From contig NC_068994.1 in NCBI RefSeq assembly GCF_001194135.2, positions 21,344,108 through 21,408,107 on the forward strand: a stretch of 64,000 nucleotides of DNA, read 5' to 3'. A program made the translations under genes and the position numbers. The DNA comes from Octopus bimaculoides. Lineage: Eukaryota. Below the pieces are notes generated by a model, which saw nothing but the letters and a program-made list of their open reading frames with translations, had not been told where the DNA came from and made no database searches. Positions 1-64,000 of the stretch are shown here, one piece after another (position 1 is the stretch's first letter; every line of letters starts with the position of its first letter).

Positions 1-59
1 TGCTTAAGCCTTTCACAAGTAATATAAATGAAGTTAAAACACTTCCAGCCAGGAATAGA

Positions 60-1110
60 AACCATATCCTAAATAGGGCTTGTGTGGTAAAGTAGGAGTG
101 CTGCTGATTAACACTTTGCGTATTCATTGTATTAATTCTGAAGAGATGAAATGCAAAATGAATGCCAGTAAGATGTGAACAAAAAACATTTGAATGTAAT
201 AAATACAAGGCATTTTGTCCCGTGTTCAAATGTATTCTGTCAATCCACTACCTTAACAACAAGAATGGTAATAGTAAGAATATTAAGAATTCTTTATAAT
301 TTTGGCACAAGGTCAACAATTTTGATGGGAAGGGGCATGTTGATTACATTGACCCCAGGACTTGAATACTACTTTATTTTATTGACCTTGAAAGGATGAA
401 AAGTAAAGTTGACCTAAGCAGAATTTGAACAAGACAATAAAGTGCAAGAAGTGCTAAGCATTTCGTCTGATGCAGTAATGATTTCTGTTAGCTCAAAATT
501 ACTGAATTACGAAGAGACAAACTCATATTTTAAGATAGAGTGGAGATGATTAAATCTACACCAGTATTTGACTGGTAGTTAAGATGAAAATTTAGAAGTC
601 CATCCTGGAAGGATTTGAACTTGGAATATAAAGTGGAGTTACTGAATACCAGAGGACATTTTCACCAGCACTCCATTAACTCTGCCAATTCACTGCCCTA
701 TCAATAACAATATCAATTATAACATAATCTAAAGCCGGAACATTGTTATTAGGAAGATAAGGTCAAGTAAATCACCTAGAATTTGGTTGGTTCTTTTTTT
801 ATCAATTCTAGAAGAATGAAAGGAAAAGTTGACATTCACAGGATTTCACCTCAGAAAGTAAATACCATGAGGTATTTTGACTGCCTTCTATTGATTCTAT
901 AATTTCAAATTTGGCACAATGCCACAGATTTTTGGGAGAAAAGACAATTAAAATCATCCCCAGTATTACTTCAGTGGTACTTATCAAGCTCAAATAGACG
1001 GAAGCAAAGTTGACCCTGGCAGAATTTGAACTCAGAACATAAAAGGATTTAATTAAATATTGCAAGGCATTTTGTCTGGCATTTGACTAGTTCTACCACT
1101 CACTGCCTTA
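60..1110 (-). mobile_element. About five degenerate head-to-tail copies of a ~200-bp tRNA-derived SINE
   Basis: Recurring plus-strand motifs: ttgaccttgaaaggatgaaaag(t/c)aaagttgacc...gaatttgaac(tc)agaac...aaggcattttgtc...cactcactgcc. ttcaaattc on the minus strand resembles a B box. Confidence 0.65.
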
Positions 1111-2338
1111 GAATAATAATAATAATAATAAAAGGGGAATGATAAATGTTAATCAATAAAAGCCCTTTAACTGAATCAATAAGCAAAGGGCTATTTTCTA
1201 AACAACAACATCAACAACAACAGGTTTTCAACCAGAGAAGGACCAGGACTAATCTAAACTAGTCAATTCACATTGGTCTATACTACACATTGTGGACATT
1301 TTGTAGAAAATAAAAGTAAAAAATAACATTAGAAATATCCAACTGCACATAAAAGAGTTGTTAAAAAAGTGAAAAAGAGTGAAGATAATAAAAGTGCAAG
1401 TACACACATGTTTCAAAATACTTGTTAATTTTTATAAAAAGAAATTTATTTTGTGTAAGCAGAAAAGAAGGGGGAAAGAATTATATTTACATAGATATGT
1501 GCAAGAAAGTACCCGTACAACTAAGCAGAGTCTACTCTAGGGTAAATTCCAAGTGCTCAGTTACTTTTCCATTTGGCCAGCAACATCTTAACAGTCAATT
1601 CATTATTTAAGGATACTATAATATTCTTAGCCTACATATATAATAAATATGTGTGTGTGTGTGTGTGTGTGTAGTTTCAACAGCAAGTTGGCAGTAAAAT
1701 TAACAAAGTAAAAAATATTCTAAATTCTTAAAATTGCTACAATGGTTGCAAAAAAGCCAAAAGAAATAGAATCATTTCTTTTCTGGAGGAAAATAATAAA
1801 TTCTTGTCAAATATAAATAAGGCTTCATGAAGGAGAAAATGAGATAATATGACATTCATGACTTTCTCAAAGGCATTAGCTGTATAAATGGCTTTAACAA
1901 ACAAAACTAGGTCTTCTATATAGCTTGCCACATTGACAATAAAAATATCATCTTTTGATGATGCAGAAGGCCAACTTTGAAAAGAGAAGTCAATTAAATG
2001 AAGTTCAGAATATTGACAATTCTTAAATTTAACATTCTAGAATGTTGAAATAACAAAGCTGGCTTTAGCAGAGTTTGACTTCAGAATATCAAGATACTAA
2101 ACTAGACACTAGTTTAGCCCGCACCATTTGTGCTAATTTCTCTGCTGTATCAAATTCTACAAAAGTTTATATTGACAATAAATTCATTTTAATTGAAATT
2201 TTAATTACATTCAATGAAAATAAACAACCAGGTCTTTATCTGAAATATTCAGATGAAAAATGTCCTTAATATATAATACAATATGATAATACAACAGAGA
2301 ATCCTGTATGTATATGTATTTTATATATATTTACAAAT

Positions 2339-2340
<2 letters not shown>

Positions 2341-2391
<51 letters not shown>
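2341..2391. repeat. (GT)25 microsatellite
   Basis: Directly visible; one of dozens of (TA)n/(CA)n tracts in the window. Confidence 0.99.
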
Positions 2392-2393
<2 letters not shown>

Positions 2394-3799
2394 GATATAT
2401 ATGCATCTTCTGATGCAATGAATTTTTGAATATTTATAATGTCTAAAGGGTAACTTTGTGTTATAAAAAAGATATTGTTTTACCTGAGGACTTGCTAAGC
2501 TGCCTGGTTAGTAATCATACAACAGTTGTACCTAAAATACTCAAACTACACACATACACATACACACAATGTAACCAGTCAGAGCAAAGAATAATTGCAA
2601 GCACAAGACAAAAAGGGGAGAATATATTCCATTACCCTTAAGGGATAGGATTAAAATAACAGACTTTCCAATATAATTCTGGATGCCACATACTCATGTT
2701 TAAAAGAAAGAAAAATGACAACAGAAAATATTCCCAAAGAGGGTCTAGTGAAGAATAGGAAAGCAGAAAATGTTGGAATGATTTTTAACATTTAATAGAT
2801 AATGTAGAGATTTATTCATATACTCAAAAATATATGTACATGCATACACATATAATCATAAGTTTCATCTAGGATTGGGGGGGGGGGGTAATCTTTGCAG
2901 GGTCATTACTCAGTCCCACTTACAGAGACCAATCCTAACTTCTTGTCTGCCAGAGAGAAAGTGGAATTCAGAAATACCCAGTGAAAAGGAGGAAAAAAAA
3001 AATTGTAGAGAAAGAAAATGATGGGGTGGTGGAAAGGGGTTGTGTGAAAGCAGAGAATGATAATACTCCTGCATTGTGCTAATACCGACTCACTAAAAAC
3101 AGAGTGAAATACGCTCAGTTTTGTGAAAGTTAGTAAATGGTAGCGATGGTATTGGTTAGCTTAGTCTGCACAGAATGGCAAAAATATGCACTAGTTACAA
3201 TGATGGAGATTGGAAGGTCAAGCAGAGAATTAAGGACAGGAGGATACAGGCAGATGATTAGTGCAAAAGAAGGACTGAAAATGGCATTAAAATAGCAAAA
3301 AGTTAAAAGTAAAGGAGGGAAACAGAGAGAAAAAGAAATTTCACTGAGATCATGTCATCCACTTGATTTGGTTGATGAGATTTAATATCCTACAAACAAT
3401 TATAAGCAAGAAAATAAAGGTTGAGGCTTTTAAACCCACCAATTAAAATATAGAGAAAAACAATAAATCTATCACACAAGATACAATTGTTTGGAATCTC
3501 AGAAAATTGAAGGTGGAAGTATTAATAATATTTAGTCTCTGAAAATATTTTGTTACACTTTTCTCTGTGTGTATATGTGCACACACGTATATGTAGAACT
3601 ATACATACATATACATATATTATGTATATATGGTTTTCTTCTTTCTTTTTATTAAGTTTCATATGTAAAGCAATCTAGATTCACATAGAAAAGGCTATAT
3701 GTTTATTAGCAAAACTTATTTCATTCTTTTAAAAGAGTTATTTAGTAATGTATTAATAATAAAATTTCTAACAGAGCTCAAACTATGGTGAAACAACAT

Positions 3800-4200
3800 T
3801 AATAAATTATGGTGAAAAAGTATACTCAATTAAATCGAGATCATTATTGAGCTGGTACTTATTTATTGGCCTTGAAAGAATGGCAGGCAAGGTTTCATGG
3901 GATTTGAAGACAAAACACAAAGAGATGTAATTAGATTCTGTCAGGCATTTAATTTGTCACTACTGTTTTTGTTGTTCACTGGCTTTTTCGTAATTATACC
4001 AATACAATTATTTCTAATTTTGGCATGAAGCTTTGGGGAAGGGAAATGTCAAAATGTCAATATCCAACCTGGATATAATTGGTATTTGTTTTATTGACTA
4101 TAGTAATACAAATGGCAAAGTTGGCAGGATTTAAATTCAGAATGTCAAGAAACTAAAAACTAGCATAGCATATCATCTGGTGCTGTACCAGTTTGTGATT
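3800..4200 (-). mobile_element. Two degenerate copies of the same ~200-bp SINE
   Basis: Motifs ggccttgaaagaatggcaggcaaggtttc...ggatttgaa and tggcaaagttggcaggatttaaattcagaatg. Confidence 0.55.
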
Positions 4201-5581
4201 GCCACATTACCAATGTTAATGATAATAAACAAATCTCTATGTAAAGAAATTAAAGACAAAACAATTAGAATTACTATTTGTTTTACTAAACCATAATATT
4301 TGTTTACCAAAAGAGAAAAGGAATAAAAATAAGTCAAATAAAGAGGAAAAAAAAAAGTAAGTTGAACTTTAGCATATGGAGAGGTTGATAAAAATGAAAT
4401 GAAAATTAACATTCAAGCTTTTCCCAAGTAAAGTACCTAAGCATCATCCAGAAAATTAAGGCCAGGCTAAACACACTTAGCTGCTCATAGTTTACTTCTA
4501 TGACACATTCACCTGGTCAAATCCAAAATGAAACTAGTTCATGGCTAACACATGTCAAATGGAAGTGGAGGGGTTAGAATATTAGTGGTAACAGCATTAA
4601 TAGATGGACATACATAAATATTAAAGAGATTTAAAATAATTTATTAAAGAAGGATTCTTTTTCTTTTTAAGGGTTTCACAAAATATACTGAGACTAGTGA
4701 CAAAGGAAGGTCATGAAGGTTCATAGCAATTAAAAGATTGCAGTGAGATATTGATGCTGAGACTGATTATGAGATGGGGTTGTGTAGTGATATGAGGGAT
4801 CCTATGAGAGACAATGAAGAGAATTAATGAGTTAATGAAAATGACTGAGCTAAGAAAACATATAGTCTGCTAATCACAAGCAGCATGCTTGACTGTTGTT
4901 ACTGCAAGGAAAAATACATTCATCTATCTGTTTATATATGCATGCACATATTAATATATGCATATATATATATATATATATTATTTTGCTTAAAAGAGTT
5001 CCAACACTGTCTGTTTTTTATGTTTTATTTATATTCCTGCCGAACTAATGTGGGGTATAGAATATGGAATATACAATATACAATATANNNNNNNNNNNNN
5101 NNNNNNNNNNNNNNNNNNNNNNNNNNNNNNNNNNNNNNNNNNNNNNNNNNNNNNNNNNNNNNNNNNNNNNNNNNNNNNNNNNNNNNNNNNNNNNNNNNNN
5201 NNNNNNNNNNNNNNNNNNNNNNNNNNNNNNNNNNNNNNNNNNNNNNNNNNNNNNNNNNNNNNNNNNNNNNNNNNNNNNNNNNNNNNNNNNNNNNNNNNNN
5301 NNNNNNNNNNNNNNNNNNNNNNNNNNNNNNNNNNNNNNNNNNNNNNNNNNNNNNNNNNNNNNNNNNNNNNNNNNNNNNNNNNNNNNNNNNNNNNNNNNNN
5401 NNNNNNNNNNNNNNNNNNNNNNNNNNNNNNNNNNNNNNNNNNNNNNNNNNNNNNNNNNNNNNNNNNNNNNNNNNNNNNNNNNNNNNNNNNNNNNNNNNNN
5501 NNNNNNNNNNNNNNNNNNNNNNNNNNNNNNNNNNNNNNNNNNNNNNNNNNNNNNNNNNNNNNNNNNNNNNNNNNNNNNNNN

Positions 5582-5626
<45 letters not shown>

Positions 5627-5939
5627 CATATATAAGTAGATGTATACACACACACATATATATATGCACATACACATATGTATGTATATAGTAATCTGTA
5701 TATCATACTTAAAGCAGATATATCATTGAAAGCCTGCTAAACTGTAGTATTCATCTCAAGAAAGCATCTTTTATAGATGTATAATGTTAAAAACAAAAAT
5801 ATATAAACAGCAGATGAAAATTGTATATGCATATATGTATGTATCTATGTGTGTGTGTGTGCATCTATGTGTGGGAGTTTGTGTCTCCTTTTCTTGACAA
5901 CATGTAATAGCTGTAAACACGGTCACCATCATTTGAGTG

Positions 5940-6110
5940 TTGTTCATTTCCAATCTTCTAATGGAAATATATCCAGCAATGAGAAAATACTTTGCTTGGA
6001 AACAGGTGAAGATTGGTGACAGGAAGGGAGTCCGGTTGTAGAAAATCTACCTCAATGAAATCTGTCTGACGACCAACACAAGCTTGGAAAAGTGAAAGAT
6101 AAAAAAAATG
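5940..6110 (+). mobile_element. SINE/RTE-type 3' tail fragment
   Basis: ggaaacaggtgaagattggtgacaggaagggagtccggttgtagaaaatctacctcaa...gatgac. Shares motifs with the tails at 26140-26335, 31321-31507 and, inverted, 55700-55850. Confidence 0.6.
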
Positions 6111-6112
6111 AT

Positions 6113-6152
<40 letters not shown>

Positions 6153-6221
6153 TACACATACATCTATATATGCATATATGTATGGGTGTATGTTTACCTG
6201 TGTCCATGGGCNNNNNNNNNN

Positions 6222-6254
<33 letters not shown>

Positions 6255-6290
6255 GTATACCTATACACATACGCATGCATATACACACAT

Positions 6291-6326
<36 letters not shown>

Positions 6327-6399
6327 GTATTACCTGTTTCACCTCCATGGAGTTATATATATATATCATAGCAATAATCTTTTCAAGTAATGTGGCATT

Positions 6400-6424
6400 T
6401 AAGCCTGCATGTGTGTGTGTGTGC

Positions 6425-6463
<39 letters not shown>

Positions 6464-7331
6464 CCTGTGTTTGTTTATATTTGCTTTCTATGAAAGTCCC
6501 TACAAATGGTGGTGTGATTTCTCCTGTCAGAAACGAATCTTCCGCTTACTTCAAAGGTGCATGAAATAAAAGATTTCTTACTTGAAAAGCATGTAAGGGT
6601 TAGTAAAAGGAAGGACATTCTGGTTGTAAAAGAATGTCTTAATAATATACACACATTAGTTACGTATTTTGGCTAATTATGGAATACCTAATCAAGATTT
6701 GCCTATACAGCAATCATATGACATGTAACTTTGGAATTATACTTCTACCACCATGGGTAATATCAAGAAATATAGCATACATACAATAACTTTAATGTAA
6801 GTTTTATCAAATTACTTGGTGTTAATATAAATTTTAAAAATATTTATTACCTTAACATGAAATTAAATTTCTCATTTATATAACTCATATTTTGTGGCCT
6901 GTGATTCTTTCTCTCTCATTATGTATATGTATGTGCTGCATTTTTTTACACTTTGCCTGCCACCAAGCCTTGTATGTGGACTCATACTGCAGGTATTATG
7001 CTCTATCTGTATTTGTCATTTACTTTCTACCCTCTCTATATACAATGTCAAGTGTGGCTGCAGAAATTACCCAAACACCTTTTACATGCACTATTATTAT
7101 ATATATTATGTATGCCCATTATTTTACATAAGTATAATTTATATCTATCTATCTGCATATAGAAATAGGTGCAAGCATGAGTGTGTGACAAAGTTTGCTT
7201 TCCCATTAAATATTTTAATGTTCAGTCCTACTGTGCAAGTGTCTTTTACTATAGTCCCATATCAACAAAAGCTTTGTGAGTAAATTTAGTAGATGGAAAC
7301 TAAAAAGAAGCCTGCATGTGTGTGTGTGTGC

Positions 7332-7372
<41 letters not shown>

Positions 7373-7589
7373 NNNNNNNNNNTATATATATATATATACA
7401 TACCTGTGTTTGTTTATATTTGCTTTCTATGAAAGTCCCTACAAATGGTGGTGTGATTTCTCCTGTCAGAAACGAATCTTCCGCTTACTTCAAAGGTGCA
7501 TGAAATAAAAGATTTCTTACTTGAAAAGCATGTAAGGGTTAGTAAAAGGAAGGACATTCTGGTTGTAAAAGAATGTCTTAATAATATAC
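6400..7589. repeat. Local duplication: 6400-6650 and 7307-7589, microsatellite plus 191 identical bp
   Basis: catacctgtgtttg...aataatatac is base-for-base identical at 6460-6650 and 7399-7589 by manual comparison. Confidence 0.9.
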
Positions 7590-7646
7590 CTGTCTAACCC
7601 ATGCTAGCATTGAAAACAATTGTAGAATGAAAAAATAAATACAGAA

Positions 7647-7688
<42 letters not shown>

Positions 7689-9229
7689 TGATGATGATGA
7701 TGATGATATATAGATATATATATATATAGATAGATAGATACACACACAAACTGTTATTTTTTTGTTCTTAGTTCTGTTTTTCCATTCTAAGATAGGTTAG
7801 ACAAATATATTTTTGAGACATTCTTTTACATCAAGATGCTCTTCTTGTTGCTAACACTTGTTTTTCAAGTAGAGGGTCTCTTATTCCACGTGTCTTAGAA
7901 GGTACAAAACCAGTGGATTATTTTTTTGGCAGGAGAAAAAAGACTTCATCACTTGCAGTTCAGTGATGCCTGGAGAAGTGCAAATGCAAGCAAACATATA
8001 CATATCCATATAAGATTTATATATATTTTAAAGGGCTTTCGGTTTCTGTCTATGAAATACACTTAGTTCAAGTCATATGGTTGCAAAGCGAACTTTTTAA
8101 CCAAAGAGCTCTGCCTTCATCCAATTATCATTTTTACATCCTATTTATCCCTGCTAGCATGGAAAAGCCTTCTTGTTATTTTAAGCAAAGTATTTTAATT
8201 TCACATCTTTGCATGCTGAACAATCATAAGAAAATTAACATGTGTGCAGGTTCTGAGGTGCCCCTGTGAAACCAAGTGGAAACAACCAAACACTCATGCA
8301 CACATCGCCCTTATATACAAGTATTTCTTGTTAATCCAGGGCATCATAATGTTTTGGGAGATCATAAAATGTTTTCCATCTGACTATATAGGTCGAGAAC
8401 AGTGAGGAAGTACTAAAGTGTTCACTTAAGTGTGCTAAAATTGCATGTAAGACCAATAGTTGATGATACAAGTTTTCCCTCTCCACATAGTCAGTTTTGT
8501 AAAGTATGGGTAAGGCCAATACAGCCTGGTACAATTATTACAGTTGGTAATGTTCATCGGTCATAGGGAGACAAAACGACAATCAGTAGTAGATCGAACT
8601 GACTCTAACATTCTGATATATNNNNNNNNNNNNNNNNNNNNNNNNNNNNNNNNNNNNNNNNNNNNNNNNNNNNNNNNNNNNNNNNNNNNNNNNNNNNNNN
8701 NNNNATATATATATATATATATATATACATATGCAAGTATGTTAGTGAGTGAGTAAACTACATACTTGAGAAAATTTTGGGAAATTTTAGAAAGTGAATA
8801 ACTTTGTTGCTGAGATATAAGTATTGATGCAAACCTGCTGAAGGTGACAATGTAAGAATGAACTAAATTGGATCTGGCATATTTTGATAGGTTTCTTGTA
8901 AAAATAATTGCTTAATTTTAATTTCTTCTATTGACGGCTCTGGTTAGTCTCAAACAAATGTATTTATTTATAAACAATATTATATATGTAAATTATATTC
9001 TATTGCAGCTTTGGTTGCTCTAGGGCTGTTATAAAAGAACTTGCCAAATACATGTGCAACACAGTAATTGAACCTAAAAGCATCTAGTTGCAAAGTGAAT
9101 ATTTTAACCAAAAAACTGTGCCTGCATCTAAACATTCTTACAACTTATTTATTTCTGCTGGAATGGTAGAGTTTTCTTCTTAATATAATATGTACATACC
9201 CACACCGACACACATACCCACACACCCAC

Positions 9230-9260
<31 letters not shown>

Positions 9261-9449
9261 CATACATATTACACACATATACTAAATGAAATTTATTCAT
9301 TATATACTTATATATATAAATATACATATAAATACAAATATATGTGGTGAACACATTTTTTTAGAAATGATATATTAAAAACATAGCCTCCTTTAAATTT
9401 CATGAGGTCATTNNNNNNNNNNNNNNNNNNNNNNNNNNNNNNNNNNNNN

Positions 9450-9493
<44 letters not shown>

Positions 9494-9739
9494 AGAGAGA
9501 GATAGGAGGAGGGAGAGTGAGATACACAAACACTTACACACATGCAGAGAAATAGAAATATGTAGGGAAAAATATACTACCTTGAAAAAGAATTTTTATG
9601 ACCTAATGCAAGCATTGTGATCCCTTCTAGATGTGTGCAAAATTTTGTAATTATGTATCTGTTATATACAATATATTACATACATATATATATAATGTAC
9701 ATATAATATATATATATGTAATGTACATATTGTATATGA

Positions 9740-9781
<42 letters not shown>

Positions 9782-10129
9782 NNNNNNNNNNNNNNNNNNN
9801 NNNNNNNNNNNNNNNNNNNNNNNNNNNNNNNNNNNNNNNNNNNNNNNNNNNNNNNNNNNNNNNNNNNNNNNNNNNNNNNNNNNNNNNNNNNNNNNNNNNN
9901 NNNNNNNNNNNNNNNNNNNNNNNNNNNNNNNNNNNNNNNNNNNNNNNNNNNNNNNNNNNNNNNNNNNNNNNNNNNNNNNNNATATATATATATATATATA
10001 TATATACTTTATATGTATGTATATATGCATACATATATATTTATATCTATATACAATACACACATATGTTTTATTAGTTTCAGCTCACAACTGTGGCCAT
10101 GCTGTCACACCACTGGTTTGGTACATTGT

Positions 10130-10890
10130 TATTATTGAGAGCCTCTGATATGTGACATTTGGTGAAGAAGGGAGTTCAAATTCACTACCCTCATTTGAAT
10201 CTCCTCCCATGAGGTAGGTTCATCTGGCACTCTTGACAGGAGGAGATCCAGTTTTGATTTGGAAACACCTACATCCAATTTGTGTAGGTCTTTGAGGCTC
10301 TTTGGGAGAATATTAAAAAGCTGTAGGCCCCTGAAACCCAGGAATTTGCTGCAACTGGTCCCAAAGTGTGATGGCATTGCTGGCATCTTTAGCACTGTGC
10401 AGTGGTGACCCATTGTGGCATTTGTGTACCTTTTAATGCCAAAATTTGGCACAACCCCTTCCAGGATCTTCCAGACATACATTACTGCATATCATCTTTC
10501 TCACCTTTGCTCCAGTACGTAGAGAGTTAGCTGTTTCAGCCTATCCCAGTAGCTGAGCTATTACAATGAGACAATTGTCTTTGCAAAGCATTACTGGATT
10601 TTTTTACGGTCCACTGTTTATTTTACACTGTTGGGTGACTATAACTGGGAGCAGTAGTCCTGGTAGCTGAAGATGAATGTCCTCCAAAGGACCATCATGG
10701 TGTCCTTCTCTCTGGTTCTGAGGGTTCTCAGGATCCATCAAGCCCGCTGTCTGAACTTCGTCGCCATCCCGGGCATGTGCACTTGGAAAAAAGTATCCTC
10801 ACATGTCAATACCCAGGTCCTGTACAGATTTAGACTCTGGAATTCTTATGTACCATGTGTCAGCGTACCCTGTAACCTTTATATTCAGTT
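10130..10890 (-). mobile_element. CR1/L2-group LINE, decayed C-terminal part of ORF2
   Basis: Translations WILRTLRTREKDTMMVLWRTFI..DYCSQL*SP and YVWKILEGVVPN...RGLQLFNILPKSLKDL...KSKLDLLLSRVPDEP are typical of the region downstream of the RT in the CR1 group. Confidence 0.8.
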
Positions 10891-11044
10891 TTGACCACTG
10901 GTAGCGCAGGGCTTCGAACTTTTCAGCATTAAACTAAATATTTTTGTCTTCAGCCCATATAAACACACAGTATATATATATATCAATATACAGATAGATA
11001 GTATATACATTTATATATGTATAGATATATATATATATATATAT

Positions 11045-11086
<42 letters not shown>

Positions 11087-11129
11087 AATAATAAGATACT
11101 CAGATATCTGGGTGGTTGTACATTTACAG

Positions 11130-11174
<45 letters not shown>

Positions 11175-11399
11175 TGTATATATATTACAATTGTGTAATT
11201 GTATAAGAAGACAGTCTAGGGGAGTATTATTGTTTGTTGCTTTGAAGGGTAAATTTTTGGTGGGGCTTTGTAACTCTGAAAATCAGCATGTGAATGGACC
11301 AATCATTAGCAATAAGCATGACATCAACATCAACACCACAACCATCACCAGCATCATTGTAATTATCATCATTAGCATGAACTAGCGAAAGACAGACAA

Positions 11400-11442
11400 G
11401 CCAGTTGAACAATATATTGTTTGTACAGTTTTTGCCTTTAAT
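11400..11442 (-). terminator. Candidate distal polyadenylation site
   Basis: ATTAAA (11442-11437), CA dinucleotides about 14 and 18 nt downstream, then a GU-rich tract TTGTTCAACTGGCTTGTCTGTCTTT. Confidence 0.35.
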
Positions 11443-14400
11443 TTAACAACAAAATTGTAATAATAAAAAAAAGGGACAAATCAGTACTTGAATAAATAAG
11501 TTAATTAAAAAGATGAATAAAAAAATAAACTAAAGATAAAGGGAAAGAAAATAGAATTTGGGGGTATTTCAAGGGTATCAACTGATGCAATTTTTTTAAT
11601 TTATAAACTTTTTTTCACAAGTTTTTAGAAAAATTATAGTTTAAAAGTTAAAAATTTTTTTTATAAATTAAATATTTATTATTCCAAATTATATTTTTAT
11701 GGTCTCTTTCCAAGTATAAATTAGAACTGAATGAATAAATTAGCAAAAAACATTGCAAAAAAATAATATATACGAGAAAAATGAAAGGAAAAATAATTGT
11801 ATTTGTTTGTGTGTGTGTATGCATGCATGTGCATTTCTCTCATGTGTTATCCTTTGTCAATGTTATGTTTTATCTTTATATAAAATAGCTATTTGGCAAA
11901 ATAAAATTGAAAAAAAAAATCAAATAAAAACAAACAAAAAATATAAACAAAAACTATAAAATGCAATATGACTGTCAAAAACATTGAGAGGGTTGGTTCT
12001 TCTAGGGGAGGTGCAGGGTCTAGTAAATATCTCACACAATAAAATAACATTAAAAAAAATTATACATGAACAACTAATTTCATAATGACATAGAATAACT
12101 AGAAATCTGAGAAATACAGAAATATTTCAAAAAAAAAAAAAAACTATAATGTAGTTTTAAATATTTTTTTTAAGGTGTTGGTATTCAAATCCCATTTAGT
12201 TATAAAAAGAAGAAGAAAAAAAACGTTACAGAAGCTCAAGTAAAAAAGTGAATTGTCCGAATGCTGGTTTACACAGAATTTTTTTTTTAAATCACAAAAC
12301 GAAATTCATTAAAAATGGAAAGAACAAGAAGGTGTGTGAGGTTCAGGAAATAAAACACAAATGGACTAATTAAAAACTGTCATATCTTTTGATTAGGCAA
12401 GAAGTCAAATTTTGTAATGAAAAGTAAATAGAAAACAGTATTTTACTGNNNNNNNNNNNNNNNNNNNNNNNNNNNNNNNNNNNNNNNNNNNNNNNNNNNN
12501 NNNNNNNNNNNNNNNNNNNNNNNNNNNNNNNNNNNNNNNNNNNNNNNNNNNNNNNNNNNNNNNNNNNNNNNNNNNNNNNNNNNNNNNNNNNNNNNNNNNN
12601 NNNNNNNNNNNNNNNNNNNNNNNNNNNNNNNNNNNNNNNNNNNNNNNNNNNNNNNNNNNNNNNNNNNNNNNNNNNNNNNNNNNNNNNNNNNNNNNNNNNN
12701 NNNNNNNNNNNNNNNNNNNNNNNNNNNNNNNNNNNNNNNNNNNNNNNNNNNNNNNNNNNNNNNNNNNNNNNNNNNNNNNNNNNNNNNNNNNNNNNNNNNN
12801 NNNNNNNNNNNNNNNNNNNNNNNNNNNNNNNNNNNNNNNNNNNNNNNNNATAACAATAGCTGTATATTGCCCATGTTCTTCTGGCGTTCACCTTTCACTG
12901 CTTCATGAGTTAAGTTCCTGCCAGTTACAAAATTTAATTATATAAGTATTTGAAAAATACAAATTTGACAAAGAAACCACAGAGTCTTGTTTATCATTAT
13001 AATAAAAATAATGATAAAGTATAAAGCAACAAAGAATTTTATGGTTCCTTTATATTGATAACTACTATATTCAAAAACATTAATGAAAATGGATTTGAAA
13101 CAAATCAGAATAAACTTACACACCAATTGAAAACAAACTATTACTGTGAACTGAGAGGACAGAATTGAAGGACAAAAATTAAAAAAAAAAAAAAAAAAGA
13201 TTTTCAAAGGACTAAGAATCAAAAGATTTTCTTTAATATAGAGATCAAAAATAAAGTTTATTTTAAGAACCTATATTAAAGGGAAGGAGTGAAGTCAAAA
13301 GACATGCCATCAAACAATACAAAATCTGGAGGTAGTTTCTACAGAATCAAACCAAAAGAGTTGAAGAAGGAAATGACAATTGTATATGCAGGACAATTAA
13401 ATGAATGAGAAAGAAAGAGAAATGTTAACTCTCTGGTAACTGTTTAGTGAGGGAGAAGGTGGCATAAATAAATAATACAGCAAAGTTATGCATTAACAAG
13501 TTGCAGAAAACGCTTGTATGTATATAATTGTGCATGTACAATATAGAAGGGTTAAGCAGAAACGGTGCAAACATCTTGATCAAATAGTTGAGCATTTTTA
13601 TATCACTGCTACTGCTTAATTTGCTTTTTTACTTAAAGATACTGAGCCTTTCCAGCTAATGTCCCTCTAAGTGCAAATAAAGCATTCAGAGAAGTAGTAA
13701 ATATTTCTAAGTGGTTTTTTTAAATGATTGTGAATAACTCTGATTTCATAACAGAAATGTCTGAGAGAAAAAAATCTGTCCTTAAGTCTATTGTAGGCAG
13801 ACAATATGAAATTAAGTAAATTGTGTAGATATTTTTATTTGCCCAACAAAACAGAGTAGATTTAAACATATCATCCTGGCATTTTCATTTCTACTAAGCA
13901 ATGAGGAATGGCTGACAAGCAGAATGAAATTAACTGACTAATGTGGAATACATTGTTTATAATGATATAATAACAAGCTGCCATGTTTAGCCAAGAACAG
14001 CAGCTGTACCAAAAACAGAAATGGAGTATGATTTCCAACTACCAAAGAAATCAGGGTATTGGGTTCTATGATTCTGTCAAGTTACAGTTTTAACACTACC
14101 CTCTCACTTTCAAAAAAAAAAGATCATAGACTGAAGGAAAGTCAAAATGACAGACATCTGTTACACATTCCTACATGTATGCATACATATAGATATAGTT
14201 ATACATAATTGCAGAAGCCATCCAGTCACACTTCATGTATAACAATGAAAATGATCAGTTATCAACGGAGAGAAAGAGGGAATGAAATACTGAAATGTTT
14301 TCCATAGTTGTTATCAACCAAAAAGGGTGAAATCAATAAAGCATCTAAAGACTTGCCAAATTGTCACCTGACTTGAAAAATAGCCAAAATAATGTTCCAA

Positions 14401-14839
14401 AGACAAGAAGTATTCTTGATTAACAACAGTCCTAATGTTCTAGAATAACATAGCTTAGAAGTAATCAATACTTTGCAGTAAAAAATACACATCAAAACTC
14501 ACAAATGTTTAGAAACAACAAAACAAAATCACTATGTATCTTATGAATTATACAATTCAAAACATATACTAAGTAAGCATGCCCTGACTAGAGTAGTTGT
14601 TAGGATGATGGATTCTTCATTGAAGCATTGGGTTATGAACAGTTGGAGGTGTGGTATTCATGTCTTGCCAAAGAACATTACAACATTAAATGATGTTGCT
14701 CCAACTGAAAATTGAAACTAAAGTGCCTATTTCATATGCAAAAAACTCATTGACATATGCCAAATAAAATAGATATAATAAATATAATCTCTATCTTTAT
14801 ATACTACTGGTACTTCTATTGACTCCAGGTAAATGAAAA

Positions 14840-15080
14840 GCAAAAGTCAACCATGACAGAATTTCAACTCAGAAAGTTCCAAGTAAATACTGCAAAGCTT
14901 TTTGTTCAGCCTGTTATAACTTCCGCAGTTCCACAGACATAACAACATTTTCTTACTTTGGAACAAGACCACAATTTCGAGGTGAGGTGATGTAATCAAC
15001 CAGTATTTGAATGTTCTTGTTTTTTTGTCCCTAGAAGGATGAAAGATAAAGTTGACTCTAGATCTGACCAATGTTCTGCT
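14840..15080 (-). mobile_element. Degenerate ~200-bp SINE copy
   Basis: ccctagaaggatgaaagataaagttgactc motif shared with the 60-1110 array. Confidence 0.55.
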
Positions 15081-18000
15081 AATTTTGCCATCTATTAGAC
15101 TTCCTCATAATAATGATTTATTATATAAGCCTGAAACAAAGGAGGGGAATACATAATGGCTTTAAGGTCATTTGCAAAGTTCTTAATGTTGTTTCAACTG
15201 AAAGCAAATTCAATTAGGCAAGACCTTTCTATGGTAATTTAATCAAACATTACTCATGGTAATTATCATTTATAACTGGATTAACAGAATTGGTAGTGTA
15301 ATGGACAAAATATCTTGTACAATTTAGTTGGGTCCTTTTATGATCTGGTTCAAACTGTGCCAAAGTCAACTCTTTTTTTTTTTTCACTCATTCAGGCTTG
15401 ATGAAATTAATAAGTCAAGCTCTGATATTGTTCCCTCTAGTGTCTGGCCTTCTGCATTAGAAATTATAATTATTAGGAGAATATTTTGAGGAAGTAGACA
15501 GAGTCGGATTTGAAGTTTTACAGTATGCAAAGGTTAGTTTCTCATTGCTCTGTGTTCTAATCCCACTAGGGATGATTCTGTCTTTCACCATTAAAAGGAG
15601 TATAGTACCAGAAATACATTATAGCATACAACAAGAATTCATGTAGTCAAACTAATATTTTTGTAAAATAATATCTTTGGCCTGCCTGAGGTCTTAAAGA
15701 TATATATCCTAAGAATATTAGCAATGTAAGTGAAGCAGAAAATTCAATAAAAGTCATTAAGATAAATTTTCTATATAAATAGTTTAAAACGGTAAGAAAT
15801 CTTTACAAACAATACTAATTAAATGACAAAATGAAATGGCGTTCAAATGTAAACTAGGGAAAATTTAATGTTCTAGCCATAAATTAAACACTTGTATCCT
15901 ACAATATGACCCACAGCATGTATTAAACTATTTAATATTTTCAAATGTAAAATTTTAAACATATGTCATAACACACAATTCTGCAACCAAAGCAGCAAAA
16001 TAAGTTTTTGTTTCAGTCAAACCTTTCCTTGTTCTAATGTCTCAATCACCACCAAAATGTGCTTAACCAAATGATACTCAAGAGATACTGACAAATTGAA
16101 ATAAGCTGTTATGATTGAAAATACTGTTAAGGGATGAAAATTAAACTCACTATTCATTCAACTCTCAAAGTTTCTGATAATTGTTAAGAAATTTTGGGAA
16201 TATAATAAAATATAATAGTCTTGAACAGCTTAGAGACTTCAAAAAGATAGATGCTTTGCAGTTTTAGAGGCACACACACACACATACACTAAAATAATGT
16301 AACTGGTGTCTAGTAGGAAATCTAATTTTTTTTTTGTAAAGAATGCTTTAAGCTTTTTGTGGAAATTTTAGTTTTTGTATTTCCATTAAGAATAATGAAT
16401 GTTCTTTCTCACTCTCATAAGTTAGTAAAGAGAAAAAAGGAGATATAATAGCAATTCTTAAATTACTTGCAAAACCTAGTGGCTCATAAAATTGGTATTA
16501 GCTATGAAGTAGATAAGAAAAATGTTTTATCAGGAAAGGGCGCTAGTCCATCACAGGTAATTTTTCCAGGGGGCCTGATAATATCTATTTTCCAGTAAGT
16601 AAAATTAATGTGAAATTAAACATGTTTTGTCTAGTAACAACGAAATGTAGGATATTTATCAACTCTTATTATTTATGTCTATCAAAATAATAATTATTTT
16701 GCATCTATCTAAATAAAACTAATGACCATACACAGCACTTAAGTTTCACAGAGAATTGGGATTAAATTTTGCTTTATCAGTTAACATCAATTAATATTTC
16801 AAAACAAAGAAAATATAAGATATAAAAACCTGGCAAAAATTTCCATTCTCAGCTTTGTGGACTATGAAATATAAATTGCTTTTTTCTCAAGATATACAAA
16901 ATGTTAAGTGTCTGTTTGTATGCCAAAAATGTGTGGTACATGCCTGGCCTGTGTCACATCACAGGACAAAACTTAAATTAGGGAAAGCAAGAAATTGCAG
17001 AAAGTTAAAATTCAAAATTAAAACTCCCCAGCAAAACGCTAGAATCCTCTCAGGACAATTTGGAGGTTTAAATAAGGAAAGGAAAGTGTGTCATATAAAT
17101 AACAAAAATCAAATTATTCCATAAAAAAATAGATTATCTATAAGGTTATCAACAACAACAAAACAACAACAGCAACAACAACATCACCACCAATATACTT
17201 ATGCGACAGAAGGGGCTTGTCCACAGCTTCCAGCAGTAGAGGAAAGAATGTAAAAACAATAAGCTATTCTTAAATCTATAATTTGTAGAATGAACCTAAC
17301 AGACAGGTAAAAAAGCTATGTAATTAATAATTGATGACAAAAGCTTGACGAAGAATAACCCAGCATAGTCTAATATCACAACAACATTGATTTTGTTGCT
17401 GAGTATATTTAAGATATCAACAATGTATTTATCTGTTCTGGCAACACATACCAAGGACTAGTGACAGTGTCAATTTAATATTAAGGATTTTAGAACTTTG
17501 CAGCATGTCTGCTTAAGCTGATACCTTAAAAAAAAATTAAGAATTAGGTTAGCCAGGATATTGTGTGAGACTAAAATGCTACTACTTATCATTGCATATA
17601 CAACTTCTGATAATTCTAACTGCAGTCCACAAAAAAATGAATAAATAGCCACTTAGAACTAGACAATTGCAGAAACCACAAATTAATAAAATATTCAAGA
17701 ACATTATGAAGTATCAATACATCAATTACTAATAAACAAAACTTTACCTTTTCATTTATTGAAATCCACTATCTATAAACATTTAAAAAGAAGATAGAGT
17801 GGTACCCCAGAAGAAATGTATCCAGAGTTTGTTATATAGTTTAATGCCTGTATCGAACTATGTTACCTAAGAGTACACAGAAAATGTGATATATTTTCAA
17901 ATAAACAGGTGTACTTGGATACAGACACATATGCACTCACACATGCACACACAATATATAAGTTGCTTTATAGAAAAAAAAATCTAAGTTTAAACTTTTA

Positions 18001-18336
18001 ATATGATTATCTGGCTGTGTATTAGGTCCACAGGCTTTCATAAATAACATCATGGTAATTAGCAAAAAAGTAGGATTAGGTAAGAAAATAAAAAGGAAAA
18101 ATTTAAAAGGTGAGTGGTTGATTAACACTAATTAAAAAAGAAAGTAGCCTCACTGTCAAGAAATTAGTGATACATAATCTTGATAAAAACAATTTCTTGC
18201 TTTTTCTTTTCCAATATACCAACACCTGATTTTTTTTTTTTTTTTTCAGAAATATTACAGCAGTTCCTCCTCACAATCACTAAAACAACTCAATAAAAAA
18301 TCAATTACAAAACCAAACTATGTGTTTGTGCATGTA

Positions 18337-18392
<56 letters not shown>

Positions 18393-18996
18393 CATACATA
18401 CATACACACACACACGCTTTCCATTTTTTTTTTGACTAGATTATAAGCGATGTAGCAAATTATTTAAGAAGGAGAAAGAAGAGGGCAGATAAACATTAAT
18501 GGTTTAAGTAGTTTCAGAGTATTGGATATCAACCTTTGCTTGACCTGCCCTCTTCAATTACATATCTGGTGCACATGTTTTAATACATATTGCACACTTA
18601 ATTAGATCATCTCAACCCATTCTTTGAAGGTCCACTCCTTCATTATTGTTATGGAGATTACAAAAATAAATAAAATTTCCAAGGCAAAATAATAAGATAT
18701 TAAAAAAAATACACAAAATTTTTTTAAATCAAACAAAATGACACCCCACCCCCAGACAAACAAGCAACAAACATACAACCAGCAAAACAGTAATATTAAG
18801 GCTATGTGCCAAACACAGATTAGGTTAGGTAGAGATATGTGCATACACAATACACACACAAATATTATATATATATATATATATAGAGAGAGAGATAGAT
18901 AGATATATATATATGCTTGTGTGTGTGTAGACAATCATACACACAGACACACACATATATATATAAGCATAAATATATACTTACACGTATATGTAG

Positions 18997-19041
<45 letters not shown>

Positions 19042-19775
19042 CATACACACACACATATACATGTGTACACATATACATGTGTACACATATACATGTATAC
19101 ACATGCACATATACAAGCACAAATACATACACATGGTGATTAATAAGACTCTTTAGCATTAATATAAACTGGCTAACAACTGAGGTCATTTGCACTTCTA
19201 AGATATTATATCTCTCATTCAGTATTACTCCCTCGCAACTCCGATCTCTTCACCACAGCCTTCACCAACTTTCCCATTACATTCATTAAATGCCTCCAGA
19301 TCCCAGTCCTACTTTGACTGTCACAGCTCAGGGATTCCAGGATAGCTTGTCTACTGCCCTGCCATTCATACTGCTAGCTGCCTGGAGCACCCCGGGCAAA
19401 TGTACTAGGTATGCCCAGACAAATGAACAGGATTATCGTTATTGTGACAGTTTCAAGACAAGGAATATTCTCTTATTGTTATATAATGATATTCTACTAA
19501 AATATACAAAACAATATATATATTTATCAAAAGATATTCACAACAAAAATAGGAAAGAGTGTATTAAAAATATATACAAAACAAAATTATAACAAAATAA
19601 AAAATAAAATTTTTAGATATCACTTAGATGCTAAAGGAAGTTCTAAATCACCCTTGTTTGTGTAAGCATGTGTGTGAGTGTATTTGTGCATGTATGTACA
19701 AATATATGTATATATGTATGTGTGTAAGTATATGAATATATATACACACACACATACATATGCATATACACATTC

Positions 19776-19779
<4 letters not shown>

Positions 19780-19814
<35 letters not shown>

Positions 19815-19825
19815 CACACACATGT

Positions 19826-19910
<85 letters not shown>
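19780..19910. repeat. Compound (TG)n/(CA)n/(TA)n microsatellite
   Basis: Directly visible; about 40 TA units. Confidence 0.98.
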
Positions 19911-19911
<1 letters not shown>

Positions 19912-20588
19912 ATATGCATATATATGTATATACATATACACACACATATACATAATACGTATATACACACAAATATAAAATCATATACATAAATAGGCAT
20001 ATATATACACACACATACAGATATATATGTGTGTATAATACAAACAATCATGTATATAATAAACATTATATGCACACTTGTTTTTGTGTATATGTGTGTG
20101 TGTGTGTGTGTGCGCACAGGTATATGTATGAGAATATAGATATATGAAGGAGAATTTTTGCAATAAGCGCTGATGAATATTGTGCAGTTATATCTGAGAA
20201 AGGGGTTTTTATGTGCATGTGAAGTTAAAAATTTGAATATCTATATAAATCCATATTAAAAAAGTCTTTAGGAAAAAAATATTTTCCAAATAGCCTAAAC
20301 ATTATACAATAGACATTTAGCTGCTAGTTCTGCTGTTGTTGTTGTTGCTCTCAAGGATTTACTTTGCATTCACTAATAAAAAAACCTTTGTTAATAATTC
20401 TTTCTTGGTGTTCTCCATGAAATATATCTCTTGCAAATCTCCTATCCAGTCAAGTTATGCTCCACATCCCCAAGCTCCACCAGCTTGAAGTGTTGATCAC
20501 TGTTACATACAGCAACAGATAGAATTATCTTATCAACACAAGTCAGTGAGATCAATCAAATTGAAGATGAGAAACAGAAAGTAGAGAG

Positions 20589-20634
<46 letters not shown>

Positions 20635-22261
20635 NNNNNNNNNNNNNNNNNNNNNNNNNNNNNNNNNNNNNNNNNNNNNNNNNNNNNNNNNNNNNNNNNN
20701 NNNNNNNNNNNNNNNNNNNNNNNNNNNNNNNNNNNNNNNNNNNNNNNNNNNNNNNNNNNNNNNNNNNNNNNNNNNNNNNNNNNNNNNNNNNNNNNNNNNN
20801 NNNNNNNNNNNNNNNNNNNNNNNNNNNNNNNNNNNNNNNNNNNNNNNNNNNNNNNNNNNNNNNNNNNNNNNNNNNNNNNNNNNNNNNNNNNNNNNNNNNN
20901 NNNNNNNNNNNNNNNNNNNNNNNNNNNNNNNNNNNNNNNNNNNNNNNNNNNNNNNNNNNNNNNNNNNNNNNNNNNNNNNNNNNNNNNNNNNNNNNNNNNN
21001 NNNNNNNNNNNNNNNNNNNNNNNNNNNNNNNNNNNNNNNNNNNNNNNNNNNNNNNNNNNNNNNNNNNNNNNNNNNNNNNNNNNNNNNNNNNNNNNNNNNN
21101 NNNNNNNNNNNNNNNNNNNNNNNNNNNNNNNNNNNNNNNNNNNNNNNNNNNNNNNNNNNNNNNNNNNNNNNNNNNNNNNNNNNNNNNNNNNNNNNNNNNN
21201 NNNNNNNNNNNNNNNNNNNNNNNNNNNNNNNNNNNNNNNNNNNNNNNNNNNNNNNNNNNNNNNNNNNNNNNNNNNNNNNNNNNNNNNNNNNNNNNNNNNN
21301 NNNNNNNNNNNNNNNNNNNNNNNNNNNNNNNNNNNNNNNNNNNNNNNNNNNNNNNNNNNNNNNNNNNNNNNNNNNNNNNNTTTTCTCTTCTGTCTTCAAA
21401 AAAATATTTTAAGAAACAAAACAAAATGAAAACTATCTTGTCTTGTTCTTTATAAGGATTATTAGTGTTTTTTTTTTTTTTACATATCTTCCAATCTTCA
21501 GTGAAAATGGTTCTCGGTTTGTTTATTTAAAAAATAAAACAAATAAAAAATACAATAAAAATAGAACATTTAGCATAACAAGATCAAGCCAAAAATATAA
21601 ATAAAAATTTTAAAAAACATTATCAATAATAATAATAATACATACATAAAAAAGTCTTCAACTTTCTGTTTAACAAGACATACACACATCAGTAATCAAG
21701 AAGGTATGTATATGCTTGTTTGTATGTGAGGAAATAGAAGCATATAATTTATCAATGTGAATGTGTTAATATGTTGCACAAATGCATGTATATACATAGA
21801 TGCATTTACAGATGAACATACATATACAAACACAGACACACTTTATACACATACATACCATTTTAACAGCTCATAGATACAATCAACAACACCTAGGTTG
21901 ACAAATGGTGTATGCTATTCCACTGAAATATAAAATCTGCTTGTGTTTTTTTTTTAATAAGAAACAGAAAAAAAAAGTAAAAAACACCAGCTAGTTAATT
22001 TTGGTAGCCATGGGCAACTTGATAATACATATATTTTTTTGTAGCTATTGGGAGTGGAAGTTGAACTTGTGCAGTTTCAATAAAGCTATGAATAGAATAT
22101 GCCTGCAGAACAACAGACAGAAATTATGGACACATGTAATGCCATATAAGTAAGCCATCCCTCAACGTTGCAAAATAGTCACTGTCACCCAGAATTATGT
22201 AACCATGCCATTACATACACACACACACACACATACATGCATGTGAGTGTGTGTGCGCGTA

Positions 22262-22312
<51 letters not shown>

Positions 22313-24363
22313 GCGAATATTTCACACACACACACAAATATATAAACATATTCAAATATTACAATCAACATATCTTGCATGCTACTATGCAAATGTATGT
22401 ATAAGCATCTCTCATGTTACGGAAGCATTATATTCACCCAAATTTTGCCATAAATGTGAAATTTTGTATCATGAAACATATTTTCCCACAACTTCCATGT
22501 GACATGGAAGTTAATGGGAAACAGGTTTCACAAATGCAATGCTTTTGTAACATAAGGAATGCCTGTACACTTGTATGTGTGTGCACACCATCCACATATA
22601 ATCTAAGTGAAAGGAATGGCATGGCATGATGTGGTTCAAGAGTAGATTTACTAGAAATGAGCTTTTCTAACAAACCTTACTCCATGAATCCAATAAAATT
22701 AATTAGATTAGTCAGAAGTAAGACTGCCTAAACAATGGTCTCCATGGGTTAAAGATCAAGCCAACTAAAGTCTAAGACCAAACTAGTTGCATCAAGGGGA
22801 GTATAATTTCTTCTCCTGACACTTCCAATATCTAGAGGTGAAACCAAACAAACTGATCAAAGATGTAGCTACCCCCATTTTGAAGTTCATAAGTTGAAAG
22901 TCAGTCAAGAAAAATCTTATATGCTTATTTTTAGTGAACTCCATCTCACTTTGATAAACAGTTATAAAACATTTTTACTCCAACATTGCATAATCTACCA
23001 AAGACAACAGCTTCTACTGTTCACAGAATCTAGAGGCATCTAAACACAAAGAATGGTAGTATTGGTCACTGAGTTGGAAAGAACTGGTAACACTGCCAAT
23101 AAAGATGCTTCAAATACATTTTCTTGGGAAAGATTCAGTGAAGTAGTTCTCTGAGTTGATATAAAGACTAAACAATGTCTCCAGACCTGTTTACATATTT
23201 CTGGCAGCTATGTGAACTGAGTCCAAGTTAAGCTCCATAGCTAGAAGCACAAGGCATTGCAGCAGGTTTGGAACTCACAATAAATAAGTCTGTCAGTCCA
23301 ATACCTTTTCTGCTTAGTTATTTCATCTCTGGCAATATAGAATATATCAACAGTCTATAAAAATCATTATATCTACTGGTTCAATAATTAAGTTGTTGCT
23401 GTTGATATAGTTGCTTTTGTTGGCAGTAATAGTAGTAATAATATAGTTGAAGTTTTTAACACATTTTCTGAATATTTTTCATTTAAAATATATAACATAG
23501 CTTTGGTTCATAATGACACATCCCTCATCTCCCAAATCCCAGACATTGAACATGTTTTAGGTTTGGGATTTTAACTTTTCCATTCAAATTTGTGTTCTTA
23601 GAGAGAAGAGCAAGTTTCTATCTTTGTTATTAGTTTCAGTTAATTTTATATTTTGTTCACTTCATTTGTTAAGCCAATTGTTACATTGCTGGACATACTT
23701 GGAATATATTATGGTAAATGAAATTCATTTTACAGAATTATCATCGTCATTACTATTATTATTATTATTACTATTAATGGTGGTATAGTTGATAGTAGTA
23801 ATATTAGTTTCAACAAATGGCAGTATGTGAGAGGAACTGGCAAGTACCTAGAGAAATGCAAATATGCTTGTGCACACATCTATGCATATACTCTAAGCAA
23901 AATAAAAATATTACAAAATAAAAATGCATAAAAAAATAAAAATATAATACTTTAAAAAAAACTTTGAAGAAAGGATGAGTGTGACTGAGTGAGCAGAAAA
24001 AGAGGCCAGTTATAATATAACCCATTTGTCTTCACAATCAAGAGACCAAATTTTTAAGGTTGATCAAATATAGAGTTATCAAAATATTGGCCTGACCACA
24101 AATATTTAAAAAAAAATTAAAAAAAAAAGAAAGAAAAAAAAACCTTGGGAGGAATTGTTTTATATGTAGCAGACTTTAAAGACTGCTGCAATAGTTTTCT
24201 TCTAAATGAAGTGCCAAAATTGGTTGTAGAACACTTGAATTGTTTTACCAAGTCNNNNNNNNNNAGGAATTCAAGTTCTTGTATCTTTCCATGAGTTACA
24301 AGTTTTTTGTTTTTTTTTTGCAATGAATTTGCTTATACATATAAAACAAAAATAAATAACAAC

Positions 24364-24405
<42 letters not shown>

Positions 24406-24976
24406 TAATATACACACACACACACACAAATATATATACATACATACATGTGCATACATAAATATATATATATATATATTTATGCTTATGTATGTGTGTG
24501 TGCGTGTGTGTTAAACTCCACACATATACCTATATATTTATAATGAAAAGTAAAAACACTTTAAAAAAATAATACCTAAAATATAATTTAAAAATTTCCA
24601 AAGAATACAAAAAGGAAAAAGGTTTCTCATTAGAAAAACAAATTCAATGCCTCCTAGTAGTAATATAAGATCGCAATGAATGAAAACAAGCAAGCAAAGA
24701 TGTTGCCAGATTAATTTGTTCTCCGATAGCTAGTGTTCAGACGATAACCGGATAGGGTTAACAATGGAAAGTTAGCCAAATACATTGATCTGTCTGGCAA
24801 TGCATCTAGACGCCGAGCTATCATTCCAGGCTTTTTTCATTTTTCTTTTGCTTCCTTTTTCTTCTTCTTCTTCTTCTTTTTCTAAAACATTTGTGTTCAT
24901 CCATCTAGAACTCAATTCTACTTCTTTCAAATACAGCCAACATGGACTGGTATTTTGATGTGTTGGCATGTCCGAA

Positions 24977-25204
24977 CTAGCACCATCGGAAAGGGACAGC
25001 CCGTGGTCGGTCAGCCCCTTCTTTGACAAGTGGCTTGTGAAACTCTCGGCCAGGCCGTGTGTGAATGGTGGCCCAACAATTCTCACAATAGTACTGCAGA
25101 CAAGTCACATTGGCACAGAAGAAGGGGGCAAATTTTCCCCCACAGCGAGCTCCTTGACACTCATCACACATTTGGTCATCTAAGACGTAAGGCTTCACCT
25201 CGAC
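24977..25204 (-). CDS. CPEB2/3/4 (orb2): CPEB terminal coding exon, ZZ zinc-binding domain, ending FRWC-TAG
   Basis: Acceptor ttgtgttgtag|GTC. Cys/His pattern CDEC..C......C...C..YYC..CW..IH......H. Stop TAG at 24979-24977. Confidence 0.97.
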   Translation of the reverse strand, partial: VEVKPYVLDDQMCDECQGARCGGKFAPFFCANVTCLQYYCENCWATIHTRPGREFHKPLVKEGADRPRAVPFRWC

Positions 25205-25671
25205 CTACAACACAATATAATTGAAAATAGACATTGGTGAAAAATGTAATATGGCAGCAGAAATATAATAAAAGGAATAGTTATTTAGAAAAAAATGTAA
25301 TGTTGAACATTTTATCTGTTATGTAATTGTTTTGCAAGATTCCTGATGTGAAATTGTGTGTTGAAACAGATACAGTTATATTTGGGGGGATGGTCTTCTT
25401 GTTTCCCACTCCAATCTGTTTCCAAGTAAAATAATATTTCCCTTGGTCTGTTGAACATGACAATAACAACACATGATTTCACAGATGATTGCAAATGAAC
25501 AACACCATTTGTATAATGATGTCATTTCTTTACAACTATCACAGGATGTCACACACACAAATATAAATTGTACCGTTTACTTGTTGATAAGACTTACAAA
25601 AAAATTACTCAATCCAGTGAGAAATAAATATCATTTAATGAATACAGGCATTGTATGTTACATATACATAT

Positions 25672-25703
<32 letters not shown>

Positions 25704-27482
25704 TTTGCTCCCGCTTCACTATGATTACTTGCTGCTATTTCTATTTGCTATGGCAAAATCGTCCATTTCATTTGACCATTTCTGGTTGTAGATTATATAA
25801 AGGACCTTTAGCACATGGTTTTTCACATTCATGCCACTTACTTTACTGTTGTTGACACTTCTGATATGCACAGCTAAGAATTTCTCTCGATTTAAATCGT
25901 TTCATTCATTCATCTAACCTGTATTACTAACATGTACTTTTGTAACTTGTAATTATTTAAATCAATACTTCAAATAACTTTCATATTGTAATTCCCTACA
26001 ACCTTAGTTTTCTCTCCCTGTTTCATAATGTTTTCATCACTGTTCTATAAAATTTGTAAGCATCTTGTTTTACTTATGTCTCTCACTATTGCCATGTTTC
26101 TCCCATTTGTAGGCACTCTTGTTTTAAACTGGTCATCAAGCCAAGTAGAACTGCAGTCATGGCAGAAACCAGTGTCATGCAAATGGCACCCATGCTGGTG
26201 GCATGTAAAAGCATCCATTACACTTTTGGAGTGGTTGGCATTAGGAAGGGCATCTAGCCATAGAAACCATGCCAAAACAGACTAGAGTCTGGTGCAGTCT
26301 TCCAGCTTGTCAGCCCTGGTCGAACCGTCCAACCAATTCAGAAGGTCCTTAAGCTTCCAGATCCTTCTTTTTCATGCTGGTCGTCTTCTGGGCAGCCATT
26401 TAGCCCTTGTCCTGAAGTCGCTAACTACTAACCTATGTTGTGGGGTGCATTCTTCAGCTGGGAAAGTTTTGGCATTTATAATTAGCCATCTTTCCTATTT
26501 CCTGGCGAGAATGCAGTCAATCTGACTAGTGTGCCCAGTAGACTGGTAGGTGAACAGGTGACTGGCAGATTTCCTGAAGTTAGTATTACAGATCATAAGA
26601 TCATTTGCATCACAGAACTCTAGCAGCCTGGTTCCCTCCTCATTGTGGGAACCAAATCTGTAGCCACCATGTACACCATGGAAGCTCCCTGGATATTGTT
26701 CAACATGCCTGTTGAAATCACCAGCCACAAAGAGAAGCTCTTTGTCATTTGTCAAAGAGGTAGTCTGCAAGAGGGTGTCATAAAACCAGTCTTTCTGTTC
26801 ATCAGGTAGCTCTGGCCGAGGGGCATAAGCCAAGATAATGGTTGCTAATCCATGTTGCAGTGCAAGTCTAAGCTTAAGTATTTTATCACAGACTCTGATC
26901 AATACATATTACACTTGTCAATAGAACCATCTCCATTAACATCCGACTATAGATATCAGACAGCCAGGAAACCTCCTTTATTAAGAATACAATAACAGTA
27001 AGTTGTTTTTGTTTGGGACCTAATATTTGCTTGCAATGAAGAACAGGGGAAAAGATTAATATAAAAAAAGAGTTACAATAATGTGAAATTAGAATAACTT
27101 ATGTCTGTTAATGAAAACAGTTGGCTTTTGCATTACTTTTAGGATAACCCTCATGCACATACACACACACACACACACGAGTGTGTGTGTGTGTGATCAA
27201 CTCGCCTGTCAAAGACAACATATGAATGTTCAGCTTTTTGTCAAATGACCTGCATAAATGATTTGTTTATAGTGATCAAATGTTTTTGTTGCACATTAGC
27301 TCACTCTCTCCATCAAGTCAATGTTGTCTGAACAGGAGCACAGTGTACCATGTGTCAGGTGTTGAAGGGATCTCAAAGTAATGCGAGATGAAGCATTTTG
27401 CTCAAGAACACAACGTACCACCCAGTCTAGGAATTGTAATCATGATCCCATGATCGTGAATGCAACATCGTAACCACCAGGC

Positions 27483-27531
<49 letters not shown>

Positions 27532-30500
27532 GCGTGCATACATAACGTAGGAAAATGGATTGAGAGAATCAAGCAGAATTCACAGTATGCAGTCCTGCAA
27601 AGAATCAGCTATCAGTTTACACAGTAATTATATTACAGTGTAGTTTAACTTGCCCATGCAACTGAAAATCCAGGATGCTCCATATACAGTAATACCTAAC
27701 TTTACAAGGACCCACTTTCCAAGACTCTGGGTTGGCAAGTTTTATTTTTCAGCTCACTTTTGTATGGTGAGCTGAAATTTTTCAAGCACAAGATCCAAAT
27801 TTTGAACGAAGTGCAAGTTTCTACTACTATAACAAATGCTTCTGCAGGTTACCAAAAAATTTATAGAGAGCGAAAAAAAGCTTCTAAGCAAGCAACTCTA
27901 GACTTGTTTTTTAAAAAGAAATCTACAAGTCTGGTGATGGCGTGTGCTGGTGTGCATGAGTCTAGTGCGAGTGAAAGTGATTCAGAAAACGGTTATGATA
28001 ATAATATTTTTTATCATAAATGATCTTGACATTCTTTTTATTTTACATAAAATCTTCTTTACATTCTACTGTTGTTTTATTGCCATTTATTTACGTGTAT
28101 TATAAATTTTGTAGGTAAAATATTTTTCTGGGAATGAATTACAAATTATAACATTGCTACTATGAGAAAATATTGCTCTGCTTTATGGGTTTTCGCTTTA
28201 TGAGCAGTGTCCAGGAATAAATTAGCTCACATATTGAGGTGTTACTGGAATATTGTGGATATATTTAGGATTCAACTCTATTACACAATCAAAACCCACT
28301 CTTCTATACATTGTGTGGAAGGGAAAAATTCAAAGTTGGTACAATAATTGAATTTGTATAATTAGATATTTTACTATGTAAAGCAAACAAAACAAAATAT
28401 AGGGTATTTGAACTAAATTTGACAACTTTCACCTCTCCTTTTATTTTCAGGAAGAGCTTGATGTATTGCTGAACAGAAAAAGTTTTGTGAAATTCTGCTA
28501 TGCAGGGCTTCTTAACCTAAAAAGTAAATTTATTTTGCCATTTTTAAGCTGGTAATGTCAACAACATGTTTTAGTAACTGCGTTTGATGTAAGCAAAGCT
28601 TGAATGAGCACGTGTGGTTGAGAAAGACAGAGAACTAAGGGGAGTTAATTCACTGAACAGCAAATATAAACAGTTTTTTTACAACTAACAAAAATCCCAT
28701 AAACCAAAACATCTATTAAAGACAGGTTTAAATTACCAGTGTTCTATGGAAAAGCATATTTCAGTTCATACAGCTGAAAATTTGGTACAACTTTAATCTG
28801 GTGGTGGAGTGACCCAATTTAGAGCTAGCAATATAAGCTTACAATAGAGCTTGCCTTCATAGCCCCATATTTCTATTGTATTATCTTATCTAATATAATA
28901 TTACTACAAACCAATATTATCATATGTGATGCAACTATTTCCTCTCTACTTACATCAGACCTGACTATACTGCAGTTCATAGAAGAAATAACAGCTAAAG
29001 TACAAACAGAAAATTATAATGCAGACCTCTAAGTATGCTGATTACTTTATAACCCTTTCATGTAATAGAAAAGGAGAAAAATGAATATGAACATGTTAAT
29101 ATATAAAAAAAAAATATTTATATTATATACAGATTTATTTATATATTTGCATACATACCAAACACATTTTTATACTTTCAGATCTTGCATACCCAAATAG
29201 AGCAAAAAAGCAATATCAACACTCACCCTCTTGTCAATATCGGCATGTTGCAGTTGAACAAAGCGAGCACTGATTGCAGCAATGTAACTTTGCTGGTTTG
29301 AGAAAGCTACACGGCCAGCTCCTTTAGGGTATTTTAATTCAGGATCAGTGTCAATGCCTGCATAACAAACACCTCCATAAAGACGATCCATGATCAAAGC
29401 TAACTCCACTGAAAAAGAGCAAAGTGAGATTCTCCATAAAACTCAGTCAGATATTCAGAGTAAATCATAACTGTAATAGGATGGTAGGTGGCAGAATCGG
29501 TTGAGTATCAGTTTAAGTCTCTTGTTACAATTAGTTCAAACTCTCTTTATAGTTGATTTTACATCTCATCCAATGAAGAGATGTAATTTCATAACATATG
29601 GGGGTGGTTAAATTAACTGTCCCCTCTCCCAAATTAATCAATTTGTGGCCTTGCACCCATGCCAGAAATCATCATTATCACAATTATCTATTAAGTTCTT
29701 GATGTGTTTTCAATATCTGCCCTTGACTGTGTCAATGCTCTAAGCTTAATACAATTGTCTTTTTTTTAATTAACTTTCTTGTCTATTACTTTTAATTACC
29801 TTCATGGAGTTAACAGAAAGGTAATTAAAGATAGACAAGAAAGTTAATTACCTTCAAAAATGCAGTTGTTTATCATGTTTTGTGTTTATAATAATAATTA
29901 CTGCATATTTCTGCAATTAGTCAACTTATATGGTTCCCTCAATAATGTTAATTACCAAGTATTCAGGGTGACCTGTACATATACAGCCCTAAATTCTATT
30001 TCTATTCATTATAATTCTTGAGGTTATAAGTATTGAAAAGTTTTTCTTGAGAATATTCAATGCTAATGACTTGGTTCTCAAAATAAGATCTATCGAAGTA
30101 CTGTAAGAAAAGTTCAAAACTTAGAAAAATGATAAAGAGTTTGAAGACCAAATTCTCAATTAATAACAAAAGCATGAAGTCTCAGTGCTAAGATATTGGT
30201 TTACTTGATATGTAGGAATTTGATACTCTGTACTTTGCCTTTCATTCTTTTGGGGTCAATAATGTAAGTACCAGTTGATCACTGGGGTAAATGTAATTGA
30301 CTAGCTCATTCCCACAGTAGAAAAGACTATCATGATTCATATACTAGTAGTTCAGTTACTACCACACCTTACATTTCTTCAAAACTTAAAATACTTATAA
30401 TAGTTTGCATAAACAAACTGGTAGACATAACCTCAATACAATCAATATGGATAAATTTTTCATCTTCTACAATTTCAAATTTAAAATATATACTTTTAAT

Positions 30501-33500
30501 ATGTTGAATTAAATCTGTGCTCAGACAGAAAGCAAGCAAGCTAAACAATGAGCTTTGTTTAAGAAGTACAATTCAATGGCTGTGGATAAACCCAGCTTCT
30601 GAGTTTATGGTTAATAGCTCAGAACCATAAACACATATGAACAACCTTACCCTCTTTCTCTCTCTCTCTCTTTTACTTGTTTCAGTCATCCGACTGTGGC
30701 CATGCTGGAGCACCGCCTTTAGTCAAGAAAATCGACCACAGGGCTTATTCTTTGTAAGCCTAGTACTTATTCCATTGGTCTCTTTTTGCCGAACCGCTAA
30801 GTTACGAGGACGTAAACACACCAGCATCGGTTGTCAAGCGATGGAGGGGGGACAAACACAGACACACACACACACACACACACACACANNNNNNNNNNNN
30901 NNNNNNNNNNNNNNNNNNNNNNNNNNNNNNNNNNNNNNNNNNNNNNNNNNNNNNNNNNNNNNNNNNNNNNNNNNNNNNNNNNNNNNNNNNNNNNNNNNNN
31001 NNNNNNNNNNNNNNNNNNNNNNNNNNNNNNNNNNNNNNNNNNNNNNNNNNNNNNNNNNNNNNNNNNNNNNNNNNNNNNNNNNNNNNNNNNNNNNNNNNNN
31101 NNNNNNNNNNNNNNNNNNNNNNNNNNNNNNNNNNNNNNNNNNNNNNNNNNNNNNNNNNNNNNNNNNNNNNNNNNNNNNNNNNNNNNNNNNNNNNNNNNNN
31201 NNNNNNNNNNNNNNNNNNNNNNNNNNNNNNNNNNNNNNNNNNNNNNNNNNNNNNNNNNNNNNNNNNNNNNNNNNNNNNNNNNNNNNNNNNNNNNNNNNNN
31301 NNNNNNNNNNNNNNNNNNNNGCGGGTGACACGTAAAAGCACCCACTACACTCTCTGAGTGGTTGGCGTTAGGAAGGGCATCCAGCTGTAGAAACTCTGCC
31401 AAATTAGATTGGAGCCTGGTGTTGCCATCCGGTTTCACCAGTCCTCAGTCAAATCGTCCAACCCATGCTAGCATGGAAAGCGGACGTTAAACGATGATGA
31501 TGATGATATACGACAGGCTTCTTTCAGTTTCCATCTACCAAATCCACTTGCCCAAGGTGCCACACAGTGGGACTGAACCCGGAACCATGTGGTTGGTAAG
31601 CAAGCTACTTACCACACAGCCACTCGGATAAAGAGAAAGATACTTACATGCTCTTAGTGGTCTTGGAACTCCACCAACAAATATTGTTTTACGCGGATCC
31701 AATGGTTGGCTACCATCCATCACAAAATCTGAATCACTCAAGTTCCATGGTCTAATTTGGACCTAAAAAATAAATAAAAGGTAATGTTTTTAGAAAGTAA
31801 GCATTAACTTCTTTTTATTTTGGAGAGGAAGATGTCAATTTGATATTTATTTTTTTTCGAACTCTGAGAAATAAAAGGTTAATAAATATTTAGTCTGTCA
31901 CTATTTTATAGAAATTAGCTGCCTTTTAAAAGAACCATTTACTTTACAAAATAAAATTTTAAAGAAATTATTAAAAAAAAATTAATCAGAAAACTCTACA
32001 TGTGCAATGGAATTTTCATAGAAATATAATCTTGTAGTTTATTTGAGTCATTGTCTTTTTTTAATTAACTTTCTTGTTTGTTACCTTTAAGTACCTTTTT
32101 GTTTCTAAGAAACAGAAAGGTAATGAAAATGATTTAACAATACAGAACTGGAGAAAAATAAATTTAATGAATAATTTTACTTCAGTAAATTTCAATTGAG
32201 AACTGAAAAAATTGAAACAGTAAACCATAAAACTGTTATAATATATACGTTGTGGTAACAGGGTGGACAGTGATATAGAAATGAAGCCTTAGAAAATATT
32301 TATGTATCCTGTTGTACAATAACAATGTTATATATGCTATAAGAATTCAGTTTCCAACCTAGTCCTGGACCCATTTCCTGTTGTCTCTTTAGGAAACCAA
32401 CTTTTGCTGTACTTACAGGTTTATCTTTCATAGTAGGACTGGACACACACCAGTATAGTTTATCATCATCAGTGATGCAGGCTTCAATCAATGACTGCAC
32501 AGACATTTCATCTTGAAACAGCAGAAAGCAATAGCCTAACAAAGAAAGAGAAAATCAAACAATCTTCAGCCAGTCACTAGTAAACTATATGAACTTATCA
32601 AAATTGTTGAGGTATAAGGTAGGTAATGTTAGGTATTAAATGAGAAGTTGAATGGGTTCTTTTTCAGCTGTGGCCAACAAGTATTTCAAATGATTGGTGA
32701 TGATTGTTAGGATGATGTGTGATGGTTGATGATGATGATTATGGTTATAAAGATAACAACAGCAGCCATATTGCTGAGAATGATGATCAACTTATGATAA
32801 TTTTGATACTGACAATTTTGGGGAAGTTTTGTTCTGACAGACAATTTATAAACAATGTTTTTCTTTTTCCATTTCTACCACATTGCAGGATGTTAACTAA
32901 TTTCATCATTACACTCTTCAACATCTAACAATGAAGTATACTGTCACATTTGGTGTTGAGTAGAGGACCTGACTATGTTTGTTGTAGATGTCTATGTTAC
33001 AAATACCCCAAGAAAAGTAGATCTAAAATTCTTCTCAAAGTCTAATCTAACCAATAGGACTTGAATATATCATCAGGTGTAGGTGTGATGGGCTAAGATA
33101 CTCCTTTCCATTTCCAGTAAGGAAATTCTTTCAATTATCAATTTGTTTTAAGTTAAAAAAGAAGCTAAGATTTCTTTGTGAGCTGAATAGAATAACTTTT
33201 GCATCATTAGATTTCACCATCAACATCATCAACACCACAATTTAACATCTGTTTCTCAAGAGAGGAAACTCATCAAAACAGTACAGATTAAGCAAATTCA
33301 CAAACTGATCTAATTATTTTATCTCAATTTCTTTTGGCCTAAACCTCCTCAACAACTAGCTGTAGAGCTTTAGAAAATTAAAACATTTTCCATCTTTAAC
33401 TGTAGCAAAGTTGTTTAAAGTTAAATATATACTAGATAAAGTGGAAAACATATGTAATTACTATCTCAACACAGAAATATTTGTTTGGTTTGATGGAGAA

Positions 33501-36500
33501 AATTCTATATAAAATTTGAAGTTCAAATAACAGCTTACCTTTAGGTGGAAAATAAGACTTGCTCTCAGCTTTGTGAGGCCAATCAACCACTAAAGGACCA
33601 AAGCGTCGGAATGCTGATGTAATCTCCTCTGAAACAAAAAGGAATTGGAGATCAAAATTAATTTCATCTTCAAATTAGCTGGTACTCTAAAAAGTAAGGT
33701 GAATTACAGACAGTGAATGGATAAAGGTGTTTGTTCATTGGTTATTGGTTTACAATTTGTAACTGAATCTGTGATCATATTTTCTTAATTCTGAAGTTTT
33801 AACATGAGAATGCTGGGTAACATGTTAAATAACCTGTTTTCATTTAAAGGTATTGTTTGGAACTGAATAGAAGCAATAAAGAATTTAAGCTGACAAACTG
33901 TGTTTGACTGATACTGGAAAGATACACATACTGAAAGCTAAAGTGTTTGTTACCCACAGGTTGGTTTGAACCCCTACATGTTGGTGAGCCTCCACTGAAA
34001 AGCCTTTTCCAGTACTCTGTGTAATCTGTGAGAAAGTGACGTCGGGAAGAGAGGAGTAATACATCAAAAGTTCCAATTCATACTAGTAAAAAAATGAGCA
34101 GTACATGTTACTTTAAAAACTGGCACTCCAGTGGTTATGACAACAAAGGTTCCAGTTGATCTGATCAACAGAACAGCCTGTTCTTGAAATTAATGTGCAA
34201 GTGGCCGAGAACTCTACAGATACAGATACCCTTAACATAGTTCTCAGGGAAAATCAGCATGACACAGAGTGTGATAAGGCTGACCCTTTGAATTACAGGT
34301 ACTACTCATTTTTGCCAGCTGAGTGGATTGGAGCAATATGAAATAAAGTGTCTTGCTCAAGGATACATGTTGCTGGGAATTGAACTCATGACCTTATGAT
34401 CATGAGCTGAATACCCTAACCACTAAGCCACATGACTTCAAGCCTTACAAAAATATATAGAATGTGTCTGAAGCTTAATTTTTTAAAATATCATTTTTAA
34501 TACAATACAATTGCATGTCAGTAACTACTTTGACTTCATTTAGGTGGATTTGTTACAAAATTTTTCATAAAAGATTTCTAAAAAATATTTTCATGGTTTC
34601 TTAAAGTGAATGGTGAAAATAAACTTTGGTATAATCAGTTATAATAAATGTTGAACCTTCATCAATATCTGGGGGTAAACCTCCAACAAAGACTTTCCGT
34701 GAAAAACGCTCCAACCTCTCCTGAGCAGTTGGAGGATTGGGGGAACCACGGGCAGGAGAACTCAGACTGGGAACAGTTTGGTCCAGACTTGTATCGTCAA
34801 GTAGATGATTATCTTCATTGAAACCAAATGGGGACTTTCCTGAAATAAAGAGAAATATTGTTTCAATTGCTAAACAAAAAAATGACATACAATAGTGACA
34901 ACAATTAACATATCAGATTGTAATAACATTATTTACATCTTCCGGTCATTTCCTCAGTGAGGCCCAATATCTGAAGATCCTTTCTCACTACTTTGTCCCA
35001 CATCTTCTTGGGTCTACCCCCTCCACTGGTAACCTCTACAATTAGAGCTCAGCACTTCTTTAAACAGCTGTCATCATCCATACGCATCACATGACCAAAC
35101 CAGCAGTCTTCTCTCTTGTACACAACATCTGATGCCTCTTATACCCAGTTTTCCTCTTAAATCATTTACACTCTGTTGTGCATGCACACTGAAATTATCC
35201 ATCCAGTGGAGCATGCTAGCTTCATTTCTTTCAAGCCTTCACAAGTCCTCTGTAGTCAAAGTCCATGTTTCACAGCTATGTAGCATGGCTATACATACAC
35301 AGGCATCATACATTATGCCTTTCCCTCTGAGGAAGAGGCCTTTAGCTACCAACAAAAGCAGAAGCTCTCTGAACTTTGTCCAGCCAGTTCTTATCCTAAC
35401 AACTACACTTTCAGAACTTCTTCCACCACTGCTAATTTGGTTTCCTTGGTAACAGAAGCTATCCACAACTTCCAATGATTCCTACCACCAGCATTTGAAG
35501 GAGCCAGTTGTCTGTGCCTTTTTTAGTGCTTATTGTACCTGCACATTTGCCACACACAAAGACTATATTCTCCATTAACCTTTCTTTGATAGCATTGCAC
35601 CTCTTATGTGTCCAAAGCTCGCACTGAGTAGAACGCATGGAGTTTCTCCCAACATCCTTCTTACATATCAAGCAGGGTCATCTCCCAGAAGGGACTTGTG
35701 ATTTTCGTTAACAATTTTAACTTTGAAGCTTACTTTGAAAATCCTTATTGGACTAATTAACTTCCATTAACTTAAGTCCATTAACCCAAAAATTTCATAA
35801 AAACCAGTGAACATTTAAAAGTTTTTATTGTTTACAAATTGTCTTAGCATATTCAATATTGTACGCATCATTCTTTCAACCCTGATATAATACCACTTAT
35901 TATTATAAATAACTTGTAGGACCTCGTTTGACCCTGCCTGGATTTGAAACCAAACCCACCCGCTTGTTGCTTGCAAAGACAGCAGGAAATTTCTTTGCCT
36001 GCCAAGAGGTAACAATGATTGATGTGTTTCCATTTGATCTGTGACCTCGCTGAGGTGGATTTCAACTGAGAAAATATTGACTTTCATAAAATGGAAAAAG
36101 TTAGTAAATATTTTGATGTGAATGCAAATATTTCGGTGTGAACACAAATAACTGTTATGTGGTAGCAGGGCATGCTAGAAATAACAGCCAAATCTTTCCC
36201 TTTCTGGAAAAAAGGAGCCATTTACATGTGATTTTGATGTCATATTTATTGAAAGCATGCAAAATAACCTGGAAAAGAAAAAAAGACCCGCGAAACAAAA
36301 CTCCCTTGGTGAGAAACTTCGAAGCGCCTACCACCCCTCCCACCTTTCTTTTCTGGAAAAAAGTGGCTTGCGGCAGGTTTGGAGGTCAGATACATTGAAT
36401 GCACCTGAAAAAACTGTGGAAAAAAATTATTCCACACCAAAGTACAAAATATTTACCGAAAGAATAAAATCTTGTACCGATTATACTTGTATGTTAATTA

Positions 36501-39500
36501 ATTCAAATTAATGTACTTCATCATGAAAAGTGGCAAAATTTTTGTCAGTTGCATTCTGGTATAATTTTAGTAATAAAGCAAACAGGTAAGATGCATTAAG
36601 AATTTCAATTTTAGTGTTTATCCATAATGTTATTGCTTTTACGCCTGTTAGTTAAATTTACCTGCCCATAAAAGTCAAATTTACTCAGCAAGATCAGCTA
36701 AAATTACATAACTATAAACCAGTGGTATATAAAGCATCTACTGACAAAATTTCAAATCTGTATGTAAAAAATTTACAAAGTTACAAATAAATATTGTGGA
36801 CAACCCTCTTGAACCTGAATAATTCAAAATAATGTGAACAAATAAGCATTTCATTTGACAAATTAATAAGAACACTAAAGATGTTTTTAGGTGTTTTCTT
36901 TTTCTTACACACACACCTAACATGGCCTCGTTCAGGTGGGACTACACATGTGTTACTTTGACATCATCATTCCATAAAATTTGTTTATGGGGTGAAAAAT
37001 ATTGAAAAATTATCAATAGATGTGTGAGTGAGAAGAAACAAGGAGGGGGGTTTGGGGATGTGCTAGAAACAACAACCAGATCTTCCTTAAATCACACATT
37101 TTCCTCTGAAATTATCAACAATTTTTTTAAAACCGAAAATGTTTCTCTCACGTAGTGAAAAAAATAAAAATAAAAATGGCTGAAACCATTTCAGATTGAG
37201 GTGGTGAGAGGATGACAAGAGTAAAAAAAAATAAAACAAATCTTCAAAATTTTTTGGTTTTCTANNNNNNNNNNNNNNNNNNNNNNNNNNNNNNNNNNNN
37301 NNNNNNNNNNNNNNNNNNNNNNNNNNNNNNNNNNNNNNNNNNNNNNNNNNNNNNNNNNNNNNNNNNNNNNNNNNNNNNNNNNNNNNNNNNNNNNNNNNNN
37401 NNNNNNNNNNNNNNNNNNNNNNNNNNNNNNNNNNNNNNNNNNNNNNNNNNNNNNNNNNNNNNNNNNNNNNNNNNNNNNNNNNNNNNNNNNNNNNNNNNNN
37501 NNNNNNNNNNNNNNNNNNNNNNNNNNNNNNNNNNNNNNNNNNNNNNNNNNNNNNNNNNNNNNNNNNNNNNNNNNNNNNNNNNNNNNNNNNNNNNNNNNNN
37601 NNNNNNNNNNNNNNNNNNNNNNNNNNNNNNNNNNNNNNNNNNNNNNNNNNNNNNNNNNNNNNNNNNNNNNNNNNNNNNNNNNNNNNNNNNNNNNNNNNNN
37701 NNNNNNNNNNNNNNNNNNNNNNNNNNNNNNNNNNNNNNNNNNNNNNNNNNNNNNNNNNNNNNNNNNNNNNNNNNNNNNNNNNNNNNNNNNNNNNNNNNNN
37801 NNNNNNNNNNNNNNNNNNNNNNNNNNNNNNNNNNNNNNNNNNNNNNNNNNNNNNNNNNNNNNNNNNNNNNNNNNNNNNNNNNNNNNNNNNNNNNNNNNNN
37901 NNNNNNNNNNNNNNNNNNNNNNNNNNNNNNNNNNNNNNNNNNNNNNNNNNNATATATATATATATATATATATATACTTTATTAAAAAGCAGCAAAAATA
38001 TCACAAAAATTGTTACTCAGAGTTTCACATTCCTGTTTGTCAGACAGTTTTTTTCATTCATTCATTCATTCATTCATTCATTCAGACAGACAGAGAGAGA
38101 GAGAGACAGAGAGTAATAGAGAACAGAAAAGAGAGCTTAGAAGAAAAGAGCAAAATTGATTTAGTTTTAGGAATAAAGGAGAGAGCCAATGGAAATATAT
38201 GCAGAACAAGAAAAATATAAAGAAGAAAAGAAGGATGGACGGTGCACAGGTGAAGGAGTCAACCCTTAAGGGTGAAATATGTGGTAGAATTAAATATCAA
38301 AGGAGTATCATCATCAAGATCCCTTAACTGATGCAGACAGTTGTTGGGGTACCACTCTAGACATTTTCATAGCCAGCCATTACCATTGATCTTTGTCATG
38401 CATAGCAGGTTCACTGTGGGAATTCAGTTCTCACACTCATACAGAAGGATTGAAGTCATCAGGGTCTTGTTGAAAAACTAATGGAATTGCTTTTCCATAT
38501 GTTGTTCAGCTTTATCATGGCAGCAGAAGCTAAACTGAGTTTTGTTGTTATCTGCTTTTGAGAGCTGTCATCCTTGGTCAAAGTGGATCCTAGCTACTTG
38601 AAGGTAATCCACTTTATCAAGTCTCTCACCATTTAGCATGATGTTGGTTGCTGTGTTTTGGCTGTTACTATTAACCAGGATTTTGCTCTTTTCTGGGTTG
38701 ATCTCTTTCATACCCTCCAGTAGCTTTTTCCAGTCTGGTGGTAAGCTCTTGCAGTTATGATTCACTGCTTCCAAAGAGGTCAATATCATCAGCAAAGTGC
38801 ATGTTGGAACTAGGCCATCCTCCAATGGAAATAGATTGGTGGAGGACTTTAAGTGTCTCCTGCATAATGTCTCCAGGAAGATGTTGAAAAGCACTGGAGA
38901 AAGGATACATCCCTGTTTAACACCAACTGTTGTCCTGAAGAATTCTCTGATGCTGTTGTTCAGGAGAACTGCACTGCATGAGTTACTTTTCATACAGTGT
39001 TTGGATTACTTCAATGAGGTTGTTGTCAAAGTTGTGATTCTTCATCACCTACCACAACCCATCATGCCAAACATGGTCAAATGCCTTTTTGAAGTCAAAG
39101 CTGTGACAGAGGTCAGACTTGTGTTGTAGATGTTTCTCAGTGAGCAGGCTAATGTAAACTATCTGCTCCACAGTACTCCTTTGGGACCTAAATCATTCCT
39201 GTTCATCTTCAAGGATTTTTCTACCTTCCCCTTAAGTCTGTTTAGCAGAATGCTTAGCAATACTTTGCTGGGGTAACTAATGAGGCTGATTGTTCGCAAA
39301 TCCTGGCAGAATCTTTAATTGTCTTCCTTGGAAATGGGCATCATCAGTGATTGGGTCCACTCATTGGCCACTGCTTTGTCTCCCATATCTTCTAACAGGT
39401 ATCTGTTAGTACCTTGATAAGCTTTGGCCCTTCATGTTTTAGGAACTCTGATGGGATGTTATCCACTCCTGGGGATTTTCCAACTTTGAGCATGTGCACT

Positions 39501-42500
39501 GCTTCTTCAACTTCCTCTTGGAGAATTGGAGTATCTCCAAGTTCCCTGCTGTTGTTATTGTTGGAATTGTCTAGGATGTTCCTGTCATGTTTGAGTTTGT
39601 GATTGATCAAAGGAGCATAAAAGTAATAAAGAAAAAGATTAGAATTAATAGAAGAGCTGATCAGTTCCCTGCTGAATATGCATGAATGGCACATTGCAAT
39701 GATGTTGGAAGTCATCCATGTGTGCAAAAGAGTAACAACTTAAGTAGAGCATTAAGAGATGGATGGTAGCTGAAGTCAATCTAGTTGGGGTGAGGTTAAG
39801 ATAGCAGCAGAAATAAATATATAACTAATTAACAAACTTATAACCACTAAATCTAAAGGACATAACCATATTTAGCTATAATGTTTGATGATTGAAAATG
39901 CTAAGGGAAAGAAATATGTAGATATATAAACTCAGGTATGGTAAAAATGAAATGGTTTAAAGAAGTGAAACTGGCAAAAAGTGAATGCTTCCTTTTGGTG
40001 ATCCGGAAGACAATGGGAACTTCCTCTTAAAATCTTGATAGATTCTTTGTTACACAGATCATATGGAGTTTGGCAACCTTGATATGGCCTTCTCATATCG
40101 ATAATAGACCAGGAAATATTGTTAGGTATGTAACTGATCTTAACATGGTGTAAACGAAGTGGAAGTTTTGCGCTTTGCAGATGTAAATGAACTAGGATGG
40201 GATAAAAATTGCCTATTAAAGTCTACAGAAGAACCTATATAAATTTTAGTAGAATTCTGTTGTGTATAACATTTGATACATTTATATACTATGTTATACC
40301 TCAAGCAATAACATTTAAGGTGGATTTATCAGGTATTTTGCATTTATTTTTATCTCATATTAAACAATTGTCATTAGTCCCATTATTGTTATAATTAGTA
40401 TCAGTAGTAATACCAGTATCTTTTATCTTTTATTCATTTCAATCATTAGACTGCAGCCATACTGGAGTAACTGCCCTGAAGAATTATTAGTTGAATGAAT
40501 TGACCCTAGTACTTTTATTATTTTTAAACCTGGTTCTTATTCTGTTGGTCTCTTTTGTCAAACTGTTAAGTTACAGAAAAATAAACAAACCAACACCAGT
40601 TCGCAAGTGGTGGTGGAGGTAAACACAGACACAAAGACACACACATATATGACAGGCTTCTTTTAGTTTCCATCAACCAAATCCACCCACAAGGCTTTGG
40701 TCAACCCAAGGCTATCGTAAAAGATATTTGTACAAGGTGCCACACAGTGTGACTGAACCTGGATCCATGTGGTTGGGAAGCAAACTTCTTACCACACAGC
40801 TATGCCTGTGCCTATATATATATTCTGTGTGGATGAAGATTAGCCCCCAATATGCTGCTATTTGTGTTATGACTACTGGAACTACCATTATTATTAACAT
40901 GACTATAGCCATCATTACAATCAAAAAGAATGAATGCATTAATATCTCCCTTTTCATTGCTAGAATTAATATAACTAAGGTAGTTGCTACTTTTAATACT
41001 ATCTCTAATATAAGCACCAACAGGAGTAGTAAACAAATGCATAGAAAATAGACTTCCTCAAACATCCAAAGTGATCCTTAGAGGTAGTAGATAGTTTCAG
41101 TTATGTAGGTAACCAAATCAGCAACAGTTGCTCTGAAAGTGTAGTTGCTAACTGGGCAAAGTTCAGAGAGCTATTATTTTTGTTAGTAACAAAAGGCCTC
41201 TCTCTCTCAGAGTGAAAGGCAGATTGTATGATACCTGTGTACAGACAATTATACTACATGACAGTGAAACAGGCTGTGACTGTAGAGGACATGTGAAAGC
41301 TTGAAAGAAAAATGAAGCCAGCATACTTTGCTGGATGTTTTAAGGGAAAAATTTGGGATAAGAAGCATCAGATGTAGTGTGCAAGAGAGAAAACTGCACT
41401 GGTATAATCATGTGATACATACAGATGAGGAGAGCTGCATAAATAAATGCTGATCTCTAAATTTGGCAGGGAAGAGAGGAAGAGGATGATCCAGGGAGTT
41501 ATGGGATGAAGTGGTGAGAAATGATCTTCAGATGTTAAACCTCACAGAAGAAACAACAAAGGACCAAGACAATTGCCAATTTGCTGAGCTTGAGGAGACT
41601 CACCCAGCTAAGTAAAATTGAGGCCATAAAAACATATCCTTTATCTCCATATCCCCATCCCACATACAATCTGTCCCTTAACAAATCTCCCCCCGCTGCA
41701 AAGCAACAACCCTCCTCCACCTATGTTTACCACCCATTGTATTCCCTTCCACTCTCCCTCATGAACCTACCTGCACACAATATGTTCCTGTTGAATCTCT
41801 TCCCCACAACATATACTCCTAACACCCTTGCAAGACTCCTTTTATCTGTCCTTGAATACTACTCTCCCACTCAGTTGAGTGGTCTTGTCCTTGGTGACCT
41901 AAACCGTGCCAAAGTAGACAGCAGAATTTGGTGCAGTCTTCTCACAAGCCAGCATGGAAAACAAATATTAAATGAAAATGCGTGCGCGTGCATGCGTGTA
42001 TATTAGGCTAGGACAACCCAAGTGTGGATGCGTGCCAATTTCATGGTCATGTTCTCCCAGACACATAGCCTCCTCGCTCACAAGATCTCAATCAACACTC
42101 ACATAACACTACACAATCTCTCAAGTCTGCCATAACCAGCACTATATCCTAAATTGATAAAGATCATCTGATTCAGGCATTTCAATGCTTTTGATCTTGT
42201 ATTGAAGTAGCCATTGATGCTAATGGTGGATTCATTGAATAGGTGTGATAAAAGGATTCTCAAAATTATTTGCACCAATTTATTTTCAAAGCTTTTCTTT
42301 GATGAGCTATGCATCTTTTTTTAAATTCATACAAATGACCTCAAAAAAAAAAAAAAACTATGAAGAATGCACTACCCAACATAAGTTAATAGTTAATGAC
42401 TTCTGATTTAGAACTAGAAGGACAAACCAATCTGGAAAAGGAAGATTGGAAGCTTAAGAATCCTTCAAACAGAGATTTAAAGACATACTAATTGAAACAT

Positions 42501-44667
42501 TTGATGAAAAGGAGGAGATAGAGATGTATAACACAGAGGACAACTGGAAATTTTTTGGGGACAACCTACTGAAGGTTTCAAATATGTGGCTGGTGCAAAC
42601 TTCCAGCCAGATGAAGGGTGATCTGGTGGTGGAACAGGGAAGCAGATTGAGTCATAAAGCAAAAAGGTAATGTATAGGCGGTCTGGAAGAATGGAAGCAG
42701 CAGAGAACTATATCAAGCACCTAGAAGAGAAGCAAGGAGACAGGTCTGTTTAGCAAAAGGAGAAGCAGAATAGAAGGAGTTTGCCACTGTTCTATGGCAT
42801 GAGAACCAAAGGCATGAGGTACTTCAGATTGCAAGGTAGTGTATCAGAGAAAAATTAAGATGTGGAAGAGAAGTGTGTACAAAAGGGTAATGGCATTCTT
42901 GCATTTAGTGATTCTAGAAAGAAAGAGGCATGAAAATGCTATTATGAAAAGCTACCAAATGTGGAGAATAACTGGGAGAAAGAGTTTTCCTAATATTAAC
43001 TTGACAAAACCTCCAGCCCCTGGTCCATTAGGAATTACTGCTGAGATGCAATTTCTGGTAGAGTAAATCAGGTTTTACAGTAAGGTGTACCCAACAACTG
43101 TTACAAGGATAAAGGTGATGCCTCAGAGAGAAGTAATTACAGAGACATCAAACTAACAAGACCAGGTTATGGAAGTTACTGAAAGAATCATAGCTCATTT
43201 AATTAGGAAGACAGTTAACCTAGATGCGATGCAGTTTGGTTTTGTGCCAGGAATATGTACTACTGATTCTCTCTTTGGCAGCTGCAAAAGTATTTAGCAA
43301 AAAGTAAACCACTCTACTTGGCTCTGTGATCTAGTGGTCATTGAAGGACAGAAAAATGGCTCCCGAGAATTCAAAAAGCCATGTACAGAAATGCTGTCAG
43401 TAAGGCAAGATTTAACAATGAGTACAGCAATGAATTTAGTGTGTAGGTAGGAGTTCACCAGGGATCAGTTATCAGTCCCTTCCTATTTATCATAGTCCTT
43501 TGGGTCATAACAAGGAAATTTAAGATTGGTTGCCCATAGGAACTTCTCTATGCAGATGAGCTTGTCCTTATAGCTGAAACTATTGTGGAATCAGAAAGGA
43601 AATTGTAGGTGTGGAAACAAAACCAGGAACCAAAGTGCCTTAAAGTTAACTTAAGATCACAAGGGAAAGATTTTCTGGAATGCCCAAGAGGCTCCCAAGA
43701 GGTTGTAGATAACTTTTGTTACTTAAGTGACCTAATTAGCAAAGAAGGAAGATGTTCTGAAAGCAAATAAGAACTGGTTGTAGAAAGTTCAGACAACTAT
43801 CACCTCTGTTGGCAACAAGAGGTCTCTCTCTCAGAGTGAATGGCAGATTGTATTATGACTGTACAAACAGCAATACTACATGGTTCTGAAACTTGGGCTG
43901 TGAATGCAAAGTGAATGTGAAGCCTAAAAAGAAATGAAGTTAGTATGCTCCAATGGATGTGCAATGTCAGTGTGCACAACAAAGTACAAATGTGCTAAGA
44001 AAAAAATTGGGCTTGAGAGGCATCAGATATAATGCATAGGAGAGAAGACTGTGTTGGTATGGTCATGTGATGTACATGGATGAGGACAGCTGTATAAAGA
44101 AATGAGAAAGAAACCTGTGGTTTAGGAAGACCCAAGAGGATGTGGGATGATGAGGTGAAGATTGACCTCAAGATGTTGAGCCTTTGAGAAGAGATGATGT
44201 GGGAAGCAAGATCTATGGCAATATGATGTGCTTGCGAAGACCTGTCCATTTCAGCAAAAATGAGGTTCTGCATAGCATTCTCCCAACATTGTTTCCTGTT
44301 ACTTCCTCCATCCTGACCCACTTCTATTCCCTTTCTTCATTTCCCTCTCCCCACAAACAAAAATCTATCTCATTTTCTCATATTCACTTTGTGCTTTGAC
44401 CTCACACCTCTCTACAGATATGCAAGCCATATACTCACTCTTGCAGGTACTTAGTGACTTCACCAGTGCCAGGAAAGAAATACCCAATATATTATGGGCA
44501 GTGGTTGACATTAGAAAGGGCTGCACAACCCTCTAGTTTGTCTGTTTCTGCCAAACTGCCCAACTCATGCCAGCATAGAGAAAACAGATGATAAATAATG
44601 ATGACACATACAGCAACATCGTTTCTTCTCATTAACCACCCACTTTTGAGAGAGAGAGAGAGAGAGG

Positions 44668-44708
<41 letters not shown>

Positions 44709-47700
44709 TCATCAGTACATGCTGAGGAAAAGGAGACCAGTTGAGATCACAGTCAGACAATAGTCGGGAGATTTTCATGCAAGACATAGCAGAAGTTTTG
44801 CTGATGTCAAGTGCTGGAAGGCAGGCCTAAATCTGTTTGTCTGGCTTAACCCTGCCACCTTGCAACTGAGCACATTTAGTGGAGAACATATAGTTGCAAG
44901 CATTTAAGTCAGGTCTCTGGTCTGAGAGTAACATCATCCCTCATCTGACATGGCAGAGAAAAATCTTTGGTAAACCAGTCTAAGGACCCCATATATATAG
45001 GCTTACTAAGAAGGAAAAGGAAATTCATGGTAGTGAATGCAGGAATTATCAACATGCAGGGAGAAATGCAAAAAGTAAAAGTGGAAGAACTAGAGATATA
45101 AAAATTGTACAAGAAAAAAGAGAAATAATATATTTGGATGTAAAATACTTTCAGGGAACAATTGTTAAAAAATAAAGCAATACATTGATGATCTTATTAC
45201 TAGTATAGATAAAATAAAGAGGACTGACTGAAAATTTAGTATGGTATAAAGTCAAAGTATCCACATTACAAATTAAAGAAAATTATCTTGGGTTGAAAGA
45301 GAGAGGTGGAGAGTGAGAAAAAATATCAATAGTTAGCCTTTAAAATACATAAAAAGACAAGAGAACAATATGAAGATTGTGGCATTTGTAACTGGATGCT
45401 TGAATAGAAGAATGACTTAAGTTGAAAGACAGGTGACTTAATTAAAAGTGAAGTGTTCAAAAAGGTACTTTTTGTAACTGTTCAAACAGATCATTCCAAG
45501 GTGCTAACAAACTCTTGGTAGTTTTGCATTCTCTGGCCCACTGTGAAATGCTACAAATAATGGTAATTGATTTGAATTTAGGCACAATGCTAAAAATTTT
45601 GAGAAAATGGGGTTAATTGATATCATTAACTCCAGCGCTGTACTGGTACTATATTTATCAAACCTAGAGAGATGAAAGCTAACGTTGACTTCAGTGGGAT
45701 TTGAATTTAGAATGTAAAGAGCTGAAAGAAATACTGCAAAACATTTTATTTTAAAAAAATCTAATGATTCTGCCAATTCACTACCCTTTTCTAGGCACAA
45801 GGTCTGAATTTTCTTTCTTTTTTNNNNNNNNNNGGGGGGCGTTATTTAATTACATTGATTTCAGTACTCAACTGGTAATTATTTCATTGACCCTGAAAGG
45901 ATGAAAAGCAAAGTCGACATTGGCAGACTTTGAACTCAGAACAATAAGCTGAAAGAAATGCTGCTAGGCATTTTGTTTGGCACAGTAATGAATTTTGCCA
46001 GCATTCAGAATGATGATGATGACAATGAAGAGGAGGGGGAGGAAAATGAGGAAAAAGATGAGGAAGAGGATTCTTTCTTAATTCAGGCACAAGGCCCAAA
46101 ATTTGGGGAGGCAGGGTAAGTTGATTAAACCAACTGAAGTTCTTGACTGGCTAATAATACCTGGACACTGAAAGAGAGCATGAGGAACAGTTTTATAACT
46201 TTGTATGCATCTTAGAAAGGCTTGACTAACGACATTTCCATGTCTGGTAGTGTCTCTTTATCCAAAACTACCAAGACAAGGATTTCTGGAAGTTATCCAT
46301 AGTCTCTTCTGTATCAGTTCATTCTTCCTGGAGAACACTATCACCTATCCTTAATATATAACTGATATGAAGTTTTCACTGACTGCATTGCTCAACGAGT
46401 TCTTAACATGGGTTCAGAACTGCAGCTCTGTCAAAGAGATGAATTGTAGAATGATGTGCCTTATAAAAAGCCACATCTAATCAGTGTCCAGGAATCTGCA
46501 GATGCCACAACCTCAGTGTATGTCTGCTGTTGATAGACCATCTGACAAATGGAATGCATTTCCTCCAGGCAAAGATTGGAGGCAAGGCATGATGACAGTC
46601 AGGTGGTAGATTACAACAGATGCAATATAAGCACTCACCAATAGCAATGATGGTAGCAGCAGCAACAACAGGAGGGGCAGTGGCAGATGTGGAAGTAGTA
46701 GCAGCTGCAAACACAAATGTCTTAGTGAATATAGTAACAGTGACAGTATCAACAGCAGCTGTGGCTGTCAAAGCAGTGGCAGTAGTAGCAACAGTAGTAG
46801 CAACAGAAGTATTAGCAACCATAGTGACAGTATCAGTAGTGAGAGGAGCAGCAATAGTATTACGAGCAGTAGTAGAAGTGGTAGCAACATCAGGTAGCAC
46901 CAATAGCAGAAGAGGTAATAGTAATATCTGTGGAAGTAGTAGTGGTAACAGCTTATACAAGCCATTGTCCTAACTCCAATTGACTATGGATGTTCAGTTT
47001 GTAATTCATTGATAGTTAAAAAGTATTATTACTGTTAAAGACATATTTATTGCAAATATACAAAATGGAAATTCGTGTTATATAATGTTATTTAAAACAA
47101 TTTTTATATTTAAAAAATTAGTATTAATTTCACAATTTTTATAAGCACCATGAAATTTTAAAAGAGTAAAATTATAATTATTGTGCTAAATTTACTTTGT
47201 TCAAATTTTGGTGATTCATATACAAAATGATGAAATACTAATTTTTCAAACTATAAATATTTTTCACAAACAGAGCAGGAAATCAGGAAAGCAAATATAT
47301 ATACATTATCTAGAAGGTACTAAATGATAGCTGCAGTGTGGCAGGTTTTTTGAGAGTTTTAGAAGTTAAACACCTAAAGTTGATGGTCTTGTTTTTACAG
47401 AATACAAACATAATGTCTCTGAGTAATTTGTTCTGTAAAGATTTCTACTTTTCTAAGCCAAACAGTTGACAATTTACAAAGTTATTCTAAGTACATGAGT
47501 CAGCAAATACAATAAAATATATCAGGGATGTGCCACCAAGGTAGCAGTGCCTACCTTGAATAAAATAGATTGATAGCAACATTTTCCTCTCATGGCAAAA
47601 TATGCACCTAATTCAATAAAATCAGTTAGTCTGATTACTATGCATAAAATGCAAAATGTTTTATTTTTTTGTAGATTAGGTAGGCATAATTCACCCCTGC

Positions 47701-50700
47701 TTTTCAATCTCAGTATTTAAGCTATGCATAGTACTGCTGCATACATTTCTACAACACCATTTTCTTTACGTGATATAAAGGCAGAAATAGATCTGCTTTC
47801 AACTCAGTTGCATGCCTGTGTTTCACTTTTTTTTTTGTATGTTTTGCTACATAAAGGTCACCAACTGCCTACTCTGAGTAATTACTGATGGCATATGCCT
47901 GAAATATATGCTTTGCTGATGAGGTCATAATAAAAGTGAATTATAGAAGTCTAAACCTGTGCTTAGTGAAATAATTAAAATAATATCAGTCAGTGATTAA
48001 TATCGTTTATTCTTCAGTGCATAATTATTTCTATTTAGTTTTTAATGTTACCCTGCATTAAACATCCTCACCATAGCTTAATTCTTGTTCTTAAAAAGTA
48101 GTAGTTTTGTACCCATTATATTTCAAACAAGACACCAAATGTACCTTGACCAATTTTTCTTTGCAATAGAACAGGTTAACTAATTCCTGTAGGGGTGGAG
48201 TAAGGCTCATAACGCTTGCTAGACTATGGGCAAAGCAAGATTGACTCTGTAAACTATTTTAAGAACACATTTTAATTAGTTAGACAACACTCAAATATAA
48301 CATTTCTGGTTAAGTTCCAAAAAAGAGTGTATGTAACCATAAAAAATGTTTTACTTGTTCATAAACACAATCAAAATCATAAGTATTAATCAATGACACT
48401 TATCACTTCGAAGAGAATTGTAACATTAATTCCTAAGAGATTAAGAATGTCATTGAAACAGTCTCAGTTGAGAATCAAAACCAAATTACAAACTTAGTTT
48501 ATCAAAATTTTATCAACAGTTTTAAAGGACAAACTATAATCGATCATACTGAATTTAATTCTGTGCTGTCTATTAATAAAATTGTTTGTTGAGCCTATAA
48601 AGGACATGTGTTTGTGTATTAAATTTCTTAGTGATCAATATGTATTGTTAACTTTGGAAGTAGAAAGACAAGAAAAAATACAGCATATATATATATATAT
48701 ANNNNNNNNNNNNNNNNNNNNNNNNNNNNNNNNNNNNNNNNNNNNNNNNNNNNNNNNNNNNNNNNNNNNNNNNNNNNNNNNNNNNNNNNNNNNNNNNNNN
48801 NNNNNNNNNNNNNNNNNNNNNNNNNNNNNTATAAAGAGAGAGAGAGAGAATACAAGCAATTTGCACATTACACGACCCAATTTCATTTGTAAGATTAATA
48901 ACTTTGAAGAAGTTAGGAACATGACAACATGAATTTTATTCCTACTGTATGCTTCATTCTTACACATTTAGGATTCATGCAATAAAAAAACTTAAAGAAG
49001 AATGGTTCCTGTTTGGCTGACTTGCTCTTAACACACTAAAGACAAGTTTCAGTACAGTGTAATCAACCCAATGGTTCACAAAAACACTTATGCAAATAGT
49101 TCAAAACACTAAATATTTAGGTAGACAAGAGACAAATATATCTCTGGATAGAATGTTAAGAGTAATTGCCAGTTAACTTTTTATGTGGCTAACATCTATT
49201 TTCAAACAAGCTAAATTAAAACAGAGTTAACTATTTTGTCTAAAATATGGCAAAAGACCTGAAATCAACTGTAAATTCAGTAACTCAAGAACCACTATCT
49301 GTGAAATAAACATTAAAATCTCATCTCCAAGGCCACTGCAACCTCAAACTATATATACATATAAAGAAAATCTGTGGCATCTCTCCTTCGTTTGCCAGTC
49401 TCTAGTTTTCTTTTTCTTCTTTTTTAAATAATTGAACTATTTTTACTTTAACTTAGTTAACTTTGGGTTGAAAATACAAGAAATATACATCTAGATGTTC
49501 CTTTTTAATACTAATCTTTTTAAAAAAAGAAAAGAAAAGAAAACTAAACTTCACATTCTATGTTTTAGCATATTCTTAAATATGAACACTAAAATCAAAC
49601 AATGTCAAAGTAGAATAGAAAAATAAAACAGATTTCAACATCAGTGTTCAGGAATTGTAAGTGTAAAGCAACACACACTGTTGTCACTAGTCACTCTCTT
49701 AGTAACAATCTAGTTAATATAAAGATGGTGAATTACCCAAGTAATACATCATTTCTCATGTAACTGAGACAGAGATAATGCCTGACACTTTCTGATGAGA
49801 GGTATCCATCAACATGTGATTAGCTCTAGTAATAAAATAAGAGCAATATCAATTTCCTTTGAGAAGATTTCTGCTTGCACTACAAGTTAATGAAACATAC
49901 ATCAACTGTTCATGGAGGTGAATTGTACTTCTTTATAATACTTATTAGGTTGACTAAAACTTAAGATAATTGACCTTTTAGAAAGAAAGGCCCAAATAAG
50001 GCAGAAGGAAAACCTTATTTTGCAGGTATTCGATATATGACTGGAGATCAAATGAAACAGAATTGCTTGAAAGAGATGAACAAGAATTTTAACACCTCAA
50101 GAATTTTGTAAAATACAACAAAAGACAACCAGCCAATCTTTATCTCTGAGACTATTACTTCAGTGTCAAAACTGATCAACATTAAGGCAATTTTTACCTA
50201 AGTTTCATTTAATGATGACTGAGAGAATTTAAATAGAACCTTAGCAAAAGACAAATGGGAAAATCAATGCCAAACTGTCAGGTGAAAGATTTCAATAACT
50301 GATGTATCTAAGATTTAAATGCTTTCAATCCTTTCCAAGGAAAATATTAAATAGATCTTTCTCCAGATATGATTTGAAGTGCTTTATCACTCGAGTAATT
50401 CTTTCCCAGCCAGATCTAACAAAGAACAGAAAACTTCCAAAGTCATGCGTAAAACATTAACAACAAACATGAACCAACAAAAATCCAGAAATAATAGAGT
50501 GGAGGAAAGAGAGAGGAGGAAAGAGAAAGAAAGAGAAATTGGATAACAAAAATATTACAACATTTTAAAAATTCATATTTAGAATGAAAACAGAAAAACA
50601 ACCAGTGTGAAAGCAAAGGAGCTGAAGGGACAGATAACCAAAACAGGGCTCTAGAATGGTAGGGATATAAATAAGAATATAAAAGGAATGTGTGAAAAAA

Positions 50701-53700
50701 TTGTGAAAATACCTCTTCTTCGTCCGTAAGCACGTGCTGCAGTAAGCCAAGTAGAAATTGTAAAACTTTAGTGATTTAACACTGCACATATGAACACATA
50801 CACAAAAACCACACTATATGTATGTGCATGTGTGTAATTAACAGGTGGAAAAACAAAGAATATGTAAAAATTGTAGACTATATACATGAAATTAAAACAT
50901 TAGAAGAGTCACCACTTTCCTTTCCCAATGCAAAAAGAAAAAAAAAATGTTGTGCATGTCTTCCTGTATACTCTGCATATGGTGCACATTAAGCTTAAGA
51001 AATGGCAAATTAATAAACACTGAAGAAATCTTAAGATTCCCACCTGTTAACATCAATCTTCAAGAATCCTCTAGTTTCTAGACCTGCTTTGAAAGCAGAT
51101 CAGCCAAAACCTGCATGCGTTATAAACTTAAAAACTAACTAATGAAAAGAAAGTAATCAGTTGTATGATTTGAAACTATTTCTCTGCAATTACTAGGGAA
51201 TGTTAAGAAATGTTATAAAAATCACTTTAATACTTTTTAATGTCATCTAACTTCAAAGATATTTAAATTCTGTCAACATCATGGCATAGCCATGACGAAA
51301 AGAAGTTTGAATCATAACCATGTAGTTCTGAATTTGGTCCCATGGTGTGGCACCTTGTAAGTAGGATTAGGCAAACAGAAACTGTATGCAACCTCTTGCA
51401 GGTATATAGGTTTAGCTGTGTGTGTGTCTGGTGTCTTGAGTTGCATTCCTCAACCATTCAATAAAAAAAATAATCACTAAAATAAGTACCAGACTAAAAT
51501 AATTACTGAAGTCAATATGATAAACTTAAACCCTTGAGCATGGCAGAAGAGCATGACCCCAGTGCAATACCTAAAACTAGTAAAAGAATAAAAATCCAAC
51601 GTATGCACTGTTTTTCAATGTTCATTAATCACTAAATAAAACTATTCAGTTTTGTGAATATTTAAATGACACATATCACACACTGCTGCGTATGCATCAA
51701 TTCAAACAGACTCGAAAAAGAGCTGCTCCTTGAATAAACTTAAATACATAAGGGAAGGAAGTGAAGTAGTAAAAATGAAAAGTATAAGATTCTCTCCAAA
51801 TTTTTCTTATCTTTTGTGCTTGTATAGTCATGCTGAAGTATAAACAAAAAAAAATTCTATCTAAATAACAGATTCTATATAAAAAGAAAAAAGAAAAGGA
51901 AGATGTTAGTGGTATTATAAAGCAACTAGAGAATTGATACACAAATACAACTGGAAAAAGTTTTGGTAACAGTTTCAAATTGGGAAAAAAAATCTATCAT
52001 TATCTCAAACTGAAGATGATGAAACCAAGGAGAAAATAACTCTTTTTGCAATCAATGACTAGATAAATAGGGAAAATAATTAAGATAATAAATAATCAAT
52101 AAAACCAGTGTTTTCAAAAGTACTAAGACTGAGCAAAGCAGGTTTGCATAGACAATGTTATACTAACAAAGTCTAACATGACTGAAGTGTATCAATGCTG
52201 CCCCATCAGGAATAATCACTGAGATGCTCAAAATATCTGGCAAAGTAGGATCCAAGAGACTCATCCAAATAGTTAATCAAGTAATACAGCAAGGTGTCAT
52301 GCCCAATGATGTAGTAGTATCAATGACACTGCTACACAATGATGGTGCTGTATCATTATAAACTGCTACAACGAAATGCTTTACAGCAAGGAAATTATAG
52401 AGGTATCAAGTTGTTAGACCTACATATGAAGGTCTTGAAGAGAGACATTGCACAGTTGATTAAAGATAGAATTAGCTCAGATGAAATACAAAAGTATTTT
52501 TCTTAGAGTAAACCACTTTACCAAGAATTTAGACTAGAAGAGTGTTTTTGATAGGGTACAAAACTCAGCTATGTACATATATGCAGTTAGTATCACAGGA
52601 ATCAACAATGAATTCCTGCCTTCACACTAAATTCAATGAAATAATTCCAGAGATGGGAGCAAAACCTAGAATTAAGAGGACTCAAAAAATTTAGCAAAGA
52701 CTAAGATGTAAGTAGAAAGAAGACAGGGTCCCGATATAAAAACAACAACAAGGAAAAAAAAAACAATTAAAAACGCAACTAGCCTTGCTTGATATGCTTT
52801 ACCCAGTGTAAGATATGGACACATAAAAGGTGTAGTGGAATCAGGCAGGCTAAGAATGAAAGGCAGCTTTGTATGTAGTAGATGCACAGAAGCAATATGT
52901 TTGAAGAGTGTAATGATTATAGACTCTAATATGCCCAGTGGTTCACTAAAGTAGTTGAGACTTTCTGCTACTACAGTGACAGAATTAGAGAGTCAATGGG
53001 TGTTCAGAATGTATAGCATGAGTGCTGAGCACTCAAAGTAAATTGAACCAGTGGAAGAGGGAGACCAAGGAAGACTCAGGACAACATGGTGTAAACTGAT
53101 CTGAAGATGCTGCATATCTTATAGAAAATGATAAAGGACTGTACTGATTGGCAATAGACAGTGATCAAGAAAACCTGACTATCTATGGCAAAACATACCC
53201 TGGCATGAAGGTAGTATTTAGAGATGAGATATTTTTGTACCTTAATAAAACCAGAATCTGTTTTCCCCTCACTTTACACTTCTCCCCCACCTCTCTTTTA
53301 CCTACTACTTACTCTTGTCACCCACAGCACACATTCTCTCATATACCCACCACCTGTCTTCACTTCATCCTCATCAGTTTGATTTCTTTGTTCTTCACAA
53401 GCATATGTAAAAGAATCTGCATCCAACCATCCTGATTCCTCCATTCAATACACTATAATTTCACCCTTTTTGTACTATCAGTCATCAGTCACTCTCCTCT
53501 AGGCCAAATCTGCTGCCACCCATCACCTGTTCTTACCTTTATCTCACCATCCACCCTTACCTTTGTCTACTTCTGTTATTGCCAATCACTCCCTTCTTGA
53601 CTAAACCTCAAAGAAACCTACTGCTTACATCATATTCCTGTTCCTCCCAGCTATGCTTTCTAGCCCAACAAATGCTATTGCTCTCTCTCTCTCTCTCTCT

Positions 53701-55909
53701 CTCTTCCCCCAATGTCCTCTTTGACCATCTGAGTTTTTAAGTACTCTCTACACTTATACTCTTGTTCCTTCAACTCATTTCATGAGGTCTCAAGGATTAT
53801 TTGACCTCGCTAGTGTTAGTGCCATCAGAAAATGCACCCATTATACTCAGTAAAGTGGTTGATGATAGAAAGGGCATCCAAGTTGTGCTAAAACAAAGTT
53901 AATTGATACATACAAGCATCAGACTAGGGGAGAAGGACTTCTATAACAGATGACTAATACTGTGCCAATTCATGTAATACATACCAGTATGGAAAGTGGT
54001 CATAAAGTGATAATGTGATATGTTAATATATATATATATATATATATATTAATAGTAATGGTAAGACAACAAAAGAATGAATGAGACCTTGATATTATGT
54101 AAATAGAGGAATTTTTCTGTAATATAATATCTGACAATTATTCGGTTGCCATAATAAGACTCTGAGTTTTGGATGTTGGTGCAGAAAACTGCTCCGGCAT
54201 CTCATCAGTTATCGAGGCAATCAGAAAATGCCTTTTCTGATTGCCTCGATAACTNNNNNNNNNNNNNNNNNNNNNNNNNNNNNNNNNNNNNNNNNNNNNN
54301 NNNNNNNNNNNNNNNNNNNNNNNNNNNNNNNNNNNNNNNNNNNNNNNNNNNNNNNNNNNNNNNNNNNNNNNNNNNNNNNNNNNNNNNNNNNNNNNNNNNN
54401 NNNNNNNNNNNNNNNNNNNNNNNNNNNNNNNNNNNNNNNNNNNNNNNNNNNNNNNNNNNNNNNNNNNNNNNNNNNNNNNNNNNNNNNNNNNNNNNNNNNN
54501 NNNNNNNNNNNNNNNNNNNNNNNNNNNNNNNNNNNNNNNNNNNNTATATATATATATATATTTATAATTCTTTCCAATTGGTAAAGTAACTCTTTCTCTA
54601 TAGGACCTCCTCTTCCCATGCTTCTTCAATGCAAGCAAATAATGTGTTCCAAACAGAAGTAAGCTGTCTAAGATTCTCAGAAAGATACAGCTTGTTTATG
54701 GATATGGCACTAATGATAAGAGGAATGGGCACAGATGGATGAAAGAGTTTAAAGAAGAAAAAAAACGATGAAGACAAATCAAACAGTTGGAGCCCATCGA
54801 CTGTGATAACTGATTTGAAACTGCCAGTGACAGACAAGTTACAATGTGTTATCTTGTCGGCCAATTGGACTTTGGTGATGAAGCATAACAGAGGATGGCA
54901 GACGATTCTGGGTACTGGTATATGCATGCGAAGTGGATACCTTGGCAGTTGAAACTTGATTTGAAGGGGAGAATGATGGAAGTATGAAGACACATTTCTT
55001 TCCTATCGGGTAACAGTAGATGAAATGTGGGTACATCTTTCTGATCTGGAAACAAAGACACTGTCCATAGAATGACATCACACTTCCAAGGCCTAATAAG
55101 TTCTGAAGCCACAAATGGGCACAGAAATTAATGTTGATTGTAGTTTGGTATGAGAAAAGCATCATGCTCCTTGATTTTCTGGAATATAGTTATACCATGA
55201 ATAGTGAGTAGTATATTGAGACACTAAAAAAGTTTGAAGTAACCACATTAGAGAGAAAACCAAATAAGAATTTGAAAATGATTCCCGTTCACCATGATAA
55301 TGTGTAACCACATACATCCTTGGCAACAAATCAGGCAATCAGTAAATTAAGTATGTCAGTGGTTCCCTCATACACTCTACAACCCAGATTTAGTGTCCTC
55401 TCACTTCCACTTGCTCAGTTCAATGAAGGACAATATTCAGGGAGAATGATTTGATAACAAAGATAAGGTGAAATCCACAGTGAAGGAAGGGATACAATAG
55501 TGCACACCTGAATTTATTAAAACAGGATTCAAAAGATGGTTTCCGTAAATGGCACAAATGCATCACTTTTGATGGAAAGTACACTGAATAATAAGAGGAA
55601 GATTTACTCTAATCAACATATGCAATTTGGTTAATAAAAAACTTATGCCTACTTCAGCCGCATTACTTTCTGTACAACTCTCATACTTAAGTATCCATCA
55701 TCATCATCATCATTTTAATGTCAACTTTTCCATGTTTACATGGAGTATAAAGAATTGAGGCAGATTTCTACAGCTGGATGCCCTTTCTGTTGCCAACCTT
55801 CACCTGTTTTCAAGTGAGGTAATATTTCCTCATAGCCAGAATGTTTTCATAAAAGACATTGCTTGTTTGATGACATTGGTTACAACTATTACACAATGTC
55901 AATACAAGG

Positions 55910-55944
<35 letters not shown>

Positions 55945-58900
55945 TATAGACACACGCACACATGCATGAATACACACACACACACACATCAATAATACTG
56001 ACAGCAATAGAACAGGAAATACCATTGCTGTCTCATTTGCCAGCATTACAAGTTCACACACAATTCGTTTCAAAAGAAATGTTTCACACACAAAAATGAA
56101 CTTTGTAACATGACAACTATCTAAAAATTCTGCAACATAAGAATAATGTCATTAAAAACACTTAAATGGATCTAAAAGATTTTATCATCATACATGACAT
56201 TCACGTAGCACTAATTCAACAAGCATACACAGATATGGCTATAGGGACGGACATGGTTACAAAGTTAATTTTGCAACTACAGTGTGGCATTGTAGGTATG
56301 TTTCTTCAACCTTGTGAATGAAATTGGTACCCAGAAACTGAAGAAGCACATCATATATATGTGCATGGAAAAATGGATGTAAAAATAGAAGGAAAAGTCT
56401 TACTTCCAGAGAACATACTCACCATTTCAAATTCTATTTAAGTCAGACAAGACAAACCCTTACAAAATGAGAGTGGCCTTATTGCACAAAAATTTACATT
56501 CACTATGTAGATATCACAAATGATATTCATAAATAGGAAATGATATACAATACAGGCATTCAAAATAGAAACTATTAATATGAATACGTTAAGACTAGCA
56601 ATATGAATACATTGAAATAATATGCATACACACACATACACATATCTTACAGTCATTCACAGATAGACCTTATCTACAACACTTCAATATACTCAAAAAT
56701 ACTACCACTAGGGGAGATGTCAATGCACTTAATACTTCCTGGTTTTCCAATTGTAGAGATAACAAAAGAAGTAACAATTAAATTTCCTTCATATCCTAAA
56801 AAGTGCACAACCAATGCATGTGCATAAATCTACCAACTCAGCTATAACTCTTCTCCATATTCCTATCCATCACAACCACTTAACAAACAATTCCCCAAGT
56901 TTTTTAGAGACAGCCTATTAAATATCATCACAATACACTCACACATCCATGAAGAAAGCAAAAACACTTAGTTTCAAGAAAGTACAGTGGAATTCTACAA
57001 AACATTCAACAAAACAAAATCTAGATTTTCAAATTTCAACAATACCACAATTACCAACATAGACATGACAATGTATTTAACTAAATAATAAAAGACAAAT
57101 TAAAAACCATATCCCAGTAAGACAACATATAAAAATATGCCAATTTGACACCAAAAATGACCAACCTCATACATGAAAACAATACACAACTGAATAAATT
57201 CAACATCAAACAGCGCTAAGCAAGGAAATAAGAAATTAATCTGTAGGAAGGCAGAAAACTGGCATATTTTTGTATCTAAGACAAAACCATAAAACTAAGA
57301 ACAAAATACCATACAGAATAATTATCAACAACAACCATTATCATACCACACCCCATGTCATAACAATAATCTCAATATACTCATCCTGAAACACTTAACA
57401 AACACCATTTTCAGACATTTCTTGAACATTAGCCACCAAAAACAGACACCAAAAGAAGGTTAAATCACAATATGAAAAATATGCATGTTACACCTACATG
57501 ATTATTTTGACCTCTCTCTGCATACACACACACAAAGTAGTAGAGAAATTTCAAAACTGAAAAGTTTCAGGATTAGACAAAATCACAAATCTATACTTCA
57601 AGTGCCGAGAGCCTGAAAGAATCACTGCATTTACCAAGACTTACAACTCCTCATATCATGAGCTAACAAAGGAGCTCCTCATAGTTGCTCAACATACTAA
57701 AAATAGAAGCAATTTCTTCCTCAGATCAAACCTCACCATCTTAGAAATGGACACATTTCTAAGATTGTTGCCTGTACATAGGCAAAAGATGGGATGGTCA
57801 CAGATTGAATGTCTTTGATCATGGATTCGCTCAATCAAGGCTGACCTGGAGTTAAACAGCAACTACAACTGATACTAACTGAATCTAGAAGGGCAATATT
57901 GTAACAAATCTAAAGCCTAGTTCTTCATCCAAGAGAAGTACCATCATGCAGGACCATCATCCTCCTGTACAAACACTCAAAAATTCTAGAAAGACTGACC
58001 TAACAGATTCAGATCACTATAGTCAACCACTACACTACTCACAAACCTTGTATAGAAATACCTGATGGTTTCAACAATAAAAAATACTACCTACACATAT
58101 CATTCTAACAACTATTAACATCAGCAAAGCTTTCAACTCTATTCTTTGTTATCCACTCATACAAATATATCTATCACCACCTTAAGGAATAACAAAATGC
58201 TGGCTAACAAACTACCTGCCATGTCACCAAACCTATGCAGTGGACAAGAACAATACTTCCAAAACTTGCAATTTCCCAAATAGGGTAAGACAGAGACCTG
58301 TCCTCACATCTACTTATTTTTAACCTATACATACACAACTGCCCCACATCTCCACAAAACACACGGACAACCGCATACAGAGATGACAGCAGACTCACTT
58401 TCTCCTACCATTCTCCAGACACTGCTGCGGAACTATGCCAACTCTACTTAAATCACCTTGAAACCTGGCTCCACAAGATGTAATATAGCATCTACCACTA
58501 TCTCCTTTCATATTAACATGAGAAAACATCAAATATAATCAACCATCATACTTGACAAGATAAAGAGATCCTCTACAATATTTACAACTGGAAAAGAAGG
58601 CACTGTAAAGAAAGCAAAATGACTTCTACAAAGAACAAAAAAAAGTGCAATTCACATCATAAAAAGTTGATCAACAAAACAAAAATACTAAAAATGAAAG
58701 ACCACCAGATAATGCGAAGAGTATAGTTTGTTGCAGTAGCAAGCTTTAAGTCTCTGCTACAGTCTCTGTCATTATTAAAAAAAAAAAAACACAACTTCAA
58801 ACACTCAGATTATACATTACTTCAAGGTACTACTACAATATTTTATGAACATATCTCTCCTATTCTGTGTTGACAAGCATAAAGAATACACACAAAGAAA

Positions 58901-59563
58901 TAAGGGCAATACAAATAGCCTCACTGGCCCCAAGGACTTCTGGAATGCCATCAACAACCATAAATGCAGAGGAACAGTAACTACCACACTCTATTTCACT
59001 TTGCCTGCCTCTACTTTAGCCAGTCCCAGAATCATGGAGTATAGTGGGAAGAGTATAATATGCACAGGATATCATGCTGCACCCCATACAATTCATCACT
59101 GAATGTCAGTTTGCAGTTCAGTCCTCAACTGGCAGATATACAATCTAACTGGGAAGATAGATGCTTGAGTTGTACCTTGTCATTTGGATGACTTTCTGCA
59201 TGCTATTAGTACTGCTTGATTAGGACTAACCAAGGTACATAACAACAACAATATATAGCCTCAAACCAATATCACCAACATCACTAATACAATTACCACC
59301 CATATGAATAATATAATATTGTTGACTTTAGCTCTTAAATTCTAGAGTAAATAACGTGCTGTGCTGTGAGAAAGTTGGCAAATTTGCTTAGAAATTTCTA
59401 AAAATGGTAATATGGTGTAAAATGATACTTAAAGGAGAAACAGGACAAACATAATAGCCTCACCTTTGTAGTGCTCATGAGACTCAGTGTTACTCCTCAT
59501 TAAATCCAACAGCCGGCTCTCTAAACCTGTGAAGCGCATGCTGTCAAAATTATTTCCTCGGTC
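24977..59563 (-). CDS. CPEB2/3/4 (orb2): CPEB2/3/4-subfamily cytoplasmic polyadenylation element-binding protein, 5'-partial. join of 59464-59563, 50713-50736 (optional), 34657-34839, 33539-33628, 32417-32535, 31648-31762, 29227-29408, 24977-25204
   Basis: The spliced product reads ...ERFSRKVFVGGLPPDIDEEEITSAFRRFGPLVVDWPHKAESKSYFPPKGYCFLLF...VQIRPWNLSDSDFVMDGSQPLDPRKTIFVGGVPRPLRALELALIMDRLYGGVCYAGIDTDPELKYPKGAGRVAF...CDECQGARCGGKFAPFFCANVTCLQYYCENCWATIH...FRWC*. This is the diagnostic near-invariant RRM1-RRM2-ZZ region of CPEB2-4/Orb2, not CPEB1/Orb. All introns are GT-AG with matching phases. 1041 nt with the microexon, 1017 nt without. Confidence 0.97.
26140..26335 (+). mobile_element. SINE/RTE-type 3' tail
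   Basis: gagtggttggcattaggaagggcatctagccatagaaaccatgcc...gtcgaaccgtccaacc; the same motif occurs at 31345-31470. Confidence 0.75.
26337..26902 (-). mobile_element. RTE-clade LINE, APE endonuclease fragment
   Basis: AYAP...KDWFYDTL...VAGDFNRHV...HGGYRFGSHNEEGTRLLEFCDANDLMICNTNF...SQIDCIL...HRLVV are catalytic APE motifs of RTE/BovB-type elements. Confidence 0.92.
27190..27490 (-). mobile_element. tRNA-derived SINE (family with gtgttcttgagcaa central domain)
   Basis: ttttgctcaagaacacaac...catgatcccatgatcgtgaatgcaacatcgtaaccaccaggccatg is the reverse complement of the family seen at 63111. Confidence 0.6.
27687..28247 (+). mobile_element. pogo/Tigger-like non-autonomous DNA transposon remnant
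   Basis: Left end (TA)CAGTAATACCT; right end reverse complement CAGTAACACCT. Internal peptide YQKIYRERKKASKQATLDLFFKK resembles Tigger transposase C-termini. The right-hand TA is not preserved. Confidence 0.6.
29227..29408 (-). CDS. CPEB2/3/4 (orb2): CPEB exon, 182 nt, phase 1-0: LELALIMDRLYGGVCYAGIDTDPELKYPKGAGRVAFSNQQSYIAAISARFVQLQHADIDKR
   Basis: Acceptor gctctttttcag|TG; donor AGG|gtgagt. Encodes RRM2. Confidence 0.97.
29754..29850. repeat. AT-rich fold-back element; related copy at 32050-32125
   Basis: 29767-29786 is the exact reverse complement of 29831-29850, and 29791-29802 of 29818-29829; 15-nt loop. Confidence 0.85.
30650..31625 (-). mobile_element. Young tRNA-derived SINE (head 31625-31508, tail 30888-30650), interrupted by an opposite-strand tail element (31321-31507) and a gap
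   Basis: Head gagtggctgtgtggtaagtagcttgcttaccaaccacatggttccgggttcagtccc has A/B-box-like motifs. Tail tgtgtctgtgtttgtccc...aagtactaggcttacaaagaataag...ggtgctccagcatggcc. An intact relative lies at 40421-40806. Confidence 0.85.
31648..31762 (-). CDS. CPEB2/3/4 (orb2): CPEB exon, 115 nt, phase 0-1: VQIRPWNLSDSDFVMDGSQPLDPRKTIFVGGVPRPLRA
   Basis: Acceptor ttttttag|GTC; donor GCAT|gtaagt. Contains RRM2 RNP2. Confidence 0.97.
32417..32535 (-). CDS. CPEB2/3/4 (orb2): CPEB exon, 119 nt, phase 1-0: GYCFLLFQDEMSVQSLIEACITDDDKLYWCVSSPTMKDKP
   Basis: Acceptor ctttctttgttag|GC; donor CCT|gtaagt. Contains RRM1 RNP1. Confidence 0.96.
33539..33628 (-). CDS. CPEB2/3/4 (orb2): CPEB exon, 90 nt, phase 1-1: EEITSAFRRFGPLVVDWPHKAESKSYFPPK
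   Basis: Not in the ORF track; read manually. Acceptor tttttgtttcag|AG; donor AAAG|gtaagc. Confidence 0.96.
34090..34440 (-). mobile_element. tRNA-derived SINE
   Basis: gtgtcttgctcaagga...ggaattgaactcatgacc...accctaaccactaagccac is a reverse-complemented tRNA-like head plus central domain. Confidence 0.7.
34657..34839 (-). CDS. CPEB2/3/4 (orb2): CPEB exon, 183 nt, phase 1-1: linker plus start of RRM1 (GKSPFGFNED...ERFSRKVFVGGLPPDIDE)
   Basis: Acceptor ctctttatttcag|GA; donor GAAG|gttcaa (weak). Contains the RNP2 motif VFVGGL. Confidence 0.93.
34945..35690 (-). mobile_element. RTE-clade LINE, decayed region downstream of the RT
   Basis: VDSFCYQGNQISSGGRSSESVVVRIRTGWTKFRELL...MLHSCETW...LERNEASML. 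Confidence 0.85.
38240..39560 (-). mobile_element. RTE/BovB-type LINE reverse transcriptase fragment
   Basis: PILQEEVEEAVHMLKVGKSPGVDNIPSEFLK and FFRTTVGVKQGCILSPVLFNIFLE; frameshifted. Confidence 0.9.
40421..40806 (-). mobile_element. Near full-length tRNA-derived SINE
   Basis: Head ggcatagctgtgtggtaagaagtttgcttcccaaccacatggatccaggttcagtcac, then microsatellite and 3' tail; collinear with 30650-31625. Confidence 0.85.
41104..41520 (+). mobile_element. RTE-clade LINE 3' fragment
   Basis: ggcaaagttcagagagcta...agagtgaaaggcagattgtatgatacctgtgtac is homologous to 43780-44150 and, inverted, to 35000-35450. Confidence 0.75.
42420..44600 (+). mobile_element. RTE-clade LINE, long decayed ORF2 plus 3' UTR
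   Basis: Collinear remnants: gatgcagtttggttttgtgccagga (MQFGFVPG), VGVHQGSVISPFLFIIV, LLYADEL, GSETWA, then a pyrimidine-rich 3' UTR and ggttgacattagaaagggc tail. Confidence 0.88.
44648..44707. repeat. (GA)n microsatellite
   Basis: Directly visible. Confidence 0.98.
45560..46140 (-). mobile_element. Two full and one partial tandem copies of the ~200-bp SINE
   Basis: ggcacaa(t/g)g starts at about 45581, 45796 and 46086; gaccctgaaaggatgaaaagcaaagtcgac at about 45890. Confidence 0.7.
46640..46950. repeat. Degenerate (GCA/GTA/ACA)n trinucleotide repeat
   Basis: agcagcaacaacagg...gtagtagcaacagtagtagcaac...; explains the low-complexity ORFs on both strands. Confidence 0.85.
50713..50736 (-). CDS. 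CPEB2/3/4 (orb2): 24-nt CPEB microexon, phase 1-1: (A)RAYGRRR(G)
   Basis: Minus strand reads tttctacttggcttactgcag|CACGTGCTTACGGACGAAGAAGAG|gtattt. Frame-preserving between the 59464 and 34839 exon ends. 7/8 identical to vertebrate CPEB4 microexon ARTYGRRR (recalled). Confidence 0.88.
52130..54010 (+). mobile_element. RTE-clade LINE, heavily decayed, with 3' UTR and tail
   Basis: ggaaattatagaggtatcaagttgttagac (NYRGIKLL) and 3' tail cagtaaagtggttgatgatagaaagggcatcc; same architecture as 42420-44600. Confidence 0.65.
54590..55170 (-). mobile_element. Possible Tc1/mariner transposase remnant
   Basis: LYLSENLRQLTSVWNTLFACIEEAWEE resembles Tc1 C-terminal helices. No intact DDE triad seen. Confidence 0.35.
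56700..59100 (+). mobile_element. AC-rich decayed non-LTR retrotransposon ORF2; clade not assigned
   Basis: Near 58310-58480: (LF)NLYIHNCPTSPQNTRTTAYRDDSRL...QLYLNHLETWL, a degenerate RT YADD region. Confidence 0.6.
59464..59563 (-). CDS. CPEB2/3/4 (orb2): CPEB exon equivalent to vertebrate exon 2, 100 nt, phase 0-1: DRGNNFDSMRFTGLESRLLDLMRSNTESHEHYK-G
   Basis: Acceptor ctttactttcag|GAC; donor AAAG|gtgagg. The peptide resembles the vertebrate CPEB2-4 segment DRSR..DSLNMHSLENSLIDIMRAE (recalled). Confidence 0.85.
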
Positions 59564-59965
59564 CTGAAAGTAAAGTTTATTGAAATTTAACTTCTCTGTG
59601 ATATGTGTACTGGGATTCACAAATATAGTCTTTATTTAAATAGCAGTATACATTCAAACAACTATCAAGGAACATCATTTCTTAACCAAGCTACAATATC
59701 ATGACAGTATCAAGTCTTTCCATTTGGGATGATCTACAGCCCAAACCTACCAAACATTTCTATCATAAAAGTAAAATATGAGCCAGTAAGACAGCCTCAA
59801 CTTAGAAGCTGTATGCGTTAAAAAAGACAAAAGCAACTGAACACCTTTGATCATAGGTTTATTGCACCAAAGCTGATAGATGCATCTTTTTGTCCTATCA
59901 TTTCTTCAGAATAAACACAGTGACCATGTAGCAGTTTTCCACTTCTCCACTTAGTTCTTTTTAAT

Positions 59966-60660
59966 ACCACTAAAGTCTGCATGGTTCTTTTTGAGCTGCA
60001 GGGATAGGGTAGCAGAGGGCAAACAAGACATTTTCAGCATCCAGTAACTGATTCTCTGTCTGTCGGCTCACTCTAAATTGACTTGTCATAGGTTTATGAT
60101 ACCTGTGGAGTATCTTCTTCTCCCATTATAATTATTTTTGTAGTTTCAAGGATCTGGAACACAAAGAAGTTCACAAGCGGAGTACAGTTCAATAGCCGTT
60201 TATTTTACAGAGTCCTCATTCATGTGGTTCGCTCTCAGAGACCAGCTTTATGGCAGCGCATGGTTTGTTATAGCTCCGTACACATGACGTTCATTACCTC
60301 TGGAGATAAGCATGTGAAGTTAGAGTGGAACAAGGATCCACTGTGACTGCTGGCTTCACAGTGTTTCCCAGCATAAGTGTGAGAAGGAATGAGAGGAAGA
60401 ATGTCTTATTCTCCTGCTTAAATACTGGTTGCTGGCAAGAGCCTCGTTGTCATCTCACGCATAGCAAATGGTTGCAGGTGAGATCTTGTTCTTGTCTCGG
60501 ACATGGTAATAGTGCTGGCTTCTAGTGCCTCGCTTCACCACTAAAGTCTGCATGGTTCTTTTTGAGCTGCAGTGATAGGTAGCAGAGGGCAAACAAGACA
60601 TTTTCAGTGTCCAGTAACTGATTCTCTGTCCATTGGCTCGCTCTAAGTTGACTAGTCATA
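59966..60660. repeat. Direct repeat pair: 59966-60090 and 60537-60660
   Basis: 125 and 124 bp with 10 differences by manual alignment (about 92% identity), 571 bp apart. Confidence 0.92.
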
Positions 60661-60699
60661 TCACAAATTTATCATCTCCATAACCAACTCTTCTGAATA

Positions 60700-61910
60700 A
60701 GCCTTTGGGTTAAACAGAAAGAGGCATAAGCTGTACAGCTGAACTCAATCAGGGTAAGCAAGTGCAAGACCAGATATTCTGGTCTTGCTGATGGCTACCA
60801 CATCTAGATACAATGACTGAAATCATTGAGCTGGTGTTTTTGTTTATACACCAACCCTAAGCCACAGGAATTTATACAAACCATTTAATGTTAAGAGAAG
60901 ACACCCACCTCAACCAAAAAAAAAAAGTGGAAAGAGTCATTTTGGTCTAAAGGTAATTTTTTTTTCAAGATGGTCCTTCCCACACCCTCTTGATCAAGAT
61001 ACTGAGAAGCTCTCATATCACCTAGTAAAAGTCTTCCCCTTGGATGGGGCACTACTAATGTGCTTCTTAACAGAAGTGACTTTTTGTGTATTCAGGGTGG
61101 AAAATGCATCAATGCCTTCAGCTGTAGTAAATATTTTGTCCTTGTTTGTATATACAAATTTCAACTTCTTGCAGCCCTTTTTAGAGTTTGTCAGTGCAAA
61201 GTTGCTATTTCTACTTTTAATACTGCTGCTTGTCGTGTCTCTTGTTGTTGTGCTTGTAGCTCCTTTTCTGCTGTTGTTGTGGATCTTTTTGTCATGGTTT
61301 CTGTGGATAGTTTGTATGTTTGCCCATGCTCCTTTTGGAATTCATTGGTATTGGTGATGGCTGGTGCCTTTGAGTTTGTAGAGTCAGATTACTTGTTTTC
61401 ACCTGCCTCTCTCATCTCTCTTCTTTGTAGATTGATCTCTGCCATTTTTTGGTATCTCTCTTGCTCTCATTCAAGCAACAAATGGCCATTGACGCTATGA
61501 CTGCATTTTCTTGCTGAATGGGAGACTTCATTATGAGCTCCATTGTGTTTATCTGCAGTAGAAGTTGTTTTTGTAACTGTAAGTGTGACTGCCACTGCTG
61601 TTGTGATTGCAGCAGTTGGATATTCAACAGCAGTAGTGAAGAATGGCTCTCCTCTGCTCCACTGTGAAGCAGAAAGCTCTGAGGCAGTCAGTTTTACTGT
61701 AAATGTAACATATCAGTTTCTTGCCCTAGATGATCACTTGTTTCAGTTCACACACTTCAAAGCAGAAGTATCACTTATTCCAGAAAGACCCTCAAGTGCA
61801 ACTAACACATGGAACTCTACTGAAAAGCAGGATTGAGTCCTATGATTATCCTGTTTACCCACCGTTGTCATCATTCTAGTCTGAACCTTGTAGAGTGGCA
61901 CATTGGTTAC
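60700..61910 (-). mobile_element. Possible decayed LINE ORF1 (gag-like)
   Basis: ALKCVN*NK*SSRARN*YVTF resembles a mutated CCHC knuckle (KCVNC..H...R.C); stops in all frames. Confidence 0.35.
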
Positions 61911-63001
61911 CTGTATTGTCATCAATATGTTAAATGAAATCAATATTTTGCCTTGCTATAAACATAAAACTGGTGAAAGCAAAGAAAATAATCCAAAGCT
62001 TTCCCAATTCAAAGAACCACAATTTACACATTTGTGCATAACAGAAAGAAACTTGAAATGAAAACTTCTATGTAATTTTGATATAATAGATATACTGTAA
62101 AATTTCTCATGAATATTTCCAGTGTCTCAAAGAATTAAGAATTTTTAATTAAAAACAATTAAATGAGAGGCACAAGAGAGTATTAAGTGAAATAACAAGA
62201 GAAAGGGATGTTGAAAAATTAAAGTGATGAGGATAAGAGTGAGAGAGAAAATGTTATAAGGATAGAGAAAGTGAAAAACTAATTGGAATAGAGGTAATAG
62301 ATAAAGGAGAGAGAGATAGACAGACAGGAGAAAGATATTTGAAAAATTATCTCACAGTGTATTAAAAAATGCTATCATGAAGTGAAATAAAATTAGTTTT
62401 CTGATAGAATTGTGCAGTTAAAATCTTCAATAATAAAAATTCCTGTAAATCACATTTTGATAAAAATATATTAAAGTTGAAATTTAAAAAAATTTTCTAA
62501 ATGATGTAGACTTTAATAATTGCTACTTTTAGTAAAAGTTACATACTCATAGCTAATTAATAATTATCTTTTTCCAATGTGCAATAAATCTACTTACCAC
62601 AGGAAGATACTCCACATGACTTGCGTCAGTCCAAAGCACCACATTGTCTGACACCATCTCTCTAGGAATGTTCTGCCAGAAAAAGGAAATCAGTGAAAGG
62701 AAGTAACAAAACAGGCCAAAAGAGGTGAACAGTGTAGACATTGGGTACTTTTGATAAACAGAAGTAATCATAAAGATCATTAGAATTAAAAGATGTAGAA
62801 AGGTAAAGAATAAGGTAGAAAGACATGAAAAGACGAAAAAATATACAAAAATAGTACAGATAAGTAAAAGTTATAGCTAAATTCAGTTATAGCTAAACAG
62901 AGTTTTATAGAAAGATAAACAGATAGACATGAATAGGGATAGATCCAAGCAGAAATAGCAATGAACAGACACACATATATATATATATATTTATTTATTT
63001 T

Positions 63002-63033
<32 letters not shown>

Positions 63034-63061
63034 TACACACACACACACACACTTATATATA

Positions 63062-63110
<49 letters not shown>

Positions 63111-63445
63111 GTGAAGGTGCATGGCTCAGTGGCTAGAGCACTGAGCTTATGATTGTGAGGTTGTGAGTTCTATTCCTGGACTGGGCTGCTTGTTGTGTTC
63201 TTGAGCAAGACACTTTATTTCACGTTGTTCCAGTTAACTCAGCTGTAGAAATGAGTTGTGACATCACTGGTGCCAAGCTGTATCGGCCTTTGCCTTTCTC
63301 TTGGATAACATCAGTGGTGTAGAGAGGGGAGGCTGGCATGCATGGGCAACTGCTGGCCTTCCACAAACAACCTTGCCTGGACTTGTGCCTTGGAGGGTAA
63401 CTTTCTAGGTGCAATCCCATGGTCATTCATGACCGAAGGGGTCTC
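63111..63445 (+). mobile_element. tRNA-derived SINE, full length
   Basis: A box tggctcagtgg, B-box-like gagttctattcc, central gtgttcttgagcaagacactttatttcacg domain; flanked by (TA)n on both sides. Confidence 0.85.
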
Positions 63446-63514
63446 CTCCTCCTCCCTCCCCCCTCTCTCTCTATATATACACAAACACATATTCATATAT
63501 ATATATACATACAT

Positions 63515-63550
<36 letters not shown>

Positions 63551-64000
63551 CTTATAGTAAAAATGGATACATAAGGGTGGAAAATCACAGGAACAATACC
63601 ATATGTCCAACATAAGATACAATATGTGTGTTCAATCCCTTCAAGAATCAATAAATGAATTTATAGTATTCAGTCTCTAAAGTGTCTAAAAGGTACGGTA
63701 AACAGGTTTACTGATGCAATCCCGGCATGCACGCATAAAATTCAGTCAACATTCATTATGAAATTCAAAAAGAATAGGAAATTTAAAGAGAAGGTTAGGA
63801 CGAATAGTGACTGTAAAAGATCATAGCATGAATTCGAACTTAGAATAGTAATAATAATGATTTAGATTGGAAAACTTCCATGAGTTAATAGTTATAAAAA
63901 TAATACAATATAATTTAATATATAAGGAAGAAAAATAATATTATAAAATAAAATAAATAGAAGTACCAATAGACATTATATAAGCAGGCCGGAATAGAAC

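What the first reader, a model, noticed from the sequence alone, without database searches (positions are those of the whole stretch)
50713..50736. Invertebrate counterpart of the vertebrate neuronal CPEB4 24-nt microexon (ARAYGRRR vs ARTYGRRR)
Seen: ...gcttactgcag|CACGTGCTTACGGACGAAGAAGAG|gtattt.... It is exactly 24 nt, AG/GT-bounded and phase 1-1, isolated between introns of 8727 and 15873 nt. Splicing gives HYK-ARAYGRRR-GKSPF. Established, from memory: vertebrate CPEB2-4 have an 8-aa alternative exon at this position. In CPEB4 it is neuron-specific, its reduced inclusion is linked to idiopathic autism, and its Arg residues interact with His clusters to keep condensates reversible. The upstream exon here ends in SHEHYK. 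Inference: agreement of length, phase, position and 7/8 residues points to homology, so this switch would predate the protostome-deuterostome split. Gene predictors commonly miss such exons. I cannot verify whether it has already been reported in molluscs.
Basis: partly seen in the sequence, partly recalled or inferred. Interest (0 to 1): 0.93.

Follow-up and report, generated by a model that had tools for sequence, protein, structure and literature searches.

The report
Octopus CPEB 24-nt microexon, already annotated
The 24-base segment is a real alternatively spliced mini-exon of the octopus CPEB2-4/Orb2 gene and a true counterpart of the autism-linked human CPEB4 microexon, but it and its skipped isoform are already in public octopus gene models and in those of many other invertebrates, so only the evolutionary reading may be new.

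Summary
Observation confirmed. On the minus strand, cag|CACGTGCTTACGGACGAAGAAGAG|gtattt (50736-50713) splices in phase 1-1 between exons ending ...SHEHYK and starting GKSPFGF, giving HYK-ARAYGRRR-GKSPF. It is the only one of 127,954 octapeptide windows above 4/8 identity to human ARTYGRRR.

The gene is the octopus CPEB2-4/Orb2 orthologue. My 346-aa translation is 100% contained in Octopus bimaculoides XP_052828706.1 (isoform X1), O. sinensis X1 and an O. vulgaris model. RefSeq X2 differs from X1 only by loss of ARAYGRRR, so the cassette is already annotated.

Homology with vertebrate CPEB2/3/4 exon 4 (me4, 'B-region') is strongly supported. The same 8-aa cassette sits at the same junction in brachiopod, nemertean, chelicerate, crustacean, locust, hemichordate and amphioxus models (amphioxus ARTYGRRR, identical to human). 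I also found it de novo in five unannotated invertebrate genomic loci, with synonymous codon turnover.

Not supported: a His-cluster partner (octopus N-terminal domain has at most 4 His per 24 aa, human 9), and the idea that predictors missed the exon. Untested: neural specificity; TGCAG acceptor and weak GTATTT donor fit eMIC/SRRM-type regulation. I found no paper stating the bilaterian conservation. Moderate interest.

The parts
50713..50736 (-). 24-nt cassette microexon encoding ARAYGRRR (phase 1-1); residues 679-686 of O. bimaculoides isoform X1
   Evidence: Identical to XP_052828706.1 and absent from X2. Unique 7/8 match to human me4.
50737..50776 (-). 3' splice region of the microexon: interrupted polypyrimidine tract and TGC at -5..-3 (cttacTGCAG)
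   Evidence: TGCAG is kept in 4 of 6 lineages against a 1.8% background. A UGC near the 3'ss is the eMIC-exon signature (PMC8797185 section 10).
50705..50712 (-). Weak, conserved 5' splice site GTATTTTC
   Evidence: GTATTT occurs in 5 of 6 lineages against a 0.95% background. Five of the six constitutive-exon donors mapped in this gene are GTRAGT (exon B's is GTTCAA).
59464..59563 (-). Upstream constitutive exon (exon A): DRGNNFDSMRFTGLESRLLDLMRSNTESHEHYK, residues 646-678. Counterpart of the end of vertebrate exon 2 (SLESSLIDIMR...K).
34657..34839 (-). Downstream exon (exon B): GKSPFGFNEDNHLLDD...ERFSRKVFVGGLPPDIDE, the linker plus the start of RRM1. Counterpart of vertebrate exon 5 (GQSSLFPMEDGFLDD...).
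62598..62672 (-). Further upstream coding exon (NIPREMVSDNVVLWTDASHVEYLPV, residues 621-645)
33539..33628 (-). RRM1 exon
32417..32535 (-). RRM1 exon
31648..31762 (-). RRM1/RRM2 exon
29227..29408 (-). RRM2 exon
24977..25204 (-). Last coding exon (ZZ domain, ...FRWC, stop TAG)
   Evidence: Pfam CEBP_ZZ.

Best explanation
Shown: window 50736-50713 (minus strand) is a genuine cassette microexon of the single octopus CPEB2-4/Orb2-type gene. It is orthologous to exon 4 (me4, the 'B-region') of vertebrate CPEB2, CPEB3 and CPEB4. When included, it inserts the arginine-rich octapeptide ARAYGRRR into the disordered linker about 60 residues before RRM1, directly in front of a conserved G-[KRQ]-S motif. 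When skipped, the frame is kept. Public models hold both forms.

Inferred mechanism: inclusion adds four arginines, which changes the charge and interaction valence of the disordered region that drives CPEB condensation. It also completes a basophilic-kinase consensus (R-x-R-x-x-S: RRRGKS) on the serine that follows, as shown for the same segment of mouse CPEB3.

Inferred regulation: the exon has a weak acceptor with UGC next to the AG and a conserved weak GUAUUU donor. This is the architecture of exons that need an SRRM/eMIC-type activator, so neuron-enriched inclusion is the most likely pattern, but it was not measured.

The human me4-His-cluster interaction is probably a later vertebrate elaboration, because octopus and other protostome proteins that carry the exon lack a His cluster.
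For: Gene identity: Pfam RRM_7 (1e-38) and CEBP_ZZ (1e-21). The 346-aa window translation is contained with 0 mismatches in O. bimaculoides X1, O. sinensis X1 and O. vulgaris CAI9733032.1.

Cassette status: X1 vs X2 differ only by ARAYGRRR in two octopus species. The same 8-aa-only differences occur in Lingula (ARPYGRRR), Ptychodera and Glandiceps (TRTYGRRR), Tachypleus (ARGFGRRR), spiders (ARSYGRRR), Schistocerca (ARGFGRRR), Penaeus (GRGYTRRR) and Branchiostoma (ARTYGRRR).

Transcript evidence: an intron-less mRNA contig that includes the exon (L011, ARPYGRRR), and Logan transcripts from another cephalopod-like species that skip it (P0306, P0431).

Independent genomic evidence: AG-24nt-GT exons reading AR-x-[YFL]-G-[RK]3 lie upstream of exon B in five further unannotated lineages. 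There were no hits on the control strands. Arg codons vary (CGT/CGG/AGG/AGA/CGC) while the peptide is kept.

Vertebrate side: me4 is 24 nt, holds 4 Arg, binds HClust and depends on SRRM4 (PMC11711090). The 51-nt and 24-nt exons are consecutive and alternative (PMC12628316). The B-region is required for PKA/CaMKII phosphorylation of S419/S420 (PMC4767366).

Cis-signals.
Against: I had no RNA-seq junction counts or tissue data, so alternative use in octopus rests on RefSeq models and on transcripts from relatives. Neural enrichment is inference only. The serine after the exon is followed by proline in octopus (GKSPF). This is unfavourable for PKA/CaMKII-type kinases and makes the phospho-switch less certain than in vertebrates (GRSS/GQSS). 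Crustaceans have GKGGF with no serine there. The octopus N-terminal domain has no His cluster, so the best-studied vertebrate mechanism cannot simply be transferred. Gastropod, bivalve, chiton and echinoderm models lack the exon, so it may have been lost, or may be unannotated, in several lineages.
Confidence: 0.9

Rival explanations
1. The exon acts in octopus as in human neurons. Its arginines bind a histidine cluster in the N-terminal domain and keep CPEB condensates reversible.
For: The peptide is 7/8 identical to human me4 and has the same four Arg. The human mechanism is documented (PMC11711090).
Against: The octopus X1 N-terminal domain (733 aa) is 3.0% His with at most 4 His per 24 aa, against 9 per 24 in the human HClust. 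It is Q-rich instead (80 Q). Locust, prawn and mite orthologues that carry the exon have 2-4 His per 24 aa. 'SHEHYK' contributes only two histidines.
Confidence: 0.15
2. The main ancestral role is a phospho-switch. The exon supplies the upstream arginines of a basophilic kinase site on the serine that starts the next exon, as in the CPEB3 'B-region'.
For: PMC4767366: peptides lacking the B-region were not phosphorylated above the S419A/S420A control in the quantitative PKA and CaMKII assays. RRRG[KRQ]S is kept in octopus, Lingula, chelicerates, locust, hemichordates and vertebrates.
Against: In most protostomes the serine is followed by Pro (GKSPF), which disfavours PKA/CaMKII/AKT-type kinases. 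Crustaceans (GKGGF) and amphioxus (RRR|DNYDG) lack the serine yet keep the exon.
Confidence: 0.3
3. The exon is constitutive in octopus, and the skipped isoform (X2) is a modelling artefact. There is no switch.
For: I could not see read support. Microexon skipping can be an aligner artefact.
Against: Skipped and included forms are both modelled in two octopus species and in more than 10 other phyla or classes. Assembled Logan transcripts from another cephalopod-like species skip it (P0306, P0431). The splice sites are weak and conserved.
Confidence: 0.08
4. Convergence: protostome and deuterostome lineages independently exonised a similar Arg-rich 24-nt sequence in the same intron.
For: Recurrent evolution of neural exons at equivalent positions is reported to be common (bioRxiv 10.64898/2026.09.05.749416).
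Against: The length, phase, junction residues (K|...|G) and motif A-R-x-aromatic-G-R-R-R are the same across Mollusca, Brachiopoda, Nemertea, Chelicerata, Pancrustacea, Hemichordata, Cephalochordata and Vertebrata. In arthropods the preceding 17-aa alternative exon is also present, as in vertebrates.
Confidence: 0.03

Closest known systems
Human/mouse CPEB4 microexon 4 (me4), neuron-specific, SRRM4-dependent, mis-spliced in idiopathic autism (PMC11711090; PMC12628316)
   Same: 24 nt. Same junction (exon ending ...K, next exon starting G-x-S). In-frame cassette. Peptide 7/8 identical (ARAYGRRR vs ARTYGRRR) with four arginines. Located in the disordered linker before RRM1.
   Different: Octopus has no 51-nt exon-3 counterpart between exon A and the microexon. 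It has no His cluster in the N-terminal domain. The serine after the exon is followed by proline. Neural specificity and SRRM dependence were not measured.
CPEB3 'B-region' (exon 7) and the CPEB2 equivalent: 8-aa alternative segment forming part of a PKA/CaMKII/S6K consensus (PMC4767366)
   Same: Same orthologous exon family ([A/T/S]RSYGRRR in CPEB2/3). Basic residues lie upstream of a serine at the start of the next exon.
   Different: Vertebrates have RRRGRSS. Octopus has RRRGKSP, so kinase preference may differ. Phosphorylation is untested.
Annotated invertebrate orthologous cassettes, e.g. O. bimaculoides XP_052828706.1/XP_052828707.1, Lingula XP_013420563.1/XP_013420564.1, Schistocerca gregaria XP_049864695.1/XP_049864696.1, Ptychodera XP_070539951.1/XP_070539952.1, Branchiostoma X1/X5
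   Same: For octopus it is the identical exon. For the others the length, position and motif are the same, and included and skipped isoforms come in pairs.
   Different: These are automated gene models. I found no paper that describes them or links them to me4.
Bilaterian-ancestral neural microexons in APBB1/2/3 (6 nt) and MADD (9 nt), the only two confidently inferred in a 20-species study that included O. bimaculoides (bioRxiv 10.64898/2026.09.05.749416)
   Same: A very short in-frame cassette in a neuronal regulator, present on both sides of the protostome-deuterostome divide.
   Different: The CPEB exon is not listed there. Its tissue specificity outside vertebrates is unknown, and the holometabolous insect models retrieved lack it.

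Membership tests
CPEB2-4 / Orb2 subfamily gene | Two C-terminal RRMs of the CPEB type plus a CPEB ZZ zinc-binding domain | tested here: met
   Pfam RRM_7 1.1e-38, CEBP_ZZ 9.9e-22, RRM_1 4e-13. The exons are 78-95% identical to human CPEB4.
CPEB2-4 / Orb2 subfamily gene | Identity with an annotated orthologue | tested here: met
   346/346 residues are identical to O. bimaculoides XP_052828706.1, O. sinensis XP_029645168.1 and O. vulgaris CAI9733032.1.
CPEB2-4 exon 4 (me4 / B-region) microexon | 24-nt in-frame exon whose skipping keeps the frame | tested here: met
CPEB2-4 exon 4 (me4 / B-region) microexon | Position: between the exon ending ...[LI]MR...K and the exon starting G-[RKQ]-S...LLDDG...SRKVFVGG | tested here: met
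   Compared with the human N-terminal domain sequence and the vertebrate models.
CPEB2-4 exon 4 (me4 / B-region) microexon | Peptide x-R-x-[YF]-G-R-R-R | tested here: met
   ARAYGRRR. It is the unique 7/8 match in the window.
CPEB2-4 exon 4 (me4 / B-region) microexon | Alternative inclusion (both isoforms exist) | tested here: met
   RefSeq X1/X2 in two octopus species differ only by the exon. This is annotation-level evidence, since reads were not seen. Relatives have transcripts that include it (L011) and that skip it (P0306).
CPEB2-4 exon 4 (me4 / B-region) microexon | Preceded by a second alternative exon of about 51 nt (vertebrate exon 3) | tested here: not met
   No candidate in 59463-50737, and octopus models have none. 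It is present in arthropods (GFINCNTNALQSLAQLH). A 290-nt N-gap (54255-54544) leaves a small blind spot.
CPEB2-4 exon 4 (me4 / B-region) microexon | Neuron-specific inclusion | not testable with these tools
   No tissue RNA-seq was available.
CPEB4 me4-HClust condensate-stabilising mechanism | Histidine cluster in the N-terminal domain as the binding partner of the exon's arginines | tested here: not met
   Octopus N-terminal domain: at most 4 His per 24 aa, 3.0% His. Human: 9 per 24, 5.9%.
CPEB3 B-region phospho-switch | Basic residues from the exon placed at -3 and -5 of a serine at the start of the next exon | tested here: inconclusive
   RRRGKS fits R-x-R-x-x-S, but the +1 proline is atypical for PKA/CaMKII. 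No kinase data.
eMIC/SRRM-dependent neural microexon | Length <=27 nt, weak 3'ss with UGC close to the AG, weak 5'ss | tested here: met
   cttacTGCAG acceptor and GTATTT donor, both conserved across lineages well above background. Criteria from PMC8797185.
eMIC/SRRM-dependent neural microexon | Inclusion depends on Srrm234 eMIC activity | not testable with these tools
   Needs knock-down or over-expression experiments.

The most novel reading that the evidence does not exclude
The autism-linked CPEB4 microexon is a bilaterian-ancestral cassette over 550 million years old. If it proves neural-enriched in octopus and other protostomes, it would be a third deeply ancestral neural microexon beside those in APBB and MADD. 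Because octopus and arthropod proteins keep the exon without any histidine cluster, its original job would be something other than the Arg-His condensate buffering described in humans, perhaps a charge or phospho-switch in the linker. The vertebrate mechanism would then be a later add-on. I found no paper that states either point.
Probability: 0.4. Interest if true: 0.65.

Novelty: already known. Interest (0 to 1): 0.38.

Why it matters
The exon itself is not a discovery. It and its skipped form are in RefSeq for this very gene. The value lies in the comparative picture. A microexon whose mis-splicing is linked to autism and schizophrenia in humans is conserved in length, phase, position and sequence across at least eight animal phyla or subphyla. 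It also persists in lineages that lack the histidine cluster thought to be its functional partner. That makes the ancestral function of me4 directly testable in tractable invertebrates such as octopus, amphioxus, locust and spiders. It would also add a candidate to a very short list of bilaterian-ancestral microexons, if tissue data show neural regulation.

Tried and rejected
(1) The first protein search, with the 102-aa junction peptide, returned mostly single-exon ORF calls from genomic contigs. It was useful only as a route to loci.

(2) Exon A was not found within 10 kb in any fetched locus. The absence of a candidate in L001, L003, L006 and L007, even under relaxed criteria, is therefore uninformative and was not counted as loss.

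(3) The look-up of the Dreissena partial model failed. Its odd K-ARNFRQLL-AGKV segment remains unexplained, and RefSeq Dreissena X2 simply skips.

(4) The search for an exon-3 (51-nt) counterpart in the octopus intron found nothing: tblastn with five exon-3 peptides plus enumeration of all open AG-(45..63 nt)-GT candidates.

(5) His-cluster hypothesis: tested on the real octopus N-terminal domain and on other invertebrates, and rejected.

(6) Literature: searches for CPEB/orb2 with microexon plus bilaterian, invertebrates or octopus found no description of the invertebrate exon. PMC8797185 and the 2026 preprint do not mention CPEB or orb2. No supplements were held. Parras 2018 and Torres-Mendez 2019 were not available, so prior mention there cannot be excluded.

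(7) The species could not be narrowed further. The protein is identical in O. bimaculoides, O. sinensis and O. vulgaris over the region in the window.
Full report
OBSERVATION

On the minus strand the window reads ...ttggcttactgcag|CACGTGCTTACGGACGAAGAAGAG|gtattttcac at 50736-50713. The upstream exon (59563-59464) ends TCT CAT GAG CAC TAC AAA G|gtgagg. The downstream exon (34839-34657) starts cag|GA AAG TCC CCA TTT GGT. Splicing the three gives ...LMRSNTESHEHYK-ARAYGRRR-GKSPFGFNEDNHLLDD...ERFSRKVFVGGLPPDIDE. Skipping the 24 nt keeps the frame.

The match is not chance. Of 182 AG-N24-GT sites on the gene strand, this is the only one above 4/8 matches. Of all 127,954 octapeptide windows in six frames, nothing else exceeds 4/8 identity to the human peptide.

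THE GENE AND THE ORGANISM

tblastn and splice-site inspection give nine coding exons in the window, all with AG/GT boundaries:
- 62672-62598
- 59563-59464
- 50736-50713
- 34839-34657
- 33628-33539
- 32535-32417
- 31762-31648
- 29408-29227
- 25204-24977

The 346-aa product from exon A onward has Pfam RRM_7, RRM_1 and CEBP_ZZ. It is contained with zero mismatches in three public models: Octopus bimaculoides XP_052828706.1 ('CPEB3 isoform X1', 991 aa), O. sinensis XP_029645168.1 and O. vulgaris CAI9733032.1. The window is therefore an Octopus CPEB2-4/Orb2 locus. The large N-terminal exon(s) lie outside it.

ALREADY ANNOTATED

RefSeq isoform X2 of O. bimaculoides (XP_052828707.1, 983 aa) and of O. 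sinensis (XP_029645170.1) differ from X1 by one event only, deletion of ARAYGRRR at residues 679-686. EukProt (listed as a source) carries the same O. bimaculoides pair under the older accessions XP_014781584.1 and XP_014781586.1, so the cassette has been public for years.

HOMOLOGY WITH VERTEBRATE me4

The human neuronal CPEB4 N-terminal domain printed in bioRxiv 10.1101/2023.03.19.532587 reads ...SLESSLIDIMRAENDTIK|ARTYGRRR|GQSSLFPMEDGFLDDG, and its delta-4 form reads DTIK|GQSS. Both flanks align with octopus (GLESRLLDLMR...HYK | GKSPFGFNEDNHLLDD). Other sources agree:
- PMC11711090: me4 is 24 nt, covers residues 403-410, contributes 4 Arg, interacts with a His cluster (229-252) and depends on SRRM4.
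- PMC12628316: it follows a 51-nt alternative exon 3.
- Vertebrate CPEB2 and CPEB3 models carry [A/T/S]RSYGRRR at the same place.

The distribution outside vertebrates is wide. Paired included and skipped models that differ only by the octapeptide exist in the following:
- Lingula anatina: ARPYGRRR
- Horseshoe crab: ARGFGRRR
- Several spiders: ARSYGRRR
- Schistocerca gregaria: ARGFGRRR
- Penaeus: GRGYTRRR (Macrobrachium models carry GRGYNRRR, but their skipped forms also lack the following GK)
- The hemichordates Ptychodera and Glandiceps: TRTYGRRR
- Three Branchiostoma species: ARTYGRRR, identical to human

Nemerteans have xRGYGKRQ and a mite has ..NLGRRR. In arthropods the exon is preceded by a 17-aa alternative exon (GFINCNTNALQSLAQLH). 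Penaeus isoforms X1, X3 and X5 reproduce the vertebrate full-length, delta-4 and delta-3-delta-4 set.

INDEPENDENT GENOMIC EVIDENCE

I fetched 10-kb flanks around exon-B homologues from unannotated ENA assemblies and scanned them for AG-24nt-GT in phase 1. Hits occurred only on the gene strand and only upstream of exon B:

- L002: ARTFGRRR
- L004 and L005: ARQFGKRK
- L008: ARVLGRRR
- L009: ARPFGRKR
- L010: ARFYGRRR

There were no hits on the control strands. Codons turn over while the peptide is kept. The second-position Arg, for example, is CGT, CGG, AGG, AGA and CGC in different lineages. This is the pattern of purifying selection on a coding exon.

An intron-less JGI mRNA contig (L011), 82% identical to the octopus protein, reads straight through K-ARPYGRRR-GK. 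Logan transcripts from another cephalopod-like species skip the exon (P0306, P0431). Convergent origin is therefore very unlikely. The cassette dates at least to the protostome-deuterostome ancestor.

REGULATION (INFERRED)

The acceptor has an interrupted pyrimidine tract with TGC at -5..-3, and the donor is GTATTT. TGCAG is kept in 4 of 6 lineages (background 1.8%) and GTATTT in 5 of 6 (background 0.95%), although the surrounding intron is not alignable. Five of the six constitutive-exon donors mapped in the same gene are GTRAGT; exon B's is GTTCAA. PMC8797185 describes weak 3'ss, UGC close to the 3'ss and, in flies, weak 5'ss as the signature of eMIC-dependent exons. This fits SRRM/eMIC-type, neuron-biased inclusion, but no expression data were available and I mark it as inference.

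FUNCTION (INFERRED)

The human explanation, me4 arginines competing with His-cluster self-interaction, does not transfer directly. The octopus N-terminal domain (733 aa) is Q-rich (80 Q). It is only 3.0% His, with at most 4 His in any 24 residues, against 9 in human. Locust, prawn and mite proteins that carry the exon have 2-4.

A second documented role is that the same segment of CPEB3 (the 'B-region') is required for PKA/CaMKII phosphorylation of the serines that follow (PMC4767366). Octopus RRRGKS fits R-x-R-x-x-S, but the serine is followed by proline, and crustaceans and amphioxus lack the serine.

My best reading is that the conserved property is the compact Arg-rich, aromatic-containing patch itself. 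It would tune the charge and valence of the disordered linker next to RRM1, with phospho-regulation and His-cluster buffering as lineage-specific layers.

NOVELTY

The exon, its skipping and its presence in many invertebrates are in public annotation, so the feature is already known. I found no paper that states that me4 is conserved outside vertebrates. A September 2026 20-species study that includes O. bimaculoides confidently infers only two bilaterian-ancestral neural exons, in APBB1/2/3 and MADD, under deliberately strict criteria. The most interesting open points are whether inclusion is neural in protostomes, and what the exon does in proteins without a His cluster.

VERDICT

The His-cluster and 'overlooked exon' parts are not supported, and the neural switch is untested. 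This is a correct rediscovery of an annotated cassette, with a moderately interesting comparative angle.

Noticed in passing
window 62598-62672 (-): An additional upstream coding exon of the same gene lies in the window. It is 75 nt, phase 0-0, and encodes NIPREMVSDNVVLWTDASHVEYLPV (residues 621-645 of O. bimaculoides X1).
   Followed up: yes
P0244/P0130/P0241 (Schistocerca), P0270/P0204/P0271 (Penaeus); no counterpart in window 50737-59463: Arthropod orthologues have a 17-aa alternative exon (GFINCNTNALQSLAQLH) directly before the 8-aa exon. This mirrors the vertebrate 51-nt exon 3 plus 24-nt exon 4, so the paired-cassette architecture may itself be ancestral. Octopus shows no such exon.
   Followed up: partly
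P0310 residues 1-733 (outside the window): The octopus CPEB N-terminal domain is long, Ser/Asn/Gln-rich and has poly-Q runs (80 Q), reminiscent of the Orb2/ApCPEB prion-like domains. It has no His cluster.
   Followed up: partly
P0123-P0127, P0283-P0299, P0303-P0317 (gastropod, bivalve and chiton models); P0017 Dreissena KAH3802917.1: All retrieved gastropod, bivalve and chiton models lack the microexon. One Dreissena GenBank model has an odd K-ARNFRQLL-AGKV insert at the same junction. This could mean loss, strong divergence or a missed exon in these molluscs.
   Followed up: no
P0152, P0280-P0282, P0351, P0353, P0380 (echinoderms); P0354 (sponge Ephydatia): Echinoderm models show no ARxYGRRR cassette, although hemichordates and amphioxus have it. 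The sponge orthologue has no comparable linker region. Cnidarians were not sampled.
   Followed up: no
window 34651-34656 (-): The donor of exon B, the exon after the microexon, is a weak, non-consensus GTTCAA, unlike the GTRAGT donors of the other constitutive exons.
   Followed up: no
window 54255-54544, 48702-48829, 45824-45833, 37265-37951 and ten further runs: The window has 3538 N in 14 assembly gaps. Four of them lie in the two introns flanking the microexon, so small features there could be hidden.
   Followed up: no
L004:2259 and L005:4344: Two contigs from one ENA sample carry an identical microexon and flanks, but at 7.7 and 5.6 kb from exon B. They are probably haplotigs that differ by an intronic indel or transposon.
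   Followed up: no
P0204 vs P0268, P0271 vs P0272 (Penaeus); P0251 vs P0252 (Macrobrachium): Crustacean isoforms also differ by presence or absence of 'GK' at the start of exon B. This looks like tandem (NAGNAG-like or 6-nt) alternative acceptor use next to the microexon.
   Followed up: no
L006:1-2352, L007:2228-3280: The introns upstream of exon B in two invertebrate loci contain retroelement ORFs (integrase zinc-finger domains (Integrase_H2C2, zf-H2C2) and RVT_1), which helps explain the large and variable intron sizes.
   Followed up: no
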